64,000 nucleotides of DNA from a virus. Under the pieces are notes generated by a model. That model had not been told where the DNA came from and did not search any database. It worked only from the letters and a program-made list of their open reading frames with translations. Shown piece by piece: positions 1 to 64,000 of the stretch. The stretch spans positions 24,898 through 88,897 of IMG/VR virus record IMGVR_UViG_3300020177_001482; one strand, given 5' to 3'. The first letter of the stretch is position 1. Every line of letters starts with the position of its first letter. Made by a program: the position numbers and the translations under genes.

Positions 1-2
1 AG

Positions 3-2639
3 AAGGACGAGGACAAGATATACGTCGTAGAACGTGATCCCAAGAAGGGCAGGATATTCACGGAGTATGATGCCAGGTACGTGTTCTACTATGAGGACGC
101 CAGGGGCAAACACAGATCAATGACCGGTGCACCATTACAGCGGGTGCAGTGTGCCACACACAAAGAATTCATAAAAGAACAGAGGATAAGATCCAACAAG
201 CAACTGTACGAGAATGATATCAATCCTGTGTTCAGGTGTTTGGAAGAGAACTACTTGGGCAAGGAGACGCCCAAACTAAACGTGATGTTTTTCGATATTG
301 AAGTTGACTTCGATCCCGATCGAGGTTATTCAACAACAGATGATCCGTTCATGCCCATAACTGCCATAAGTTGTTACATGAGCTGGACGGACCAACTGGT
401 CACATTCGCAGTACCTCCCAAAACTATCAGCATGGACGATGCCAAAGAACTCACAAAAAGATTTGACAACACAATGCTTTTTGAAAAAGAGAAAGATATG
501 TTGGACGCATTCCTAGAACTAGTGCAGGACGCAGACATACTGTCGGGTTGGAACAGTGAGGGATATGACATTCCATACACAGTGGGTAGGATACAGAAAG
601 TGTTGAGTTCAGACGACACAAGACGTCTTTGTTTTTGGGGTGAAAAGCCAAGAAAGAGAGTGTTCGAGAAGTATGGTAGGGAACAGTTGAGTTTTGACCT
701 AGTGGGACGTGTACACTTGGACTTGTTGGAACTATACAGGAAATACACATACGAGGAAAGACACAGTTTCAGACTAGACGCAATTGGTGAACACGAGTTG
801 GATGAGAGAAAAACTGTCTACGAGGGCTCGCTCGATAACTTGTACAAGAACGACTTTGGATTGTTCATAGAATACAACAGACAGGATACTGCACTGTTGG
901 CCAAACTGGAGAAGAAATTGAAGTTCATAGAACTGGCCAATGAGATAGCACACCAAAACACTGTACTACTACAGACAACGATGGGTGCGGTCGCGGTCAC
1001 AGAACAGGCAATCGTAAATGAAACACACAGACGTGGAATGCAGGTACCGGCCAGGAAGTACAAGAAAGACGGTGAAGAGAACCAACCGGCGGCAGGAGCA
1101 CACGTGGCCACCCCACAAAAGGGAATACACGACTGGATAGGATCTGTTGACATAAACAGTCTGTATCCAAGTGTTATTAGAGCATTGAACATGGGTCCTG
1201 AAACCATAGTTGGACAGATTAGGCCAGTGATTACTTCAGCAGAGATCAACAGGGCCAAACACGCCAAGAAATCATTCGCGGCGGCATGGGACAGCCAGTT
1301 TGGTAGTTGGGAATACCAAGCGGTCATGAACCAAGAGAAGGGCACAGAGATAATTGTTGATTGGGAAGACAAGACCAGTGTGCGTATGAGTGCGGCACAA
1401 CTGTACGAGATAATATTCGATGGCAATAACAAATGGATGCTAAGTGCTAATGGCACAATATTCACATACGAGCACGAAGCAATCATTCCAGGTCTGTTGA
1501 AGCGTTGGTACGCGGAGAGACAGGAAATGCAAAAAAAGATGCGTGAGTGTGGAGACAACGAGATCGAAAGAGAATATTGGGACAAGAGACAACTTGTAAA
1601 GAAAATTAATCTAAACAGTCTGTATGGTGCGATCCTAAATCCAGGCTGTAGATTCTTTGACATAAGAATTGGACAGAGTGTTACACTCACAGGCAGGTGT
1701 ATCACCAAACACATGGCCAGCAAAGTCAACGAGATCGTGGCGGGCAAGTATGACCACAAGGGCGAGAGTGTTGTGTATGGAGACACAGACTCCGTTTACT
1801 TCTCAGCATACAAGACATTACAGAAAGAGATCAATGAAGGTATCATACCGTGGACCAAAGACTCCGTCGTGGCACTGTACGACAGGATTGCAGACGAGGT
1901 CAACGGATCTTTCAAATCATTCATGACTAAAGGCTTCCATTGTCCTAGCACGAGGGGTGAAGTTATAGCGGCGGGCAGAGAACTTGTTGCATCAAAAGGT
2001 CTGTTCATCACAAAGAAAAGGTATGCCGTGCTTTACTATGACAAGGAAGGTAAACGTGCAGATGTTGACGGCAAGGATGGCAAGATGAAGGCCATGGGAC
2101 TGGATCTCAAACGTTCAGACACACCTGTTTTCGTGCAGGATTTCCTGAGTGATCTCCTATACATGGTACTGACAGGGAAAACAGAAGAGCAAGTGCTAGA
2201 AAAAATTAGTGAATTCAGAGCAGAGTTTAAATCTAGGCCAGGGTGGGAGAAAGGTTCTCCCAAGAGGGCAAACAACATGACCAAGTACACTGCGGCCGAG
2301 GAGAAGGCCGGTAGAGCAAACATGCCGGGACACGTGAGGGCCAGCATGAATTGGAACAGGTGCAGGGAAATGTATGGCGACAAGTACAGTATGCCAATCA
2401 CGGATGGTGCCAAAGTGATAGTGTGTAAACTCAAAAACAATCCGTTAGGCTACACGAGTATCGCATATCCGGTGGACGAGATGCGTATTCCTGAATGGTT
2501 CAAGGAACTGCCGTTCGACAGTGATGCCATGGAAGCAACGATACTTGATCAAAAGATAGACAACCTCATAGGAGTCTTGGGTTGGGACGTGCAATCAACT
2601 GAGACCACGAACACATTCAACAAACTGTTTGAATTCTAA
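3..2639 (+). CDS. Family B DNA polymerase (T4 gp43-like), 5' end truncated by the window edge
   Basis: Exo I DIEVD, Exo II GWNSEGYDIPY, polymerase motifs DINSLYPS, KxxxNSLYG and YGDTDS. The frame is open upstream of 81 (KDEDKIYVVERDPKKG...) to the window edge. Confidence 0.97.
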   Translation, partial: KDEDKIYVVERDPKKGRIFTEYDARYVFYYEDARGKHRSMTGAPLQRVQCATHKEFIKEQRIRSNKQLYENDINPVFRCLEENYLGKETPKLNVMFFDIEVDFDPDRGYSTTDDPFMPITAISCYMSWTDQLVTFAVPPKTISMDDAKELTKRFDNTMLFEKEKDMLDAFLELVQDADILSGWNSEGYDIPYTVGRIQKVLSSDDTRRLCFWGEKPRKRVFEKYGREQLSFDLVGRVHLDLLELYRKYTYEERHSFRLDAIGEHELDERKTVYEGSLDNLYKNDFGLFIEYNRQDTALLAKLEKKLKFIELANEIAHQNTVLLQTTMGAVAVTEQAIVNETHRRGMQVPARKYKKDGEENQPAAGAHVATPQKGIHDWIGSVDINSLYPSVIRALNMGPETIVGQIRPVITSAEINRAKHAKKSFAAAWDSQFGSWEYQAVMNQEKGTEIIVDWEDKTSVRMSAAQLYEIIFDGNNKWMLSANGTIFTYEHEAIIPGLLKRWYAERQEMQKKMRECGDNEIEREYWDKRQLVKKINLNSLYGAILNPGCRFFDIRIGQSVTLTGRCITKHMASKVNEIVAGKYDHKGESVVYGDTDSVYFSAYKTLQKEINEGIIPWTKDSVVALYDRIADEVNGSFKSFMTKGFHCPSTRGEVIAAGRELVASKGLFITKKRYAVLYYDKEGKRADVDGKDGKMKAMGLDLKRSDTPVFVQDFLSDLLYMVLTGKTEEQVLEKISEFRAEFKSRPGWEKGSPKRANNMTKYTAAEEKAGRANMPGHVRASMNWNRCREMYGDKYSMPITDGAKVIVCKLKNNPLGYTSIAYPVDEMRIPEWFKELPFDSDAMEATILDQKIDNLIGVLGWDVQSTETTNTFNKLFEF

Positions 2640-2642
2640 ATA
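2637..2642 (+). promoter_or_regulatory. TAAATA T4-like late-promoter core, 5 nt before ATG 2648
   Basis: ctaaatatcattATG; the same geometry precedes the structural genes on the - strand. Confidence 0.55.
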
Positions 2643-2647
2643 TCATT

Positions 2648-3445
2648 ATGTTAAGCATAGAAGAAATAAAATTACTGATAGAAAAACTTGAAAAAGTCAA
2701 AAAAGAGGATCTGCAGGAGTTGATAGATTCAAATCTAAAGATACTTAAGGACATTGAGTTGGCTGTTGATGCCAACAATAAGGACGTTATCAATAGACTA
2801 GACAAGACACCAGAATGGTTCCAACGTGATCTTGATGAGAAGCAAAAGATACCCATGACAGACCCTACGCTACAGAGATTCGTACAGAGCAAGATATTCC
2901 AGTTCGCGAGGACAAACATCTATAACAGCCTAGAGATAGGACCAGGCAATGGAATGTTCTCCATGGACTTCAGGACGTGGAAATTAAACTTTTTTTTAGA
3001 TATCACACACAGAATCGAGCCGCCTATACGGAAAATGTTTCCTCCTGCACACCAAAAATATCTAAAATTTTACAAGACTCGCAATACTGAATGTTCAAAT
3101 ATACCACAGGCGAGTTGTAACTTTGTCTTCAGTTGGGACACATTCGTTTTCTTCACACAACAGCACGTGCAACAGTACCTACATGACATCAAAAGGATAT
3201 TGATCCCAGGAGGTTACGTATTCATACAATACGCTGACTGCCATTATGATCAAGAACTAAATCTAGCCAAGCGGGGATATTGGAACTACAACACCAAGAC
3301 TGCCATGACACAGATGATCAAGGACGAAGGATATGAGGTAGTTGAGATGAACCAGTTCCGACCCGGTGCCAGTTATGCCATATTCAAGAAACCTGGTAAA
3401 CAAAATCCAGTTGTGTATAAAGTTTCTGAAATAACACTAGACTAA
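2648..3445 (+). CDS. Class I SAM-dependent methyltransferase
   Basis: Motif I LEIGPGNG, post-II FVFSWDTFVF, and LIPGGYVFI. Confidence 0.8.
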   Translation: MLSIEEIKLLIEKLEKVKKEDLQELIDSNLKILKDIELAVDANNKDVINRLDKTPEWFQRDLDEKQKIPMTDPTLQRFVQSKIFQFARTNIYNSLEIGPGNGMFSMDFRTWKLNFFLDITHRIEPPIRKMFPPAHQKYLKFYKTRNTECSNIPQASCNFVFSWDTFVFFTQQHVQQYLHDIKRILIPGGYVFIQYADCHYDQELNLAKRGYWNYNTKTAMTQMIKDEGYEVVEMNQFRPGASYAIFKKPGKQNPVVYKVSEITLD

Positions 3446-3466
3446 GACCTAAATATCCTATACAAT
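3438..3466 (+). promoter_or_regulatory. Composite promoter: TAGACT..TACAAT with embedded TAAATA
   Basis: tagactaagacctaaatatcctatacaat, nearly identical in its 3' half to 14527-14544. Confidence 0.55.
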
Positions 3467-3475
3467 AAGAACATT

Positions 3476-4213
3476 ATGATAGACATCTTAAAAGACATCG
3501 TTAAACATACGCATGGACTGGGATTCTTGGATCTTGTTAAGATCACTGGAGACGATAAGGAAACTACAATCGACTCAATGGCCGAAGACAGATCTGTGAT
3601 CCTACAGGGGTCTTTCCACAAGCCACAGACGGAGATGACGGGTACGTTTGGTATGCCACAGATGGGCAAACTGGACATACACTTGAAGTGTCCGGAGTAC
3701 AAGGAGAAGGCGAACATAACTGTGTTGTCCGGTGAGAGAAACGGTGCGACCATTCCCACAGGAATCCATTTCGAGAACGAAAAGGGTGACTTCAAGAATG
3801 ACTACAGATTCATGAACGCTGAGATCATCAACGAGAAACTTAAGACCGTGAAGTTCAAGGGTGTTAAGTGGGACGTGGAGATCGAACCCTCCGTGGCTAG
3901 TGTGCAGAGATTCAACTTCCAGGCAACAGCAAACACCGAACACAACTCCTTTGTTGTGAGGACCGAGGATGGGAACTTGATTTTCACTTTCGGTGATCAG
4001 GCATCACATGGTGGTGAGTTTGTATTCGCAACTGACGTTAAGGGAACACTTAACAAAGGTTGGAGTTGGCCGGTAGGACAGGTGCTACAAATACTTAAAC
4101 TATCAGACTCGGCAAAGGTCACATTACACTTCTCTAACGAGGGTGCGATGCAGGTCTCTGTTGATTCGGGATTGGGCAAGTATCAATACATCATACCAGC
4201 ACAGGCGCAATAA
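3476..4213 (+). CDS. Probable DNA polymerase sliding clamp (gp45/PCNA-like)
   Basis: 245 aa, clamp-like alternating beta/alpha pattern ending in YQYIIPA, located next to the polymerase. Fold is inferred. Confidence 0.6.
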   Translation: MIDILKDIVKHTHGLGFLDLVKITGDDKETTIDSMAEDRSVILQGSFHKPQTEMTGTFGMPQMGKLDIHLKCPEYKEKANITVLSGERNGATIPTGIHFENEKGDFKNDYRFMNAEIINEKLKTVKFKGVKWDVEIEPSVASVQRFNFQATANTEHNSFVVRTEDGNLIFTFGDQASHGGEFVFATDVKGTLNKGWSWPVGQVLQILKLSDSAKVTLHFSNEGAMQVSVDSGLGKYQYIIPAQAQ

Positions 4214-5661
4214 TGACGACAGATAATAGTAAGCAGGAACACCTAGGGGAGTTAAGCAGAGACTTCGCTGTGTTCTTGCCTGCTATATCTAACTTCTACA
4301 ACACGTTTATCAGCAAACAGAGAGTTTCAGAAGGCAAACACATCTCAGAAGACAGGATTCCAAAAGGCTTTGAGAATGGTGTTGAAGGACTAAACTTTAT
4401 CAATCCAAAAGAAGGAATGTTCACTTACCCCACAGCACTGTACTCGGCGGGACATGCCTGCTTGGACATGGAAAAGGTTGGCGACAGAGATCATATGTTC
4501 GTGAACAGAGATAGAGAATTTTCTACTATAGTAGGCGACTCAGGTGGATACCAGATAGGTAAAGGTGTAATAAAATTTGATTGGAAGGACTTCGAGGGTA
4601 ACAAGGCAAACAAAGTTAGATCTGACATACTAAACTGGCTAGAGCTCACAAGCGATTGGGCCATGACACTTGACGTACCAACCTGGGCGGCAGATGATTT
4701 AAACAGCCCAAAAACAGGATTGAACAGTTTCCAGGACACGCTGGACGGTACCATATACAACAACAAGTTCTTCCAGAAGAACAGGCTAGGACAAACAAAA
4801 CTATTGAACGTGTTACAGGGAGATGACTGGAACACAGCACAGATATGGTATGATGCTGTCAAAGATTTTGAATTCGAAGGATGGGCCATGGGTGGTATCA
4901 ACATGTGTGACATGGAAGTCATGCTCAAACGTCTAATCATAATGAGAGATGAGAAGAAACTGGACGGCAAAGATTGGATGCACGTACTAGGTACGTCACA
5001 GATGGATTGGGGTTGTTATCTTACACAGGTACAGAGACAGGTTAGGAAACACATAAACCCGAACTTCACAATAAGTTTTGACAGTGCATCAGCATTCTTA
5101 TCAACTGCTAATGGACTTGTATATACACACAACTCATTCACTCCAGACAGGTGGTCGTTCGTGATGGACAAGGCACCGGATGATAAAACACTGAAAGGAT
5201 CCGATATACAGTTTCCGTTTGACAGTGGCATTGGACGTAGATTGAAAATGAAAGATGTATGTTGGTATGGCGAGCAGGACGTTAACAAGAATGGTAAAAT
5301 TGGTGCTACAAGTTGGGACAGTTTCAGTTATGTATTAATGATGGCCCATAACGTGTACAATCAGATCAGGGCAATACAGATTGCAAACGACTTGAATGAC
5401 ATAGAATCAAGGAAATACAGACCAGAAGTAAAACACTGGAGAAAAACAAAAGCAAGTGACAAGACAGACGAACCAAGCATATACGTTCCGAGGAACATAC
5501 TGTACTTCAACACTTTAGTGGAAGAGGTGTTTACTAGTGAGAAACCTATGGAAGTAATTGCAAACGCATCAAGTTATCTAGCAGACATCAGGGGCAACAG
5601 ATGGGCCAGAGCAACAGGCGGTGGTAAAGGTACGAACAATTTCAGTTCTTTATTTGAATAG
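4213..5661 (+). CDS. dpdA: TGT-superfamily guanine transglycosylase, DpdA-like (7-deazaguanine insertion into DNA)
   Basis: TGT motifs DSGGYQ, LDVP, VLQG, GWAMGG, HVLG, SFDS and late HN; clustered with folE/queD/queE in a phage. Confidence 0.8.
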   Translation: MTTDNSKQEHLGELSRDFAVFLPAISNFYNTFISKQRVSEGKHISEDRIPKGFENGVEGLNFINPKEGMFTYPTALYSAGHACLDMEKVGDRDHMFVNRDREFSTIVGDSGGYQIGKGVIKFDWKDFEGNKANKVRSDILNWLELTSDWAMTLDVPTWAADDLNSPKTGLNSFQDTLDGTIYNNKFFQKNRLGQTKLLNVLQGDDWNTAQIWYDAVKDFEFEGWAMGGINMCDMEVMLKRLIIMRDEKKLDGKDWMHVLGTSQMDWGCYLTQVQRQVRKHINPNFTISFDSASAFLSTANGLVYTHNSFTPDRWSFVMDKAPDDKTLKGSDIQFPFDSGIGRRLKMKDVCWYGEQDVNKNGKIGATSWDSFSYVLMMAHNVYNQIRAIQIANDLNDIESRKYRPEVKHWRKTKASDKTDEPSIYVPRNILYFNTLVEEVFTSEKPMEVIANASSYLADIRGNRWARATGGGKGTNNFSSLFE

Positions 5662-5670
5662 GAGGACAAC

Positions 5671-5874
5671 ATGGTAACAAAAAGAAAAAAAAGCAAAAAA
5701 CTAAAGAAACTACAAGACGAGCACCAGTATCTCGATAAAAAAGTGGCACAACTTACCAAAGACAGACTCAAGGACAGGAGTACCGAAAGCAAGGAGGTGC
5801 TTACCAGATTGAAAAGGACCAAATTGATGATCAAGGATGCCATCGCAAGAGCAAAAGCGACATTGACAAACTAG
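5671..5874 (+). CDS. Small basic coiled-coil protein, DUF465/YdcH-like
   Basis: LQDEHQYLDKKV...LKRTKLMIKDAI pattern; GGAGG RBS upstream. Confidence 0.6.
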   Translation: MVTKRKKSKKLKKLQDEHQYLDKKVAQLTKDRLKDRSTESKEVLTRLKRTKLMIKDAIARAKATLTN

Positions 5875-5891
5875 TCATACAGTAATATAAT
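5863..5891 (+). promoter_or_regulatory. Consensus sigma70-type promoter
   Basis: TTGACA-17 nt-TATAAT; ATG 5898 follows 6 nt after the -10. Confidence 0.85.
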
Positions 5892-5897
5892 AAGAAC

Positions 5898-6434
5898 ATG
5901 GACAGAGATTACAAAACAGGCAAGAGTGCGAGTGTAGGTGTGTTTTCAGGTCTGGAAGTGGAACACACCCCAGCATTTGGTAAACAGACATTGTTCCTGG
6001 CCAGGAACGATCTTTACTATGACCAGATAGAGGAGATGGCCAAGAAGGTTGGTGCTGAAGCAATTTACTTTGGGGCAAATAGGACATTCATGTACAATCA
6101 CGCAACGCAGATCAATCAGATAATCAGGTTGCTTAGGAAAGGCTACTACGTGACCATAGACTATCCACACTCAATACACAAAGAAGTCAAAGCGAGATTT
6201 GAAGGCATATGGACACACGAGAAGTTCATACCTTTCTGTTCAATCATATTCCCCAAATCCGAGGATGACGATAACCTGTGTATCAAGGTAGATGATGTTG
6301 ATTTCGACAGCACAAATCCAGGCGTTTGGACGATGACAATGAATCATTTCAAACAGAGTGCAGGATTCACGTCTTGGAAAGAATACAAACAGGACGAACC
6401 AATAGAGGAGAGTGATGCCAAAGAAGCAGTCTAA
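5898..6434 (+). CDS. Hypothetical phage protein
   Basis: 178-aa ORF directly behind a consensus promoter. Confidence 0.75.
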   Translation: MDRDYKTGKSASVGVFSGLEVEHTPAFGKQTLFLARNDLYYDQIEEMAKKVGAEAIYFGANRTFMYNHATQINQIIRLLRKGYYVTIDYPHSIHKEVKARFEGIWTHEKFIPFCSIIFPKSEDDDNLCIKVDDVDFDSTNPGVWTMTMNHFKQSAGFTSWKEYKQDEPIEESDAKEAV

Positions 6435-6603
6435 GTACAGAGAAGGTCTAGCCAGTTACAATGCCTGGATCAAAGACAATAAGAAATTAGAAAAGATGGG
6501 TATGTATGGTGCCGATCATTTTGTTAAAAGAGTAGAAGAACTAGAAGCACAAGTTGAATTATTACAAGACATGTTAGAAAAGGAAAGGAAACGAAACAAA
6601 TGA
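6412..6603 (+). CDS. Hypothetical small coiled-coil protein
   Basis: Fills the gap; ATGA overlap with the next gene. Confidence 0.6.
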   Translation: MMPKKQSKYREGLASYNAWIKDNKKLEKMGMYGADHFVKRVEELEAQVELLQDMLEKERKRNK

Positions 6604-7025
6604 GCACTGAAGACATGAGAGATCAAGCTCTGAAAGAGCAGGCCAACAAGGGCACCAAGATGATATGGGTCACTTTCAGAAAGGAAGGCATCCACAAGTA
6701 TCCAGCGGCACTGGACGATCCCAAACTGGCGACAGGTGACGAGTATGATGTGAGTTTCCTGGGACATCCACACAGGCACATATTCCATTTCAAGGTCGCC
6801 ATAGAAGTGTTCCACGATGACAGAGACATAGAATTCATACAGTTCAAGAGATGGATGGAGAACATGTACGCGGACGGTACGATGAAATTAGACTACAAGA
6901 GTTGTGAGATGATATCAGATGATCTATACATAGCCATAACGAAAAGATATCCAGGTAGAAAGATTGAAATAGACGTGGCGGAGGACGGTGAGAATGGCTC
7001 ACACGCAGTATATGAAAGAGATTAA
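6600..7025 (+). CDS. queD: QueD-like / 6-pyruvoyl-tetrahydropterin synthase-like T-fold protein
   Basis: Metal-ligand-like H..HPHRH, DIEF and SCE motifs; size and context with folE/queE. Confidence 0.65.
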   Translation: MSTEDMRDQALKEQANKGTKMIWVTFRKEGIHKYPAALDDPKLATGDEYDVSFLGHPHRHIFHFKVAIEVFHDDRDIEFIQFKRWMENMYADGTMKLDYKSCEMISDDLYIAITKRYPGRKIEIDVAEDGENGSHAVYERD

Positions 7026-7332
7026 ATTCAAAGAGAAAAGAGCAACATCAAGGATGGGATACCTACCCATAGAAGGTGGTGGCTTGAACGCTTCATACAC
7101 GACAGTGGACGCAGTGGCGAATATATGCACGACTGCGGGCAATCTGGGAATGAAGTATGGCAAGGATTTCATCTGGTCAGGCACAGACTGGGATGACAAT
7201 GACGACGACTGTATCACTCTGATGGTGAAGGAAGACAAGTACGAATCTTTCCTACATCTTGCCCTGCAGAATGACCACAGGATAAAACACACAGACAAGG
7301 GCGAAATCAAACTGATCAAGGAGAGAAAATAA
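7012..7332 (+). CDS. Hypothetical protein
   Basis: ORF coupled to neighbours (TAATG overlap at 7330-7334). Confidence 0.65.
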   Translation: MKEIKFKEKRATSRMGYLPIEGGGLNASYTTVDAVANICTTAGNLGMKYGKDFIWSGTDWDDNDDDCITLMVKEDKYESFLHLALQNDHRIKHTDKGEIKLIKERK

Positions 7333-7754
7333 TGGACTTAAAAGAAAGTAAAACAGCAGAGAACCTCAAAGACGCTTTCGCAGGTGAAAGCCAAGCAAAC
7401 AGAAGATACCTTTACTTCGCTCAGAAGGCGGACATCGAGGGAGCACCAGATGTGGCGGCGGTATTCAGATCGACTGCGGAAGGTGAAACGGGACACGCAC
7501 ACGGACACCTAGAGTACCTGGAAGAAGTTGGAGATCCAGCGACAGGTGAGAAGATGGGTGAAACAGAGGACAACCTCAAGAGTGCTATCGCAGGTGAGAC
7601 ACACGAGTACACAGACATGTACCCAGGCATGGCGAGAACAGCCAGGGACGAAGGATTCGATGAGATCGCTGACTGGTTCGAGACACTTGCAAAAGCAGAG
7701 AAATCACACGCAGGCAAGTTCCAGAGAACACTGGACGCATACAAGGGAGCATAA
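7332..7754 (+). CDS. Short rubrerythrin (ferritin-like diiron protein, no rubredoxin domain)
   Basis: [25 protein letters not shown] and EKSHA ExxH motifs. Confidence 0.93.
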
Positions 7755-8290
7755 TGAGAGTACCATACACTAACTTCAAGACAAGGATAGGTGACAACGA
7801 CGCAGTGGGTGGTTGCACTTTCATAGGCGGTGAATGGAAAGAAGTTGATACTGCGGAAATATTTGACGATAAAAAAGTTGTTGTGTTCGCCCTTCCGGGG
7901 GCGTTCACACCCACTTGCAGTTCCCAACAACTACCAGGATACGAAGAGAAGTATGATGAGCTGAAAGCACTTGGTGTTGACGAAGTTTATTGCTTGTCTG
8001 TAAATGACGCATTCGTAATGAATGCTTGGTTCAGAGACGAGAAGATAGAGAAGGTGAAACCGATCGGTGACGGAGAAGGTGTGTTCACACAGGGCATGGG
8101 CATGTTGATCAACAAACCAAAACAGGGTTTTGGAATGAGATCATGGAGATATTCAATGCTGGTAGACAACGGAGAGGTTGTGAAAACATTCGTCGAAGAA
8201 GGTAAGAACAACGCTAGTGAAGACAATGATCCTTTCGAAGTATCTGACGTTGACACAATGATCAAACACTTGAAGGAAAATGCCGGGTAG
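7754..8290 (+). CDS. Peroxiredoxin, Prx5/redoxin family
   Basis: PGAFTPTCS active site, [15 protein letters not shown]. Confidence 0.95.
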
Positions 8291-8474
8291 TTGGGACGGC
8301 AAGTCAAGACCGTCAAACTCCAAATACAGGGAGAACTATAACGATATCTTTAAGAAGAAGGAAACTTGTCCTTGCGGCAGGTCACCAATTGGTAGATGTG
8401 TTGGATGGCATGGATTGACAGAAAGCGAATATCAAGTTAAACTAGCAGAATGGAAAGAAAAACATGCTGATTAG
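8280..8474 (+). CDS. Small protein with CDGSH-like Fe-S motif
   Basis: CPCGRSPIGRCVGWH resembles the C-x-C-x2-S-...-C-D-G-S-H [2Fe-2S] motif. Confidence 0.55.
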   Translation: MPGSWDGKSRPSNSKYRENYNDIFKKKETCPCGRSPIGRCVGWHGLTESEYQVKLAEWKEKHAD

Positions 8475-8772
8475 AATGATATTTGAACCGGAAGCCAATG
8501 TGAACTGTAATCACGACAGGATGTTCGAATACTACAGTGAGAACTATCTGAGTGACTTTGACACCAACTGGGGTGGCACAATAGTCATGGACAACTTCTC
8601 GAAGAAACACTATAGGCAAGAACCTTGTTACCAGAGGTACATAGAAAATTCCAAAGGCGATCAAGAAACTCTAAATAAGATCATGGAATACGTCACACAG
8701 AATCCAATGGCAGGATACACAACACACATATACGCAAACCCACAAGGGGGAAATGAGGTCAAACAATTATGA
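8464..8772 (+). CDS. Hypothetical protein
   Basis: Overlapping ORF in the operon. Confidence 0.6.
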   Translation: MLIRMIFEPEANVNCNHDRMFEYYSENYLSDFDTNWGGTIVMDNFSKKHYRQEPCYQRYIENSKGDQETLNKIMEYVTQNPMAGYTTHIYANPQGGNEVKQL

Positions 8773-9938
8773 AGATATTTTACATGGGCCTAGAGCCCTA
8801 CGAAGGCAGATACACACTACAGTTACAGGACTGGACAGAGAGGGCATACAACAAAAGAGGAATTGATTACGTTGTGGTACCAGGCACAACCATAGATGAC
8901 ACAAAAGCGATCAGTGTGGGACAGGTGCTTGATGCACACGGCAGAAGTTACTTTGGCATGAGCCAGATGATGAATCTGGTACAGATGATGAGGAACGGTG
9001 AGGTGACGAACAAGGATGTGATATTCTTCGAGGACATGTTCCAACCAGGCATGGAATCACTGCCTTACATCTTACACCAAGTAGATGAGAAACACAGACC
9101 AACGATATATCTGAGATGCTTGGCACAGGCCATAGATCCCGACGACTTCGTACACGTGTGGGGCATGAGCAAGTGGATGAGCATGTACGAACAGATGTGT
9201 AATGAAATTCCCAACGTAAAAATACTAGCGACCAATGAAGAGATGGTGGCACACATGAGAATAGCAAACTGGTCGGCACCCATATACAACATATCAGGAT
9301 TGAGCTTTGGCAAGGAAGAGGTACAAGGCAGAGTACCAGACAGGAAACCTTTCATTGAAAGGAAACAGAGAGTGATTTTTGGAGCGAGATGGGATCAAGA
9401 GAAACAGCCACAGTTCTACATGACGCTGGCATTGAAATACAAAGAGAAACACCCAGACGTTGAATTCGCGATATGTCAAGGTGGTCCATTGAGATCGAAC
9501 AATCAATTCTTTGTGGACGAGGCCAAGTATCTTGCGAAACAAGGCACAATCACAATACACGAGAACTTGAAGAAGAACGAGTACTACGAACTACTCGCAG
9601 ACTCAAGGGTGATGTTCAACTGTGCTTTACAGGACTGGGTGTCAAACACAGTCAGTGAAGCAGACGCAATGGGTTGCAACACACTGTTTCCGGCATACAG
9701 GTCATTCCCGGAGACTTTCGCAAATGACCACACCAGAATGTATGTTCCATGGTCGATGGAAGACGCAATGAACAAACTAGATGTATTATTAAGCAAACCA
9801 TCCCCTAGTATAGGTAAATTATCTGATTGGACCAACGGTACCATAGACAGGATGATAGACATTATGACAGGCAAGGGTGAACAATGGAGAAGAGATGGAC
9901 AACACTACAGAAACGCAGTATCAGAATCCAAATATTAA
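8769..9938 (+). CDS. GT-B fold glycosyltransferase (GT4-like)
   Basis: ARWDQEKQP and NCALQDWVSNTVSEADAMGC, a variant of the E-x7-E nucleotide-sugar motif. Confidence 0.8.
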   Translation: MKIFYMGLEPYEGRYTLQLQDWTERAYNKRGIDYVVVPGTTIDDTKAISVGQVLDAHGRSYFGMSQMMNLVQMMRNGEVTNKDVIFFEDMFQPGMESLPYILHQVDEKHRPTIYLRCLAQAIDPDDFVHVWGMSKWMSMYEQMCNEIPNVKILATNEEMVAHMRIANWSAPIYNISGLSFGKEEVQGRVPDRKPFIERKQRVIFGARWDQEKQPQFYMTLALKYKEKHPDVEFAICQGGPLRSNNQFFVDEAKYLAKQGTITIHENLKKNEYYELLADSRVMFNCALQDWVSNTVSEADAMGCNTLFPAYRSFPETFANDHTRMYVPWSMEDAMNKLDVLLSKPSPSIGKLSDWTNGTIDRMIDIMTGKGEQWRRDGQHYRNAVSESKY

Positions 9939-10926
9939 AGGTTCCAGCAAGGCCGTACTGGTCACAGGCGGAGCAGGCTATGTGGGTTCACACACCTGCA
10001 AACTGTTGGTCAAGAACGGATACACACCAATCACAGTGGACAGACACTACAGAGAAGGGTTGAAATCATTTGGACCAAACTACAATTTAAATCTCCCACA
10101 GGAGATAGACAGGATTGACGAGATAATCAACAGGTACAACATAACCAGTTGTATACATTTCGCAGGTAGCACCAGTGTGCCTGAGAGCGTTGCCAATCCA
10201 TCTTTGTATTACAAAAATAATTTAATCACGACTATATCGTTGTTAGACAAACTTATCGAGTGTGATGTTAAGACATTCGTTTACAGTTCCAGTGCGGCCA
10301 CATACGGTGATCCCGGAATGCAGTTGGCCATGGAGACAGACGTCGCCAATCCGATCAGTGCATACGGTGGTAGCAAACTGATGATAGAGATGGTGTGTCG
10401 AGATTACTTGAGGGCATACGGTTTGAGCAGTGTAGGTCTGAGATACTTCAATGCCGCTGGTGCAGATCCAGAAGGTGAGATTGGAGAACTAAGGGAAAAA
10501 GAAACACACATCATACCACTGGCCATAGAGGCCGCCAAGCAAGGCAAGACGTTCAAGATATTTGGTGACAAGTATCCAACAGATGACGGAACATGTGTGA
10601 GGGATTATGTGCATGTGATGGACCTAGCGGACGCACACATAAAAGCATTGAATCACGCTTCAGAGAACCCAGTAGCAGATGTGTTCAACTTGGGTTCGGG
10701 AGAACCTGCTTCCAACAAGCAGTTGGTAGAGGCAGTGCAGAAACACGCAGGTGAAATGATAGTGGAGATGCATGACAACAGGCCTGGAGATCCCGCATAC
10801 CTAGTGGCGGACACCAGCAAGGTAAAGGAAATTTTAAAGTGGGAACCTACACAGAGCAGTCTTGACAATGTGGTGGCAACTGCTGTACAATGGTATAACA
10901 AGACACACAAGAAGGAAATACAATAA
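9895..10926 (+). CDS. galE: UDP-glucose 4-epimerase
   Basis: GGAGYVGSH, SSSAATYG, YGGSK, LRYFNAAGA, DGTCVRDYVHV; start ATG 9895 chosen for its upstream GGAGA. Confidence 0.93.
   Translation: MDNTTETQYQNPNIKGSSKAVLVTGGAGYVGSHTCKLLVKNGYTPITVDRHYREGLKSFGPNYNLNLPQEIDRIDEIINRYNITSCIHFAGSTSVPESVANPSLYYKNNLITTISLLDKLIECDVKTFVYSSSAATYGDPGMQLAMETDVANPISAYGGSKLMIEMVCRDYLRAYGLSSVGLRYFNAAGADPEGEIGELREKETHIIPLAIEAAKQGKTFKIFGDKYPTDDGTCVRDYVHVMDLADAHIKALNHASENPVADVFNLGSGEPASNKQLVEAVQKHAGEMIVEMHDNRPGDPAYLVADTSKVKEILKWEPTQSSLDNVVATAVQWYNKTHKKEIQ
10862..10891 (+). promoter_or_regulatory. Possible sigma70-type promoter inside the galE 3' end, upstream of folE
   Basis: TTGACA-18 nt-TACAAT. Confidence 0.5.
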
Positions 10927-11639
10927 TGAGTGAAGATATTTTAAAGGACAGTTGGATGCCTGAGACACCCGTAAGCAAAAAGATCAAGGAAAGAATCAAG
11001 AAGGCAGGCAAGAGATTCCACTCCAATGACAATATCGCTGAATTCATAGAAGACGGCGAGATGGAGTTATTACAGGAAGAAGTGCAAGAAAAATTACAAG
11101 GTGTGCTGGACAGTCTTGTTATTGACACAGAGAACGATCACAACACGAACGAGACTGCCAAACGTGTGGCCAAGATGTACATCAGAGAAACATTCGGTGG
11201 TAGATTCAAACCAGCACCGAGAGTGACGAGTTTCCCCAACATGGGTTACAAGAGCATGTACACTAGTGGTCCAATATCGATCAGATCAACGTGTGCCCAT
11301 CACTTCCAGAACATAGTTGGCAAGGCGTGGGTTGGCATCATCCCAAATGGTGAAGTTATTGGATTGAGCAAGTTCAATAGGATCGTACATCACATCGTGG
11401 AGAGACCGCAGATACAGGAAGAGATGACGACACAGATCGCAGATGAATTGAAAAAATATGCCAAGACCGAGAATCTTGCAGTGGTAGTCAAAGCAGAACA
11501 TCACTGCATGACGCACAGGGGTGTCAGGGAACACGAATCAGACATGACCACAGCGATCATGCTGGGAGCATTCAAAGATGATCCTGCAACAAGAGATGAG
11601 TTTTACAAAATCTGTATGAGCATGAAGGGCCATGGCTAA
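10926..11639 (+). CDS. folE: GTP cyclohydrolase I
   Basis: STCAHH, GLSKFNR, RPQIQE, AEHHCMTHRGV. Confidence 0.97.
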   Translation: MSEDILKDSWMPETPVSKKIKERIKKAGKRFHSNDNIAEFIEDGEMELLQEEVQEKLQGVLDSLVIDTENDHNTNETAKRVAKMYIRETFGGRFKPAPRVTSFPNMGYKSMYTSGPISIRSTCAHHFQNIVGKAWVGIIPNGEVIGLSKFNRIVHHIVERPQIQEEMTTQIADELKKYAKTENLAVVVKAEHHCMTHRGVREHESDMTTAIMLGAFKDDPATRDEFYKICMSMKGHG

Positions 11640-11988
11640 GAAAAGCAAAGCACAAATCAAAAAAGAACAGGCCAACATGCAGTCAGACAACATAGAGATG
11701 GGTGCAATGAGTTCAGACGGAATACAGAACACTGGAGATTTCACATACTCCTTCGCAGACCTAGACGACGATCTAGGTATGACTACGAACACAGGTGGGG
11801 TTGTTAAGACAGCGACAGTCGATACTGTAGACTCAGGATTTTCATTCAATTACAACGACGTAGGACTTGACGTGTTTGACGAGATGGAACTGCAAGACAA
11901 GTACCCAGCTCTGAAACAGGCCCACGAACACTATAAAAGTGTTCTCGAAATTTGCAAGACAAAAGAAAAGGAAGAAAATGAGGATTGA
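11632..11988 (+). CDS. Hypothetical acidic protein
   Basis: Overlaps both neighbours. Confidence 0.65.
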   Translation: MAKKSKAQIKKEQANMQSDNIEMGAMSSDGIQNTGDFTYSFADLDDDLGMTTNTGGVVKTATVDTVDSGFSFNYNDVGLDVFDEMELQDKYPALKQAHEHYKSVLEICKTKEKEENED

Positions 11989-13027
11989 TAACGAACCAAA
12001 ATTGAACTTCGAGGATGTATTACTGAAACCAAAGCGTTCTACATTGAGTTCACGTAGAGATGTGGACATGACACGTAAGTTCACTTTCAGGAATTCAGGC
12101 AAGGTTATGGACTTCCTGCCAATATTCGCCAGCAACATGGACGGTGTCGGCACGTTCTCTATGGCAAAGCAAATGCAGAATCACAAGATGATGACCGTGA
12201 TCACTAAATCAACCACTCCAGAACAATGGAAAGAGGCCGCTGGCACAGGACTGAGAATGCAGTCAGTTTCGGTCTGTACAGGAACTAATGTCATGTGGGA
12301 TCCTGAAGCACAGGACTACAAGAACATGCAACAGGTATTAGAGATGTTTCCGGATGTCAAAATGATCACCATTGATGTTGCGAATGCTTATCACCAAAAC
12401 TTCGTAGATTTTATAAGGAGAGTCCGAGACGAATATCCAGACAAAGTAATAATAGCAGGAAATGTTGTGACGCCCGAGATGGTGGAGGAGTTGATAATAA
12501 ACGGTGCTGATGTAGTCAAGATAGGCATAGGACCGGGTTCGGTATGTACTACAAGGACCATGACCGGAGTTGGTGTGCCACAGTTCTCAGCCATAGTTGA
12601 ATGTTCAGACGCCGCAAACGGTGTTGGTGGACACATAATGGCGGATGGTGGTTGCGTTTATCCAGGCGATATTGCAAAAGCATTTGGTGGCGGAGCACAC
12701 ATGGTCATGATAGGTGGCATGCTGGCAGGACATGACGAATCAGAACAACCTGTGGTTGACGGCAGAGTAGAATTCTACGGAATGAGCTCAGACAGAGCGA
12801 GAGAAGTACACGGAAAACGCAAAGACGGATACAGAGGTAACGAGGGTAGACTCATATCCTTGCCACACAGAGGACCTGTTGGACCAACATTAGAAGACAT
12901 ACTGGGTGGAGTCAGGAGTGCCTGCACATACATAGGTGCAAGGAGATTGAAAGACATGGCCAAGTGTGCCAGTTTTGTAACAACCAACAACGTGATCAAC
13001 AGGGTTTATGAACAATACACCAAATAA
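11978..13027 (+). CDS. guaC: GMP reductase
   Basis: MRIDNEPKLNFEDVLLKPKRSTLSSR N-terminus, SNMDGVG, GIGPGSVCTTR, ADGGC, GGVRSACTYIGA. Confidence 0.93.
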   Translation: MRIDNEPKLNFEDVLLKPKRSTLSSRRDVDMTRKFTFRNSGKVMDFLPIFASNMDGVGTFSMAKQMQNHKMMTVITKSTTPEQWKEAAGTGLRMQSVSVCTGTNVMWDPEAQDYKNMQQVLEMFPDVKMITIDVANAYHQNFVDFIRRVRDEYPDKVIIAGNVVTPEMVEELIINGADVVKIGIGPGSVCTTRTMTGVGVPQFSAIVECSDAANGVGGHIMADGGCVYPGDIAKAFGGGAHMVMIGGMLAGHDESEQPVVDGRVEFYGMSSDRAREVHGKRKDGYRGNEGRLISLPHRGPVGPTLEDILGGVRSACTYIGARRLKDMAKCASFVTTNNVINRVYEQYTK

Positions 13028-13340
13028 CATAGAACCAATCAAAGAGAAACTGGACGACAAGATTAAGAAGTTGAATTCTTCTCGGGTCATAAAGAAAGTG
13101 ACACCCAAGGGAGATCTTTCTTGGTACGTGAAATGGGTCTCGGTGTTCTTTATATTGGTAGCGACGGCGGCCAGGAGTGTTGGCACCATCCCACACATAG
13201 ACATGTGGTTCGGATTAGTGGGCACCGTAGGATGGGCATGGGTTGGATACCTTTGGCATGACCGGGCACTGTTGTTCCTTAACGCAATACTAGTCACACT
13301 ATTGATAATAGGACTAATGAATTACTACTTTGGAATATGA
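13008..13340 (+). CDS. Small membrane protein (about 3 TM helices)
   Basis: Hydrophobic segments; WVGYLWHDRALLFLN. Confidence 0.7.
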   Translation: MNNTPNNIEPIKEKLDDKIKKLNSSRVIKKVTPKGDLSWYVKWVSVFFILVATAARSVGTIPHIDMWFGLVGTVGWAWVGYLWHDRALLFLNAILVTLLIIGLMNYYFGI

Positions 13341-13801
13341 GCGAGGAAGTCAAAAAGAGTTACTTCACCACAGGACAGATGCGTAACGCACTGATCCAGA
13401 TCGAGGACAAGATGGTACACTCAAACTGGATGCCCAACATCATACTTGGGATCAACAGGGGTGGTTGCATACCAGGAGTATATCTCTCACACAGATTGAA
13501 AACTGCACACGAAGTTCTGGATATAAGATTGAGGGATCACACTACCAAACCTGACCTACGCACATTAGAAAAAGCATTCGCTTTCCAAAAGAAAATACTG
13601 ATCATAGACGACATTAACGATTCAGGGGCAACTTTCCAATACATACTAGACAACTTTGGCAAACGTGAGGACAGGATAAGATTCGCCGCACTGATCAACA
13701 ACAAGCCTAGCAAAGTCAAAGTAGATTACCACGGTTACGAGATCAACAAGGACGAAGTGCCCGCTTGGATCGTGTTCCCATGGGAAGACTGGGACAAGTA
13801 G
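13337..13801 (+). CDS. Type I phosphoribosyltransferase (Gpt/Hpt-like)
   Basis: GINRGG, PRPP loop LIIDDINDSGAT, C-terminal WIVFPWE. Confidence 0.92.
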   Translation: MSEEVKKSYFTTGQMRNALIQIEDKMVHSNWMPNIILGINRGGCIPGVYLSHRLKTAHEVLDIRLRDHTTKPDLRTLEKAFAFQKKILIIDDINDSGATFQYILDNFGKREDRIRFAALINNKPSKVKVDYHGYEINKDEVPAWIVFPWEDWDK

Positions 13802-13814
13802 ACCAAAGGTTGTA

Positions 13815-13843
13815 TTGACCTTATTCCAATAAACTGCTACAAT
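13815..13843 (+). promoter_or_regulatory. Sigma70-type promoter with extended -10
   Basis: TTGACC-17 nt-(TGc)TACAAT; AGGAG RBS before 13877. Confidence 0.7.
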
Positions 13844-13876
13844 TACGGACATTTAAATTAACCTATAGGAGATTAA

Positions 13877-14485
13877 ATGTTCAAAAACGTAGACAAATCA
13901 ATGCTGATGAAATTGGTGTTACTGCACGTTGTGGTGATCACTGTTTCAAATGCGTTAGTGGCTATCCCAGTAGAGATACTTGGAGTCAAACTGACGTGGG
14001 CGGCATTCACATTCCCATTGGTCGTTATAGCCACTGACTTGACTGTAAGACTATTGGGCAAACACATAGCCAGAGCCACAATCGCGGCGGCGTATCCATT
14101 AGCAATAATCGGATCCATCGCAGTAGTGTTGGCGGAAGGCGCACCACAATCGGTTGCTTTAAGGATTGGTTTCGCAAGTGCCACTGCTTATGCTATCGGT
14201 ACGTTACTTGACGTGTACGTATTCCAGTACATCAGGGAATCGAAGACATACGGCAAGAACTGGTGGATGGCACCAGCGGTATCAACTATCGCGGCCAACA
14301 TAATCGACACTTACACATTCTTCGCAGTTGCATTCAACAACAGCGCCGATGAATACATGGCGGCGAACTGGGTTGAGATCGCGGGATCGCAGGTGGTGTT
14401 GAAAATCATAGTGGGACTAGTTGTGTTCTTACCAGCATACGGATTATTGCTGAACAGACTACAGAAGACCTACAAACTCAAATAA
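13877..14485 (+). CDS. yhhQ: YhhQ/VUT-family preQ0/preQ1 transporter
   Basis: Multi-TM protein with SNALV, TWAAFTFP..ATDLTVRLLG, RIGFASATAY..G.LLDV and NIIDT..FF motifs. Confidence 0.88.
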   Translation: MFKNVDKSMLMKLVLLHVVVITVSNALVAIPVEILGVKLTWAAFTFPLVVIATDLTVRLLGKHIARATIAAAYPLAIIGSIAVVLAEGAPQSVALRIGFASATAYAIGTLLDVYVFQYIRESKTYGKNWWMAPAVSTIAANIIDTYTFFAVAFNNSADEYMAANWVEIAGSQVVLKIIVGLVVFLPAYGLLLNRLQKTYKLK

Positions 14486-14490
14486 TCAGT

Positions 14491-14514
14491 TGGGGGAGTT
14501 TTATGCTCCCCCCA
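14491..14514 (+). terminator. GC-rich hairpin after yhhQ (terminator-like)
   Basis: tgggggag-ttttatg-ctcccccca inverted repeat; weak U tail. Confidence 0.55.
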
Positions 14515-14544
14515 TTGACTTCTCATCTAAATATCCTATATAAT
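14515..14544 (+). promoter_or_regulatory. Composite sigma70 + TAAATA promoter
   Basis: TTGACT-18 nt-TATAAT with TAAATA inside the spacer. Confidence 0.65.
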
Positions 14545-14568
14545 AAAGAATAGGAAGGTACAAAATTT

Positions 14569-14964
14569 ATGACAAACAAAGCAGGAAAAATCTGGGGCGA
14601 AACAGAACTCATATTAGCAAACAACTCATTGGAATTCCACAGGATCGATTACAAGAAGGGCGGGGTATGTAGCAAACACCTGCACGAATGGAAGTGGAAT
14701 GGATTCTATGTGATGAGCGGACAGATGAAGATCAGGGTGTGGCAGAAAGACTACGACCTCGTAGATGAGACAATATTGAATCCAGGAGACTTCACTGCTG
14801 TGAAGCCAGGACTGTATCACAGTTTTGAAGGTCTAGAAGACGGCGTGGCATTTGAACTGTACTGGGCCAATTTCTCGGTTCATGACATCCAGAGGGAATC
14901 TGTTGGACATCTCAAGGATGTTGACGGTAAAGTTGTCAGACTAGACAAGAACAAGAAGAAATAG
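14569..14964 (+). CDS. Cupin-domain protein
   Basis: SKHLHEWK and PGLYHSF metal-binding cupin motifs. Confidence 0.8.
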   Translation: MTNKAGKIWGETELILANNSLEFHRIDYKKGGVCSKHLHEWKWNGFYVMSGQMKIRVWQKDYDLVDETILNPGDFTAVKPGLYHSFEGLEDGVAFELYWANFSVHDIQRESVGHLKDVDGKVVRLDKNKKK

Positions 14965-15113
14965 TGGCTGGTAATATTTCTCCTGACAATAAATGGAAAA
15001 TAATAATAGAAGACAACAAGGTCGTCTGGATTGAGTTGACTGAAGACAAAGACCAGTATAAAATAGAAGAACTAGTTGAAGCAACAAAAAAGATATTACC
15101 AGAGATATGGTAG
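14964..15113 (+). CDS. Unlisted 49-aa hypothetical protein (MAGNISPDNKWK...LPEIW)
   Basis: GTG overlapping the cupin stop; exactly fills the gap to queE. Confidence 0.5.
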   Translation: MAGNISPDNKWKIIIEDNKVVWIELTEDKDQYKIEELVEATKKILPEIW

Positions 15114-16006
15114 ACGAAAAGAAATATTACTATTCAGAGATATTCCATAGCATTCAAGGCGAGGGACACTACACAGGCGTTCCAACCGCTTGGATAAGAT
15201 TCTTCCTTTGCAACTTGCAGTGTAGTGGGTTTGGACAGGAGGATCCAACAGATCCAAGCACATATGAATTGCCATTCGAAGACTTTGATGTTGATAGTGT
15301 AAAAAAAGTTGAAGACTTACCCGTATGGGAAAAAGGCTGTGACAGTTCTTATACATGGGCAAAGAAGTTCAAGAAACTGATGGGCCACGAAACGCCTACG
15401 GTACTAGCAGATAAAATCGTGGACATATTAAAGACAGACACAAACCAAAATGGATTGTTCCTACATCCAAACTCTAGACAACATCAACACTTGTGTTTCA
15501 CAGGTGGAGAACCTTTAATGATCACAGGACAGGCGGCGAGCATGGGCATATACAGAGAACTTGAAAGACAGGCCAACCTGCCGAGTTCTATGACGTTCGA
15601 GACCAACGGCACACAGAAACTTACAGAGCCATTCAAACAATGGGTAAAGGACATTCCAGAAGAGATATTCTTCAGTGTGAGTCCCAAACTGTTCACTGTA
15701 TCAGGTGAGAAGACAGCAAAAGCGATCAAGCCTGAAAATGTAAAAGAGTATGCAGAGTGTAGCAACAGAGGACAACTTAAATTTGTCGTGGGTGCAAGTA
15801 GAAGAGAGTGGGAAGAACTCGAAAACACAGTAAAAAAATTCAGAGAAGCAGGCATAGATTGGCCAGTATGGATAATGCCCGTGGGAGCAAGGGAAGAGGA
15901 ACAGACAGCGGGTGCAGGCAAGGTGGCAGAAGAGGCATTCAAGAGAGGATACAATGTATCTGCGAGAGTACATGTGTATCTGTTTGGTAATGCAATTGGC
16001 ACATAA
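15107..16006 (+). CDS. queE: 7-carboxy-7-deazaguanine synthase (radical SAM)
   Basis: EIFHSIQGEG, CNLQC...GCDS, FTGGEP, FETNGT, SVSPK, SARVHVYLFG. Confidence 0.92.
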   Translation: MVDEKKYYYSEIFHSIQGEGHYTGVPTAWIRFFLCNLQCSGFGQEDPTDPSTYELPFEDFDVDSVKKVEDLPVWEKGCDSSYTWAKKFKKLMGHETPTVLADKIVDILKTDTNQNGLFLHPNSRQHQHLCFTGGEPLMITGQAASMGIYRELERQANLPSSMTFETNGTQKLTEPFKQWVKDIPEEIFFSVSPKLFTVSGEKTAKAIKPENVKEYAECSNRGQLKFVVGASRREWEELENTVKKFREAGIDWPVWIMPVGAREEEQTAGAGKVAEEAFKRGYNVSARVHVYLFGNAIGT

Positions 16007-16009
16007 TAA

Positions 16010-16038
16010 TAGACGGAAAGGTAAAAATACTATATAAT
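16010..16038 (+). promoter_or_regulatory. Sigma70-type promoter
   Basis: TAGACG-17 nt-TATAAT, ATG 6 nt downstream. Confidence 0.65.
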
Positions 16039-16044
16039 AATACT

Positions 16045-16377
16045 ATGAAGGTGAAAAAAACAGCAAAGACAACTATTAAGAAAAAAAACACAAAAGGTTC
16101 TAAGAAAACGAAGAGCGAAGAACCGATCGTTAAGGTGTTGAACTTGAATGTGAATCCCGAAAACCCAAGGAACGGTTTCTTCGAACTGGATTGGAACGAC
16201 GAGTTCGTGAACATGCTAAAACAATCTGGTTACGAGGGTGCAAGTGAAGAAGAGATTGTGGACAGGTGGTTCCAGACGTTGTGTAGGACCATAGGCAATG
16301 AACAGGGCATAGACGTCACTGGATCTGGCTACGTTCAGATCAACAGGAGAGACGATGGCAAGACCGAAGTCGGTTAA
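16045..16377 (+). CDS. Hypothetical phage protein with Lys-rich N-terminus
   Basis: GFFELDWNDEFV..L...GY..EEEIVDRWF; promoter directly upstream. Confidence 0.75.
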   Translation: MKVKKTAKTTIKKKNTKGSKKTKSEEPIVKVLNLNVNPENPRNGFFELDWNDEFVNMLKQSGYEGASEEEIVDRWFQTLCRTIGNEQGIDVTGSGYVQINRRDDGKTEVG

Positions 16378-17038
16378 TTCAAAGATACTAATCAGTGGTT
16401 GTGGCATATCATACGGCAAGAGCGAGAGACCTACCTGGGTAAAAATTCTGAAGATTTGTGGACTTGATATTAAAGATCTGACAGGTCCTGGAATAACAAA
16501 TTCTCTTATCTTAAATTTGCTAATAAATGAATTGCACCAGAATACCTATAGCCATGTTATATGTCAACTCACGCAGTTGGGTAAATTAGATGTAGAATTG
16601 AATGATAAAAACAGACCATTGATGGAAAATGATAGTTTGAGAAATTACTCTTTTGGAAAATACTGGCCTAGTAGTTTTAGCACAGATCATGTTTCTAAAA
16701 AAATGTTTTATGATTACCTTTACAGTCCTGGCATTGAGGAACAAGATTTAATAATAAAGATTCTATTTCTGCAGGAATTGTGTCGTAAGAAGAAAACTAA
16801 GTTGTGTATATTTCAAGGAACGAGGATAACATGGAAAGACCCACTGCATAAAAAACTTTTACTGTGGAAAGATTTCATCATGAAGGAGGATTACGAGAAA
16901 CATGAAACTTACAAATTTCATGATAAGACCAGTAAAGTTATTACCCCAAATAAGTTCTATCAAATTTATTTCGCTAAAAAAATTAATCAATTTTTTATAA
17001 AAGAAAATATACAGACAAAATTGGAAAAATTTAAATGA
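16355..17038 (+). CDS. Degenerate SGNH-like protein, AT-rich
   Basis: ILISGCGISY and GITN align with the GCSFT/G..N blocks of 32152 and 38032. Confidence 0.5.
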   Translation: MARPKSVNSKILISGCGISYGKSERPTWVKILKICGLDIKDLTGPGITNSLILNLLINELHQNTYSHVICQLTQLGKLDVELNDKNRPLMENDSLRNYSFGKYWPSSFSTDHVSKKMFYDYLYSPGIEEQDLIIKILFLQELCRKKKTKLCIFQGTRITWKDPLHKKLLLWKDFIMKEDYEKHETYKFHDKTSKVITPNKFYQIYFAKKINQFFIKENIQTKLEKFK

Positions 17039-17754
17039 AACCTGTTTATATACTTAATGTAAGCGGAGGGCACGGACATTTCCTACAATGGTTACTTGAT
17101 AAGTTTTGTACCGAAACTCCAAGTATAGAAAAAATACCATTCAATAATCTAGGAGCAAGTCATATAGGGTATAAAAAAAGTGGCAGGTTTATTTTCATAG
17201 ACGATCCTGAAACTGAAAGTTTCCTTAGAAATAACAAAAACAAAAATGCCATAATGATCACTATAGAAAACGAAATTCTTTACTGGGAACGCTCTTGTAT
17301 CTACAGAGCAGGTGATCAAGGAACAGATCTTTTTGATGAAAAATCTATAAAGAAATTCCTCACTATGTATGGTTCACAATTTCCTAAATTGTGTGAAGAT
17401 AAAAAAATATCAATCAAAGAAGGATACAAACTGGCCTTTCAAGATTTAGATAGATCAGGGGCAAGAGTCCACGATACAAAACGTAAAAACTTTATAGGAA
17501 TAGAAAAAAATGATGTGTATTTCCTTAAACTAGGTGCTTTCCTTGATTGTAACCTATTACGGAGTGCTTTGATTGACATAAGCAATCATTTTCAGTTTAA
17601 TATTAATTTGGATTCGTTTGAAAAAAATTATCAGATCTGGCACAACAAAAATACTATTTTACAATCCCAAAAAAACGTGTACGGATGTACAGAACAAGAA
17701 TACCTAAAATTAGACATATTACAACAAGCATATGTTGACGCACAAAAGAAGTAG
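17035..17754 (+). CDS. Hypothetical AT-rich protein, possibly sulfotransferase-like P-loop
   Basis: N-terminal SGGHGHFLQWLL; functional call is weak. Confidence 0.45.
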   Translation: MKPVYILNVSGGHGHFLQWLLDKFCTETPSIEKIPFNNLGASHIGYKKSGRFIFIDDPETESFLRNNKNKNAIMITIENEILYWERSCIYRAGDQGTDLFDEKSIKKFLTMYGSQFPKLCEDKKISIKEGYKLAFQDLDRSGARVHDTKRKNFIGIEKNDVYFLKLGAFLDCNLLRSALIDISNHFQFNINLDSFEKNYQIWHNKNTILQSQKNVYGCTEQEYLKLDILQQAYVDAQKK

Positions 17755-17763
17755 TGCTATAAT
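17735..17763 (+). promoter_or_regulatory. Sigma70-type promoter with extended -10
   Basis: TTGACG-17 nt-(TGc)TATAAT, ATG 6 nt downstream. Confidence 0.8.
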
Positions 17764-17769
17764 ATAACA

Positions 17770-18759
17770 ATGACACACATACTTGTAGACACAGCAAATA
17801 CGTTTTTCCGTGCTAGACACGTAATCAGAGGTGACACTAGCGAAAAAGTGGGCATGGCTATCCACATCATGATGAACTCCATTAAGAAAGCATGGCAGGA
17901 CTTCGGGGGTACACATGTTGTATTCTGTCTAGAAGGCAGATCGTTCCGTAAAGACATATACGCACCCTACAAAAGGAATCGCAAGGAAATGGCAGATGCC
18001 ATGACCGAGAAAGAGAAAGAAGAGAATGTAGTGTTCTGGGAAGTGTACGATGACTTCGTTGACTTCGTTAAAACGAAAACAAATGCCACAGTTCTAAGGA
18101 ACGGCAGAACAGAAGCAGATGATCTCATAGCAAGATGGATAGACAAACATCCTGACCAGCAACATGTTATCATAAGCACAGACAAGGATTTGAATCAGTT
18201 GATCACACCACGTGTGAAGCAGTACAATGGTGTAAACGAGACCACACTCACACACGAAGGTTGGTTTGACGCAAAGACGGGCAAGCCTGTGATAGACAAG
18301 AAATTGAAAGCACCCAAACCTGCACCAGACACGGAGTGGATAGTGTTCGAGAAGGCCATGAGGGGTGATCCCAGTGACAACATATTCAGTGCATACCCGG
18401 GTGTGCGTACAAAAGGCACCAAGAACAAGATTGGCCTGCAAGAAGCATACGCAGACCGTAACGAGAAAGGCTACACATGGAACAATCTCATGTTAAGCAA
18501 GTGGATAGACCATGACGGCAACGAACACAGGGTACTAGAAGACTACGAAAGGAACAGGGCACTAGTGGATCTACACGCACAGCCAGAGGCCATCGTGGAA
18601 GAACTTGATCAAACCATTGCACAGGCCAAGGCAGAGAACAAGAGCGTAGACCAAGTTGGAATCAGATTCATGAGGTTCTGTGGCAAGTACGATTTAAATA
18701 GGATTAGTGAGCAGGCACAACTGTATGTTGAGCCTTTTAATGCGAGGTTAGTATCATGA
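17770..18759 (+). CDS. 5'-3' exonuclease / T4 RNase H-like (FEN superfamily)
   Basis: LVD, SFRKDIYAPYKRNR, EADD, STDKDLNQL, GDPSDNI. Confidence 0.92.
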   Translation: MTHILVDTANTFFRARHVIRGDTSEKVGMAIHIMMNSIKKAWQDFGGTHVVFCLEGRSFRKDIYAPYKRNRKEMADAMTEKEKEENVVFWEVYDDFVDFVKTKTNATVLRNGRTEADDLIARWIDKHPDQQHVIISTDKDLNQLITPRVKQYNGVNETTLTHEGWFDAKTGKPVIDKKLKAPKPAPDTEWIVFEKAMRGDPSDNIFSAYPGVRTKGTKNKIGLQEAYADRNEKGYTWNNLMLSKWIDHDGNEHRVLEDYERNRALVDLHAQPEAIVEELDQTIAQAKAENKSVDQVGIRFMRFCGKYDLNRISEQAQLYVEPFNARLVS

Positions 18760-19259
18760 CAGTGAGAGCAAAGACCCTAGTCAAGGACAAATTTTGGATT
18801 GTCGAGCAAAACGGCCAAAAGTTAGGTACCCTTCAGAAACAAGAAGACAACGGTTGGATATTCCTCAGCAAACAGAAGGACAAGGAGGTGTTCCACACGC
18901 AGGAGAGCCTGTTCACAAAGTTTGGATTTGGAATGTTTGATGAATCAAATAATAAAAAACCAGAAGAAGAGGTGCAAATGGACAACTTTGATGTTCACGG
19001 TTACCCTTGTAGCCAACATCCTTACAATCCAATGTTCGATGTTCAGAAACAATTACCCGTTTACACAAAGACACCAAAATCAAAAAGCCAATTCTGTGCA
19101 GGTTACTACATAATCTGTTTTGAAAAGGGATGGAGGAAGGCATACTGTCCAAAAATGATAACACTTTCAAGGTACGAATACAAGGGTCCGATGACGACCA
19201 AACTAGAAATGCAACAGATACTAAATGACGCAGTCAAACAATTCCAAGATTCAAACTAG
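18756..19259 (+). CDS. Hypothetical phage protein
   Basis: Coupled ORF (ATGA overlap). Confidence 0.75.
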   Translation: MTVRAKTLVKDKFWIVEQNGQKLGTLQKQEDNGWIFLSKQKDKEVFHTQESLFTKFGFGMFDESNNKKPEEEVQMDNFDVHGYPCSQHPYNPMFDVQKQLPVYTKTPKSKSQFCAGYYIICFEKGWRKAYCPKMITLSRYEYKGPMTTKLEMQQILNDAVKQFQDSN

Positions 19260-19485
19260 ACCCATAGAAGATCTCATAGGCAGGATCAGGACCCTACGTC
19301 AAAAGGGCGAAAGACAGATCGTGATCCCGGCCAAAGAAGCAGGTCAACTGGCGGACAGCCTCACACAGGTAATGACACGTATGGTCACAATACAGGAAGA
19401 GATCATCGAAGCACTTAAAACAGCCAAGGAAGCACAGACCATTGACATAGAGATGGATGGCGGTGGTTTTGGGGATGAAAAATAA
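19225..19485 (+). CDS. Hypothetical protein
   Basis: Coiled-coil ORF ending MDGGGF. Confidence 0.7.
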   Translation: MTQSNNSKIQTRPIEDLIGRIRTLRQKGERQIVIPAKEAGQLADSLTQVMTRMVTIQEEIIEALKTAKEAQTIDIEMDGGGFGDEK

Positions 19486-20260
19486 TACAATCAAAGTAAT
19501 TTTTGATAACGATATTGATATCGATTATCATCTGAATGATACTGAATTGTCAAGATTATGGGCAAGAAAGATCAAACACCTACAGAATATACCTATCGAT
19601 CCGGTTGAATCATACCTCGAAGACGTATCAGACTTCAAAAGAATATACCAGGAATTCTGTGAATTTGCAAATATTGAACCAATAGATATCGATAATCTCG
19701 ATCAGAACAAGTTAAATCAACTGCACAGAGTATATGAAGAACAACACCAGAGATTATCTCGCCTAAAAGACAACTCAATACTCTACAAACTACATCATTC
19801 TATACATTTCCATGAAGGACATACCACAGACGATCAAGGCATTTTCATAGGATGGGGCAAATATGAAGGACCGCTGACACATGAATACAAATGCCACAGC
19901 CTCTACGAAGACAGCATCATAAAAAATCACATTTACCTGCCATGGTCCGAGCTTGGCAAAAGACCACTAGCATACTGGAAGGACAAGGAACCCAATGATC
20001 AGTATAGATTCAATGCCCTAGCAAAACCGCACACAACGTTCAGGGCTAAATTCTTCATAGCAACCAAAGATATCGCCCCTAGACCGTTTAATTCAGACTT
20101 TGTAACCTGGTTTGATAGATACAAGCAGGGATGGCTCGAGCATAATAAAATAGATGGGTGGGAAAACATACACGAGGATTCCGCCCCGTTGTTGGCCATT
20201 ACTGATTACAAAGGCAATCTTGAGGGTTTAAAATTTAAAAAAATAATCATTAACAAATAA
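19475..20260 (+). CDS. Hypothetical protein
   Basis: Long ORF, His-rich LHHSIHFHE segment. Confidence 0.7.
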   Translation: MKNNTIKVIFDNDIDIDYHLNDTELSRLWARKIKHLQNIPIDPVESYLEDVSDFKRIYQEFCEFANIEPIDIDNLDQNKLNQLHRVYEEQHQRLSRLKDNSILYKLHHSIHFHEGHTTDDQGIFIGWGKYEGPLTHEYKCHSLYEDSIIKNHIYLPWSELGKRPLAYWKDKEPNDQYRFNALAKPHTTFRAKFFIATKDIAPRPFNSDFVTWFDRYKQGWLEHNKIDGWENIHEDSAPLLAITDYKGNLEGLKFKKIIINK

Positions 20261-20354
20261 CCATATCAATAGGTTGCAACGATGACATCCACGCCCGTCC
20301 AATACTCACGCACGATCAGATTTTTGGTAAATATACATAGTAAAGAGTGATTCT

Positions 20355-20642
20355 ATGAGTAGACCAAAACCCACAGTGTTGTTACAACACAGCAATAAAG
20401 CCACATTCAAAATGGACGAGGTCCTGGCGGCCGAGGGAATCTGGGCGGTGTTCTACGATGGCAAACCCATCAACTTGAAAAGTTCAAGTTTGGTCGCCAA
20501 CTACCCGGGACCAAAGTACAAGAAAGTTTCATTCTCAAACCCAGGACACGCAGAGAACCTGGCCATGAAGTTGAACGCACAGCACAACACAGACAAGTTT
20601 GGTGTTTACCTTTTAAAATCCGGCGACAAATTCACTAGATAA
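20355..20642 (+). CDS. Hypothetical phage protein
   Basis: MSRPKP...YKKVSFSNPGHA; TAAATA upstream at 20328. Confidence 0.75.
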   Translation: MSRPKPTVLLQHSNKATFKMDEVLAAEGIWAVFYDGKPINLKSSSLVANYPGPKYKKVSFSNPGHAENLAMKLNAQHNTDKFGVYLLKSGDKFTR

Positions 20643-20653
20643 TTAACTACACA

Positions 20654-21049
20654 ATGGATCGCAAGACAGCCTACACCCGGACCTTCCTCGAACTCTTGGA
20701 ACAACCCACTCACGACGAGAGCATAAAAACCAACTACTACACTTGGTGGCAGAACGTGAGGGAAAGTTATCAAGCACGATCGTTGAGATTGACCAAACCC
20801 GGACTTGAAATGATTGAAAAGTTGGACCTCAAAACCTATGACATCAAATTCCCTGCGAAAGTCATATTCACTCCACAGACCTATCTCTGGTTGGATGAAT
20901 TCGTTGACTGTCCATACTACGTTGACAAGAAGAAGATCATCGTGACCATGGAGAAAATGGCGCTACAACTGATGCTTTTCGCTGGAGATATCACAAAATA
21001 CGGGCTCGCACGTGCGATGAGCAAGATGGACGAACAAAAAGATCAATAA
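20654..21049 (+). CDS. Hypothetical phage protein
   Basis: 131-aa ORF (SLRLT..G, CPYY). Confidence 0.75.
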   Translation: MDRKTAYTRTFLELLEQPTHDESIKTNYYTWWQNVRESYQARSLRLTKPGLEMIEKLDLKTYDIKFPAKVIFTPQTYLWLDEFVDCPYYVDKKKIIVTMEKMALQLMLFAGDITKYGLARAMSKMDEQKDQ

Positions 21050-21070
21050 AACTGCGACTTTTTAGCCACA

Positions 21071-21107
21071 TTTACCAGGTTGACGCCTAACACATTCCTG
21101 CTATAAT
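21071..21107 (+). promoter_or_regulatory. Sigma70-type promoter with upstream TTTACCAGG box
   Basis: TTTACCAGG-TTGACG-16 nt-(TGc)TATAAT. Confidence 0.75.
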
Positions 21108-21141
21108 CGTATTATAAACATTTTAAACAGGAGTGTACAAA

Positions 21142-22248
21142 ATGGCAAGAGCTAACAAAAACAAAGAGGCGGCAATAGGCAGTCAGAACAGAACAGTTTC
21201 ACCCAACGAGGCGAAATCAGCACTAACACATTGTATCAAATTACAGAGACCCATAATGATGTGGGGTGCACCAGGTATTGGTAAGTCAGACATCGTTAAA
21301 CAGATCGCAGACTCTGAGGGCAGAGAAGTGATCGACATCAGACTTCCACTATGGGAGCCAACAGACATCAAGGGTATTCCTTATTACAATTCAAAAGAGA
21401 ACAACATGGTCTGGGCGAGTCCGGCAGAATTGCCAACAGACCCCAAGAGTAAGGCGATAGTGTTCTTGGACGAGTTGAATTCGGCGGCACCGGCTGTACA
21501 GGCGGCGGCGTATCAATTGATTTTAAACAGAAGAGTAGGACAGTATCACCTACCAGAAGGCGTTTCAATCGTGGCGGCGGGTAACAGAGATTCGGACAAA
21601 GGTGTCACTTACAGGATGCCGGCTCCATTGGCAAACAGATTCGTTCACATAGAATTAAGAGTGGACTTCGAGGACTGGATGGAATGGGCGACCAACCAAC
21701 ACGTACACGCAGATGTTGTGGGTTACTGCACATTCGCCAAACAAGATTTATACGATTTTGATCCTAGAGGTAGTTCTAGATCATTCGCAACTCCTAGATC
21801 ATGGAGTTTCGTATCCCAACTTCTATCAGATGACCTGCCAGAAAGTACGCTCACTGACCTCGTAGCAGGTTGCGTAGGAGAAGGCCTGGCCGTTAAGTTT
21901 ATGAATCATCGTAAGATTAGCGGTCAGTTACCTAACCCATCTGATATATTGAGCGGCAAGGTCCGAGACCTTAAGACAAAAGAGATATCAGCGATGTACT
22001 CTCTTACAGTTTCTTTGTGCTATGAACTACAACAGGCACACGAGAAGAAAGACAAAACTTGGAATGAACAAGCGGACAGGTTCTTTAACTACATGATGGA
22101 CAACTTTGAGACAGAGTTGGTTGTTATGGGTGCGAAGATTGCCTTGACAAACTACAAACTTCCGTTCGATCCTAGCAAGTTGAAATCATTTGATAGGTTC
22201 CATAAGAAGTTTGGCAAGTACGTCATAACTGCTATGGAGTCTAAATAA
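21142..22248 (+). CDS. MoxR-like AAA+ ATPase
   Basis: Walker A GAPGIGKS, Walker B VFLDELN, AAGN, LANRF, TPRSW. Confidence 0.9.
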   Translation: MARANKNKEAAIGSQNRTVSPNEAKSALTHCIKLQRPIMMWGAPGIGKSDIVKQIADSEGREVIDIRLPLWEPTDIKGIPYYNSKENNMVWASPAELPTDPKSKAIVFLDELNSAAPAVQAAAYQLILNRRVGQYHLPEGVSIVAAGNRDSDKGVTYRMPAPLANRFVHIELRVDFEDWMEWATNQHVHADVVGYCTFAKQDLYDFDPRGSSRSFATPRSWSFVSQLLSDDLPESTLTDLVAGCVGEGLAVKFMNHRKISGQLPNPSDILSGKVRDLKTKEISAMYSLTVSLCYELQQAHEKKDKTWNEQADRFFNYMMDNFETELVVMGAKIALTNYKLPFDPSKLKSFDRFHKKFGKYVITAMESK

Positions 22249-23486
22249 TGGTTGATTATCACGATCAGAAAATAATAGACAAACTGGTTACCGCAAGGAT
22301 CGCCTTACTACTGAAGCATCCGTTCTTTGGTAACCTCGCAACTAGATTGAAACTAGTGAATGCAGATGACTGGTGTCCGACTGCTGGCACAGATGGCAGA
22401 CACTTCTTCTACAACACTAAATTCATAGATTCACTCACACCCAAAGAAGCAGAGTTCCTGTTTGGACATGAAGTACTACACAATGTATTCGAACACATGC
22501 TGGTGAGGATTGGAGACAGGGATCCACAACTTTGGAACATAGCGGCTGACTATGCCGTTAACCAGATATTGAAAGACAGCAACATCGGTGAGATGCCCAA
22601 AGGCAAGAAAGGTGAGAACAAAGGCTTCCAGGACGACAAGTACAAGGACTGGGCAAGTGAAAGAATATACGATGACCTTTACAAACAGGCCAAGAAGAAC
22701 GGCAAGAAGATGTTGGAGAAACTTGGCGAGCTGATGGACGATCACCAGGAGTGGGGTAAAAGCGATGGTCAAGGCAAGGACGGCAAAGATGGCAAGAAGG
22801 GTGGCAAAGGCAAGCCTGTGTACACCAAAGAAGAATTGAAGAAGATCAGAGATGAAGTTAAAGAAGCGATGGTGAGTGCGGCACAGAGCACAGGTGCAAG
22901 TAATTTGCCAGGTGCCCTACAGAGATTGGTAAAGGATCTCACAGAGCCTAAGATGGACTGGAGAGAAATACTGCAACAACAGATAATGAGCACATTGAAG
23001 TCTGACTACACTTGGATGAGACCCAGCAGAAAGTCATGGCACACATCTGCCATATTGCCAGGACAGAACAATGATGAGATGATTGACATATGCTTGGCAC
23101 TTGACGCCAGTGGTAGTATTAGCAACGAACAGTGTAAAGAGTTCCTTACAGAAGTTAAGAACATAATGGACCAATACAAAGACTTCAGAATACATTTATG
23201 GTCGTTTGATACTGCGGTGTTCAATCCAAAAGTGTTCACACCAGACAACGCAGACGAGTTGTTGGACTATGAATTAGGTTCAGGTGGTGGTACTGAGTTT
23301 GAATGTAATTGGGACTACATGAAGGAACAGGGCATAGAGCCTAAGAAGTTCGTGATGTTCACAGATGGCTGGCCTTTCGAGACGTGGGGTGACGAACACT
23401 ACTGTGACACAATATTCTTGATCAACAATCCATACGAGAGAGACATCGAGGCTCCCTTTGGACTAACGGTACAGTACAATGATTAG
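22248..23486 (+). CDS. Metallopeptidase-like (HExxH) plus VWA domain protein, DUF2201-like
   Basis: TAGTDG, HEVLH, WNIAADYAVN, MIDAS DASGS, GGGT, FTDG. Confidence 0.88.
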   Translation: MVDYHDQKIIDKLVTARIALLLKHPFFGNLATRLKLVNADDWCPTAGTDGRHFFYNTKFIDSLTPKEAEFLFGHEVLHNVFEHMLVRIGDRDPQLWNIAADYAVNQILKDSNIGEMPKGKKGENKGFQDDKYKDWASERIYDDLYKQAKKNGKKMLEKLGELMDDHQEWGKSDGQGKDGKDGKKGGKGKPVYTKEELKKIRDEVKEAMVSAAQSTGASNLPGALQRLVKDLTEPKMDWREILQQQIMSTLKSDYTWMRPSRKSWHTSAILPGQNNDEMIDICLALDASGSISNEQCKEFLTEVKNIMDQYKDFRIHLWSFDTAVFNPKVFTPDNADELLDYELGSGGGTEFECNWDYMKEQGIEPKKFVMFTDGWPFETWGDEHYCDTIFLINNPYERDIEAPFGLTVQYND

Positions 23487-23589
23487 GTTACTCTGGGAGA
23501 CTTTCAAAGACTGGTTCTTTAATGAAGTGTCCATATCCATAATGAGTTTTGGATTGCTATTGATAGCACTATGGAGTTACCTGTCATGA
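23479..23589 (+). CDS. Unlisted 36-aa membrane peptide (MIRLLWETFKDWFFNEVSISIMSFGLLLIALWSYLS)
   Basis: Overlaps the VWA gene stop; one TM segment. Confidence 0.55.
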   Translation: MIRLLWETFKDWFFNEVSISIMSFGLLLIALWSYLS

Positions 23590-23657
23590 TCAGTGCGATA
23601 GTAAAAGCGTCATTGCTTATGGCTTTAATTTTAATAATTTTAAATTGGATGTTGTAA
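23586..23657 (+). CDS. Unlisted 23-aa hydrophobic peptide (MISAIVKASLLMALILIILNWML)
   Basis: ATGA and TAATG coupling on both sides. Confidence 0.45.
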   Translation: MISAIVKASLLMALILIILNWML

Positions 23658-24013
23658 TGATGTTATTTCCAAACACGAATCCATACACAGGTAAACTTGA
23701 GAAGGCAAAGAACCTACGCAACTGGATGATAGATGCCGCAACAATTCTGTTTGACGATAGCAAGAATGATTTACGGGCATTGCCAAAGACCGTGAGACTT
23801 CAGATACTCGTGACTTTAAGTTTCCTATGGAGCACTGCATTCACGATCTATTTTTGGGGCATAAGAGCCGACATATGGTTGAGTTGGTTCCTAGGACACA
23901 TAGCAATAATATTCGTGGCCTACTACACTTTCAAACAATTCCATGGCAAGGCACACACAATGAAACCTTCGAAAGAGGAACCACCAATGTACGATGATGT
24001 TTGGGGTGCCTGA
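23657..24013 (+). CDS. Membrane protein (2 TM)
   Basis: Hydrophobic helices; TAATG-coupled start. Confidence 0.65.
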   Translation: MMLFPNTNPYTGKLEKAKNLRNWMIDAATILFDDSKNDLRALPKTVRLQILVTLSFLWSTAFTIYFWGIRADIWLSWFLGHIAIIFVAYYTFKQFHGKAHTMKPSKEEPPMYDDVWGA

Positions 24014-24279
24014 TGAAAGTGAATCCAAATAATTTCTTCAAGAGAGAACTAGACATATTACCACCACACTTCGTTAACACAGTGGTGAAAGCACACGAGT
24101 CCGACATAGAGAAGATGCGTAAATGGATCTACGAGAACTGCTCAGGAAGATATTCAATTACCAAAGATGTGATTTACCAAGGCGACACTTCAAGATCCAT
24201 CACTGTGCTTGGTTTCGAGAATCCCGGAGACCTGACCTTGTTCGCACTCAGTGGCAAGGCCCAAATAAATCAAAACTAA
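24013..24279 (+). CDS. Hypothetical phage protein
   Basis: TGATG coupling; WIYENCSGRY...GFENP. Confidence 0.7.
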   Translation: MKVNPNNFFKRELDILPPHFVNTVVKAHESDIEKMRKWIYENCSGRYSITKDVIYQGDTSRSITVLGFENPGDLTLFALSGKAQINQN

Positions 24280-24282
24280 CCG

Positions 24283-24311
24283 TTGCACTCCATAACTAAT
24301 TTTAGTATAAT
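24283..24311 (+). promoter_or_regulatory. Sigma70-type promoter
   Basis: TTGCAC-17 nt-TATAAT; AGGAG RBS before 24353. Confidence 0.6.
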
Positions 24312-24352
24312 ATACGTACATTAATACCAATTGCAATTAGGAGAAAAAACAA

Positions 24353-24688
24353 ATGGCAACAAAAAAGAAAAACTTAAAGAAGTCTGCCAAGACTGCTACT
24401 GCACCTAAGGAAACAGCGACGGCTCAACCTCAGGCGGCACAAGCACAGGCACAAGCACAGGCTCCACAACCGGATCCGACTGCCTTAACAATCGCAGATC
24501 TTAAGAATCTTGCTACCATACTTGACGTGGCATCCACAAGGGGTGCGTTCAAAGCCAACGAGATGGCGGGTGTAGGATTCCTATACAACAAACTACAGGC
24601 GTTCCTGGCTAAGATGGCACCGGAACAGAAACCTGAAGACACAGCAGGAGCACCGGCAACAGCGCCAGGGACTGCGGAAGGAAAATAA
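24353..24688 (+). CDS. Hypothetical protein with Ala/Gln/Pro-rich tails
   Basis: Core LTIADL..LDVASTRGAFKANEM..VG.LYNKL; strong RBS. Confidence 0.75.
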   Translation: MATKKKNLKKSAKTATAPKETATAQPQAAQAQAQAQAPQPDPTALTIADLKNLATILDVASTRGAFKANEMAGVGFLYNKLQAFLAKMAPEQKPEDTAGAPATAPGTAEGK

Positions 24689-25230
24689 TGGCGAACTTAA
24701 TGAACGTTAATGACCAGGCCATGCCAATGGGTGCAGACTCAGGAGCAGGTGAAGGTCAGACAGGTCCAAAGAGACACTTCAAACACATTGGAGAGCTCGT
24801 GGATGGTGGAGCGAAGGTTGTAATCATGTACAGAACAGTGCCTGGTGAACCCAACAACTGTCTTGTTGTAGGAACCAAGTTCTTGCCTGATATGTACCAC
24901 AATGCATTGATGAAGGCCGTTGAATCAGAAGGCGGACAAGACGCAGACGAGTTCGCGGACTTCGCCAGCAGGCAGACTTTCCCAGATGGGACCAACATGT
25001 TGGCCATGATGCACAACGACAACTACATCAAGAAGTTCAAGACCAAAGAGATCATGGTCACTTTCGGTAACACCGCTGATGGCAGGATCTTGTTGAATAA
25101 ATTGAATGAGATGGTTGCCAAAGAAAAAGGCACGACCGTGGAAGCCATGGCCGTTGATCCTGATGCACCAGCACCAGCCAAGAAGACTACCAAGAAAGCG
25201 GATGCCAAAAAGACAACCGCCAAAGAATAA
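24688..25230 (+). CDS. Hypothetical phage protein
   Basis: TAATG coupling; Lys/Ala-rich C-terminus. Confidence 0.75.
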   Translation: MANLMNVNDQAMPMGADSGAGEGQTGPKRHFKHIGELVDGGAKVVIMYRTVPGEPNNCLVVGTKFLPDMYHNALMKAVESEGGQDADEFADFASRQTFPDGTNMLAMMHNDNYIKKFKTKEIMVTFGNTADGRILLNKLNEMVAKEKGTTVEAMAVDPDAPAPAKKTTKKADAKKTTAKE

Positions 25231-25546
25231 GACATGGGTACAGTTGACGCAAGATTTCGTCAAGGAATGGCCGGAGGTGTTAGAAGGACTACAGTTCCAA
25301 AACATGCCGGTCAAGTACCTGTTATACATAGACATTATCCTAAAAAATAACATCACCATACACTACGACATAGCCAAAGAGCTGAAGACCAAGAAACAGG
25401 AAACCATCGCAAGATTCTTGAGAAAAACAATCGAAGACAATTATTTGAAAATAAAGAGTGTAGACATGAAATTTGACATACCAGCCCTGAAGAGAGACAT
25501 GCAAAACAAGACCTCGCTTATCATGGCCAAGACTTTCAAAAGATGA
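25202..25546 (+). CDS. Hypothetical protein
   Basis: WPEVL..L...NMPVKYL ORF coupled to the next gene. Confidence 0.7.
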   Translation: MPKRQPPKNKTWVQLTQDFVKEWPEVLEGLQFQNMPVKYLLYIDIILKNNITIHYDIAKELKTKKQETIARFLRKTIEDNYLKIKSVDMKFDIPALKRDMQNKTSLIMAKTFKR

Positions 25547-26181
25547 TATTAAAAAAAAACTTTTTTATTATAACAGCACATCCTGATGACATAGAAAGCG
25601 GTTGTGGAGGGCTAGTATCAAGGGTAATTGCTAGTGGAGGATCAGTGACCAATCTAATATTAGTGAAACCTTCTGCGGAACACAATGAAAAACGTGATCA
25701 ATTAATTGTTTCTGCGGAGTTAGAAAAAAGCAGTAAAATACTGAACTTCAAAACAATAATATATGACACACCGTTGCATGAAAATGGTAGGCCAAACTTG
25801 ATACTTTCGAATAACTTGATATCATACGTTGAATCACACATCAACAAACACGATATACTGATCTCGAATTGGAAGGAAGACCATCACCAAGACCACCGAG
25901 TGTGCTATGATGTCGCTAGGAGTGTTGCAAGAAAAGGTTTTGAACAATTCTGGTGCATAGACAGTCCGCTATACAACTTACACTACAAACAGTTCGATTG
26001 CAATCACTACGTGGACATCACAGATCATGTTCAACAAAAAAGAAAAGCCTTAGAATCATACGCCACATATTTCAGTGATACTTCTATTGACACTATAATT
26101 AACTATAACAAATTCAGAGGGAGTTTTTTAGGTGAAAATAAAGTTGCGGAAACATTTCATCTAATGTACAATAAAATATGA
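25543..26181 (+). CDS. PIG-L/LmbE-family deacetylase
   Basis: AHPDDIESGCGG, DHHQDH, AETF. Confidence 0.9.
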   Translation: MILKKNFFIITAHPDDIESGCGGLVSRVIASGGSVTNLILVKPSAEHNEKRDQLIVSAELEKSSKILNFKTIIYDTPLHENGRPNLILSNNLISYVESHINKHDILISNWKEDHHQDHRVCYDVARSVARKGFEQFWCIDSPLYNLHYKQFDCNHYVDITDHVQQKRKALESYATYFSDTSIDTIINYNKFRGSFLGENKVAETFHLMYNKI

Positions 26182-27179
26182 GAATTTTAGTACTAGGAGG
26201 CTACGGATTCATAGGAAGTCATATTTGCCAGGAATTAAAAGCCGAGGGACACACTATAGGTATCGTGGATTGTTATCATCAATACCACACATTTCCTGAC
26301 TGGGAATACCATCCCGTTTTGAATCAGAGAAAATCTATAACACGCACCGACAAGGAATACATTGGACAAATAGAGAACCTACAGTTCATGGAACAAACGT
26401 TTGAGGATTTCAAACCGGACAGGGTTATCCACGTGGCCACGTATCCAAACGCAAGGATGGTCAAAAGGAATGTGCTTGACGCCACCAACAACATGGTGAC
26501 TGCCACCGCTTACATACTTGACCTATGTGTTAAACACAAAGTACAAAAAATTGTTTATGCATCAAGCAGTATGGTATATGGAGAGTTTGATAACAAGATC
26601 CCGGACGAATTCGTTGTGCCAAAACCAAACACACTCTATGGATCATACAAAAGGCAAGGCGAGATCATGTGCAAGATATGGCACAGGGAGTATGGACTGA
26701 ACTACATCATAATGAGACCTTCGGCATTATACGGAGAGAAAGACACAATCACTAGGGTCATAAGCCAATTGACCAAAGCCGCACTCACCACGGGCAAGAT
26801 GACTGTGCAGGGGCCAGACAATAAACTAGACTTCAGTAATGTTCTTGACGTGGCCAAGTATTTTGCCATGGCCACAACAAATGAAGTTATCAACGAAACT
26901 TTTAACTGCACCAGAGGAAATGGAAGGAAGATAGTGCATGCCGCGGAAATCATAAGAGACACATTAGGAGTTGGGGAGATCATTACAAAGCCACATGACT
27001 CATTCTATCCAAACAGAGACACTCTTAACAGTGACAAGGCCAAGTCGATGCTGAACTTCAACCCAACTATAGACATCGAAGAAGGCATACAAAATTACAT
27101 AAATTGGTTCATGAGACAGCCTTTTTATTTTGAGAATTTAGATATTAATAAAAAATTTCAGTTGGGTACAGCAATTTAA
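26178..27179 (+). CDS. NAD-dependent NDP-sugar epimerase/dehydratase
   Basis: GGYGFIGSH, ASSSMVYG, YGSYK. Confidence 0.9.
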   Translation: MRILVLGGYGFIGSHICQELKAEGHTIGIVDCYHQYHTFPDWEYHPVLNQRKSITRTDKEYIGQIENLQFMEQTFEDFKPDRVIHVATYPNARMVKRNVLDATNNMVTATAYILDLCVKHKVQKIVYASSSMVYGEFDNKIPDEFVVPKPNTLYGSYKRQGEIMCKIWHREYGLNYIIMRPSALYGEKDTITRVISQLTKAALTTGKMTVQGPDNKLDFSNVLDVAKYFAMATTNEVINETFNCTRGNGRKIVHAAEIIRDTLGVGEIITKPHDSFYPNRDTLNSDKAKSMLNFNPTIDIEEGIQNYINWFMRQPFYFENLDINKKFQLGTAI

Positions 27180-28470
27180 ATTTGCTCCTGCAAAAATCCC
27201 ATGTGTATGTTTGAAGTATGATGTCTTCATTATAATCACTTTCCTCAGTAAATTTTTTGCCATCTAAGGCACCTTTGGCTAACCATTCGTTTTTGGTTCC
27301 TAACCATTTTTTCAATCTATACTGTCCCTCCACCGTGGGTTTTTTGTTCTGCCATAAAACTAACTTGCATACTTCTCTGAAAGCATTTTTCCATGCAGTG
27401 TAATTATCGGGTGCCAACACAGTTTCGTTTGAAATAATCGGTACGACTTCGTGCGGTTGGGATAAAGTAAAGTCTAAGATATTATCATCTGGCGTTTCCA
27501 TGCACAGTGTTTTATTGTACAAGTTGATGTTGAAGGTTCCGTACGCAATATTCAACTCCTGTAAATGTGCATAGAATATCCTGTGCCTTTTTGTTAATGC
27601 CCTGTCAACAGTGTAATCAAACATGAAAGTTTCCTTGACCTTGCTCTTTGCAAAAACGGCATAAAAATATTCTGTGCTTGATGTGGTGGACGCTTGTTTG
27701 TATGCCTGTGTCCTACCGTCTACGTTTCGTATCCAATGCAGTTTGTTTTTCAAGTTATTACGATATATGTGATTTTTCAGTAAGTCATAATTTTCTTGTT
27801 CAAATGGTTCTCCGTTAGAAATAAAGCAAATGTCAAAACAGTCTTTTTTGTCCGGAGTGCCAATGTCGTATATGAAGGGATAGTCATATATCTGTGTTTT
27901 TATATGTGACAGTGACTTGCCTGGCAAATAGAAAGTATTTCCTGACCTGTATATCTTCAAGTCTTCCCAGTAAGATGGATAGAACAAACCAACGTCTGAG
28001 GTCTCTGAATATTTCATGTATCTTGCCATGGGTATTTTGAATGTTAATATGTTTTCCATAACGTTGGACAAATCATAGTCTTGCTCTAGGTAATCAAAAT
28101 CATAATCAAAATTGTGTGTATGATAATTCACATCTTTGTAATCACGCAGGAACTTTATGTCTTGGTCGGCAAATTGTTTAGGGAATAAGAACGTATCACC
28201 TTCCTGCTGTTGTTCATTTGCCCAAACGTGAACCTGGGTGGCTTGATGCTGTTCTGGAATGTAATCAAAATCAAAATCACTGTAATCAACTTTACTGCTC
28301 AACATCCACTGGTATTCTGTGTGTGCCTCTAGTAACATTCTCTTCGCTATATGGAAATAACTGTCAACAAACGGTATGACCACCGCATGGGGAAACACAG
28401 ACTTTATCACTGCTATATTGTTCCTGCTTTTACTATTTCCAAAATCTACTGCTACGCAATCAAACACCAT
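27145..28470 (-). CDS. Glycosyltransferase-like protein (degenerate tandem GT-A domains)
   Basis: C-terminal half resembles 40122..41021 (VDGR..AYK.A...TEYFYAV, AW..AFRE..KL, GA..G) but lacks DxD. Confidence 0.55.
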   Translation of the reverse strand: MVFDCVAVDFGNSKSRNNIAVIKSVFPHAVVIPFVDSYFHIAKRMLLEAHTEYQWMLSSKVDYSDFDFDYIPEQHQATQVHVWANEQQQEGDTFLFPKQFADQDIKFLRDYKDVNYHTHNFDYDFDYLEQDYDLSNVMENILTFKIPMARYMKYSETSDVGLFYPSYWEDLKIYRSGNTFYLPGKSLSHIKTQIYDYPFIYDIGTPDKKDCFDICFISNGEPFEQENYDLLKNHIYRNNLKNKLHWIRNVDGRTQAYKQASTTSSTEYFYAVFAKSKVKETFMFDYTVDRALTKRHRIFYAHLQELNIAYGTFNINLYNKTLCMETPDDNILDFTLSQPHEVVPIISNETVLAPDNYTAWKNAFREVCKLVLWQNKKPTVEGQYRLKKWLGTKNEWLAKGALDGKKFTEESDYNEDIILQTYTWDFCRSKFKLLYPTEIFY

Positions 28471-29542
28471 AGTACTCCTTGATGGAATCGCAAACGTATA
28501 AAACCTCGTTCTTCTTAAGGAAAGGATGTATGGGCAACGAGATCACGTCCTGACAGAACTTTTCTGCATTTGGCATTTCCTGTCCTGTGTAAAACATCTT
28601 CATCCTTGCCATGGATTGTGGATAATGTATTTGCGTCTGTATACCTTTGCCATCCAGGAACGCTTTGAGTCCGTCCCTGTCCTGTGCCCGAATAACAAGT
28701 TTGTGATTATTTGAAACAGTGTACAGACTCGATTCTATAGAACTGATTCCTGCGTCGTCTAATTTCCTAGTGTACCACTGCCTAACCTTTTTTGATCTAG
28801 ACAACAATGACTTATACTTGGAAAGTAAAAAATTCAAAATGTTGGCATGGTCGTTGCTCAGGCATGAGTTGTATCCGTATTCTAACTTGCCCGTGCCTTT
28901 GCCGTGATATCGTAGGCTACGGATAAACTTCGCTTCGTCAATGTCATCTGTAAGTACCATCCCCCCGTTGCCAAAACAAGGCAATGGTTTGCTTGGGGCA
29001 AAACTGAGACTGCTTATGTCACCTAATTTGCCACTTGGTATTTTTTTGTAAAAACTTCCGAGGCTCTGTGCGGCATCCTCTATGAGAGGTATTTTGTGTT
29101 TGTCACAGTACTGTCTTAGCCTATCATAATCTGCAAGATTGCCAAATAGGTTCACGTACACTAATGCATCGGGTAAGATTGTGGCAGGTAGATTTGCGAT
29201 CAATCCTTTCCTGTCAACATCAACGAAAGTTATTGTCGCTCCGGTCCTTTTAATCGCTTCCGCTGTGGCTAGATAACTGACCGCTGGACACAGCACATTT
29301 GATCCTGGTCCTATTCCTTTGGCCATTAAAGAAAAATAAAGTGCGTCGGTGCCACTACCTACCGCTACTCCATAGTTTCTCTTTGTGAATTTTGCTACAG
29401 ACTTTTCAAATTTGTCTAGCCAAGATCCTGCTGTATGGCTACTACTAACAACATCGCCTGATCTCCAAACTTCTTTTGCCCTACGTGTGATTCTCCAACT
29501 GTAGGCATCATAGATCCTATCCACTCCACCAAACTTAATCAT
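28460..29542 (-). CDS. DegT/DnrJ/EryC1 PLP-dependent sugar aminotransferase
   Basis: GSGTDAL, IEDAAQSLG, SFAPSKPLPCFGNGG, SLPIHP. Confidence 0.92.
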   Translation of the reverse strand: MIKFGGVDRIYDAYSWRITRRAKEVWRSGDVVSSSHTAGSWLDKFEKSVAKFTKRNYGVAVGSGTDALYFSLMAKGIGPGSNVLCPAVSYLATAEAIKRTGATITFVDVDRKGLIANLPATILPDALVYVNLFGNLADYDRLRQYCDKHKIPLIEDAAQSLGSFYKKIPSGKLGDISSLSFAPSKPLPCFGNGGMVLTDDIDEAKFIRSLRYHGKGTGKLEYGYNSCLSNDHANILNFLLSKYKSLLSRSKKVRQWYTRKLDDAGISSIESSLYTVSNNHKLVIRAQDRDGLKAFLDGKGIQTQIHYPQSMARMKMFYTGQEMPNAEKFCQDVISLPIHPFLKKNEVLYVCDSIKEYYGV

Positions 29543-29691
29543 CAGAATTCTTTCTTAACACCAACATGTGGATTCTCCACGCAACTGTTGGTTATTTCTT
29601 TTATTGTCTCTTTGTTTAAATCTACGTCACAACTGGCACTGGGTTTGATCCCACAACCCACACACAACAATAGTATTATTAGATATTTCAT
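29542..29691 (-). CDS. Unlisted 49-aa putative lipoprotein (MKYLIILLLCVGCGIKPSASCDVDLNKETIKEITNSCVENPHVGVKKEF)
   Basis: Basic N-terminus, hydrophobic h-region, lipobox-like CVG|C; coupled to both neighbours. Confidence 0.65.
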   Translation of the reverse strand: MKYLIILLLCVGCGIKPSASCDVDLNKETIKEITNSCVENPHVGVKKEF

Positions 29692-31160
29692 CCCAGTACT
29701 CTCACTCCGTATTTGTTGGTAAACGCTCTACCATCCGCCCTGTCATTCACAATTGGTTGTCCCTTTATATTCAAACTGGTGTTCAAAAGTATGGGGCAAC
29801 CCGTCTGTTTTTTCCATTCCGTCAACAACGCATGGAACCCTGGATTATCCGTCTTACGCACCGTTTGAACCCTACTTGTGTGATCATGATGTATTATGGC
29901 AGGGAAGTCTTTACCATGCGTACACGCCGCTGTAAATTGCATATAAGGGGTGTTTTGAACTGCTTTAGGTAGCTCAAAATACTCGTTTACATCCTCCTCT
30001 AATATGGCCGGAGCGAACGGTCTGAACTTCTGTCTTTTCTTGATGCTGTTTACCAGATCCTTGATGTCCTCACCCCTGGGATCGGCCAACAGCGATCTAT
30101 TACCAAGTGCCCTAGGACCAAACTCCGCCCTGCCGCTGGCCACTCCCACCATCTTGTTTTCCTTCAATTCTTTAATCAGGCTGTCCACCGGATACTCGCC
30201 ATCTATCTCGTGTCCCAGGAATGGGTGTTGCCAATCAAGATGCTTTTTCTCATGTGCGGCTATACAGCCTAGGCTTGATCCTGCGTCACCTGGGTTTGGA
30301 ACAATCCATATGTTGTCAAACAATCCCATGTTGGCCAACACCCTGTTGGCGGCACAGTTCAATGCTACACCGCCTGCATACACAAGATTACGTGATCCAT
30401 ACTTGCTGGCCCTGTGCCATAATTCTGCAAGGCATTCTTCTGTGACTGCCTGTATGCTGGCGGCTATGTCCATCACATCTGCATTTGGCTCCCAGTCGCT
30501 CAATCCCCTGTGTAGATTCTTTTTCAGTTTGAAAGGTGTCTGATACACGAAATCATCATAGATCTTTTGTTTGTATTTTGGTGTTCCGTACGCGGCCATG
30601 CCCATCAGGATGTATTCCTCTTCCGCTGGCTTGAGTCCACATCGATGTGTGAAAGCACTGTACAGTATTCCTATGCTGTGCGGATAGTTTAGTGTTTCTT
30701 TTCTTTCAACCAAGGTCTTGTCTGCCGTTGATATCGATACAGTCTCCCATTCTCCTATTGCATCCACTGTCAGTATTGTTGCTCCTGTGTCCTTGAAAGG
30801 TGACGTGAAGTATCCTGCCGCGGCGTGTGAGTCGTGGTGTTTCACGTACTCATCTATCTTGATTCCAAAGTGATCCAAGTGCCATTGTGGCATCTCGGTG
30901 TAACTCATGGCCAATCCGTACTGTCCCGCGTAGAACTGTCTGGTCTTCTTCAACAGTGGTAGTTCGTAATACACTACCTTATCAAATGGCCCAAAAGTTT
31001 TGGCCTCGTCCACTATCTTTTGGTTAAGGTAGTGATCGTTCTTGACCTTACTATAACGTTCCGCATGTGCGGCCCACAATATCTCACCCGTGCCAGAACT
31101 GTAATCCACCACAGCCATGGCGGCATCGTGATTCATGCAGTTGATTCCTAATATCTTCAT
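29688..31160 (-). CDS. O-carbamoyltransferase (NodU/CmcH/TobZ family)
   Basis: HDAAMA, ERYSKVK, HHDSHA, GGVALNC, PGDAG, EFGPRALGNRS, FRPFAP, LLNTSLN. Confidence 0.95.
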   Translation of the reverse strand: MKILGINCMNHDAAMAVVDYSSGTGEILWAAHAERYSKVKNDHYLNQKIVDEAKTFGPFDKVVYYELPLLKKTRQFYAGQYGLAMSYTEMPQWHLDHFGIKIDEYVKHHDSHAAAGYFTSPFKDTGATILTVDAIGEWETVSISTADKTLVERKETLNYPHSIGILYSAFTHRCGLKPAEEEYILMGMAAYGTPKYKQKIYDDFVYQTPFKLKKNLHRGLSDWEPNADVMDIAASIQAVTEECLAELWHRASKYGSRNLVYAGGVALNCAANRVLANMGLFDNIWIVPNPGDAGSSLGCIAAHEKKHLDWQHPFLGHEIDGEYPVDSLIKELKENKMVGVASGRAEFGPRALGNRSLLADPRGEDIKDLVNSIKKRQKFRPFAPAILEEDVNEYFELPKAVQNTPYMQFTAACTHGKDFPAIIHHDHTSRVQTVRKTDNPGFHALLTEWKKQTGCPILLNTSLNIKGQPIVNDRADGRAFTNKYGVRVLG

Positions 31161-31492
31161 CTACCTATTTCCCATCCTAACACCACACCATAGTTCTCTT
31201 CGCCGTTGTGCTTTTCATATGCTGGAGAGATGAAAAGTCCTCCTGCCTTGTATCTGATCATTGGCAGTACGTCCTCTAATTCATATCCCGTCACCAACCC
31301 TATTTCTAGAGTCCAGTATTCATCCAGCTCAAATTCTCTGCCAACGTATGTGCTGATCCTGTCCTCGGAGTTGTAATACACACCTGCTATATTGTCGTCC
31401 ACTGTGCACCTTGCGTGTGGATGAATGTTGTTGTAATCCGCTTCCAGACCAACATGCATTGACAGTGCCAAGAACAATCCTAAACAGTTCAT
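31157..31492 (-). CDS. Small putative outer-membrane beta-barrel protein (PagP-like pattern)
   Basis: YYNS..S.Y.G, GLVTGY, alternating strands ending YGVVLGWEI. Confidence 0.45.
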   Translation of the reverse strand: MNCLGLFLALSMHVGLEADYNNIHPHARCTVDDNIAGVYYNSEDRISTYVGREFELDEYWTLEIGLVTGYELEDVLPMIRYKAGGLFISPAYEKHNGEENYGVVLGWEIGR

Positions 31493-32046
31493 TTGATGTT
31501 GAACCATCCTTTCGCCCTGTCCCTGAACTTCTCCCATTCATTCAACTCTACGTCATACTCGAAATTCTGTGTTGTGAGGTTGACCTGCACTTCCTTGGCT
31601 CCGTTCTTGAGATGGAACTTACGTGCCATGTCCGTGAGAGGACTCAACGTGATCAACCTGTTGAGATGGTTTGATTGTTTGATCATCTTGTACACTTCAT
31701 TGACCATGTGCTTTCCGCCACCTTTCTTCTTGGCCCACACCGTGTAGGCTATCGCTATAGAACCCTGTTGTCCTGCCCTGTGTATCGCCTGCATGGCGGC
31801 GTCTTTACTCATTGTGTCCATCTCCTCCACGCTCTTAGGTATGCCATGTGTGAATGCGAAACACATTACAGCCGCTATGTCTCCCTCCTCGTCCTTGATT
31901 CCGTATATCTTCCTGCCGTATGCCTGTCTGAACTCCAGACTAAGTTCAGGTCGCACAGGATCTTCCGTGACATCTATGTACGGCAGTTCGATCAGTTCGA
32001 ACCGGGGCGTCTTTTCCAACGCTTTCTTAATTTTTTTGAGCACCAT
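31489..32046 (-). CDS. GNAT-like fold protein
   Basis: AYTVWAKKKGGGK acyl-CoA-type loop, TLSP, ARKFHLKNGA. Confidence 0.5.
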   Translation of the reverse strand: MVLKKIKKALEKTPRFELIELPYIDVTEDPVRPELSLEFRQAYGRKIYGIKDEEGDIAAVMCFAFTHGIPKSVEEMDTMSKDAAMQAIHRAGQQGSIAIAYTVWAKKKGGGKHMVNEVYKMIKQSNHLNRLITLSPLTDMARKFHLKNGAKEVQVNLTTQNFEYDVELNEWEKFRDRAKGWFNIK

Positions 32047-32047
32047 C

Positions 32048-32152
32048 CTATTTGTATATGAATGGATCTTTCTTCTTTAACTCTTTGAGTCTCTTCCTGT
32101 ATTTGATCTCTTGCCGGATCTTGTTGATCAGATTCTTTATCCAAGTGAACAT
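32048..32152 (-). CDS. Unlisted 34-aa basic peptide (MFTWIKNLINKIRQEIKYRKRLKELKKKDPFIYK)
   Basis: TAATG-coupled to the upstream gene and exactly fills the gap; PFIY C-terminus. Confidence 0.7.
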   Translation of the reverse strand: MFTWIKNLINKIRQEIKYRKRLKELKKKDPFIYK

Positions 32153-32946
32153 TATCTGTCTCCTATCAGTTTGTTAAAAGTTGGTAACATTAATTTTACA
32201 GCATCTTGGTGTGCCTCGTCAAGTGGATGTGTGGTGCCACGTGGATAGTCATTCAAAAGTGCCCATTGATTGAAACCCATCATCCTCTCTCCAAAACTAT
32301 ACCATTTGGTAAAATCAATCTCACCATGCAATGCCTTCATTAAAGGATCCTGGTCTTTGTGTTGTTTCAATTCGTCATAAAACAAGGTATTGTCTGCCAG
32401 TGTGAACATGTATGGTATTTGTTTCTTCTCCAGAATATTCTGCAACCAGATTATGCTCTTCCAACTGAGGTAGGTCTCATGGTACGGGTTGGCCGCATAT
32501 TTGTATATGGCCTCGGCAAAAGGTTTTACCCCAGATTCTAGCATGTTGTTTTGTCTGGTTTTCCATTGCTCCTGCTGTGTCTCTGATCCCTGTATAGTCC
32601 TGAATGCTTCCTCGTTTCCCCTTGTCGTGTCCCATGGTGAGATACTTGTCCACCTTGTGTCCTCTAACATTCCATTCATGGGCATGGCCCAATCATAACG
32701 TGAGAGAAAACTCCACATGACCAGCACACAATCAACGTCTCTGTTCTGTGACACCGCCTTGAATGTCCTACGAGCTATAGCACTGTTGCCTGCTCCACCA
32801 GACGCAGTGCATATGTAGTCATCGTGTGTTGCTTCTGTGAGCCTGTAGGCCCATGCCTTCTTGGATGGTGTCTTGCCGCCCACATCATCCGAGAGTTCAT
32901 TCCCTAGCGTGAAACTGCAACCTCCTATAATTACTTTCTTACTCAT
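32152..32946 (-). CDS. SGNH-hydrolase-like protein
   Basis: GGCSFT, GAGN, MWS...R, THP..AH. Confidence 0.65.
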   Translation of the reverse strand: MSKKVIIGGCSFTLGNELSDDVGGKTPSKKAWAYRLTEATHDDYICTASGGAGNSAIARRTFKAVSQNRDVDCVLVMWSFLSRYDWAMPMNGMLEDTRWTSISPWDTTRGNEEAFRTIQGSETQQEQWKTRQNNMLESGVKPFAEAIYKYAANPYHETYLSWKSIIWLQNILEKKQIPYMFTLADNTLFYDELKQHKDQDPLMKALHGEIDFTKWYSFGERMMGFNQWALLNDYPRGTTHPLDEAHQDAVKLMLPTFNKLIGDR

Positions 32947-34120
32947 ATATCCTCAGTATGTTATTTAAAAGTGGAAACATGTCTCCAAAATTTTCCTTCC
33001 GGTACTTGTCTGTCTGTAATATCCTCGCTTTACGTTGTTCTCTGATCTCTGGTGTGTCCCTATCAGCGGCGTTCATGAAACGTATGCTGGGCTGATAATC
33101 AGTCAGCATGTGATACCTGTCTGTAACTATGTCCTTGACCTGTCGTGGCAGTGTTTGAATATTAAACACATCTGGATCAAAGCAAGTGTTTACGTAAAAA
33201 AAATTGGGTTGAAACTGTGCCACCCATAACGCTATCTTGGCCCAGTTAAACACATTGAATATTGATACTGTTGAACATATCTGGAAGTCCATGTTAGGTG
33301 TTTTCATTTCTTTGAACTTGACAAGATTTCCATTTACCTCCCTCCAATTGGCAGGATGCCTCTGGTATTCGAAAGGTTCTCCAACGTCATCGATGCTGAA
33401 CGCTACTTCTACGTGTTTAAAATAACTCCAAAGATCGAAAATATCTTGCGGTGGCAACTGTGTACCGTTAGTGTTATAATGAATGTCAATGTTCCTTGCA
33501 TATCCCTTTTCAACACAATGCATCAGGATCTTAAAGTGATCCTTAATCATGAACGGTTCTCCGCCCGTGAATTCGAAGTACTCAACATGCTTGAGATCAT
33601 CCTGCAACTCCTCGAAGAACTGTGGATTGCGTTTTGGCCATCCACCTTCCTTGAGTTGCATCCTTGCTAGTGGGTTATCTCCACCCTTGGCCGTCTCATA
33701 ATCTATTTCCTCCTGTGCCCACTTGCTGGAACTCCAGGAACCGCATATCCTACACTTTAAATTACACACGTTGCCTAACTTAAAATCAATAAATTTCAGC
33801 GTTGGCTCGTTATTAGGTGTCCAGTCTGTAAGACTAGTCTTCATCTTGTACAGTGAATTTTGTCTTTTACTTGTCTTTCCTGCATTTTCTTCTTGCCAAC
33901 AACTTTGACACCCTTTAGGACGTTCACCGTTACGGAACTGCTCACGTAAATTTTCCATATATGCATTGTCTTGAATTGACTTAAGACTCTGTTCGAACAC
34001 TTTGACATCAGGTACACTTCCTTTGTATAGACAGCATGGAGATGCTCCACCGTTAACATCAACCTCAAGATGTGTCCAAGGTAGCGGACACACATTTGAT
34101 TTTATATACTTGTCCACCAT
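32939..34120 (-). CDS. Radical SAM protein with N-terminal twitch/SPASM domain (#5)
   Basis: CPLPW..PCC..CQSCW, CNLKCRIC, TGGEP, YNTNGT, SIDD. Confidence 0.92.
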   Translation of the reverse strand: MVDKYIKSNVCPLPWTHLEVDVNGGASPCCLYKGSVPDVKVFEQSLKSIQDNAYMENLREQFRNGERPKGCQSCWQEENAGKTSKRQNSLYKMKTSLTDWTPNNEPTLKFIDFKLGNVCNLKCRICGSWSSSKWAQEEIDYETAKGGDNPLARMQLKEGGWPKRNPQFFEELQDDLKHVEYFEFTGGEPFMIKDHFKILMHCVEKGYARNIDIHYNTNGTQLPPQDIFDLWSYFKHVEVAFSIDDVGEPFEYQRHPANWREVNGNLVKFKEMKTPNMDFQICSTVSIFNVFNWAKIALWVAQFQPNFFYVNTCFDPDVFNIQTLPRQVKDIVTDRYHMLTDYQPSIRFMNAADRDTPEIREQRKARILQTDKYRKENFGDMFPLLNNILRIYE

Positions 34121-35442
34121 TCGAATGCTCTCTTGTTATTTTGTAAGATTTTAGTTATGTCTGTTCCCCTTATCCTGTCTAACCTTTCGATTTCTGCTTT
34201 GCCTTTTTTTTGTCCTTCTATGTATTTCTCTTTATCGTACACATATTCGTTGTTTCTCTTCTGCTTTTGCATTTCGTCCAACTGTGAAAAAAAATTCCTT
34301 AAATTTTTATTTTTATACTTGATAGTTTTTTCTCTCACATCATCAATAATCTCAGACATTATGTCATATGGCATGAACAATGGTGCTATGGCATTATCAT
34401 GTGAGAAATTGAATACTTGTTTTGTCAATAATTCTATCCCTAGGTCGTTGCTTAGGTGAACCATGTTTTCAAGGTCAAAAAGTCCAGGCAGTGTTATAGT
34501 GAGGTCCAACTGCATACGTTTGTAATCGTGGTTATTGTCACAAAACTGTAGACCGTATTTGATGTTGTCCAACCATTCATTATACTTGAGACCTGTTCTA
34601 ATATATTCTCCAATCTCACCTGTGCCGTCTATAGATGCACATATCTGGAATTTTGGGAAATACTTTAGTAAGTCATCAAAAAGATTCTTGCCATAAAAAT
34701 TTATCCTACTCATGTTAGAATTGTATCTCGCTAACACCTTGTCTGCATATCCTAGTTCCTTAATTCTTTCCATTGCTGTCCAATGTATTTTCCACATCAG
34801 AGGTTCGCCTCCACACCAGTACAATTCAGTAATTCTTTTTTGTTCTACTGCTTCTACAAATTCTTTAACAATCTGTTGATCATGAAACTTTTGCAACTTC
34901 TCTTTGATATCTTTTCTACCCCATATCCTATAGTGTTCATAATCGCCTTTTCCGTGTTTTTTATTCTCGGTCTCCCATGTGCTTGATAACATGTCTCCAC
35001 ACATTCTACAACTGAAGTTGCAAAGGTTAGAGAACCTATAATCAAAACTTTCAACTTTCATCGTTGTTACACCTGTGGCGTCTGTGCTGTCAAATGCTTC
35101 GTTGATTTTGTTTTTATACAACCAATTGAAATGTTGTCTGTATACTTGTTCATTCAACAATTTGTAATTGCACACAGCACATTGAGGTATCTCCTCACCT
35201 GCTAACAGTTTAAGCCTTACACTTTTCATGTAGTCCGAGTTCCAATGTTGTTCCAAAGTCGTAAGATTCAATTTATCGTTATGACCTTTTGGATCAATAG
35301 TATCAATATACTGCTTGAAGTTTTCACTAGATTCACGTGAACTACAACACAACCTACGCTCCATTTGTGGCGACAAGTATGTGTGTGTCCATGGAGCCAT
35401 GCAAAAAGTCTTGTTTCCTTCGTTTGGTTTAATCCTTTTCAT
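34102..35442 (-). CDS. Radical SAM protein with N-terminal twitch/SPASM domain (#4)
   Basis: CMAPW..LCC..CAVC, CNFSCRMC, GGEP, SIDG..EYIRTG. Confidence 0.92.
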   Translation of the reverse strand: MKRIKPNEGNKTFCMAPWTHTYLSPQMERRLCCSSRESSENFKQYIDTIDPKGHNDKLNLTTLEQHWNSDYMKSVRLKLLAGEEIPQCAVCNYKLLNEQVYRQHFNWLYKNKINEAFDSTDATGVTTMKVESFDYRFSNLCNFSCRMCGDMLSSTWETENKKHGKGDYEHYRIWGRKDIKEKLQKFHDQQIVKEFVEAVEQKRITELYWCGGEPLMWKIHWTAMERIKELGYADKVLARYNSNMSRINFYGKNLFDDLLKYFPKFQICASIDGTGEIGEYIRTGLKYNEWLDNIKYGLQFCDNNHDYKRMQLDLTITLPGLFDLENMVHLSNDLGIELLTKQVFNFSHDNAIAPLFMPYDIMSEIIDDVREKTIKYKNKNLRNFFSQLDEMQKQKRNNEYVYDKEKYIEGQKKGKAEIERLDRIRGTDITKILQNNKRAFEWWTSI

Positions 35443-36712
35443 ATAACTCCGTGAGTTCTGGGAATACATCGAGAATATTTTCATCCCTGATCACATCCAA
35501 TTTATTCATTGCTTGTCTGAACTGTGGCAGGTCTTTACTGTTGTCCCTTCTCATCATGTAATCTATGCCTGATTCAAATCCTTTGGTTGCCCTAGTGAGA
35601 CTATCTAGAGGACGTAACCATTCAATATGTTTTTGATACTTTTCTTTCACCTTGTCTTTGAACGTTTCAGGCAACAGGTCAATTCTTTGTGCATAAGGAA
35701 ACTGTAACAAATTGAAGTTAAAATCCTGTGGTTTTAGCAATCCTTGATCTACCCAATTTCTATGGAAGTCAGGAATGTGTAGGGCATTTATAAGTCCAAC
35801 TGTAGAACTGATATAAAAGTCAACCTGTGGGCACACCTCTAACATCCTCTTTCTGTTAGCAACAATATCATTCCACACAGTTCCTTTACGCATGAACTCT
35901 CCACGTTTGCCTTCTGCATCTAGGCTGGCACCTATTGACACGGAATCAAACTTATTCCAAAGTTCAAGTACATCTATGTCCTTAAATTTTGTTTTAGTAA
36001 AATTCGTGTTGTAAATTAATCTTACGTGGTACATTTTACGCTTGTCTAATTCTTTCAATATCCTATAGTGCTCTTCCATTATTATTGGTTCACCACCAGC
36101 AAAATAAAATTGTTCTACATGCTCAAACTGATCTAACATCTGTTCCCATATGTCGTCACTGCTCCGTCCCACTTTCATTATCTTTGCATGGTTAGGAGGA
36201 GAACCTGTGAGTTTCTTGTGGTCTTCATACCAGTTACTACTGAACCATGTTCCGCAACTCCTACAGGCCAGGTTACATAGGTTACTAAATCTTATATCCC
36301 AATACTTGATAACAAAATCTGCTGTGCCGTCTGCCTGTGTGTTTTCAACCATTCCAATATTGTGTCCGAAGTGTTTGTTAGAGCTCAGTCGCAGGCTAAA
36401 AAATCCTGACTTCTCTTGGTCGTAACATTTAGAACAGTGTTTGCTGGCCTTGTTTGCCAGCATGTTCTTTCTGATGCCTTTCATCTCCTCGTTGTTGAAT
36501 ACTTCTGCCATGGAATTCTTGTTGAGATCACCTACTGGATATTTGTCCAATGCAAAACAACAAGGATACGCTCTACCGTCAGGGAAAGCATGTATGTGCA
36601 ACCATGGCATCATACAGAACGTGTCACTGTCTATCAACAACCCCTTTTCTTTGGACGTCATGTCTTTGATCTTTAGTTTCTCGGGCTCTTTGGCCCCATA
36701 ATCATAGGCCAC
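35429..36712 (-). CDS. Radical SAM protein with N-terminal twitch/SPASM domain (#3)
   Basis: CMMPW..PCC..CSKCY, CNLACRSC, AGGEP, YNTN, SLDA. Confidence 0.92.
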   Translation of the reverse strand: MAYDYGAKEPEKLKIKDMTSKEKGLLIDSDTFCMMPWLHIHAFPDGRAYPCCFALDKYPVGDLNKNSMAEVFNNEEMKGIRKNMLANKASKHCSKCYDQEKSGFFSLRLSSNKHFGHNIGMVENTQADGTADFVIKYWDIRFSNLCNLACRSCGTWFSSNWYEDHKKLTGSPPNHAKIMKVGRSSDDIWEQMLDQFEHVEQFYFAGGEPIIMEEHYRILKELDKRKMYHVRLIYNTNFTKTKFKDIDVLELWNKFDSVSIGASLDAEGKRGEFMRKGTVWNDIVANRKRMLEVCPQVDFYISSTVGLINALHIPDFHRNWVDQGLLKPQDFNFNLLQFPYAQRIDLLPETFKDKVKEKYQKHIEWLRPLDSLTRATKGFESGIDYMMRRDNSKDLPQFRQAMNKLDVIRDENILDVFPELTELYEKD

Positions 36713-38045
36713 GGTACCACTCTCCTATAATTGGGAAAGTCTTTTCAAAGTCCTTGCCTGATCGTTTGTCGTACTGACTGTAGAATTCCTTGAAGTCTTT
36801 CTGTAGTTTGCTCTGTTCGGCCGCATCCGCATGCGGTGTTTTCACAACATCAAGGTAGTCGATTAATCTCTGTGTTTGATCTATTTCCATGCTCTCCAAC
36901 CATCTGTTATTATTAGTTAAGAACTTTACCAAACCACCCTTAAATTTATTTCTAAGTTCATCTGGCAGTACAAGGGGTGACTGAAAACTAGGGAACCGCA
37001 ATATATTGAGTGTGAAATTGATTGTTGGTCCGTATACTTTGCTCGCACTCTTGAACCAAACCATCTTCTCTAAAAACTCAGGCAGTGTTTCTAAACACAA
37101 AGCATTTATGGTTGCCATGTTGTGTATTTCAGAAGGTACTTTGTCCACCATCATGTGTAAAAGGTTAGAATGCCATGTTCCAAAGTCCAATCCATCTCTG
37201 ATGTATTCTGCCTGTTGAAACGTTGCTTCGCAACTTGTGTACAAATGAAAGTTCTTGAACCCTTTCAGTTTCGTTTTGAATCTATCTATAATGCTTTGTT
37301 TCGCTCCTAGATTAGAGTTGATAGCAATACGCATGTCTGGGTTTATTTTGTCCCCCTGTGTTTCTATCCAATCCAACAACCTCCATAAGTTAGGAGACAT
37401 CATTGGCTCTCCACCCGTGATCCTTAATTCATCCAAACTCTTGTGCAGATCCGATTCCCACCACTTGTAGAATGCCTCGATGTATGGATTTGTCTCGTCC
37501 TTTTTATATGGTTCCGCTGAATCGTGTGCATGGGTGAAATGGTTACGTCCGTCTGACTTCAATCCTGTGTATGGCCCTTGTCTTTTGATGTTGTTTGCCC
37601 ACGTAGAACTGAATTGAGGATTACAATACGTACAGGCAAAATTACATGTCCTGTCAAATGCAATCTCAAGTGTTTTCAAATTAACATTATCCTTATAAGG
37701 TGATTCATATGCATTTTGTAGATCATCATTGGTGAATATCTTAGATTTATATACCCTGTCGCTTATGTTGTCTCTGCCAACATCTTCTATCTTCCAGCAG
37801 TACTCACATCCTGCAGGCCTCTCACCACACTGCATCTGTCTTCGTTGTTCTTTCTTTTGTCTTGTGTTGTGTATCGCACTTGGGTTTGTTTTTATCTCTT
37901 CGAGGTCAATCTTGTGTGGTAGTGGATGATGACAACTTGTGGTCATTCCACTGCCTAACCATATTGTAGCATTATACCACTTGGCTCCACAGAAACTTGC
38001 ACTCTTTGGATCTAGTATTTGTTTTTTATATTCAAGATCGTCCAT
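36702..38045 (-). CDS. Radical SAM protein with N-terminal twitch-like domain (#2)
   Basis: CGAKW..SCHHP..CEYCW, CNFACTYC, TGGEP, EYIRDG. Confidence 0.92.
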   Translation of the reverse strand: MDDLEYKKQILDPKSASFCGAKWYNATIWLGSGMTTSCHHPLPHKIDLEEIKTNPSAIHNTRQKKEQRRQMQCGERPAGCEYCWKIEDVGRDNISDRVYKSKIFTNDDLQNAYESPYKDNVNLKTLEIAFDRTCNFACTYCNPQFSSTWANNIKRQGPYTGLKSDGRNHFTHAHDSAEPYKKDETNPYIEAFYKWWESDLHKSLDELRITGGEPMMSPNLWRLLDWIETQGDKINPDMRIAINSNLGAKQSIIDRFKTKLKGFKNFHLYTSCEATFQQAEYIRDGLDFGTWHSNLLHMMVDKVPSEIHNMATINALCLETLPEFLEKMVWFKSASKVYGPTINFTLNILRFPSFQSPLVLPDELRNKFKGGLVKFLTNNNRWLESMEIDQTQRLIDYLDVVKTPHADAAEQSKLQKDFKEFYSQYDKRSGKDFEKTFPIIGEWYRGL

Positions 38046-38772
38046 CTTTTCCTTTGAAGTAGTCTTTTAACTTGTTGTATTCGTCTGTAGGACAAAGTAT
38101 TTCACTCCTAAACATAATGTCCTTGACCCAGTGGTAGTGTGCTATTGGCGGAGGGTGTGATTCGCCTGGCATGTAGTATTCTTTATAATTATCTTGCCCA
38201 AATTCCCACAATCCTTTTTTGTCTTCATAAAAAATAAACTTTGTCCAGTCTATGTGATTGTACAAAGTTTGTTCACTATTACTGTGGAAATTATGATTTA
38301 TGACATTCTTGTTGAACACCATCATTGTGTATGGTATTCTTTTCTTATCAAGGAATAGTTGTGTCCTTAAAATATGTTCAAGTGTTCTATAACTTTGATG
38401 CTGTTCATTCCAAAAATGTCGTCTAAAATAATCATGCTTGTCGGCAAGTCTATGTCCTCCGAACCAAGTGCTCCATTTGAAATCATCATCCCAGACACGA
38501 TAGGTTATACGTCCATCTAAATTATCGACGCCTTCGTCGAGAGTTATCACCTCATACCTGTCGGCTCCGGACCACATAATGTACATGTGTGCGATTTCCC
38601 TGTGTTTCATTGCACTGTTGATCACTGCCCTTGATATTGTTTCGTTCCCGCTGGCCGATCTGCCCTTGTTGAGCATGTGTGACCCACCGTCGAACCATGG
38701 GATAAATTTAGGCCAGCAATCCCATTTGAATCTTGTGAAACTGCAACCGTGTGCAACTGTAATATCAGGCAT
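38032..38772 (-). CDS. SGNH-hydrolase-like protein
   Basis: HGCSFT, ASGN, MWS..DR, SHP..AH. Confidence 0.65.
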   Translation of the reverse strand: MPDITVAHGCSFTRFKWDCWPKFIPWFDGGSHMLNKGRSASGNETISRAVINSAMKHREIAHMYIMWSGADRYEVITLDEGVDNLDGRITYRVWDDDFKWSTWFGGHRLADKHDYFRRHFWNEQHQSYRTLEHILRTQLFLDKKRIPYTMMVFNKNVINHNFHSNSEQTLYNHIDWTKFIFYEDKKGLWEFGQDNYKEYYMPGESHPPPIAHYHWVKDIMFRSEILCPTDEYNKLKDYFKGKDGRS

Positions 38773-40135
38773 TCATACACTCCTTCCAAAATTCTTCCAT
38801 TTCAGGGAACGTGTTCAAGAACCTAGTAGAACGCCTGCGATCGTGTTCGTTAAAAAAAGCGTAAAAGTTTTTTTTATTTTGCGTACTTTCGTCCGCGTTT
38901 TCGCGCCAGTATGCGAGATTCCTCTGCATCTTTTGTATCTCGAAGTCCTTGAATATGTGTAACCCGTTCGACTCGCCGGAATTTAACTGCATGTACTTTA
39001 TATTATCTTCATGTATTGCCTGATACGACTCTGGTAGCAGTGTGATCTGTTGCCATGCGGGTTGACGTAGCAGTGGCACATCGAACCACACCCTCTGGTA
39101 TGTCTTCGAGTACTTGGTACGTAGTTCCAATATCTTCTCCAGCAGTTTGTCCATGCTTGTTATACTGAGGTTGTTGTAAGTGCATATGAACGTTATTGAA
39201 TTTCGACCTGGTATCCTGTCCAAGAACTCCTCCACATTGTCCATCATGCGGTCAAATTCCAGACCGTCACGTATGTACTCAGCACGTTCGCCGAATGCGT
39301 CAACACTCACGAACTGCATCATGTGTTCCACCTTCTCCTGCATACATATTTCATGTGCCATGTTGAAGTACTTCTCCTTCAACTTCTTGTCCGGAGGACA
39401 CATATTGCTAGTGACGTTTAGATGCAGGTCTTTTTTAGGGTGGTCCATTATGTATTGGAACACTTTGTAAGTGTTCTTGTCCATCATGGGTTCTCCACCG
39501 GTCATACGGAAGTGCTTTAGATTCTTGTACAGTGTTGGCCACCATCTCCAGAAAGCGGTCACGTAGGGGTTGTCCTCCCTGTTGGGTATGGGCCTACGCC
39601 TGCCCTGGAAGTGTTCTGGTGCGTTGTGGGGAGGGGTGGTAGGATATTCGCCGTATCTGTCCACCTCCTTGGCCCACGTTGTCGAGAACTGTGGTGAACA
39701 ATAACTGCACTTGAAGTTACAAGCGTTGTTGAAGTTCACCTCAACATATCTCGGCGTCCAACGTTCGTCTATTGGATTCTTTCTGATGTCATCAAAGTCC
39801 TGCATTGCCCATGGCTCTCCGGACCTGTAGTGCCTGTCACTCATCTCCCCGGTCTTCTCAATGTTCCAGCAGTATGAACAACCGTCCGGTTGCTGTCCTT
39901 GGAGCATCTGTTGTCGCTGTTGCAGTTTTTCCTGTGTGTTGTGCAATGCCGCGGGATTTGAATTCAATTGGTCGGCGTCTATCTCGTGCAGTGGCGGATG
40001 GTAGCACGAGTTCGTAAGTCCCGTGGGTAGGTGCAGTGACGTCTGGTTCCACTTTGCCAGACACATGGTCGGGGAAACTTCTTGCAGTCTATCCTTGACT
40101 TTCAAGGCGTCTGCTTTGTAATCACTGGTACTCAC
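38765..40135 (-). CDS. Radical SAM protein with N-terminal twitch-like domain (#1)
   Basis: CLAKW..SCYHP..CSYCW, CNFKCSYC, TGGEP, SVDA..EYIRDG. Confidence 0.92.
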   Translation of the reverse strand: MSTSDYKADALKVKDRLQEVSPTMCLAKWNQTSLHLPTGLTNSCYHPPLHEIDADQLNSNPAALHNTQEKLQQRQQMLQGQQPDGCSYCWNIEKTGEMSDRHYRSGEPWAMQDFDDIRKNPIDERWTPRYVEVNFNNACNFKCSYCSPQFSTTWAKEVDRYGEYPTTPPHNAPEHFQGRRRPIPNREDNPYVTAFWRWWPTLYKNLKHFRMTGGEPMMDKNTYKVFQYIMDHPKKDLHLNVTSNMCPPDKKLKEKYFNMAHEICMQEKVEHMMQFVSVDAFGERAEYIRDGLEFDRMMDNVEEFLDRIPGRNSITFICTYNNLSITSMDKLLEKILELRTKYSKTYQRVWFDVPLLRQPAWQQITLLPESYQAIHEDNIKYMQLNSGESNGLHIFKDFEIQKMQRNLAYWRENADESTQNKKNFYAFFNEHDRRRSTRFLNTFPEMEEFWKECMNA

Positions 40136-41021
40136 GATCTTGCACTCCCTTGTTAATGTGTTGTGGCATTATAAATCTGTAGAACTTGCTGTCATCCTCG
40201 CAATACTCTGCTATAGGTATGTCCAGTTGTTGTCTTAGGCTGTTACCAAACAAATGTAACTGGTCATCTATGTTTTCTATATCCACTTGATTGAAATAAT
40301 TTTGCATCTCATCAAGATCCCTTATCTTGAAAAATTCATTATTGGGTTCAAGCACAGTGTAGAAACAACCCATCCTCGCACCCAGCATAGCATATTTGCC
40401 ATTGTCTATGTCCGCCCCTATTGTACACCAAGTGCTTAACATTTTTAAATTTTGTCTCCAAATGGACTTAGAATAGTTTTTGGCTGTAATAGGTTTTCCC
40501 TTGTCAGTACTCATCTTGACACCTTCCCTGTAGCCTGCCACAAACGCCTGTTGTGGTGTTGCATTTATGACTGTCGTGGAATAGCAGTTGTGCAGATTCT
40601 CGTGTGGCACTCCCCAGCAGAAATCTATCTGGTTTTCTTCGGTGTCAGCGTTTTCGTGTGTTCGCATGTTTAGGCAAGTGTCTTTAGACCAACCAACCAA
40701 TCCTCCATTGCCGTACACCAACCCATTTATGTTGTTCCTTGCTCTCCACCTGTGTACTGCTTTCTTGTTTGTCTTGTTCCAATCCAGTGTCTCCAAAAGG
40801 AATCTTTCATCTATGATGTTGTCACCGTCGACGCTTATGAAGAAATCGGTCTCCGCCACGTCTGCCGCGGCCTTGTGTGCGTTGTCAAAACCCACCACGC
40901 CGTCAACACGCTTGACCCAGGGCACCTTGTTCTTGAGGTCCGCCCAGTTCTGTTCTTTGTTGGGCTCCTTGTAACTGATGTACACGAAATCGAGGTCGCT
41001 TATTCTCGTTCTATCTGCCAT
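40122..41021 (-). CDS. GT-A fold glycosyltransferase
   Basis: ISYKEP, AHKAAA, FISVDGDN (DxD), YGNGG. Confidence 0.7.
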   Translation of the reverse strand: MADRTRISDLDFVYISYKEPNKEQNWADLKNKVPWVKRVDGVVGFDNAHKAAADVAETDFFISVDGDNIIDERFLLETLDWNKTNKKAVHRWRARNNINGLVYGNGGLVGWSKDTCLNMRTHENADTEENQIDFCWGVPHENLHNCYSTTVINATPQQAFVAGYREGVKMSTDKGKPITAKNYSKSIWRQNLKMLSTWCTIGADIDNGKYAMLGARMGCFYTVLEPNNEFFKIRDLDEMQNYFNQVDIENIDDQLHLFGNSLRQQLDIPIAEYCEDDSKFYRFIMPQHINKGVQDREYQ

Positions 41022-41302
41022 GTGACTCCCCCTTCCCCTATGTTGTTAGGCCAGTGTATGTCGCCGTCCTGGAAGAAATAACCTTTGCTTGACTTTTTCA
41101 ATGTCCTATACTGTGTCTTTGGATTTAGCGTGGGTTTGACCACAATCTCACCATCCCGCAACATGAGGTTCTGCTCGCCGTACTGTCGTGCCCACAATTT
41201 CTTGGCATGGGTAACCTCATGCTGTTGGCCTTCGACTGTCACAAAAAACTTCTTTGGTGCACGTTTTGGCATTTTTTTCAGTGCATCAAATAATCCTGGC
41301 AT
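41000..41302 (-). CDS. Hypothetical protein
   Basis: ORF between the GT genes. Confidence 0.6.
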   Translation of the reverse strand: MPGLFDALKKMPKRAPKKFFVTVEGQQHEVTHAKKLWARQYGEQNLMLRDGEIVVKPTLNPKTQYRTLKKSSKGYFFQDGDIHWPNNIGEGGVTWQIERE

Positions 41303-42080
41303 GTAACTCCTTGTCATGATAGTGCCACAGCCTGCTGACACGTGTCTCTCCGATGTACACGGAATCTCCCGTGCGGTTTGGGTACAGGTATTCGTTCTGA
41401 TCCTTGGTTCTCATGGTGCCGTTTACCCCAGGCTTGTGGTGTATGAATTTGAACCAATCATAATCAATCAACTCTTTAGCAGTGGGATCCATAATTCTGT
41501 GTGCCAAGGCAAAAACAACGTCTGTGCTGGGATATCTGTCATGGCAAGAGATCAACATTTCAGTTTTGACCTTTTCCCAATTCTTGACTATATGTTCTGC
41601 TATCTCATAGAACCTCTGTGCTTTCGCACTCTTACGGAAGTACATCAGACCATTGTAGATGTTGGGCAAGTGATTCCTTGTGAACAATTTCCTATATGGT
41701 GTCTGTTTCACCACATTGCCTCTATAGTCAAAACAGTTGACACTGAACACTAAATCGTGTTGCCACAAGTGATACCACCACCAATCCGTGTTGATCGTCC
41801 ATAACATGTCTGCTTCTAATTTTATCGTATGGGTAAAAGGTGTGATACGAAACGCCTTGTACTCGTTGGCCCACTTGATTTCATGCGAAGCACTGTCGTC
41901 TTGTCTCATCATTTTTACGACATCCACGTGTTGATTTTCGAATTTGCTTTTCTCGTCCGTGACCACACATATCTGATTGTCTCTGTTCCAACGCTTGATG
42001 CTCTTGGCCAAGGTTATAGACAGTTCAACGTAGTCAGTCTTGTCGTTGTTCTGTGCGAACCAAAGGAATCCCCTAGACAT
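41286..42080 (-). CDS. GT-A-like glycosyltransferase (GT8-like, EAD instead of DxD)
   Basis: LAKSIK, TPFTHTIKLEADML, YNGLMYF, TDVVFALA; paralogue of the next gene. Confidence 0.6.
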   Translation of the reverse strand: MSRGFLWFAQNNDKTDYVELSITLAKSIKRWNRDNQICVVTDEKSKFENQHVDVVKMMRQDDSASHEIKWANEYKAFRITPFTHTIKLEADMLWTINTDWWWYHLWQHDLVFSVNCFDYRGNVVKQTPYRKLFTRNHLPNIYNGLMYFRKSAKAQRFYEIAEHIVKNWEKVKTEMLISCHDRYPSTDVVFALAHRIMDPTAKELIDYDWFKFIHHKPGVNGTMRTKDQNEYLYPNRTGDSVYIGETRVSRLWHYHDKELHARII

Positions 42081-42825
42081 TGGCTATCTCCTTGTTTAAT
42101 ACATGCACATCTTGGTCTTTGACAAATGAAATCTGATCTTTGTACCGCCAGGCCAGGCCGTTGTCGGTCATTTCGATGATTTCACAATCACGTGGCAGTG
42201 TTGGCAGTGCGAATGGCATCTTCTCATATCCCATGAATCCGTTGACCTGTTGCAGTGCCATCGCAAACAGGTAATCATTACGCAGGTTCCTAGCGTATAT
42301 CCTGTACATCTCCCTGAAGTAACTGTAGTTCTCCTTGATGTATTTCACGGTGTCAAATATCTTCCTGACCTTTTCGTTCTTCTTGAACAGTAGCAAAGTG
42401 GCCCACACCATGGGTATCATACTCCACCTTCTCTGATCAAAACTGTCTCTGCCTGTCAAGTCGTGTGCCGTGCCTGGTACCAGGAAATCATATTCAGTGT
42501 CAAACAAGTTTTTCAAATTATCAGAGAAACAGAAGTAGTCAATGTCCATGACCAATGTTGTGTCGTATGGGGACAATTCATAGGACATGTGCCTGTCCAC
42601 ATTGTTCCAGGGTTCACCATTCAATTTGTTGCCCAATTCTGGCTCTATGAACTTGTACTCTATGAAACCTAGGGGACTCATCCTGCTGAAGGTTTCAAAG
42701 TTGGTGACCACCGTTATGTTTTTCGAGATGTTTTTCTTGACCAATCGGACACAACGTTCCAGGATCTTGTGATACCTTGTGTGTTCCGTGTCAAAACAGA
42801 ATAGCAATACTCCTTGCGTCATCAT
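42073..42825 (-). CDS. GT-A glycosyltransferase (GT8-like)
   Basis: YELSPYDTTLVMDIDY (DxD), WATLLLF, RNDYLFAMA, HVLNK. Confidence 0.65.
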   Translation of the reverse strand: MMTQGVLLFCFDTEHTRYHKILERCVRLVKKNISKNITVVTNFETFSRMSPLGFIEYKFIEPELGNKLNGEPWNNVDRHMSYELSPYDTTLVMDIDYFCFSDNLKNLFDTEYDFLVPGTAHDLTGRDSFDQRRWSMIPMVWATLLLFKKNEKVRKIFDTVKYIKENYSYFREMYRIYARNLRNDYLFAMALQQVNGFMGYEKMPFALPTLPRDCEIIEMTDNGLAWRYKDQISFVKDQDVHVLNKEIANV

Positions 42826-43139
42826 TCACCTTTTCTTGTAAAAGTTTCGTACATCTGGTGATATGCGTTCAAGGCCTCCTGGTTCCGTTCAATCAGTGTT
42901 TTCAAAAAATCATCAGCGTCCTTGATCTCTACTGGATTGTTGTTTGTGTCCAGTATGAAAAATTTACCGTTATTTTCCTTCAGTGTCCTAACTATGCATA
43001 TGGTCTGGGCGTCCGCACGGAACAGATTGCCGTTGTACGCCAACACCTGTCGTGCGTGTGCCTTCTCCAGAGCGTTGCGTTTGGCGACCGCTATATCATA
43101 AGATAGGTCTGATTGTTTTTTGAGTTCGCGAATATCCAT
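42822..43139 (-). CDS. Hypothetical phage protein
   Basis: YNGNLF...ILDTNNNPVEI; ATG 43139 sits 6 nt after a TATAAT. Confidence 0.7.
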   Translation of the reverse strand: MDIRELKKQSDLSYDIAVAKRNALEKAHARQVLAYNGNLFRADAQTICIVRTLKENNGKFFILDTNNNPVEIKDADDFLKTLIERNQEALNAYHQMYETFTRKGE

Positions 43140-43145
43140 ACCACA

Positions 43146-43183
43146 ATTATACAATAATTATGGTGGTATAGCAACCTGGTAAA
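43146..43183 (-). promoter_or_regulatory. Sigma70-type promoter with TTTACCAGG box, heading the GT/radical-SAM run
   Basis: Minus strand TTTACCAGG-TTGCTA-17 nt-TATAAT-6 nt-ATG. Confidence 0.7.
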
Positions 43184-43184
43184 A

Positions 43185-44108
43185 TTATATTGCTGACCTT
43201 ATTCCGTATGCAAGTAGCACACCACGTGGAACGGTACCAGTGTAGACAAGACTGTGAACAAACCTACGATTGTTAATGAATATGGGTTTGCTGACATCTA
43301 GCAGTCCAACGTTTTTAAACTTGAACTTGATGTCTTTGCTGTCCCCGGAAAGCACACAATACAATTGGGTTGGTCCATCGATGATCGCTTTACCATCCTC
43401 GTAGGTGAAATCGTCCATGTGTATGGGCAAGACTGAATTTGGTTGTAACTCTACGTACTGCATCTGTAATATATCAGTGAATCCAAAACTTCCCATGGCG
43501 TTTCTAAGTTTTTTGTTTTTGATCTGTGTTAGTTTTATTGTTGGCAATACTGGTTGAGGTTTGAGAGATCTGCATTGGCCCTGTCCATAGAATTTTGTGT
43601 CCTTGAACTGTAGGTCCTCTGATAGGTCTAGGTCCATGTGTGTTTCCATATCACCATTATGTTCTATGTACGGCAAGTTGTGGAAATCGTCTTTGTGATA
43701 CCAGTGTGGACCTTCTCCTGTGGCAAAAAATTGCTTGACACTGGCGGGCAAGAAGTCGTGATCCAACTCCACATTCCAGCTCTCCGTGATCAGGTATTTG
43801 TGTTCCAAGTTCTTGAATCTCAACAGGTCTTCCTGTGCTATGCACTTGGCTATCCTTGAGAAATACTGGGCCGGGTCACCGTGCAACCATATCTCATAAC
43901 CTGCGGGGGTGTCTATGCCCGAATTGGTGCAATGCCTGATCGACTCATCGCCTATCTTGATGTCAGTGATGTCTCGCCTGTGTACGTTGATGTAACACTT
44001 GTGCCAACTGTTTGGCATCATGATGGTGTCAGAATGTGAGATCGTGTTCCCGTCAAGTGCTATGCACTTAAAACTTGCACTGACCTTGGTGAATATCCGT
44101 ACCTGCAT
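43185..44108 (-). CDS. Protein with C-terminal 2OG-Fe(II) oxygenase (Asp/Asn beta-hydroxylase-like) domain
   Basis: LQPNSVLPIHMD (HxD) ... FINN..VHSL..PR; TAAATA 6 nt upstream of ATG. Confidence 0.6.
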   Translation of the reverse strand: MQVRIFTKVSASFKCIALDGNTISHSDTIMMPNSWHKCYINVHRRDITDIKIGDESIRHCTNSGIDTPAGYEIWLHGDPAQYFSRIAKCIAQEDLLRFKNLEHKYLITESWNVELDHDFLPASVKQFFATGEGPHWYHKDDFHNLPYIEHNGDMETHMDLDLSEDLQFKDTKFYGQGQCRSLKPQPVLPTIKLTQIKNKKLRNAMGSFGFTDILQMQYVELQPNSVLPIHMDDFTYEDGKAIIDGPTQLYCVLSGDSKDIKFKFKNVGLLDVSKPIFINNRRFVHSLVYTGTVPRGVLLAYGIRSAI

Positions 44109-44149
44109 TGGCAATATTTAATTGCACAAACAGTTGGCTACAAAAATTA

Positions 44150-45103
44150 TTACGGCGAGTTAGAAACCGGATCGTTTGAACTTATCCTGATATCCGCAGC
44201 CAGACCCTCAGAGTCATTTGGATAGTTCTCGAGGATGTTGAGTACCATGGCCGGACATAAATTGGGGTTGGTCGGTACACCGGAAAGGTTGCCTGAGTCA
44301 TAAGTCTCGTCACCCGCTGGGTCTGAAGATACCATCTTGATGGTCATCACTGTGGCCGAGGCCGGAGCCGCGTTCAACTTGGCGAAGATCTCAACGTAGT
44401 TTGAGTTGTAGTCTGCGCCGTTGTCTGAAAACAATTTAATCATAGAAGTGTAACCAGTGCTCAGATCATGGAAACCAGTGCCTGAAGCCAAACTGTCCTG
44501 CGTCTCACCTGAGCCGGTCCTCACTGTTGAGTGTGCCTTGATGTTTAGGTTTCCCACAGCCGCCGTAAGTTGTTGGAAAACTGTGTCCTTGTCACCGTCC
44601 GTTGATCCTGATGTTGCTGGGTCCACCCCAATGTATCCGCCTGCGTTGAAGAAAGCCCTCATCGTGGCGTTGTTGGCGAACGTCACAGATCTCTCAATGG
44701 TCGATGTTGAATTCCATGTGCTTGTATTTGTGGTTGTGCCTGCCGCAACACCAGTGGTGATTGCAGTCGCACCTGTTGAACCACCTGCCACAGCCGCCGC
44801 CAAGTTGGCTAGGTCTGATATCAGTGCCGCTCTTATCTCGATGGTGTTTCCCGCTGAAACCGATGATGCTGTTATACTAGTGTTGGTGTGGTTGGCGATG
44901 TTGTCCATGCCGGTGAATAATGCGTTCCAACTTGAAGCCGCGATCGTTTCGCCTGCTGAAACTGTTGAGATCGTTGACTGGTTCAATCCGTACTCGGCCG
45001 ATCCCGGGCCAGCGAAATGGTTGTATCCGTATGGACTTGAACTGTTGTTTACGAATGCGTTGTATTCGTCATCTAAAATTGTATCACCTGCTGAATATGC
45101 CAT
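44150..45103 (-). CDS. Virion structural / tail-associated protein
   Basis: MAY start, Ser/Thr/Ala-rich, FFNAGG; TAAATA 5 nt upstream. Confidence 0.7.
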   Translation of the reverse strand: MAYSAGDTILDDEYNAFVNNSSSPYGYNHFAGPGSAEYGLNQSTISTVSAGETIAASSWNALFTGMDNIANHTNTSITASSVSAGNTIEIRAALISDLANLAAAVAGGSTGATAITTGVAAGTTTNTSTWNSTSTIERSVTFANNATMRAFFNAGGYIGVDPATSGSTDGDKDTVFQQLTAAVGNLNIKAHSTVRTGSGETQDSLASGTGFHDLSTGYTSMIKLFSDNGADYNSNYVEIFAKLNAAPASATVMTIKMVSSDPAGDETYDSGNLSGVPTNPNLCPAMVLNILENYPNDSEGLAADIRISSNDPVSNSP

Positions 45104-45107
45104 CTTG

Positions 45108-46736
45108 TTATTTAACTCCTATCACGCACTCTGTCAGTGCTGTTTCTTTATCATATTTATGCTTAATTAGTCTACCTAGCACGTTAAAATGGGTACATTC
45201 CTCCAGATCGGCCACCCTTGCCTCACCATTGCCTGCTGATACCACACGATCTCCCGCCCGGCCCGTGCCCTGTAATTTCACCATCACACGTCCTTTCAGT
45301 GCAACCATGGGGTGTGAATCGTTGTTGCCGGCCTGTGCGTTCATAAGGAACGCGGGTGATTCTGATATCACACCAAAGACGGCGTCTGATAGTGCATCCT
45401 TGCACTTGGTTATCTCCGCATCTCCGCCCAAGATCACCACATCTCCCACTTCAGTGTCGCAATCCGCTTCATATCTTTCGGCCAAGTCAGCGTACATGGC
45501 GCTGGTTGTGGTCGCGTGTACCACGTTTGCCCTGATGTCTACCAGTGTTGGTGCTTCTAGTTCAGAATCTGTCTGTGCAGACTTGAACGCTGTCCAGGCA
45601 CCACCTGCGTTTCCATATGTTGTTGATCCGTCGTCTGCGAATGTTTCGTCCCATACCCAGTACAGGTTCTGCTCTGTGGCACTTGAGGTTTCTCCCCTGT
45701 TGACTTTAAGTCCAGTATAGTTTGGCATTCCTGCGTTGTTGGATATGTTCCTGTTCAATTCTATGATGTTGTCCTCAATACTCAATGTGCTTGTGTTGAT
45801 TATCGTGTTGGTTCCGTCGACTGTGAGATCACCGACCCTGAGATGTTCTATCCTACCTGTTGATCCTGTTATCCTCAGTGCCTCTTTCGTGGTCCCTCCA
45901 TCGTTGACCGTGAATATTATGTCCTTGTCTTGTGTCGTCTGGGCAACCGTGAAATCGTCACTTGATAGACTCATCGTGATGTCATTGCCCGATCCTATCC
46001 TTATACCATCGTCGGCCTGTACCGTTAATCTCCCTGTGGTAGTATCTGCCCCGTCTGATCTCAGGTAGTTTGCCGCGGCCACGCCTCCTAGTAGATCTGA
46101 ATCTGTTGCAGTGCCTCTGAATTTAGCAGATGCTACTGTGCTGGAAAGTTGAATCCCTTGTGCTACCGTGGAAAAACCAGACGCTATCAATGCCGCACCG
46201 TTTGTCTCTGTTGAACTGGGTGTGAATGCTATGTTTGAAACTATACCAACCACAGTATCATTGGCAATCATTTTCAATATTGATCTACTGACACCCGTGT
46301 TGTCTTCTAAAATTTCACTAGTGAACTGTGTAACACCCGAACCCGCCACCGTAGTTGGACCAATCAAGGTCCAGGCAGAACCTGTGTAGACGTAAAGTTG
46401 TGTGTTTGTGGTGTCGAACCACATGTCACCCTGCACTGAGTTTGAAGGTGCTGTAGCAGAGTTGGTCGTTGATCCCACCGGTTTCCATTTTGATCCGGTG
46501 TATACATTGATCTGATTGTTGGTCTTGTCGTACCACATCTGTCCCTGTATCTTGTTAGAAGGTGCAGATGTGTTGTTGAAGTTCTCTAATAATTTTACAA
46601 GGTTCTCGTTCAACTTCTCACCGAAACCTGCATAACCTTTACCTATAAGTGTAAGGTCTGTAGTGGCGACATCGATAGTGCCATCCGGCAGTGTGACCAG
46701 CAAGGTTCCAAATGTGTTGTTAATCTTGTATGCCAT
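45108..46736 (-). CDS. Tail fibre/baseplate protein with C-terminal intramolecular-chaperone (peptidase G2-like) domain
   Basis: N-terminus shared with 48703 and 50129 (GKGYAGFGE.LNENL.KLLENF, GQMWYD); C-terminal ADLAERY, GVISE.PA.LMN, VALKGRV. Confidence 0.75.
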   Translation of the reverse strand: MAYKINNTFGTLLVTLPDGTIDVATTDLTLIGKGYAGFGEKLNENLVKLLENFNNTSAPSNKIQGQMWYDKTNNQINVYTGSKWKPVGSTTNSATAPSNSVQGDMWFDTTNTQLYVYTGSAWTLIGPTTVAGSGVTQFTSEILEDNTGVSRSILKMIANDTVVGIVSNIAFTPSSTETNGAALIASGFSTVAQGIQLSSTVASAKFRGTATDSDLLGGVAAANYLRSDGADTTTGRLTVQADDGIRIGSGNDITMSLSSDDFTVAQTTQDKDIIFTVNDGGTTKEALRITGSTGRIEHLRVGDLTVDGTNTIINTSTLSIEDNIIELNRNISNNAGMPNYTGLKVNRGETSSATEQNLYWVWDETFADDGSTTYGNAGGAWTAFKSAQTDSELEAPTLVDIRANVVHATTTSAMYADLAERYEADCDTEVGDVVILGGDAEITKCKDALSDAVFGVISESPAFLMNAQAGNNDSHPMVALKGRVMVKLQGTGRAGDRVVSAGNGEARVADLEECTHFNVLGRLIKHKYDKETALTECVIGVK

Positions 46737-46921
46737 TATGAGTCATCCCTAATTGTTGTCAATATACTTACATCGCCTAACATATCAATCAATGTGTTAT
46801 TCAAAATATCTCTCGCCGGATGATTCTTTATTGAATCTTCCAATGTTTTAATTTCTGTTGCTGTCAAAACATTGTCTATGTTAGCATTTATGTAATCAGC
46901 ACACTCTTGTTTTGTTATCAT
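46736..46921 (-). CDS. Small hypothetical protein
   Basis: Coupled ORF among tail genes. Confidence 0.6.
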   Translation of the reverse strand: MITKQECADYINANIDNVLTATEIKTLEDSIKNHPARDILNNTLIDMLGDVSILTTIRDDS

Positions 46922-47148
46922 GTATTGTTGCTCCTGTTTTGTGCCAGTCTAGCGACCAAATGTGTGTCACCTATTAGTTTTTGTAGTATAACCGCAATCT
47001 CCGGTGTCATCCAATTTTGTATAATAGACAATCTATTGCCTTGCATCACACCTTCGACGTCGTCAGTCCAATAAGCGTCAAGCGAACTGTCTTCACCAGT
47101 TTCCCACTGTTCATTTAAAAATTCTGTTACTTCTGCCTTCGTTGCCAT
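46918..47148 (-). CDS. Small hypothetical protein
   Basis: TAAATA 5 nt upstream of ATG. Confidence 0.65.
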   Translation of the reverse strand: MATKAEVTEFLNEQWETGEDSSLDAYWTDDVEGVMQGNRLSIIQNWMTPEIAVILQKLIGDTHLVARLAQNRSNNT

Positions 47149-47156
47149 GCTTGTAT

Positions 47157-48698
47157 TTAATACTCCTTCAACATTGAGTCGTACTTGCCTTTAACGAACG
47201 GTTTTGCCATAAAACCCAACACGCCACACAGTGATTCTCCCACCAATCTCACGCATTTTCCAAATAAACTTCCTTTGTTCCTAGCACCAACTTTGTATGA
47301 TATCTCGTGTGCCCTTGCTCGAGCAAAACTCAAAGTAGTGGATATTGCAAACCTGTGCCATAGTTTTGTTGAATCTTCGTGCTTCTCCATCCATCTCACC
47401 AACGGAATCGCCCACAGCCAGTAACCAATCTTGACATTGTCACTGATGTTCTGTCTGGTCCACTCGTAGTCGCTCTGTAAATCTGTGAGATCGATCATGC
47501 CCCTGTGATGAAAGTAGGTGCAGATCACACGTATATTTCCATCATTTTCATTGGATTTGCATTGATAGCCTTTGGGGGAATTTGTGGTAATCGGACCCCA
47601 GTACATTGTTTGTTTAGCAACAATAGGGGTGATCCTGCCACCGCCTGGATCACTATCTATATAAGTGGGATCTGGTTGTCCGGCCGAGCCCGCTGTTCCA
47701 GATGTTAGGTTTCCTGTGGCGTTCCCAAACGCCGCATAGTTTATAGTGAACAGTATGTCAGTGGCGTAGATGGCCTTCCATACACCAGACACCTTGTAGT
47801 AGCCCGCTGTCACTTCTTTCCATGCACCTGAAACTTTGTTGAAAATTTGGTTTAATTTTTTCCATTCTCCGCCAACTTTGTAGTTTGCTTTGGATGGAAT
47901 CGTGAATATCAATACCGCTTTCCCATCACCACCGTTCTGTTGTGAGGTACCGCCCGTCGCAATGCCTGTGCTGTAGTGACCTGATCCAGATCCCGCTGGT
48001 GTTATTCCAGATCCTTTGTCTGCTGATCCACCTGCAGGCACAGTGTCTGATCCGGCCTTGCCTCCGAATCCGCCAACATCACCTTGGTCTCCAGATCCTC
48101 CAGTGCCGCCCGCGGCTCCACCGCCGCCTGCTCCACCACCACCACCGTTGGCAGAGTGTCCTGCTCCGTTCTCTCCCAATGTTGCTGGTGATCTCGCTGT
48201 GGCTGAGTTCGTGTTAGCACCTGTACCACCTGAGGTGTATGAACCACCTCCACCACCACCGGCTCCGCCGCCAGCAAGTGCTAGTACAGTTTGATTTATT
48301 GCGGCACCGTCATCGAACAGGGTGACCACAGTGGCTCCTCCGCCACCTCCGCCTGAACCTGATGGTCCGTCAGCACCTGATGAGCCTCCCTTGCCGCCTG
48401 AATAATTTGTTAAACTTTTTCCATTTGTTCCGCCACTTGCTCCGGCACCTGATGTTCCCGACTCACCACCGCCACCAACACTCACTGATATGTTCTTAAC
48501 TCCAGCGTATGAAGTCATGTCTATGTCAGTGGCTGTCACATACGTTCCGGCAGAACCACTTCCGCCAACTGCGACATCGTTTCCGCCTCCGCCTCCGGCT
48601 CCACCCCATAGATGTATTGTCAGAAGTGTTGTCCCTGGTGGGACATCAGCAATTCTAACGCCGCCTTCATATGTGAAAGTCTTAGTGACTGTGGACAT
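47157..48698 (-). CDS. Glycine-rich tail-fibre-like protein
   Basis: Poly-Gly GGGGG repeats, three KVxGxWK repeats, distinct helical C-terminal domain starting VICT. Confidence 0.7.
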   Translation of the reverse strand: MSTVTKTFTYEGGVRIADVPPGTTLLTIHLWGGAGGGGGNDVAVGGSGSAGTYVTATDIDMTSYAGVKNISVSVGGGGESGTSGAGASGGTNGKSLTNYSGGKGGSSGADGPSGSGGGGGGATVVTLFDDGAAINQTVLALAGGGAGGGGGGSYTSGGTGANTNSATARSPATLGENGAGHSANGGGGGAGGGGAAGGTGGSGDQGDVGGFGGKAGSDTVPAGGSADKGSGITPAGSGSGHYSTGIATGGTSQQNGGDGKAVLIFTIPSKANYKVGGEWKKLNQIFNKVSGAWKEVTAGYYKVSGVWKAIYATDILFTINYAAFGNATGNLTSGTAGSAGQPDPTYIDSDPGGGRITPIVAKQTMYWGPITTNSPKGYQCKSNENDGNIRVICTYFHHRGMIDLTDLQSDYEWTRQNISDNVKIGYWLWAIPLVRWMEKHEDSTKLWHRFAISTTLSFARARAHEISYKVGARNKGSLFGKCVRLVGESLCGVLGFMAKPFVKGKYDSMLKEY

Positions 48699-48702
48699 GG
48701 GA

Positions 48703-50118
48703 TTAAGCCTCCCTTACGAACCAGAAGTCCCCGTCGCTTCCGTCACTGCCCGTTGGGTTGGAAGTTGAAACTGTTTTTTGAGATCCACCCCATTGATTGC
48801 TTAGAGTGGCCACCGCGCCTATCGTTGGTACATTGGTGTTTGATGTGTCAGTGTATGTAATAGATCCAACAGCACCCAACGTCATTGAAGTTGCTTTGAC
48901 ATTTCCGCCCGCTGTGGTTTTCAAAACTTTGCCCTTGTTGGCATCACCGTCCTCGACTGCGTCCGCCAATCTTATCACCTGTGAGTAACTTTGATTTTCA
49001 CCCGCTGACCAGTAGTTCTCAGACACATCATAGAACATCCTTGCATCATCCGTATCAGATGTGTCAACTATGAGTCCTGCGTCTACTTCTGAGTTGCCAG
49101 AGTTGACCTTGATGAATGCGTCATCATAGGTCGATACGTTAGAAGTCGAACTGTTGTACTCTCCTGATATGTTCAGATTACCTGTGATTGTTACATCACC
49201 AGTCAGTGCGATGTTTCCTGATGCACCCGTGAATGCCAGAGGAGTCTTTGTTACACCCCCATCATTGATCGTGAAACTCAAATCCTTGTCTTGAGATGTC
49301 TGTGCTATAGTGACATCATTGCTTGAAACTGATATTGTTAATTCCTGTGCGTCACCTATGATGACACCTGTGTCATTGTCCACTGTCAGTGCACCTGTTG
49401 TGGTGTCTGACGCATCTGCCCTTAGGAAATTTCCACCTGCGATGACTGTTGCTGAAGTGTTAGACGTGCTAGACACATCAATTGATGATGCTTCTGTCGT
49501 TGATCCTTCGAACACCGCACCCAAAGTTGAATTTAGTGTAAGTCCTGCTTTAACTGTTGCAAACCCTGCCTGAGATGCCGATGGGGTAAATGTTTCTTTT
49601 GAGAGTATCGCTACCCTTGTGCCACCTGCGTACATAGAAGAGACAACTTTGTTTCCCCCTGCACTGGCCAATGTCTCTATCTTCCAACCTGATTCCGTCT
49701 GTCCTGCTGTGAATGCCGGGCCTACCAATTCCCATTTGTCATTGACCTGGTGTGATCTCGAATCTCCTGTGTAAACGAACACTTGATCATTCGTTGCATC
49801 CAACCAGAGGTCACCCGCTGATGGTGACGTTGGCAGTGTAGTGCTTGATTTTGCACCACCTGTGGGTTTGAAACTTGTGCCGTCGTACACTTTAATTTGG
49901 CTTGTTGTGGTGTCAAACCATAATTCACCCTTCAAAGGTGCTGTGGGTGCCGCGGTTGAGGCCGCGTTCTCCAGCAACTTGACTAGGTTTTCGTTTAATG
50001 CTTCACCAAAACCTGAATATGATTTACCAAACAACTGCAACGAAGTGGTGTTGTCCACCGTTCCGTCTGTGATCGTTGTTACTACTGTTCCGTCTGTTTT
50101 GTTAATTGTGTACGCCAT
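48703..50118 (-). CDS. Tail fibre/baseplate protein (paralogue, no chaperone domain)
   Basis: MAYTINKT..GKSYSGFGEALNENLVKLLEN; ends GSDGDFWF. Confidence 0.75.
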   Translation of the reverse strand: MAYTINKTDGTVVTTITDGTVDNTTSLQLFGKSYSGFGEALNENLVKLLENAASTAAPTAPLKGELWFDTTTSQIKVYDGTSFKPTGGAKSSTTLPTSPSAGDLWLDATNDQVFVYTGDSRSHQVNDKWELVGPAFTAGQTESGWKIETLASAGGNKVVSSMYAGGTRVAILSKETFTPSASQAGFATVKAGLTLNSTLGAVFEGSTTEASSIDVSSTSNTSATVIAGGNFLRADASDTTTGALTVDNDTGVIIGDAQELTISVSSNDVTIAQTSQDKDLSFTINDGGVTKTPLAFTGASGNIALTGDVTITGNLNISGEYNSSTSNVSTYDDAFIKVNSGNSEVDAGLIVDTSDTDDARMFYDVSENYWSAGENQSYSQVIRLADAVEDGDANKGKVLKTTAGGNVKATSMTLGAVGSITYTDTSNTNVPTIGAVATLSNQWGGSQKTVSTSNPTGSDGSDGDFWFVREA

Positions 50119-50128
50119 TTGTGTATAT

Positions 50129-51625
50129 TTAGCACCTTCCCACTACTATATTAATCGTGCCTATTTGCTCTGAATCGTAGTCCTCTAATGCTTTTCCTAT
50201 TACTTCTCCAACCTGTGGCTCGTGTGTCTTCTTTGCTACTCCATGGTTGTTTGGATCGGTAGACAGCATGTCTCCTTTGACAATGTGTCCTACTACCTTG
50301 CAAGGCACTTTACCCATTAGTGCAACAGGTTGTCCTTCTGATTCCGAATTCATCAAGTAAGCAGGTTTGCCACTGATGACGCCCGCAACTCTTGGATCAT
50401 TGCCTTCTGTTGAAATTGTTACTTCTTTTTCTCCGCCAAACACGACCACTGTGCCAACTTCGTACTCCGCATCAGTGTCGTAGATCTCCGCCAAGTCAGC
50501 GTACTGCGCCGATGTTGCTTTAGCATATACAGTGTTGTATTTCTTACTGCTCGAACCTATGTCGTAACTTAATGTTGTATCTGGTAATATCGCTTTCGAT
50601 GTTAGATTGCCTCCCATTGTGAGGGTTGTCATTGAATTGGCACCAGTGCTGGTGATGTTACCCGTTACATTTCCTGTAAGCGGTCCTGCAAACGCAGTAG
50701 ATGTTGTTGTGCCTGCAATGTCTAATTTTGTAGTTGGTGTGGTTGTACCTATACCAATCTTGGATTCAGAACCATCTATGGTCATAACTGTAGTTGTTGT
50801 TCCGCCGTCGTTGACCTTGAATGTTATGTCTGTGTCCTGTGCAGTGTTAGAAATTATTCCTCCGGAAGCGTCCACCGTCAAAGTTAAATCTGAATCGACA
50901 CCAACGATTAATCCCCCGTCATTGGCGATGCTGATTGTACCTGATGTTGTGTCGTTTGCGTTGGCCCTCAGATAGTTCGCCGCCGCTACCCCGCCCAGTG
51001 CGTCTGCATCAGTGGCCGACCCTGCAAATTTCAAATCCGCTATGTCTGTTGATAAAGTTATTCCTTTTGTTATCGATGAGAAACCTGCTATCGCTGATTT
51101 TGGAGTGAAAGTGTCTTCTGATATTATCGCTATGAGGTTCCCATCATTGAACAATTTTGTTATGTTCTGTGATGAATCTCCCGAATCCAATATAGTGTCG
51201 TATGTGAATCCATTTGTTGTACCTGTGGAACTAGGTGGTCCCACCAACACCGATGCCGTGCCGTTGTAAAAATAAAGTTGTCCTGTGTCTGAATCTATCC
51301 AAAGGTCACCCGCGGACAGACCAGAAGGTGCACTCTGTTGATATGGTGCACTACCTCCTGCTGTCTGGAATGCTGTTCCGTTGTACACCTGCAATTTGGC
51401 ATTTGTCGAATCCCACCATAACTGTCCTTCGATGGGTTTGGTAGGTGCCGAAGTGTTTGAGAAATTTTCAAGTAGATGTAGAAAATTTTCCGCTATGACT
51501 TCACCATAACCTGCATAACCTTTTCCTATGAAACTTAGATCAGTCTGAGTGTTGATCACACCATCCTGTACAGTGTACTGGTTAGGCGAACTAGAACTAT
51601 TTGTCTTGTTTACAGTGTATGCCAT
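50129..51625 (-). CDS. Tail fibre/baseplate protein with C-terminal peptidase G2-like chaperone
   Basis: Same N-terminal module; ADLAEIY, GVISGKPAYLMN, VALMGKVPCKV, IGKALE. Confidence 0.75.
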   Translation of the reverse strand: MAYTVNKTNSSSSPNQYTVQDGVINTQTDLSFIGKGYAGYGEVIAENFLHLLENFSNTSAPTKPIEGQLWWDSTNAKLQVYNGTAFQTAGGSAPYQQSAPSGLSAGDLWIDSDTGQLYFYNGTASVLVGPPSSTGTTNGFTYDTILDSGDSSQNITKLFNDGNLIAIISEDTFTPKSAIAGFSSITKGITLSTDIADLKFAGSATDADALGGVAAANYLRANANDTTSGTISIANDGGLIVGVDSDLTLTVDASGGIISNTAQDTDITFKVNDGGTTTTVMTIDGSESKIGIGTTTPTTKLDIAGTTTSTAFAGPLTGNVTGNITSTGANSMTTLTMGGNLTSKAILPDTTLSYDIGSSSKKYNTVYAKATSAQYADLAEIYDTDAEYEVGTVVVFGGEKEVTISTEGNDPRVAGVISGKPAYLMNSESEGQPVALMGKVPCKVVGHIVKGDMLSTDPNNHGVAKKTHEPQVGEVIGKALEDYDSEQIGTINIVVGRC

Positions 51626-52350
51626 TAGTATCCTGTGTTACCACCTGACGTTGTTCCACTCACTGTGTTTGAAGTTGACAGTGCCGTTGAACTTGTTTCA
51701 GTGAAGGTTGTTAAACTCTGTATCCTCAATGTGTAATCTATCTGTATAAGTCTGTTCAATGACTTCTGTACCGGGTGGAATATCACGTGTGTCAACAACT
51801 TGTTGGTTGAACCGTTCTCTGTTCCTTCCCAACTCTTGAGGCCCAGTTCATCGAAAACGTAGTCACCGTTGAAATCTGTCGTGTTGTCGAATGCCGCCTG
51901 TCCTGTTGGCTCACCGTAGTCCAATGTGCAGGTGACAACGATGTCTGTGTACTTGTTACCGGCAGTGTGTCTCACCTCCATCTTGTTCCTTGTGGTGTCC
52001 TTGTTTGTTGCACTGTTGTCATCTACCACTTTGTAATAAGTCTGGTTGTACAATGTTGCGTTTGTGCCTGTTGAGTTTGGTGTGAGATAAGTGATTACAC
52101 CCGTTGGGTCAACGCTGGTACCACCATTGCCCAATGCGATCTCATGCACGAATCCTGTTGATTTGTTCGCCAATGAATTGGCCAACGCCTGAGACATGTT
52201 CTCGTAGTGTATCGCATTTCTCTTGTCTACGATAACCTCACCTGTCTCTGGATCTGAAATCTTTATGTGCCCCGTCATCATAACACCCGTGTTATCCTGA
52301 GGTTTACTGTTCTCTTCTTTTGATTCTGTGGGTTTGTTGTCCTGTGTCAT
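51625..52350 (-). CDS. Virion structural (baseplate-like) protein
   Basis: GHIKI.D..KRNAI, FDELGL, THVIFHPVQKSLNR.IQIDYTLRI; TAAATA 6 nt upstream. Confidence 0.7.
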   Translation of the reverse strand: MTQDNKPTESKEENSKPQDNTGVMMTGHIKISDPETGEVIVDKRNAIHYENMSQALANSLANKSTGFVHEIALGNGGTSVDPTGVITYLTPNSTGTNATLYNQTYYKVVDDNSATNKDTTRNKMEVRHTAGNKYTDIVVTCTLDYGEPTGQAAFDNTTDFNGDYVFDELGLKSWEGTENGSTNKLLTHVIFHPVQKSLNRLIQIDYTLRIQSLTTFTETSSTALSTSNTVSGTTSGGNTGY

Positions 52351-52359
52351 CTAGTGTAT

Positions 52360-55300
52360 TTATTCAGGTGCGTTTGTGGGTTCATTAGCAATGAATTTAG
52401 CCTGTTGAGTGCTTGATGCTTGTAATCCTTTACCATCCGCTGGATTACCATCTAGTGCCGTGTACCAAACCTGTCCTTTCTTGTGTAAAATTTTAATCTG
52501 TGTGCCTGAAGCAGGTGCTGTGCTCAATGTTACAGCAGTCGTGCTTCCGTCCACAGAGTAGTTGATAGTTGATCCATCCTCGCTAGTGAGCAACAATCGT
52601 TGGCCACCAATGAATATGTCTAACTCACTAGCGGATGATGGTGCTTGTGATAGTGCGAATGTTGCCGTGCTACCATCACCTGTGAAGGTGTTGGTGTACA
52701 CAGTGTCCGCATAAGGGATGGTTTGAGTACCAGACGCATCTACCACTTCAGTGCCTGATCCATGCTCCTTAATTCCTGTACCAAGTGTTCCACGTCTTAG
52801 TTGTCCCAACGTGTTACCTGATTTCGTAAAGTATTCTATTCTCTCTTTGTCTATGAATATGACACCAGGGAGGTTCGCAGATGCGTTTGGTGTTGGTAGC
52901 ACACTTGCATCTTCCACTGTTATGGTCTGTGTTCCTGCAGTCATATCTACTGTTAATTTTGTTGTTCCTGTTTTACTGATACGTTTGTAGAACGTCCTAT
53001 TCATCATGTCCTTGAATATTCTGAATCCTGTGGCACCCGTCGCTGATTCTATAGCAAAGTACATCACATCCAGTCTATCGCTTGAAGTAATCGTCTTGCC
53101 GTAGACTGTGATAGTGTTGCCACTTACCAGGTAATCTGATCCTTGTACCAATTGCTCTCCATTCAACCACACGTATGTGTATCCTGCGTTCAGGGTGTCG
53201 AACCTCAACTTGAACACGCCACTTGGTCTTCCTTCGAGAACTTCTCTTCTTTGTTTCATTCCCAATGCATTATTAAATGTAGTCACTGACAATACATCAC
53301 TTGCAGTCAAACTGTAAGGAGATGTTATCGCACTAGGAACTAAAATTATGTCCGTGCCTTCGTTGTAATACTGATTATCTACCAATGTTGATATGCAGAT
53401 CACATCTGTCGAAGTAGGCACTGATGCAGTCACAAATTCGATGTTTTGATTCCCAATGTCCACAGTGTAGTCGGTGTTTAGATCTTTTTTCGTTCCGTTA
53501 ACAAACACCTGTACCTGGCTTGCCGTTGTGATTGTTTTTGCTGGATCAACGGTTGAATCATCTTCCAGTCCTGACACTACACCGTATGTGTATGTGCTTC
53601 CATCACCCACGTAGTAGGTGTTGTCCGGTCCTCGTAGCACCCTTCCGTTTACTTCTACAGTTGTGAGTCCTGAGAATGGTCCTATGGCACCGGGTGGATA
53701 TGTCAGCGTGTGTCTGTTTGTTGAACCATCGTAAGTTATGGTTTGATTTCTAACACTTGCATAACTTCTTGTAGATGTTGCGGATTTGTTGAATCCAGCA
53801 ATCTGTATGTAAGAACTTGCCGCTGGTGCTGAATCGAATATCACTGTGATCGTGTTGGCCGCAGTCGTTGTCGTGTATGCAGTGGTTGGCACTCCGTCTA
53901 TTGTAACGTACATGTCAGAGGACGTTGAATCTAGATTGAATTCTCCCCTTGTTGAAGTTAAGAAAGTTGTTGTGCTACCGTCACCTGTGAACGTGTTTAG
54001 CACTCTGTAATTCTCTCCCGATATTGCAAACACCCTTGTTGATATGACACTGTTGTTTGCAGGTGCAGATGTAAATGTAATTGTTTTGTTTGCAACATTG
54101 ACGCTGTAGTCTGTTGTTGATTTTTTCACAGATCCATTTACACTCACTGTGACAGAACCTAGCGTTCCTGGATAGTCTCCAATACTGAATGTTGTTGTAC
54201 TTCCGTTACCTCTGTGATTCATCTCGCTTATAAAAGGCACACCCGACTCTGGCGATGTGTAAACCTTGATGTCTAACGTGTCAAATAGTTGTCCTGGAAT
54301 AACCTCTTCTGGAGCGTAACTTGTGTCCGGAGAAACGAAATCATCTCCTTCCAATACTATATCACTAGGTGCATGTCCCAATGCTGATGTGAAGAGACCT
54401 CCTTTGATAATAGAATCTAACGTCCTGTCATCGGTCGGAGTAAGAACGCCGTCGTCATCGAAAGGTATGAACTCAACCAATGCGTTTGCTTCTGGTGTTT
54501 CGCTGATAGTGAACGTTGCGGTTGATCCATCACCCCTGATGACATCTGAAAGTTTCTTCCTTGTGCTGTCATCCTGTGTCAGGTAAACTTGATAAACATC
54601 AGTTGATGCTGGTGCAGTGTCAAACGTGTATGCCGTTGTCGATCCGTCTGCTCTGAACGCCTTGACCCTGGAACCTCCATAATTGTCCCATGGGAAGTCA
54701 TACCAACCCGATTTGTCCCAGCCCGCTTCTTGTGAAAATATTAGACCTGTGACCATTGTGCCACCGTAGTCGACACCTGTCATCACTTGGTCCAGTTCAT
54801 TGCCTGGCATTCCGGACCCTGGTGTGTAGAATCCTTTGGTCCTGTCCGCCGCTGTCAATCCTGTCTCATTTCCATAAACCTTATATACACTCCCTATGTT
54901 GTCATCGAAATCTGTGCTTGATGTGAATGCGTTTGTGACTTTGTAAAGCTCATTGTTATATCTGATGAGATCGTTGTAGGCATAACTTGTGCTTGCCACC
55001 CAATCTACTACCCTTGACGTGCTAGACACCCTGTCAAATTTTATAGTTGTGTCAAAATCCCTAACGAGATCATTGTTCAAGTTTGCGTAGGCCTTGGCTG
55101 TGTCTGTTGGTGTTGTTCCGTCTATCTTACCACCTGATATAATAACTGTTGGAGTTGCTGTGTAGTTTGCACCTATACCTGTTACATTTATTTTTGTCAC
55201 TGCACCACCTTGTATAATAGCAGTGGCAGTTGCCGCTGTTGTGGCAGGCGTCACGTACATCTTGAAAGTGCCTGACTTGTCGCTCTCTGACTCCCTGACC

Positions 55301-58300
55301 GATGCTGTTGGTCCATAGAACGTGTCTGTGTAACCATCAAATGTGTAAGTCTTGGTCGTGCCCGAACCTGAATTCTGTGTGTCATATATTTCCGCCTGCT
55401 TCTCGCTAGTGAACAACGGATAGTAGTAACCAAATTGTCCGCTTGTCGCACCTGAACTACTGGTAGCCTGTATCTGGAACGGTCCCGTTGATCCTGTCGT
55501 CCCACCAACTATGGTTACTGTTGGGGCAACCTCGTATCCTGAGCCACCTGCTGTGACGGTTATTGACTGAACGTACTTCTTGTGGTAGTCATACCACATC
55601 TGGTATGGATACTCTGTCAATTTCGCCGTGTCTGAATCAACGTTCAAACTCCTGATCTTGCCTGTCGTGGCATCATAGAAAGTGGGGTTGTCAAAGTCCG
55701 AGAATATACCGTCCTGTGTTTCCGTCTTGTCATAACCCAGTTTGTATTCCCTTAATTTTGTGTGGAATGGTTTGACTTCGTTGATGTAACTTTCTATCCA
55801 ACTGTCTGTGCCCGTTGTGTATGTCTTCCTTTGGTCCAGTTGTCTGACAGAGTTTTTAGCATTTATGAATGAGGTTTTGAACATCCAGTCCACATACGTC
55901 TGTTCAGAAAGTACTTTTCGTAAACCGGTGAAGAACAATGTGTTGTATTCGCCTGCTAGGTCATTTATGAATAGGTCATCCCTCAATGCAGTCAACACTT
56001 TCCTGGTCTCCGTGCTTGGTTCTTGGTCAAAGAAGTTGTCATCGAAGTTGTCCTGTCCTGCAAAGCCGGATGCATCTTGGCTGTAGTCGTAAAGTCGAGT
56101 GCTCAACCTGATGGTTCCGTTTTCTGTTCCCACGTTTTCCCATCCGTCCGCCGTTCTCATGAACAGTTTCCATCCACCGGTGTCCGCACTTGTGACGTTG
56201 ACATGTTTACCTATAGCAAGGTCCAGTGTGTCCAGTTCGTATTGGTACGTTACCTGTTTGTCTATCTTGGTGTTCTCATCATGCACCATATCTCCGTCTG
56301 TCTTGTACCAATCCGTGTACCTCCAGTATGCAGAAGTGTTGTAGGTTTGTATCTTGGTCCTTGACCATTCCGTGCCATCCCAGGTGTATATCGCCCAGTA
56401 GTTGTTGGCTGTCTCATCTGCCTTGACCAAGTAGTTCGTGGTGCCTGATATGTCTGTTGTGTTCACATATGTCAATTCCGCGTATGTGTCCACCGAAGCG
56501 TCCCATTCGCCGCTCTGTGCTGTGGGTTCCGGATCTTGGGAATCCAGGTTTGTTAGATTGACCTGTCCCACCAGTTGATTTTTCTTCAATACACTGTTTG
56601 CGTAGTCTATGATCTCTTTCAGTGCATCATACCTGTCCACGTACCAGCTCTGTCTCGGTCTGATGTTGTTGCCGTATCTCTCGTTCAGCGGAAGATTTAA
56701 ATCTGGTACAATGTCACCTGCAGAATTTTTACCTATCAACGAGTCCCACCAACGAGTCTCTATCTGCTGTCCTGGCCTGTAGTCGGCATCGCCTTCCCTG
56801 ACCAATTTCCAAACACTGTGTGAATCACCCTCAAATGTGTTTGTCCTTATATCCACATTCAGCACTACATCGTCATTGGTTAAATTTGATATGTTGTTCA
56901 ATAGTAATTTGTTGGTGTCAGTGATAGAATAATACTTGTAATCAAATGCCCTAGGATTTGCAATCAGGTTGGCAACAAACGCCACTGTGTTCTTCCTGTG
57001 TTGGTGTATGTGTTTATCTCCGTCTAATCTGTTTGCGGGCAGTGTTGTTTTACCTTTAACCCAGTAGTAGTAGAAGTTTACGAAACTATCTAGTCTTGAA
57101 TCATACTTCTGCACCACAGTGTAATTGGAATCATCACCGTACAGTGCAGTTCCTGATATTGTTGATCCTATGCCCTCAGCCCTGGTGTTCCATTCACTCG
57201 GCAGGAGCCTTGACTCTACCCATTCATAAACATCTATGCTCGAACCTGGGAAAGTCTGTCCCCAGTGATTGTGCTTGTATTCCTGTGTGTCTTGTTCGTA
57301 CCACAACCATTTGACCGTTGACAGATCCCACCATACCTCTCCTATGTGTGTGTCCGCCCAAGGTGTCTTGATGTTTGCTTTGTCTCCCACGTTGTAGGTC
57401 GCTGGATCCCACGCAGTCTTGATGTTGATCTCCCTGTCTGCTATACCAAGGATCCTGCCTTTTATAGGATCATATAAATCATAATAGTCTCGTATTTGTT
57501 TTGTTTTTTTATTAAATTCAAAAACTTTGCCCAGTTTATCAGTATCCATCAACGGTGTTTCAGATACTAAGTTCTTCCATGCATATTGACCATTCACTGT
57601 AAGATCGTAACACGCTACAGTACCATCATTTACTACCTTGGTGCTTCCATCTGACGTTGTGTTGCCGTCGTCTTTTGGTGCACCAACAAAAACAGAATTG
57701 TCAATGACACAAACGCCTCTGCCAAAGTCATCGTCTGCTGTGACATTGTCCGCCATTAGTCTGTCATCCACGACGAATTTCGTGTTGTACATGGTTGCCG
57801 TGAATGCCCCTCCGGATCCTGTGTTGCTGTCCACTATGGTAGTGTCCTGTAGGTCAAATGTTGTCTCCCCTGCGTCAAATTTCATTTCCCTAGAGCTGGC
57901 GAAGTTTTCAGCACCTATGATCAATCTTGTACCAGCATTGTTAATGTCTAGGCTTGTCCCAAACTTCATGTTGGTGCTCGAACTTGGTGCACTTATGGTT
58001 TGTTGCAGTGTATATGTGTTGGTTGAATCGTCTGCGTTCCATTTGTAGTAGTATATGGCTCCTGCATCTGGATGTGCAGTGCCGTCGACACCCGGTGCAC
58101 CTATGATAAGTGTGGTACCATCCTTGCTCATTGCTATAGATTCGCCAAACGCTGTGTTGATACTTGAACCGTCTGAAGCCACACCCGTTATGGTCTGTGC
58201 AAGTGTGAATGAATTCTGTGTGCTACCATCATTGCTCTGTGATGTCTTAATGAATATCTCTACCTTGCCCGCGTTGCCTGGTGCGAGTGAACTTACAGCC

Positions 58301-61300
58301 AGGATGTCACCGTTGTCGTTAACCTGAATCCTGTGTCCGAATCTCTGTCCTGAACCACCTGCTGGTGATTCTATGGTGTAGTCCTGTGTCCAAGTGTCGT
58401 ATGTTGATCCGTCTGCACCCACTCCCCATGTGTACATGTACACCCGACCCCTGTCGTTGTCATGACCTGGTGCGGAAACGAAAAGATATTTGTCTGCTGT
58501 TGTCCTTGTTGAAGTGGTTCCTGGTTCTGAAATCTTGTGTGACCACCCAAAGTTGGCATCCTCATTCAATGTTGATCCATCGGTTGGTGCCCTCACTGTG
58601 TCAAGTATACCGTACTTGAATGTGCTTGGATCCCATATGTAAATTTTAATCAGTCCCGAGTCAATGAATCTAGTGCTTCCGTCGGCCCCAACCGCATTGG
58701 CATATGGTGCTCCTGCTACCACAAAGTTCTCATCTGTACTCATTGATAGAGACTCACCCAACCTGCTGGTGTTATCGTCGTTGTCGGTCATAGTGGCCGT
58801 TGACTGTGTCTGTAGAGTGGTTCCTGGTTCCGCTGAACTTCTGAACTGGAAGTGTACCTCGCCTTGCCCTTTGCCTGGTGCTGATACTACCACTGTCCTT
58901 CCATCGTTACGTGCAACAATCCTGTGTCCAAACTCCTGTTCCGCAGTGCTGGCATCTGGGGATAGGACTAATCCTGTGGTGTATGGATCCTGTTTCTCAT
59001 ACACACGCCACAGTCCCGAACTGTCCGCGTCAGCGAACACTTTGTCTCCTGGTTGTTCTATTGCGTCATTCTTATCAGTGTACTGATCGTATTCCAACAG
59101 GTCATTGACGTTATCCATTGACGCTAACCTAACAGATACAAACTTGTAGATGTTTCCATAACTGTCCGCTGTGGATCCATCTTCCAGTGCAGGTATAAAT
59201 CCAACATTGCCATCATAATCTATGATCACCGTCTTGTGGTCTGGTGTTGCACTGACCTGATACACACCGTTTAGTGTTGATTCCTCACTGTTTGATATGC
59301 CAAAGTAATCTGCCTGTGTTGTTGTGGTGCCCGCACTCAAATTGTGAGAATCGGTGAATGTTATCTCCAACTGTGTTGCATCGTTGATAAGATTTAATGT
59401 TGCTATTTTGATTCCTGCACTCGTAATCCTTAACACGTCCCAGTCTCGGTTGCTCTTGTTGGCAATCCATATTAGGTCATTTGTTGTTATGGCGTTTATG
59501 TCGAGATTCAGTATCTCGTCTATGTTGAACGCAGTGTGTTGTACCTGTTGCAGTTGAGGATATCCTGCAGTCTTGAAGACTTGTGCTGTGTCCCTACTGA
59601 CACCTTCCTTGGTGTAGTCCAATCTCTTGAATGTGGTTGATGCCGTGTACTCAACCGGCTTGTAGTAGAAATTGTCTTTGACTATGGCGTCTGATCTCGC
59701 ATATTCAACGGTGTCCGATGATATATCAAGTAATTCTATACTCTGCGGATCTGCTGTTATCTCATCATCTTTCAATGTGATCTGTATGTTCTCTATGGAA
59801 TCTGTGTTACCAAAGTTACCCGTACGTATCATCCATTCAGGATAAAGATCAAGTGTGATGTCCTCTCCCTCATACTTGGCCTTCAATATCTTGTCTATAG
59901 CGTTCTGTGTGCCTTTCTCCCTGATGTATCCTTGATAGAACTTGTACTGCGACACATCATTGACGAAAAGGTTCTCCAAGTAGTCCCTGCTCTGATATCC
60001 AGTCAGCCTCTGTGCCAATTGCTGTTGTGATTCATCGAAGTTGTTGGTTTCTAGTTCATAGAAATCATTGAACTGTGCTATCTTGTACTCGAAGTTGGGT
60101 ATCAACTGTGGTGCTGGTTTCTCATCTTTGAGTGTCCAGTTGGTTTTTTCGAAAGTGGCACCGGAGTTGTGATTGGTTTTTGCCACATAGAACTTGCCTT
60201 GGTATTCAACACTGTCACCTATCCTGTAGTCTGTGTTTGCAAGCCAATATGTGACCTGTGCGGCGTCAAACACGAAGCCTGGTGCGTAGTAGTCTCCATT
60301 CCATCCTGCTGTTTTCCAACCCACTAGTTTCAGTCTCTGTTGTCTAAATCCTGTGAATGTGTCATAGATAATGTCTGAGAACACTGTGCTATTGTCCAAC
60401 AATAATACGTGTTCCTTCTGTACGGTGTTCAGTGCTATGTTGTAAAGACCCACTGTGTCTGATTTAATCCCCAGTTCAAAAGTCTTGCCAATTCGCTTGG
60501 TAGATATCCCACTGATGTCAATCTTTCTACCGCCCGAGTCTAGCAGTGAATAGTCACCTGCCAGGTTCCTCAGTTTTCCCACAATGCTGTTGTTGGTGTC
60601 TAGTTCGAATCCATCCGCGGCTGGAGAAACGGTTATCGCTGATCCTGGTGACCATTCCTGTGTGGTCCAGAATAAAAATTCACGTACAGCGTTTGACCAG
60701 TTCAGTGTTTCTTTCAGTTCGTTCGAGAACTTGTTGAATCGGAATCCTTGTGATTCAAGCCATTGTCCATAGCCAAACAAGAAGTCTGCAACGTCCTGAA
60801 TGGTGTCAAACACGTGACCATATGGTATGGTCTGTGTTGTTTCTTGATATGCAGTGTACTGCTCTACCACCATTGATCCCTCAACGGACACTGCTGTCGC
60901 TGTGGTGGTCTTGACCGGATAGTTGAAATTGAAGTAAGGTTTAGTAGTACTGTATCCTAACACTTTGTATCCGCCCAGTATTGTAGAACCATCCTGGCTG
61001 ATATCTGTGTTCTTCTCTATCAGCACACCGGAATATTGGAAACTCTCTACAGGGTTTGAAGTCCTGAAAAGTATCTTGTAGTTCTCGTCTGGTATGAATT
61101 TTGAACCAGACTTTGAACCTGGTGAAACACTATCAGTAAGAATTTTTATATTGTCCTTGTCCGTGAAGCCACCCAACTTGTATGCCAACTGCACAGACAG
61201 GTTCTTCATCTTGTCGTAGTAGAATGTCTTGGTGTCTAGGTTCCTCGATATCAGGTAGTTGACCACGAAAGGTTGGTATCCCGCCGTTTGGTATCTGGTT

Positions 61301-63999
61301 GTCACTCCCGTTGCTAGATTTGTTTCTGTCTCCAAGTGATATCTTGCTGTTGCCAGTGTTTTCCTTAAACCCGTTTCTGTGTAGATTTGATTTCCAGCGA
61401 CGTTGGTTGTCAGCCTCGATGGATCAAAGAGGTTAGAGAAGAATTTTGCCGGTTTAGTCAACGCCAGAGTTTTCATCACCGTAAACGGGTAAGCACTCGA
61501 CCTCCTCCATGACGTCTCCGCTGGTGCTTGATCTCCAAACTTCCAGGCGTTCTGTCTTCCCGGTATGTCAAAGTCGTCAACAAGTCCCGCCGCCAATGGA
61601 TCCAGTAGGTTACCCGATGCGTCAACAGGTAGGTAGTCCCTGATCGAAGGCTTGCCGTATCTGCCAGGTTCCGTTGCTATCGCATTCCAAAGCACATCGT
61701 TGCCAGATGTGTATGGTGCGGTGCCGTAAGTGTCATCCCACTCTGTGGGCTTCTCCGAATGGCCCAGCATCTCCCATGGTCTCACATGTGGAGCGTCCGT
61801 GTCATAGAAATATTTGTAAATGCCCCTCCAGTGTCCTGGCAGGTTCTCGCCTATCAATCTACCTTTCGATTTAGCATAGTTGTACGTGAAAGGTGATCCT
61901 TCTGAGAACGACGTGTTGTTGATGTACTGGACGTTGTTACGACCCGCCCACTGATAGAAATCCGGTCCCATCACGCTATCCACTTCTTGTAAGTTGTATT
62001 CTGTTGACGTGAAAGCACTTGGTGACACATCATGTATATCAATCAAAGACGCATCATAGTCGACTTTTATGTTGTTGTATATCCTTTTCTCAAGTTCCAG
62101 TATTAATTCATCTCGCTCGTCACCGTATGCCTTGATTATCGATCCATCGTGCTTCCTTATCACTGCGGTATCAGTCAAATAGGTTGTGTCTGTGAACGCC
62201 TCAGGAATGAACTTGGGATACATTCCCAGTTTGGTGGGTGACGGTGGCATGTAACTGCCTGTGGTGTCAGCGTAGTCCTTGATCTCGATCTTGTCGCCCT
62301 CTGCTAGAGTTTTAGTAATGTTGACGCTGTCGTCTGTGGTGCTGAAAGTGTAATCTATGCCCAACAATAACTGCACACCATTAAGGTACACGTAGACCGC
62401 CCTGTTGCTCAAAGAGGTAATGTCGTGTTGTGAGTCCAATGCATAGTCTGTCTGTGATGAACCCATCACTGTGTATGATCTAGTCGATACGTTTTCTCCC
62501 CAACCCACCATGTCCTCGTAGAAGAACGGGAAGGTGTTGTTCCTGCCTGGTGTGATGGCTGTGATTATCTCATCAACCCTGTCCGCGGCCACTCCCTCGT
62601 ATGCTGTGCCTGTTGCGTGTGTGAGAAATGCATTGTACCATTTCTCATACTCCTGGTTCACATAATCTGTTGCTGTGAAGAAGTTGCTTTCCTGGTCTAT
62701 GGCGCCAAAAATAGCAGGAAGCAATGGTGCCTCGTGCTGGTGTATGCTACCACCTTTCAACCTCGCATCTGGTTTGTCCCTCAGGTTTGACACACCAGGT
62801 ATAGCACCAGTGACATCCTGATTCTTTTCAAAGATGTCTTTGACATGGTTCAAGATCTGGCCAAACGTGAATGTGCCCAACTGCTGGTTGAGACTGTTTG
62901 TCGCAAGGTTTTCTGGTATCTCGTAGATGCCTTTGTCAGCCACCTTGTCGGCACTGCTGTATGCGGCTATCCTGATCTGATCATTTACTTCCAGTGATTT
63001 GTTGAATTTTACGTATTTGTTTTTTGTTCCTGTCTCTATTGTGTAATCTGTTGTAAGTGTCTTCCTTGAACCGTTGACAGACACTGATACTTCAAGATCA
63101 GTTAGGTCCGCCGAATCCTTGTAGAAGTCGATCGGGAACAACTGCTTCTCGGTTGCGTCGACTATGAATGTACGTATCACACGTTGTTTACTTTCCGCGG
63201 TCCTTTTTATCCAAGCACTACGTGAATTGTGTGTTGACCTACCTGTGGTGTAGTGTAGGTGTCCCTCGGCCAAGTTCTTCGTTATCGTCGAAGTTCCACT
63301 CTTGTAAGTGAACGTACCTGATGTGTGGTCCGAATCAAACACTATATCTCCCACGTTGTTGATGGTGTTGTACTTGACTTTGATTCCCAGTACAGTATCA
63401 GTGGTCGCTGTGTCTGACGTGGCAAAGGCAAAAACCTTTGCTCCCGCGAAAGTCGAGTTTGGATATGTTGTGGCATCGTCGAAAGGTGTGTGATCGTTGT
63501 CAAACATTGAGAACAACGGTTGTTGGTTCACTCCTGTCTTCTCCTGTGCTTGTATGAATGACTCTGTGGTGCTGTCATAACGGAAAGTCTTTCCTTGGTT
63601 CGTTGTCCCGAACTCTATGAATATCGAATCATTGTCAGTTGGTGTGGCATCCGATGCCTCTGTCAAGTTTATGACCTGTGTTGAGTCTCCCGCTGTTACA
63701 AAGTTAACATCATAGATCTTGTTCTTTACCAAAGGATCAGTGTCTGCCGCAAACACCACCCTCATTCCGTCCGCTAATGCAAGTCCATCCACAATGTAAC
63801 CAGTCTGTTTGACCACTGAGCTGAATGCGTCCGTTGTCACTGTGTCATAGAGCGTCACAGATTTTTTGGCCACTGTGCCGTGGTTGTAAAGTGCCAATCC
63901 AGAATCAAATTCTATTATGGGCCTCTTGGCCCTGTCGTCTTCGTTCAGTGTTGGTGTGAAACCACCGATCCTCGCTGTCTCCTCTATTATGGATCTATG
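52360..63999 (-). CDS. Giant (>3,870 aa) virion/baseplate protein, N-terminus beyond the window
   Basis: Frame stays open past 63897 to the edge; FG-GAP-like repeats (VSAPG, GAPY, GAPG, GAPK), GDGSTxTF repeats, Thr/Asp-rich. Confidence 0.85.
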   Translation of the reverse strand, partial: HRSIIEETARIGGFTPTLNEDDRAKRPIIEFDSGLALYNHGTVAKKSVTLYDTVTTDAFSSVVKQTGYIVDGLALADGMRVVFAADTDPLVKNKIYDVNFVTAGDSTQVINLTEASDATPTDNDSIFIEFGTTNQGKTFRYDSTTESFIQAQEKTGVNQQPLFSMFDNDHTPFDDATTYPNSTFAGAKVFAFATSDTATTDTVLGIKVKYNTINNVGDIVFDSDHTSGTFTYKSGTSTITKNLAEGHLHYTTGRSTHNSRSAWIKRTAESKQRVIRTFIVDATEKQLFPIDFYKDSADLTDLEVSVSVNGSRKTLTTDYTIETGTKNKYVKFNKSLEVNDQIRIAAYSSADKVADKGIYEIPENLATNSLNQQLGTFTFGQILNHVKDIFEKNQDVTGAIPGVSNLRDKPDARLKGGSIHQHEAPLLPAIFGAIDQESNFFTATDYVNQEYEKWYNAFLTHATGTAYEGVAADRVDEIITAITPGRNNTFPFFYEDMVGWGENVSTRSYTVMGSSQTDYALDSQHDITSLSNRAVYVYLNGVQLLLGIDYTFSTTDDSVNITKTLAEGDKIEIKDYADTTGSYMPPSPTKLGMYPKFIPEAFTDTTYLTDTAVIRKHDGSIIKAYGDERDELILELEKRIYNNIKVDYDASLIDIHDVSPSAFTSTEYNLQEVDSVMGPDFYQWAGRNNVQYINNTSFSEGSPFTYNYAKSKGRLIGENLPGHWRGIYKYFYDTDAPHVRPWEMLGHSEKPTEWDDTYGTAPYTSGNDVLWNAIATEPGRYGKPSIRDYLPVDASGNLLDPLAAGLVDDFDIPGRQNAWKFGDQAPAETSWRRSSAYPFTVMKTLALTKPAKFFSNLFDPSRLTTNVAGNQIYTETGLRKTLATARYHLETETNLATGVTTRYQTAGYQPFVVNYLISRNLDTKTFYYDKMKNLSVQLAYKLGGFTDKDNIKILTDSVSPGSKSGSKFIPDENYKILFRTSNPVESFQYSGVLIEKNTDISQDGSTILGGYKVLGYSTTKPYFNFNYPVKTTTATAVSVEGSMVVEQYTAYQETTQTIPYGHVFDTIQDVADFLFGYGQWLESQGFRFNKFSNELKETLNWSNAVREFLFWTTQEWSPGSAITVSPAADGFELDTNNSIVGKLRNLAGDYSLLDSGGRKIDISGISTKRIGKTFELGIKSDTVGLYNIALNTVQKEHVLLLDNSTVFSDIIYDTFTGFRQQRLKLVGWKTAGWNGDYYAPGFVFDAAQVTYWLANTDYRIGDSVEYQGKFYVAKTNHNSGATFEKTNWTLKDEKPAPQLIPNFEYKIAQFNDFYELETNNFDESQQQLAQRLTGYQSRDYLENLFVNDVSQYKFYQGYIREKGTQNAIDKILKAKYEGEDITLDLYPEWMIRTGNFGNTDSIENIQITLKDDEITADPQSIELLDISSDTVEYARSDAIVKDNFYYKPVEYTASTTFKRLDYTKEGVSRDTAQVFKTAGYPQLQQVQHTAFNIDEILNLDINAITTNDLIWIANKSNRDWDVLRITSAGIKIATLNLINDATQLEITFTDSHNLSAGTTTTQADYFGISNSEESTLNGVYQVSATPDHKTVIIDYDGNVGFIPALEDGSTADSYGNIYKFVSVRLASMDNVNDLLEYDQYTDKNDAIEQPGDKVFADADSSGLWRVYEKQDPYTTGLVLSPDASTAEQEFGHRIVARNDGRTVVVSAPGKGQGEVHFQFRSSAEPGTTLQTQSTATMTDNDDNTSRLGESLSMSTDENFVVAGAPYANAVGADGSTRFIDSGLIKIYIWDPSTFKYGILDTVRAPTDGSTLNEDANFGWSHKISEPGTTSTRTTADKYLFVSAPGHDNDRGRVYMYTWGVGADGSTYDTWTQDYTIESPAGGSGQRFGHRIQVNDNGDILAVSSLAPGNAGKVEIFIKTSQSNDGSTQNSFTLAQTITGVASDGSSINTAFGESIAMSKDGTTLIIGAPGVDGTAHPDAGAIYYYKWNADDSTNTYTLQQTISAPSSSTNMKFGTSLDINNAGTRLIIGAENFASSREMKFDAGETTFDLQDTTIVDSNTGSGGAFTATMYNTKFVVDDRLMADNVTADDDFGRGVCVIDNSVFVGAPKDDGNTTSDGSTKVVNDGTVACYDLTVNGQYAWKNLVSETPLMDTDKLGKVFEFNKKTKQIRDYYDLYDPIKGRILGIADREINIKTAWDPATYNVGDKANIKTPWADTHIGEVWWDLSTVKWLWYEQDTQEYKHNHWGQTFPGSSIDVYEWVESRLLPSEWNTRAEGIGSTISGTALYGDDSNYTVVQKYDSRLDSFVNFYYYWVKGKTTLPANRLDGDKHIHQHRKNTVAFVANLIANPRAFDYKYYSITDTNKLLLNNISNLTNDDVVLNVDIRTNTFEGDSHSVWKLVREGDADYRPGQQIETRWWDSLIGKNSAGDIVPDLNLPLNERYGNNIRPRQSWYVDRYDALKEIIDYANSVLKKNQLVGQVNLTNLDSQDPEPTAQSGEWDASVDTYAELTYVNTTDISGTTNYLVKADETANNYWAIYTWDGTEWSRTKIQTYNTSAYWRYTDWYKTDGDMVHDENTKIDKQVTYQYELDTLDLAIGKHVNVTSADTGGWKLFMRTADGWENVGTENGTIRLSTRLYDYSQDASGFAGQDNFDDNFFDQEPSTETRKVLTALRDDLFINDLAGEYNTLFFTGLRKVLSEQTYVDWMFKTSFINAKNSVRQLDQRKTYTTGTDSWIESYINEVKPFHTKLREYKLGYDKTETQDGIFSDFDNPTFYDATTGKIRSLNVDSDTAKLTEYPYQMWYDYHKKYVQSITVTAGGSGYEVAPTVTIVGGTTGSTGPFQIQATSSSGATSGQFGYYYPLFTSEKQAEIYDTQNSGSGTTKTYTFDGYTDTFYGPTASVRESESDKSGTFKMYVTPATTAATATAIIQGGAVTKINVTGIGANYTATPTVIISGGKIDGTTPTDTAKAYANLNNDLVRDFDTTIKFDRVSSTSRVVDWVASTSYAYNDLIRYNNELYKVTNAFTSSTDFDDNIGSVYKVYGNETGLTAADRTKGFYTPGSGMPGNELDQVMTGVDYGGTMVTGLIFSQEAGWDKSGWYDFPWDNYGGSRVKAFRADGSTTAYTFDTAPASTDVYQVYLTQDDSTRKKLSDVIRGDGSTATFTISETPEANALVEFIPFDDDGVLTPTDDRTLDSIIKGGLFTSALGHAPSDIVLEGDDFVSPDTSYAPEEVIPGQLFDTLDIKVYTSPESGVPFISEMNHRGNGSTTTFSIGDYPGTLGSVTVSVNGSVKKSTTDYSVNVANKTITFTSAPANNSVISTRVFAISGENYRVLNTFTGDGSTTTFLTSTRGEFNLDSTSSDMYVTIDGVPTTAYTTTTAANTITVIFDSAPAASSYIQIAGFNKSATSTRSYASVRNQTITYDGSTNRHTLTYPPGAIGPFSGLTTVEVNGRVLRGPDNTYYVGDGSTYTYGVVSGLEDDSTVDPAKTITTASQVQVFVNGTKKDLNTDYTVDIGNQNIEFVTASVPTSTDVICISTLVDNQYYNEGTDIILVPSAITSPYSLTASDVLSVTTFNNALGMKQRREVLEGRPSGVFKLRFDTLNAGYTYVWLNGEQLVQGSDYLVSGNTITVYGKTITSSDRLDVMYFAIESATGATGFRIFKDMMNRTFYKRISKTGTTKLTVDMTAGTQTITVEDASVLPTPNASANLPGVIFIDKERIEYFTKSGNTLGQLRRGTLGTGIKEHGSGTEVVDASGTQTIPYADTVYTNTFTGDGSTATFALSQAPSSASELDIFIGGQRLLLTSEDGSTINYSVDGSTTAVTLSTAPASGTQIKILHKKGQVWYTALDGNPADGKGLQASSTQQAKFIANEPTNAPE

Positions 64000-64000
64000 G

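Follow-up and report, generated by a model that had tools for sequence, protein, structure and literature searches.

The window analysed here is a 64,000-nucleotide stretch of an IMG/VR virus record (G000; 88,897 bases, CheckV completeness estimate 25). At about 27145-43154, directly behind the tail-fiber genes (tail-fiber-like PHROG matches at 45108-51625), it contains a coupled operon that encodes soluble enzymes, and two further genes at 25543-27179 converge on this operon. Five radical SAM genes (to be referred to as rSAM1 to rSAM5) form its conserved core. With two SGNH-like genes they make up seven minus-strand open reading frames (32152-40135), and neighboring frames overlap by 8-56 nucleotides, so that the seven are translationally coupled as listed. 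The features are as follows.

42822-43154, minus strand: conserved small protein of 110 residues, at the head of the coupled block
42073-42825, minus strand: 250-residue protein, putative GT8/GT-A-like by motif only
41286-42080, minus strand: 264-residue paralogue of the preceding protein, also putative GT8/GT-A-like by motif only
40122-41021, minus strand: 299-residue protein, start-coupled partner of rSAM1; its resemblance to GT-A/GT2 is in motifs only
38765-40135, minus strand: rSAM1, 456 residues; N-terminal-twitch radical SAM, clade I (CxAKW...SCxHP...CxYCW)
38032-38772, minus strand: SGNH_A, 246 residues; SGNH/DUF6071-like accessory protein, occupying a cassette slot of variable content
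36702-38045, minus strand: rSAM2, 447 residues; N-terminal-twitch radical SAM, clade I
35429-36712, minus strand: rSAM3, 427 residues; N-terminal-twitch radical SAM, clade II, the most canonical member
34102-35484, minus strand: rSAM4, 460 residues from the listed start, though translation may begin further downstream; N-terminal-twitch radical SAM, clade II
32939-34120, minus strand: rSAM5, 393 residues; N-terminal-twitch radical SAM, clade II
32152-32946, minus strand: SGNH_B, 264 residues; SGNH/DUF6071-like, at the conserved end of the array
31157-31537: PagP-like frame inside the operon
29688-31160, minus strand: carbamoyltransferase of the NodU/CmcH type (Pfam Carbam_trans_C, E 9.7e-55; Carbam_trans_N, E 1.8e-43)
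28460-29542, minus strand: DegT/DnrJ/EryC1-type sugar aminotransferase (Pfam PF01041, E 1.4e-73)
27145-28470, minus strand: 441-residue protein, its C-terminal half a paralogue of the 40122-41021 product
26178-27179, plus strand: SDR NDP-sugar epimerase/dehydratase (Pfam Epimerase, E 4.6e-38)
25543-26181, plus strand: PIG-L-type de-N-acetylase (Pfam PIG-L, E 2.6e-13)

All five radical SAM proteins belong to NCBIfam family NF033640 (N_Twi_rSAM), in which a one-cluster twitch domain precedes the radical SAM barrel rather than trailing it. The match spans each protein end to end, with scores of 328.3, 297.5, 420.1, 306.1 and 359.7 bits for rSAM1 to rSAM5, all above the curated cut-off of 170 bits. 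In the alignment of the five (19-33% identity to rSAM1), the invariant columns are C25, C44, C86 and C89 in the N-terminal domain and, in the core, C139, C143 and C146 (CxxxCxxC) and G213-G214-E215-P216 (GGEP). The four twitch-domain cysteines fit a closed, electron-relay cluster. The Pfam SPASM model (PF13186, cut-off 21.5 bits) recognizes the N terminus of rSAM3 (residues 33-97, 44.6 bits, E 1.8e-11) and of rSAM5 (residues 11-75, 30 bits), scores a sub-threshold 15.3 bits in rSAM4, and has no match in rSAM1 and rSAM2. rSAM5 also matches Pfam Radical_SAM at 38.3 bits. A FastTree phylogeny of 122 family members separates rSAM1 and rSAM2 (on a side of 79 rows) from rSAM3, rSAM4 and rSAM5 (43 rows) with a support of 100, which is an SH-like and not a bootstrap value, in a tree with flagged long branches. 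All five genes are intact, and their divergence within NF033640, across two deep clades, is ancient. The first-pass annotation had described five coupled, intact enzymes of two subtypes with an N-terminal auxiliary domain, and each of these points is borne out; HMM placement assigns the paralogues to this curated, functionally unnamed family and not to characterised single-function families.

The array was compared with 58 related viral loci. All five radical SAM genes are intact and in the same order in 48 of them, and the remaining 10 are cut by contig ends. Intact orthologs of rSAM1 and of rSAM2 are each present in 55 loci (the other three cut by a contig end), of rSAM3 in 56, of rSAM4 in 52 (six cut or beyond contig ends) and of rSAM5 in 51 (seven cut or beyond contig ends). 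The CxxxCxxC and GGEP motifs are present in 269/269 full-length orthologs checked. The rSAM4 orthologs fall into divergent allelic classes, with 49-86% identity. The array is under purifying selection, with median dN/dS values of 0.025-0.14 among the measurable pairs, and shows no decay. As five tandem matches lie above a curated cut-off and are conserved in 48/48 complete loci, this arrangement is not a chance pattern.

The two SGNH-like proteins are paralogues of each other (22-26% identity). Residues G9, S11, T13, N54, H240, P241 and H246 (G-x-S-x-T, N, HP) are invariant across 28 SGNH-like sequences; in one SGNH_B ortholog, GDSFT replaces GCSFT. SGNH_A matches Pfam DUF6071 below the cut-off (E 0.0011, 19.1 bits against 27), SGNH_B has no match in Pfam or NCBIfam, and a PDB profile search with these proteins finds nothing. 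The Atlas clusters that a language model finds to resemble SGNH_B (scores 0.96-0.97) carry DUF6071 (33-39% of members) or GDSL. The earlier description of two SGNH-like GCSFT...HP proteins therefore holds for the pair and its shared residues, whereas the SGNH label itself, which draws on motifs, a sub-threshold Pfam match and look-alikes, is only partly supported. SGNH_B is present in 51/58 related loci. SGNH_A is full-length in only 15/58, and its slot in relatives is empty or holds a different protein starting with FFGDSFC.

The 299-residue protein (40122-41021) has no match in Pfam or the PDB. Its Atlas cluster is auto-named GT2-like, and it is homologous (28% identity, E 6e-19) to the N-terminal 228 residues of protein P0163, a fusion of this domain with a clade I radical SAM enzyme. 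Compared by hhalign with the GT2 domain of another fusion, P0154, it aligns just locally, at the DxD motif, and without significance (probability 2.6%). The 441-residue protein, with no Pfam match, aligns with the 299-residue protein over about 210 residues (tblastn, 24-25% identity), and the DxD position is not retained. The families of the 41286-42080 and 42073-42825 products are related to each other (hhalign probability 98.2%, E 4e-14) and occur in 55/58 and 53/58 related loci, respectively; the pair belongs to phrog_1903 (unknown function), matches DUF5672 at E 0.035 and has no PDB match. The three putative glycosyltransferases (40122-41021, 41286-42080 and 42073-42825) fall short of every curated model and resemble no solved structure at the sequence level. 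The 110-residue protein has 39 distinct orthologs. No TM-like segment is found in any of the 21 cluster proteins, so the cluster encodes no flippase, polymerase or lipid-carrier transferase, and its all-soluble composition is compatible with a cytoplasmic acceptor.

The carrier of the array is an uncultured giant (jumbo) myovirus of salt marshes. The phage origin proposed from the letters agrees with the source record, the tail-fiber-like matches and a T4-type DNA polymerase encoded on the record, whose closest relatives are the polymerases of 340-490-kb jumbo phages.

The N-terminal-twitch family is large, with 5,874 clusters at 50% identity (E<=1e-30), and its members are linked to sugar genes by fusion and by neighborhood. 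In P0154, a radical SAM domain 47% identical to rSAM2 is followed by a C-terminal GT2 domain. In a bacterial chromosomal locus between accA and dnaE (G404:C19), a single 854-residue frame combines the O-antigen exporter ATPase Wzt (ABC_tran, Wzt_C) with an N-terminal-twitch radical SAM enzyme; its neighbors are Wzm, rmlC, rmlD, a TylF methyltransferase, a second methyltransferase, a WbsX glycosyltransferase and another three members of the family. Four members in G153 adjoin a GDSL protein, a methyltransferase-GT2 fusion and a GT-C-like protein. Two in G285 (Bacteroidota) adjoin GDSL homologues and lie about 2 kb from a carbamoyltransferase 32% identical to the 29688-31160 product. Members in Bacteroidota genomes or MAGs are 36-39% identical to rSAM3. 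In another Bacteroidota genome (G081), two members share their neighborhood with a methyltransferase, a WelO5-like halogenase and five PhyH dioxygenases, a context more suggestive of the tailoring of small molecules or lipids.

Related modules are also found in other phages. Vibrio phage K566 has a tandem array of the family, with a PagP-annotated gene nearby, and a protein between two of its radical SAM genes matches the GT8 domain of WbbM (E 0.0038). In the cultured Ralstonia phage RsoM2USA, RsoM2USA_349 is 35% identical to rSAM1. The gene order there is a fiber-like gene, a 110-residue protein (RsoM2USA_354, 29% identical to that of the window and in synteny), two proteins like the 41286/42073 pair (RsoM2USA_352/353), a 40122-like protein, the radical SAM enzyme and a second 40122-like protein. 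The 40122-41021 product is 45% and 34% identical to RsoM2USA_350 and RsoM2USA_348, which flank the radical SAM gene, and an NDP-sugar epimerase is nearby. The core module is behind the tail genes in this phage too: the block follows the gene for the tail sheath and those of virion proteins that mass spectrometry has confirmed (PMC8504454).

No paper on, and no characterised member of, an N-terminal twitch or SPASM radical SAM family was found in the literature, and a PDB sequence search with the array enzymes finds nothing significant besides generic radical SAM cores. To this extent the view of the array as an undescribed system stands, although NF033640 is catalogued and tandem arrays also occur in K566 and in bacteria. 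The suggestion that it is unique was overstated, given the size of the family and the radical SAM cassettes already mentioned in the tail-fiber region of pelagimyophages (PMC7029224).

The first-pass annotation had left the substrate as a phage-made virion glycan or protein, on which a conjectural stepwise assembly line would act. The fusions to GT2, the 40122-like domain and Wzt, together with the bacterial neighbors, favor a glycan or sugar over protein. Our preferred reading, with a probability of about 0.6, is that the operon serves to assemble and modify a sugar structure, with a glycan on the phage's own fiber/baseplate proteins as the preferred target. In the route that we infer, the production and decoration of amino sugars would fall to the epimerase, PIG-L deacetylase, DegT aminotransferase and carbamoyltransferase, and the putative glycosyltransferases (40122-41021; 41286-42825) would attach sugars. 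The SGNH-like proteins may act in acylation or deacylation. Each radical SAM enzyme is expected to cleave SAM at its CxxxCxxC cluster, and the resulting 5'-deoxyadenosyl radical would abstract one specific C-H hydrogen of a sugar, with the fully Cys-ligated N-terminal cluster relaying an electron. The sugar reactions of the twitch enzymes BtrN, NeoN/HygY, AprD4 and BlsE are of the oxidation, epimerisation and deoxygenation/decarboxylation type. By analogy, the outcome here could be oxidation to a keto-sugar, epimerisation, or deoxygenation/decarboxylation, and the five paralogues would serve five different sites or sugars. The glycan on the fiber/baseplate proteins would be made late, in the cytoplasm.

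The same sugar chemistry could instead be directed at the host envelope, with LPS, capsule or another surface glycan being remodeled during infection. Such remodeling might exclude superinfecting phages or keep progeny from attaching to cell debris. PMC7029224 proposes such a role for glycosyltransferases in pelagimyophage host-recognition clusters and makes a case for phage GT8 enzymes as modifiers of the O-chain. The Wzt fusion in its O-antigen locus indicates that the family acts on bacterial envelope polysaccharide, and the PagP-like frame in the operon has a counterpart in the PagP-annotated gene near the K566 array. However, this frame has a tblastn match in only 9/58 related loci, and a cluster with no membrane protein, flippase, polymerase or ligase would rely entirely on host machinery. 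Moreover, the operon is coupled and co-oriented with the fiber genes, and no TAAATA is found between 44115, where this motif gives the sole timing hint, and 32967; late co-expression fits this slightly better than early host takeover. We consider an envelope target unlikely. SPASM/twitch enzymes are mostly peptide maturases, and the array enzymes could modify side chains directly in a RiPP-like manner (cross-links, epimerisation or oxidation), in the fiber proteins or in a giant protein of 3845 residues. They have weak NCBIfam matches to sactipeptide, SCIFF and anSME models (E 1e-5 to 1e-8, far under the cut-offs), other family fusions (S8 peptidase, Sel1, TPR) point to proteins rather than sugars, and the array adjoins structural genes; the giant protein has 15 copies of DGST versus 0.26 in shuffles, a strong enrichment. 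On the other hand, none of the five has an RRE/PqqD-type domain at E<=0.1 (Pfam, NCBIfam), the overlapping genes leave no room for a precursor-peptide frame, every recurring partner is a sugar enzyme, and the three independent fusions are to GT2, the 40122-like domain and Wzt. Direct protein modification is thus quite unlikely.

Some of the gene content also recalls aminoglycoside pathways, in which DegT, PIG-L, carbamoyltransferase, twitch radical SAM and GT-like proteins have parallels. A soluble aminoglycoside-, aminocyclitol- or nucleoside-sugar-like compound acting against the host or rival phages, with the array supplying BtrN-, NeoN- or AprD4-type tailoring enzymes, would agree with the solubility of all cluster proteins and with the Bacteroidota contexts of PhyH dioxygenases, WelO5-like halogenase and methyltransferases. 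It is nevertheless improbable, as no 2-deoxy-scyllo-inosose synthase, cyclase, exporter or self-resistance gene is recognized among the annotated frames, the place behind the fiber genes is fixed across the 58 loci and in RsoM2USA, and the Wzt fusion links the family to polymer export. A lipid or DNA substrate (cross-linking or hydroxylation of lipid A or acyl chains, or DNA hypermodification) has the slightest probability of all. The PagP-like frame, the "lipase"-like SGNH proteins, the bacterial PhyH neighbors and a PDB profile match to tetraether lipid synthase (E 0.068) would point this way, but these matches are all weak or generic. In addition, the array is about 16 kb from the nucleotide genes and stands with the fiber genes, the cluster shows no domain for lipid synthesis or DNA binding, and the bacterial homologues are located in polysaccharide loci rather than DNA-modification loci.

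Promoter and terminator scans give results at chance level. The stretch is found in contigs from four salt-marsh metatranscriptome runs, although RNA-library contigs are not proof of transcription and carry no strand or timing. One of the four runs is a DNase-treated library, with pieces inside SGNH_B, inside rSAM5 and across the rSAM5/rSAM4 boundary.

Seven ORFs make up the array. Five encode radical SAM enzymes with an N-terminal twitch domain (rSAM1 to rSAM5), and two encode GCSFT...HP proteins (SGNH_A and SGNH_B).

Features of the array and other proteins of the cluster
38765-40135, minus strand: rSAM1, ORF, first of the array in transcription order
38032-38772, minus strand: SGNH_A, ORF, second
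36702-38045, minus strand: rSAM2, ORF, third
35429-36712, minus strand: rSAM3, ORF, fourth
34102-35484, minus strand: rSAM4, ORF, fifth
32939-34120, minus strand: rSAM5, ORF, sixth
32152-32946, minus strand: SGNH_B, ORF, seventh, at the end of the array
31157-31537, minus strand: PagP-like ORF of 126 aa, match to phrog_3600 (E 1.1e-7)
29688-31160: carbamoyltransferase, curated match
28460-29542: DegT aminotransferase, curated match
26178-27179: SDR epimerase/dehydratase, curated match
25543-26181: PIG-L deacetylase, curated match

Consecutive ORFs of the array overlap by 8-56 nt, and the start of rSAM1 is overlapped by the upstream gene 40122-41021. Placement by HMM puts all five enzymes in the NCBIfam family NF033640 (N_Twi_rSAM, twitch domain-containing radical SAM protein), a model without a reaction or pathway name. 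The scores for rSAM1 to rSAM5 are 328.3, 297.5, 420.1, 306.1 and 359.7 bits, respectively, compared to a curated cut-off of 170 bits, and the coverage is end to end in all five (model positions 1-2 to 395-398 of 398). Searched over its full 88,897 bases, the record has no matches to the model other than these five and one weak radical-SAM-like match elsewhere, to the core region (E 9.7e-6, positions 132-219). This match is a 299-aa ORF at 15107-16006 (+), which has no Pfam family at E<=0.001.

In the alignment of the five enzymes, rSAM2 to rSAM5 are just 19-33% identical to rSAM1. Four N-terminal cysteines (C25, C44, C86 and C89), the C139xxxC143xxC146 motif and the GGEP motif are invariant, and with CxxxCxxC and the SAM-binding GGE all five carry the motifs of the radical SAM superfamily. 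The four-Cys auxiliary domain is located N-terminal to the radical SAM core, the order that characterizes NF033640. The five coupled ORFs with CxxxCxxC, GGEP and a Cys-rich N-terminal domain described by the first-pass annotation are therefore borne out by the ORF list, the NF033640 model and the alignment. A SPASM domain has seven to eight conserved cysteines and two auxiliary clusters, and a twitch domain has about four cysteines and one cluster. With its four invariant cysteines, the N-terminal domain would fit a twitch rather than a full SPASM domain. The Pfam SPASM model matches the N-terminus above the cut-off in rSAM3 and rSAM5 and below threshold in rSAM4, with no match in rSAM1 and rSAM2. 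The E values for the Pfam radical SAM model (PF04055) range from 2e-9 to 6e-4 across the five, and the gathering score is passed by rSAM5 alone.

The two enzyme subtypes noticed earlier are recovered in a FastTree phylogeny of 122 family members, in which rSAM1/2 (clade I) are split from rSAM3/4/5 (clade II) by a branch with an SH-like support of 100, the tree having no bootstrap and long branches being flagged for Vibrio phage K566 and one bacterial row. For this tree, 101 of 150 representatives were taken (380-520 aa), and the 49 longer or shorter ones were excluded. The rSAM3/4/5 side includes all 11 bacterial sequences and the four members from K566, and clade I is grouped with none of those 11. 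A recent duplication of the five paralogues within the lineage was considered and rejected, as none of them is the nearest neighbor of another in the tree and each is positioned beside other representatives.

The array is conserved. With rSAM3 as the query, IMG/VR yielded 58 distinct loci at 73-90% identity, some of them near-duplicates. As judged by tblastn and ORF checks, 48 of these loci have the full set of five intact enzymes in an unchanged order, and in the remaining 10 the genes that are missing are cut by a contig end or fall outside the contig. Neither partial nor interrupted enzyme copies were seen across the 58 loci, and the conservation without decay on which the first reading depended is thus observed in the related phages. 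There are 40-44 distinct protein sequences per enzyme among these loci, and the CxxxCxxC and GGEP motifs are kept in 269/269 full-length orthologs. The median dN/dS is 0.025-0.14 where synonymous sites are unsaturated (1-20 pairs per enzyme, with one pair each for rSAM3 and rSAM4); most ortholog pairs are saturated at these sites and were dropped, and the usable pairs come from 13-44 distinct orthologs per gene.

Several of the neighboring genes are shared as well. SGNH_B is present in 51 of the 58 loci, a homolog of 40122-41021 in 55, and homologs of the two genes upstream of it, 41286-42080 and 42073-42825, in 55 and 53, respectively. SGNH_A is full-length in just 15 loci, and the PagP-like ORF has a tblastn match in just 9. 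The site between rSAM1 and rSAM2 (window 38032-38772) is a cassette slot. Among the 55 loci with both genes, the site is empty in 25, carries SGNH_A in 14, a different protein of about 200 aa beginning ...FFGDSFC... (a canonical GDS block) in 13, a gap without an ORF in 1, and larger inserts in 2. The insert at this site in locus L007 includes a 343-aa radical SAM protein, whose C-terminal Cys pattern is twitch-like, and an ORF of 211 aa in which there is an HxD-type motif. Divergent alleles are found in mosaic combinations in the related loci, with identities of 49-86% for rSAM4, 41-92% for rSAM5 and 49-97% for rSAM2. In another locus (L049:7966-10011), an SGNH_A-like part and the rSAM2 ortholog share one open frame of 681 aa, which is either a natural fusion or the result of a stop codon lost in that contig.

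The remaining proteins of the cluster are more difficult to name, and TM-like segments were found in none of its 21 proteins. Pfam and PDB searches gave no match for 40122-41021. For assignment to the GT-A/GT2 glycosyltransferases, a match to a GT model or structure and a DxD motif after a Rossmann-like N-terminal half were looked for. Aligned by hhalign with the GT2 domain of P0154, a fused family representative, the protein matches over 40 columns at ...FFISVDGDN..., with a probability of 2.6%. The hhalign comparison of its alignment (A2) with two GT2-containing proteins was not significant. Its look-alikes in the Atlas are a viral cluster auto-named GT2-like and a bacterial cluster with GT2 in 21% of the members (score 0.87). 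By hhalign, the proteins 41286-42080 and 42073-42825 form a paralogous pair (probability 98.2%), with no named relative for either in PHROG, Pfam and PDB searches. The three proteins are taken as putative glycosyltransferases.

The SGNH-like pair shows a similar mixture of features. An SGNH/GDSL hydrolase is recognized by a block I G-D-S with the nucleophile Ser, Gly/Asn oxyanion blocks, a block V D-x-x-H and a match to a curated model. The pair has G-C-S-F-T, replaced by GDSFT in one ortholog, and N54 and H240-P241 are invariant. The only curated match of the pair is that of SGNH_A to Pfam DUF6071 at 19.1 bits, below the cut-off of 27, and SGNH_B has no Pfam match; the Atlas look-alikes of the pair carry DUF6071 or Lipase_GDSL. 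A PDB profile search with the alignment of the pair and their relatives gave no match, PDB sequence and profile searches with alignments A2, A4 and A5 (A5 being from the 41286/42073 proteins) gave nothing meaningful, and Pfam searches at E up to 10 on the unnamed cluster proteins gave noise only.

A detailed comparison can be made with the twitch-type sugar enzymes, which include the dehydrogenase BtrN, the epimerases NeoN and HygY, the dehydratase AprD4 and the decarboxylase BlsE. Both groups combine one auxiliary [4Fe-4S]-type Cys domain with a radical SAM barrel, and DegT-type aminotransferases, PIG-L deacetylases and glycosyltransferases are the partners of BtrN-type enzymes in acting on amino sugars; DegT, PIG-L and putative glycosyltransferase genes are found here as well. 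There are clear differences, however. The auxiliary domain is N-terminal in the window enzymes, an order reversed from the C-terminal twitch of BtrN and NeoN, and there is no significant sequence similarity; by sequence and domain order, the five are placed outside the BtrN/NeoN type. BtrN-type enzymes also act singly on small molecules, whereas the window has a five-gene array. A PDB search with the alignment of the five enzymes relates the twitch region of BtrN to the N-terminal domain (E 0.064) and BlsE to the core (E 0.033), neither of them significant. Beyond generic radical SAM proteins, this search found no solved structure related by sequence.

The family is a very large one, as a profile search with the five paralogues matches 20,872 representatives (50% clusters) at E<=0.001; at E<=1e-30 there are still 5,874. 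Close relatives of rSAM3 are present in the thousands in ocean metagenomes: 6,443 of 8,000 scored candidates in a metagenome protein search are at E<=0.001, and the best 120 matches, from sources that include Tara, are all at 80-89% identity. Among sampled bacterial genomes (three query-derived MAGs excluded), family members above the cut-off are found in 2/300 Bacteroidota, 2/400 Pseudomonadota, 1/300 Verrucomicrobiota and 0/14 controls. Tandem sets are present in four of the five positive genomes, as well as in a sixth, the Bacteroidota genome G285, just below the cut-off. The Verrucomicrobiota genome, G877, has a single member.

The bacterial neighborhoods mostly point to sugars. In the Pseudomonadota genome G404 (contig C19, L100:8579-11143), one 854-aa frame joins ABC_tran, a Wzt_C carbohydrate-binding domain and an N-twitch radical SAM enzyme. 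Three more family members follow. The genes around them are Wzm, rmlC, rmlD, two methyltransferases (one a TylF-type O-methyltransferase) and a WbsX glycosyltransferase, and accA and dnaE are on the same contig. By its genes, this neighborhood is an ABC-transporter-type O-antigen locus. Four members in the Bacteroidota genome G153 are found with a GDSL protein, a methyltransferase-GT2 fusion and a GT-C-like protein, and two in G285 with GDSL homologs and a carbamoyltransferase 32% identical to that in the window. The exception is the Bacteroidota genome G081 (L089, G081:C2:1208000-1227999), where two members are located in a tailoring cluster with five PhyH dioxygenases, a WelO5-like halogenase and a methyltransferase, which is not obviously glycan-related. 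Fusions are also found among the family representatives. In P0154, a radical SAM enzyme 47% identical to rSAM2 is joined to the GT2 domain, and in P0163, a homolog of 40122-41021 (28% identity, E 6e-19) is joined to a clade I radical SAM enzyme. Other fused representatives have S8 peptidase, Sel1 or TPR parts.

Ralstonia phage RsoM2USA (MG752970.1) is the sole cultured phage with a clade I enzyme and a partner homologous to 40122-41021. The order of its genes is a fibre-like gene, a 110-aa protein, two homologs of the 41286/42073 pair, a 40122-like gene, the radical SAM gene and a second 40122-like gene (ORF346-358), with an NDP-sugar epimerase nearby. The module is syntenic with that in the window and is likewise behind tail genes. 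According to the available part of PMC8504454, the block is just behind the tail sheath gene and virion proteins confirmed by MS. The radical SAM enzyme is 35-37% identical to rSAM1/2. In comparison to the window, the module has one radical SAM gene rather than five, and its genes are annotated as hypothetical. The epimerase alone is recognized in Pfam among the module proteins, and tblastn over a 19-kb stretch found no SGNH-like, DegT or carbamoyltransferase homolog. The synteny across large phages that was first proposed as a check therefore stands for the five-gene order in 48/58 related loci, and only in part for RsoM2USA, with its single radical SAM gene.

Four family members are clustered within about 7 kb in Vibrio phage K566. 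A protein between two of them matches the GT8 domain of the O-antigen enzyme WbbM (E 0.0038). No PDB match was found for the neighbors 307, 309 and 310, and hhalign of A5 and A6 (the 41286/42073 proteins) with K566_304 was not significant. A PagP-annotated gene is located about 3 kb from the radical SAM array of this phage (L065:18733-19182).

The record, an IMG/VR virus record, belongs to the tailed phages (Caudoviricetes, jumbo T4-like replication group), based on its DNA polymerase and on tail-fibre and virion PHROG matches at 45108-51625. The family-B polymerase (81-2639) shares 43-51% identity with its counterparts in phages with genomes of 350-490 kb, among them Sinorhizobium phage Phosso, Agrobacterium phage Atu_ph07 and Cronobacter phage GAP32. 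The CheckV completeness estimate of 25 and the sizes of these relatives agree with a genome of about 350 kb. Along the window, an ORF of 3845 aa is followed by the paralogous fibre-like genes (45108-51625) and then by the cluster. A 999-aa part of the giant protein has no tblastn match, and 47157-48698 has just a partial match to Puniceispirillum phage HMO-2011, so the lineage placement rests on the polymerase. The 8-kb array has no megablast match among 50,697 phage records.

Taken together, these observations suggest, with a probability of roughly 0.6 and largely by analogy, that the block is an operon for building and editing sugars, with the tailoring of sugars or glycans as its function. 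In each N-twitch enzyme, the 5'-deoxyadenosyl radical would abstract one particular sugar hydrogen, with the four-Cys N-terminal cluster as an electron relay. The outcome would be oxidation, epimerization or deoxygenation, by analogy to BtrN, NeoN/HygY, AprD4 and BlsE, and keto-sugars could then be transaminated by the DegT enzyme and carbamoylated. The C-terminal domain of Wzt binds the finished chain end. The Wzt fusion, the GT2 and 40122-like fusions, and the mosaic alleles with the cassette slot fit an action on the growing or finished glycan, rather than on free nucleotide sugars alone. In the window there is no Wzm/Wzt and no membrane protein, and the phage operon is therefore not an export pathway.

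The target of such editing is a more tentative matter. Because all the proteins are soluble and the block has a fixed position behind fibre genes in both the window and RsoM2USA, we prefer the fibre or baseplate proteins of the phage itself, a choice that could well be wrong. On this basis, the five enzymes of this abundant, uncultured jumbo-phage lineage might possibly edit C-H bonds of sugars already attached to its own tail-fibre or baseplate proteins, giving a virion glycan with unusual sugars, in which alleles and cassettes would act like serotype variation. The O-antigen context in bacteria and the PagP-like ORF would suit a remodeling of the host-envelope glycan, for which an argument is made in the available part of PMC7029224, but the cluster has no membrane component, and we consider this target unlikely, behind the virion.

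Direct modification of a protein or peptide is somewhat less likely again. It would follow the habits of the family, and the S8 peptidase, TPR and Sel1 fusions as well as the enrichment of DGST in the giant protein point in this direction. However, the partners in the cluster are sugar genes, and the two marks of a RiPP radical SAM/SPASM maturase, an RRE/PqqD-like domain and an adjacent precursor gene, are both missing: no RRE/PqqD family is present among the Pfam and NCBIfam matches of the five enzymes at E<=0.1, and no small ORF for a precursor peptide is found inside the array with its overlapping genes. A soluble, aminoglycoside-like product is improbable, and a lipid or DNA substrate even more so.

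DGST is found 15 times in the 3845-aa protein (52360-63897, minus strand), whereas 500 shuffles average 0.26 copies and never exceed 2. Several copies are in GDGSTxTF repeats, and the motif may be a domain feature rather than a modification sequon.

Searches of a paper library found no paper on an N-terminal twitch/SPASM radical SAM family, and in literature and PDB searches NF033640 could be linked to no reaction, structure or substrate. With no such paper and no solved structure related by sequence, the genes are therefore new members of a named, NCBI-catalogued but unstudied family; the difference from the model is that the window has five deeply diverged phage copies in a fixed order. The available part of PMC7029224 describes the host-recognition cluster (HRC) found in pelagimyophages and cyanomyophages, T4-like marine phages with this variable island in their tail-fibre region. 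The island is rich in glycosyltransferases and LPS-type sugar genes, and radical SAM cassettes are mentioned without analysis for pelagimyophages. In comparison, the polymerase here is nearest to those of Rak2/Atu_ph07-type jumbo phages, and the radical SAM array is a conserved core, whereas it is an occasional cassette in the HRC as far as that part of the paper describes it. Within twitch-type sugar tailoring, a proposed phage glycan operon with a fixed set of five radical enzymes is an undescribed variant. The proposal of an undescribed system thus holds for this set and has to be narrowed for the rest, as the family is catalogued and radical SAM cassettes are already in print in the part of PMC7029224 available.

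If the sugar reading is correct, it would explain rare sugars in the surface glycans of phages and some bacteria without NAD-dependent chemistry, provide new radical reactions for glycobiology, and mean that giant phages devote about 8 kb of conserved genome to editing a glycan, which would probably affect host recognition or particle stability. Editing of a virion glycan would be the first function for the N-terminal-twitch family and the first radical, polymer-level glycan editing, common to Wzt-linked bacterial O-antigen pathways. The cultured RsoM2USA, with its one-enzyme module, and the bacterial O-antigen loci with the Wzt-radical SAM fusion are tractable entry points.

The exact window sequence is present in many salt-marsh metagenomes. 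The array is also found in contigs of bacterial genomes, which are short (14-18 kb) and binned to unrelated MAGs (Verrucomicrobia, Betaproteobacteria and Rickettsiales; L066, L067 and L068), with one further match of 37% identity in a Flavobacteriales MAG. The array contigs in bacterial MAGs are probably mis-binned phage DNA rather than a host signal. Contigs of four salt-marsh metatranscriptome runs cover the region, although such library contigs give no proof of transcription, strand or level. In one DNase-treated library, there are pieces within SGNH_B, within rSAM5 and spanning the boundary of rSAM5 and rSAM4; for run X18, the uncovered parts of the stretch are not evidence of silence.

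Scans for sigma-70 promoters (49 found, 42.4 expected) and terminators (17 found, 15.2 expected) are both at chance level, and TATAAATA is absent from the window. The late-promoter-like TAAATA has 14 copies in the window compared to 29.5 expected, all of them on the coding strand. On the minus strand it is located directly before gene starts of the fibre region, at 44115, 45109, 47154, 50126 and 52357, and beyond the fibre genes and the gene at 44114 it next recurs at 32962. This spacing is a weak hint that the cluster is co-transcribed with the late genes. A MoxR-type AAA ATPase is encoded on the plus strand at 21133-22248, and the gene after it (22248-23486) encodes a DUF2201 metallopeptidase-like/VWA protein.
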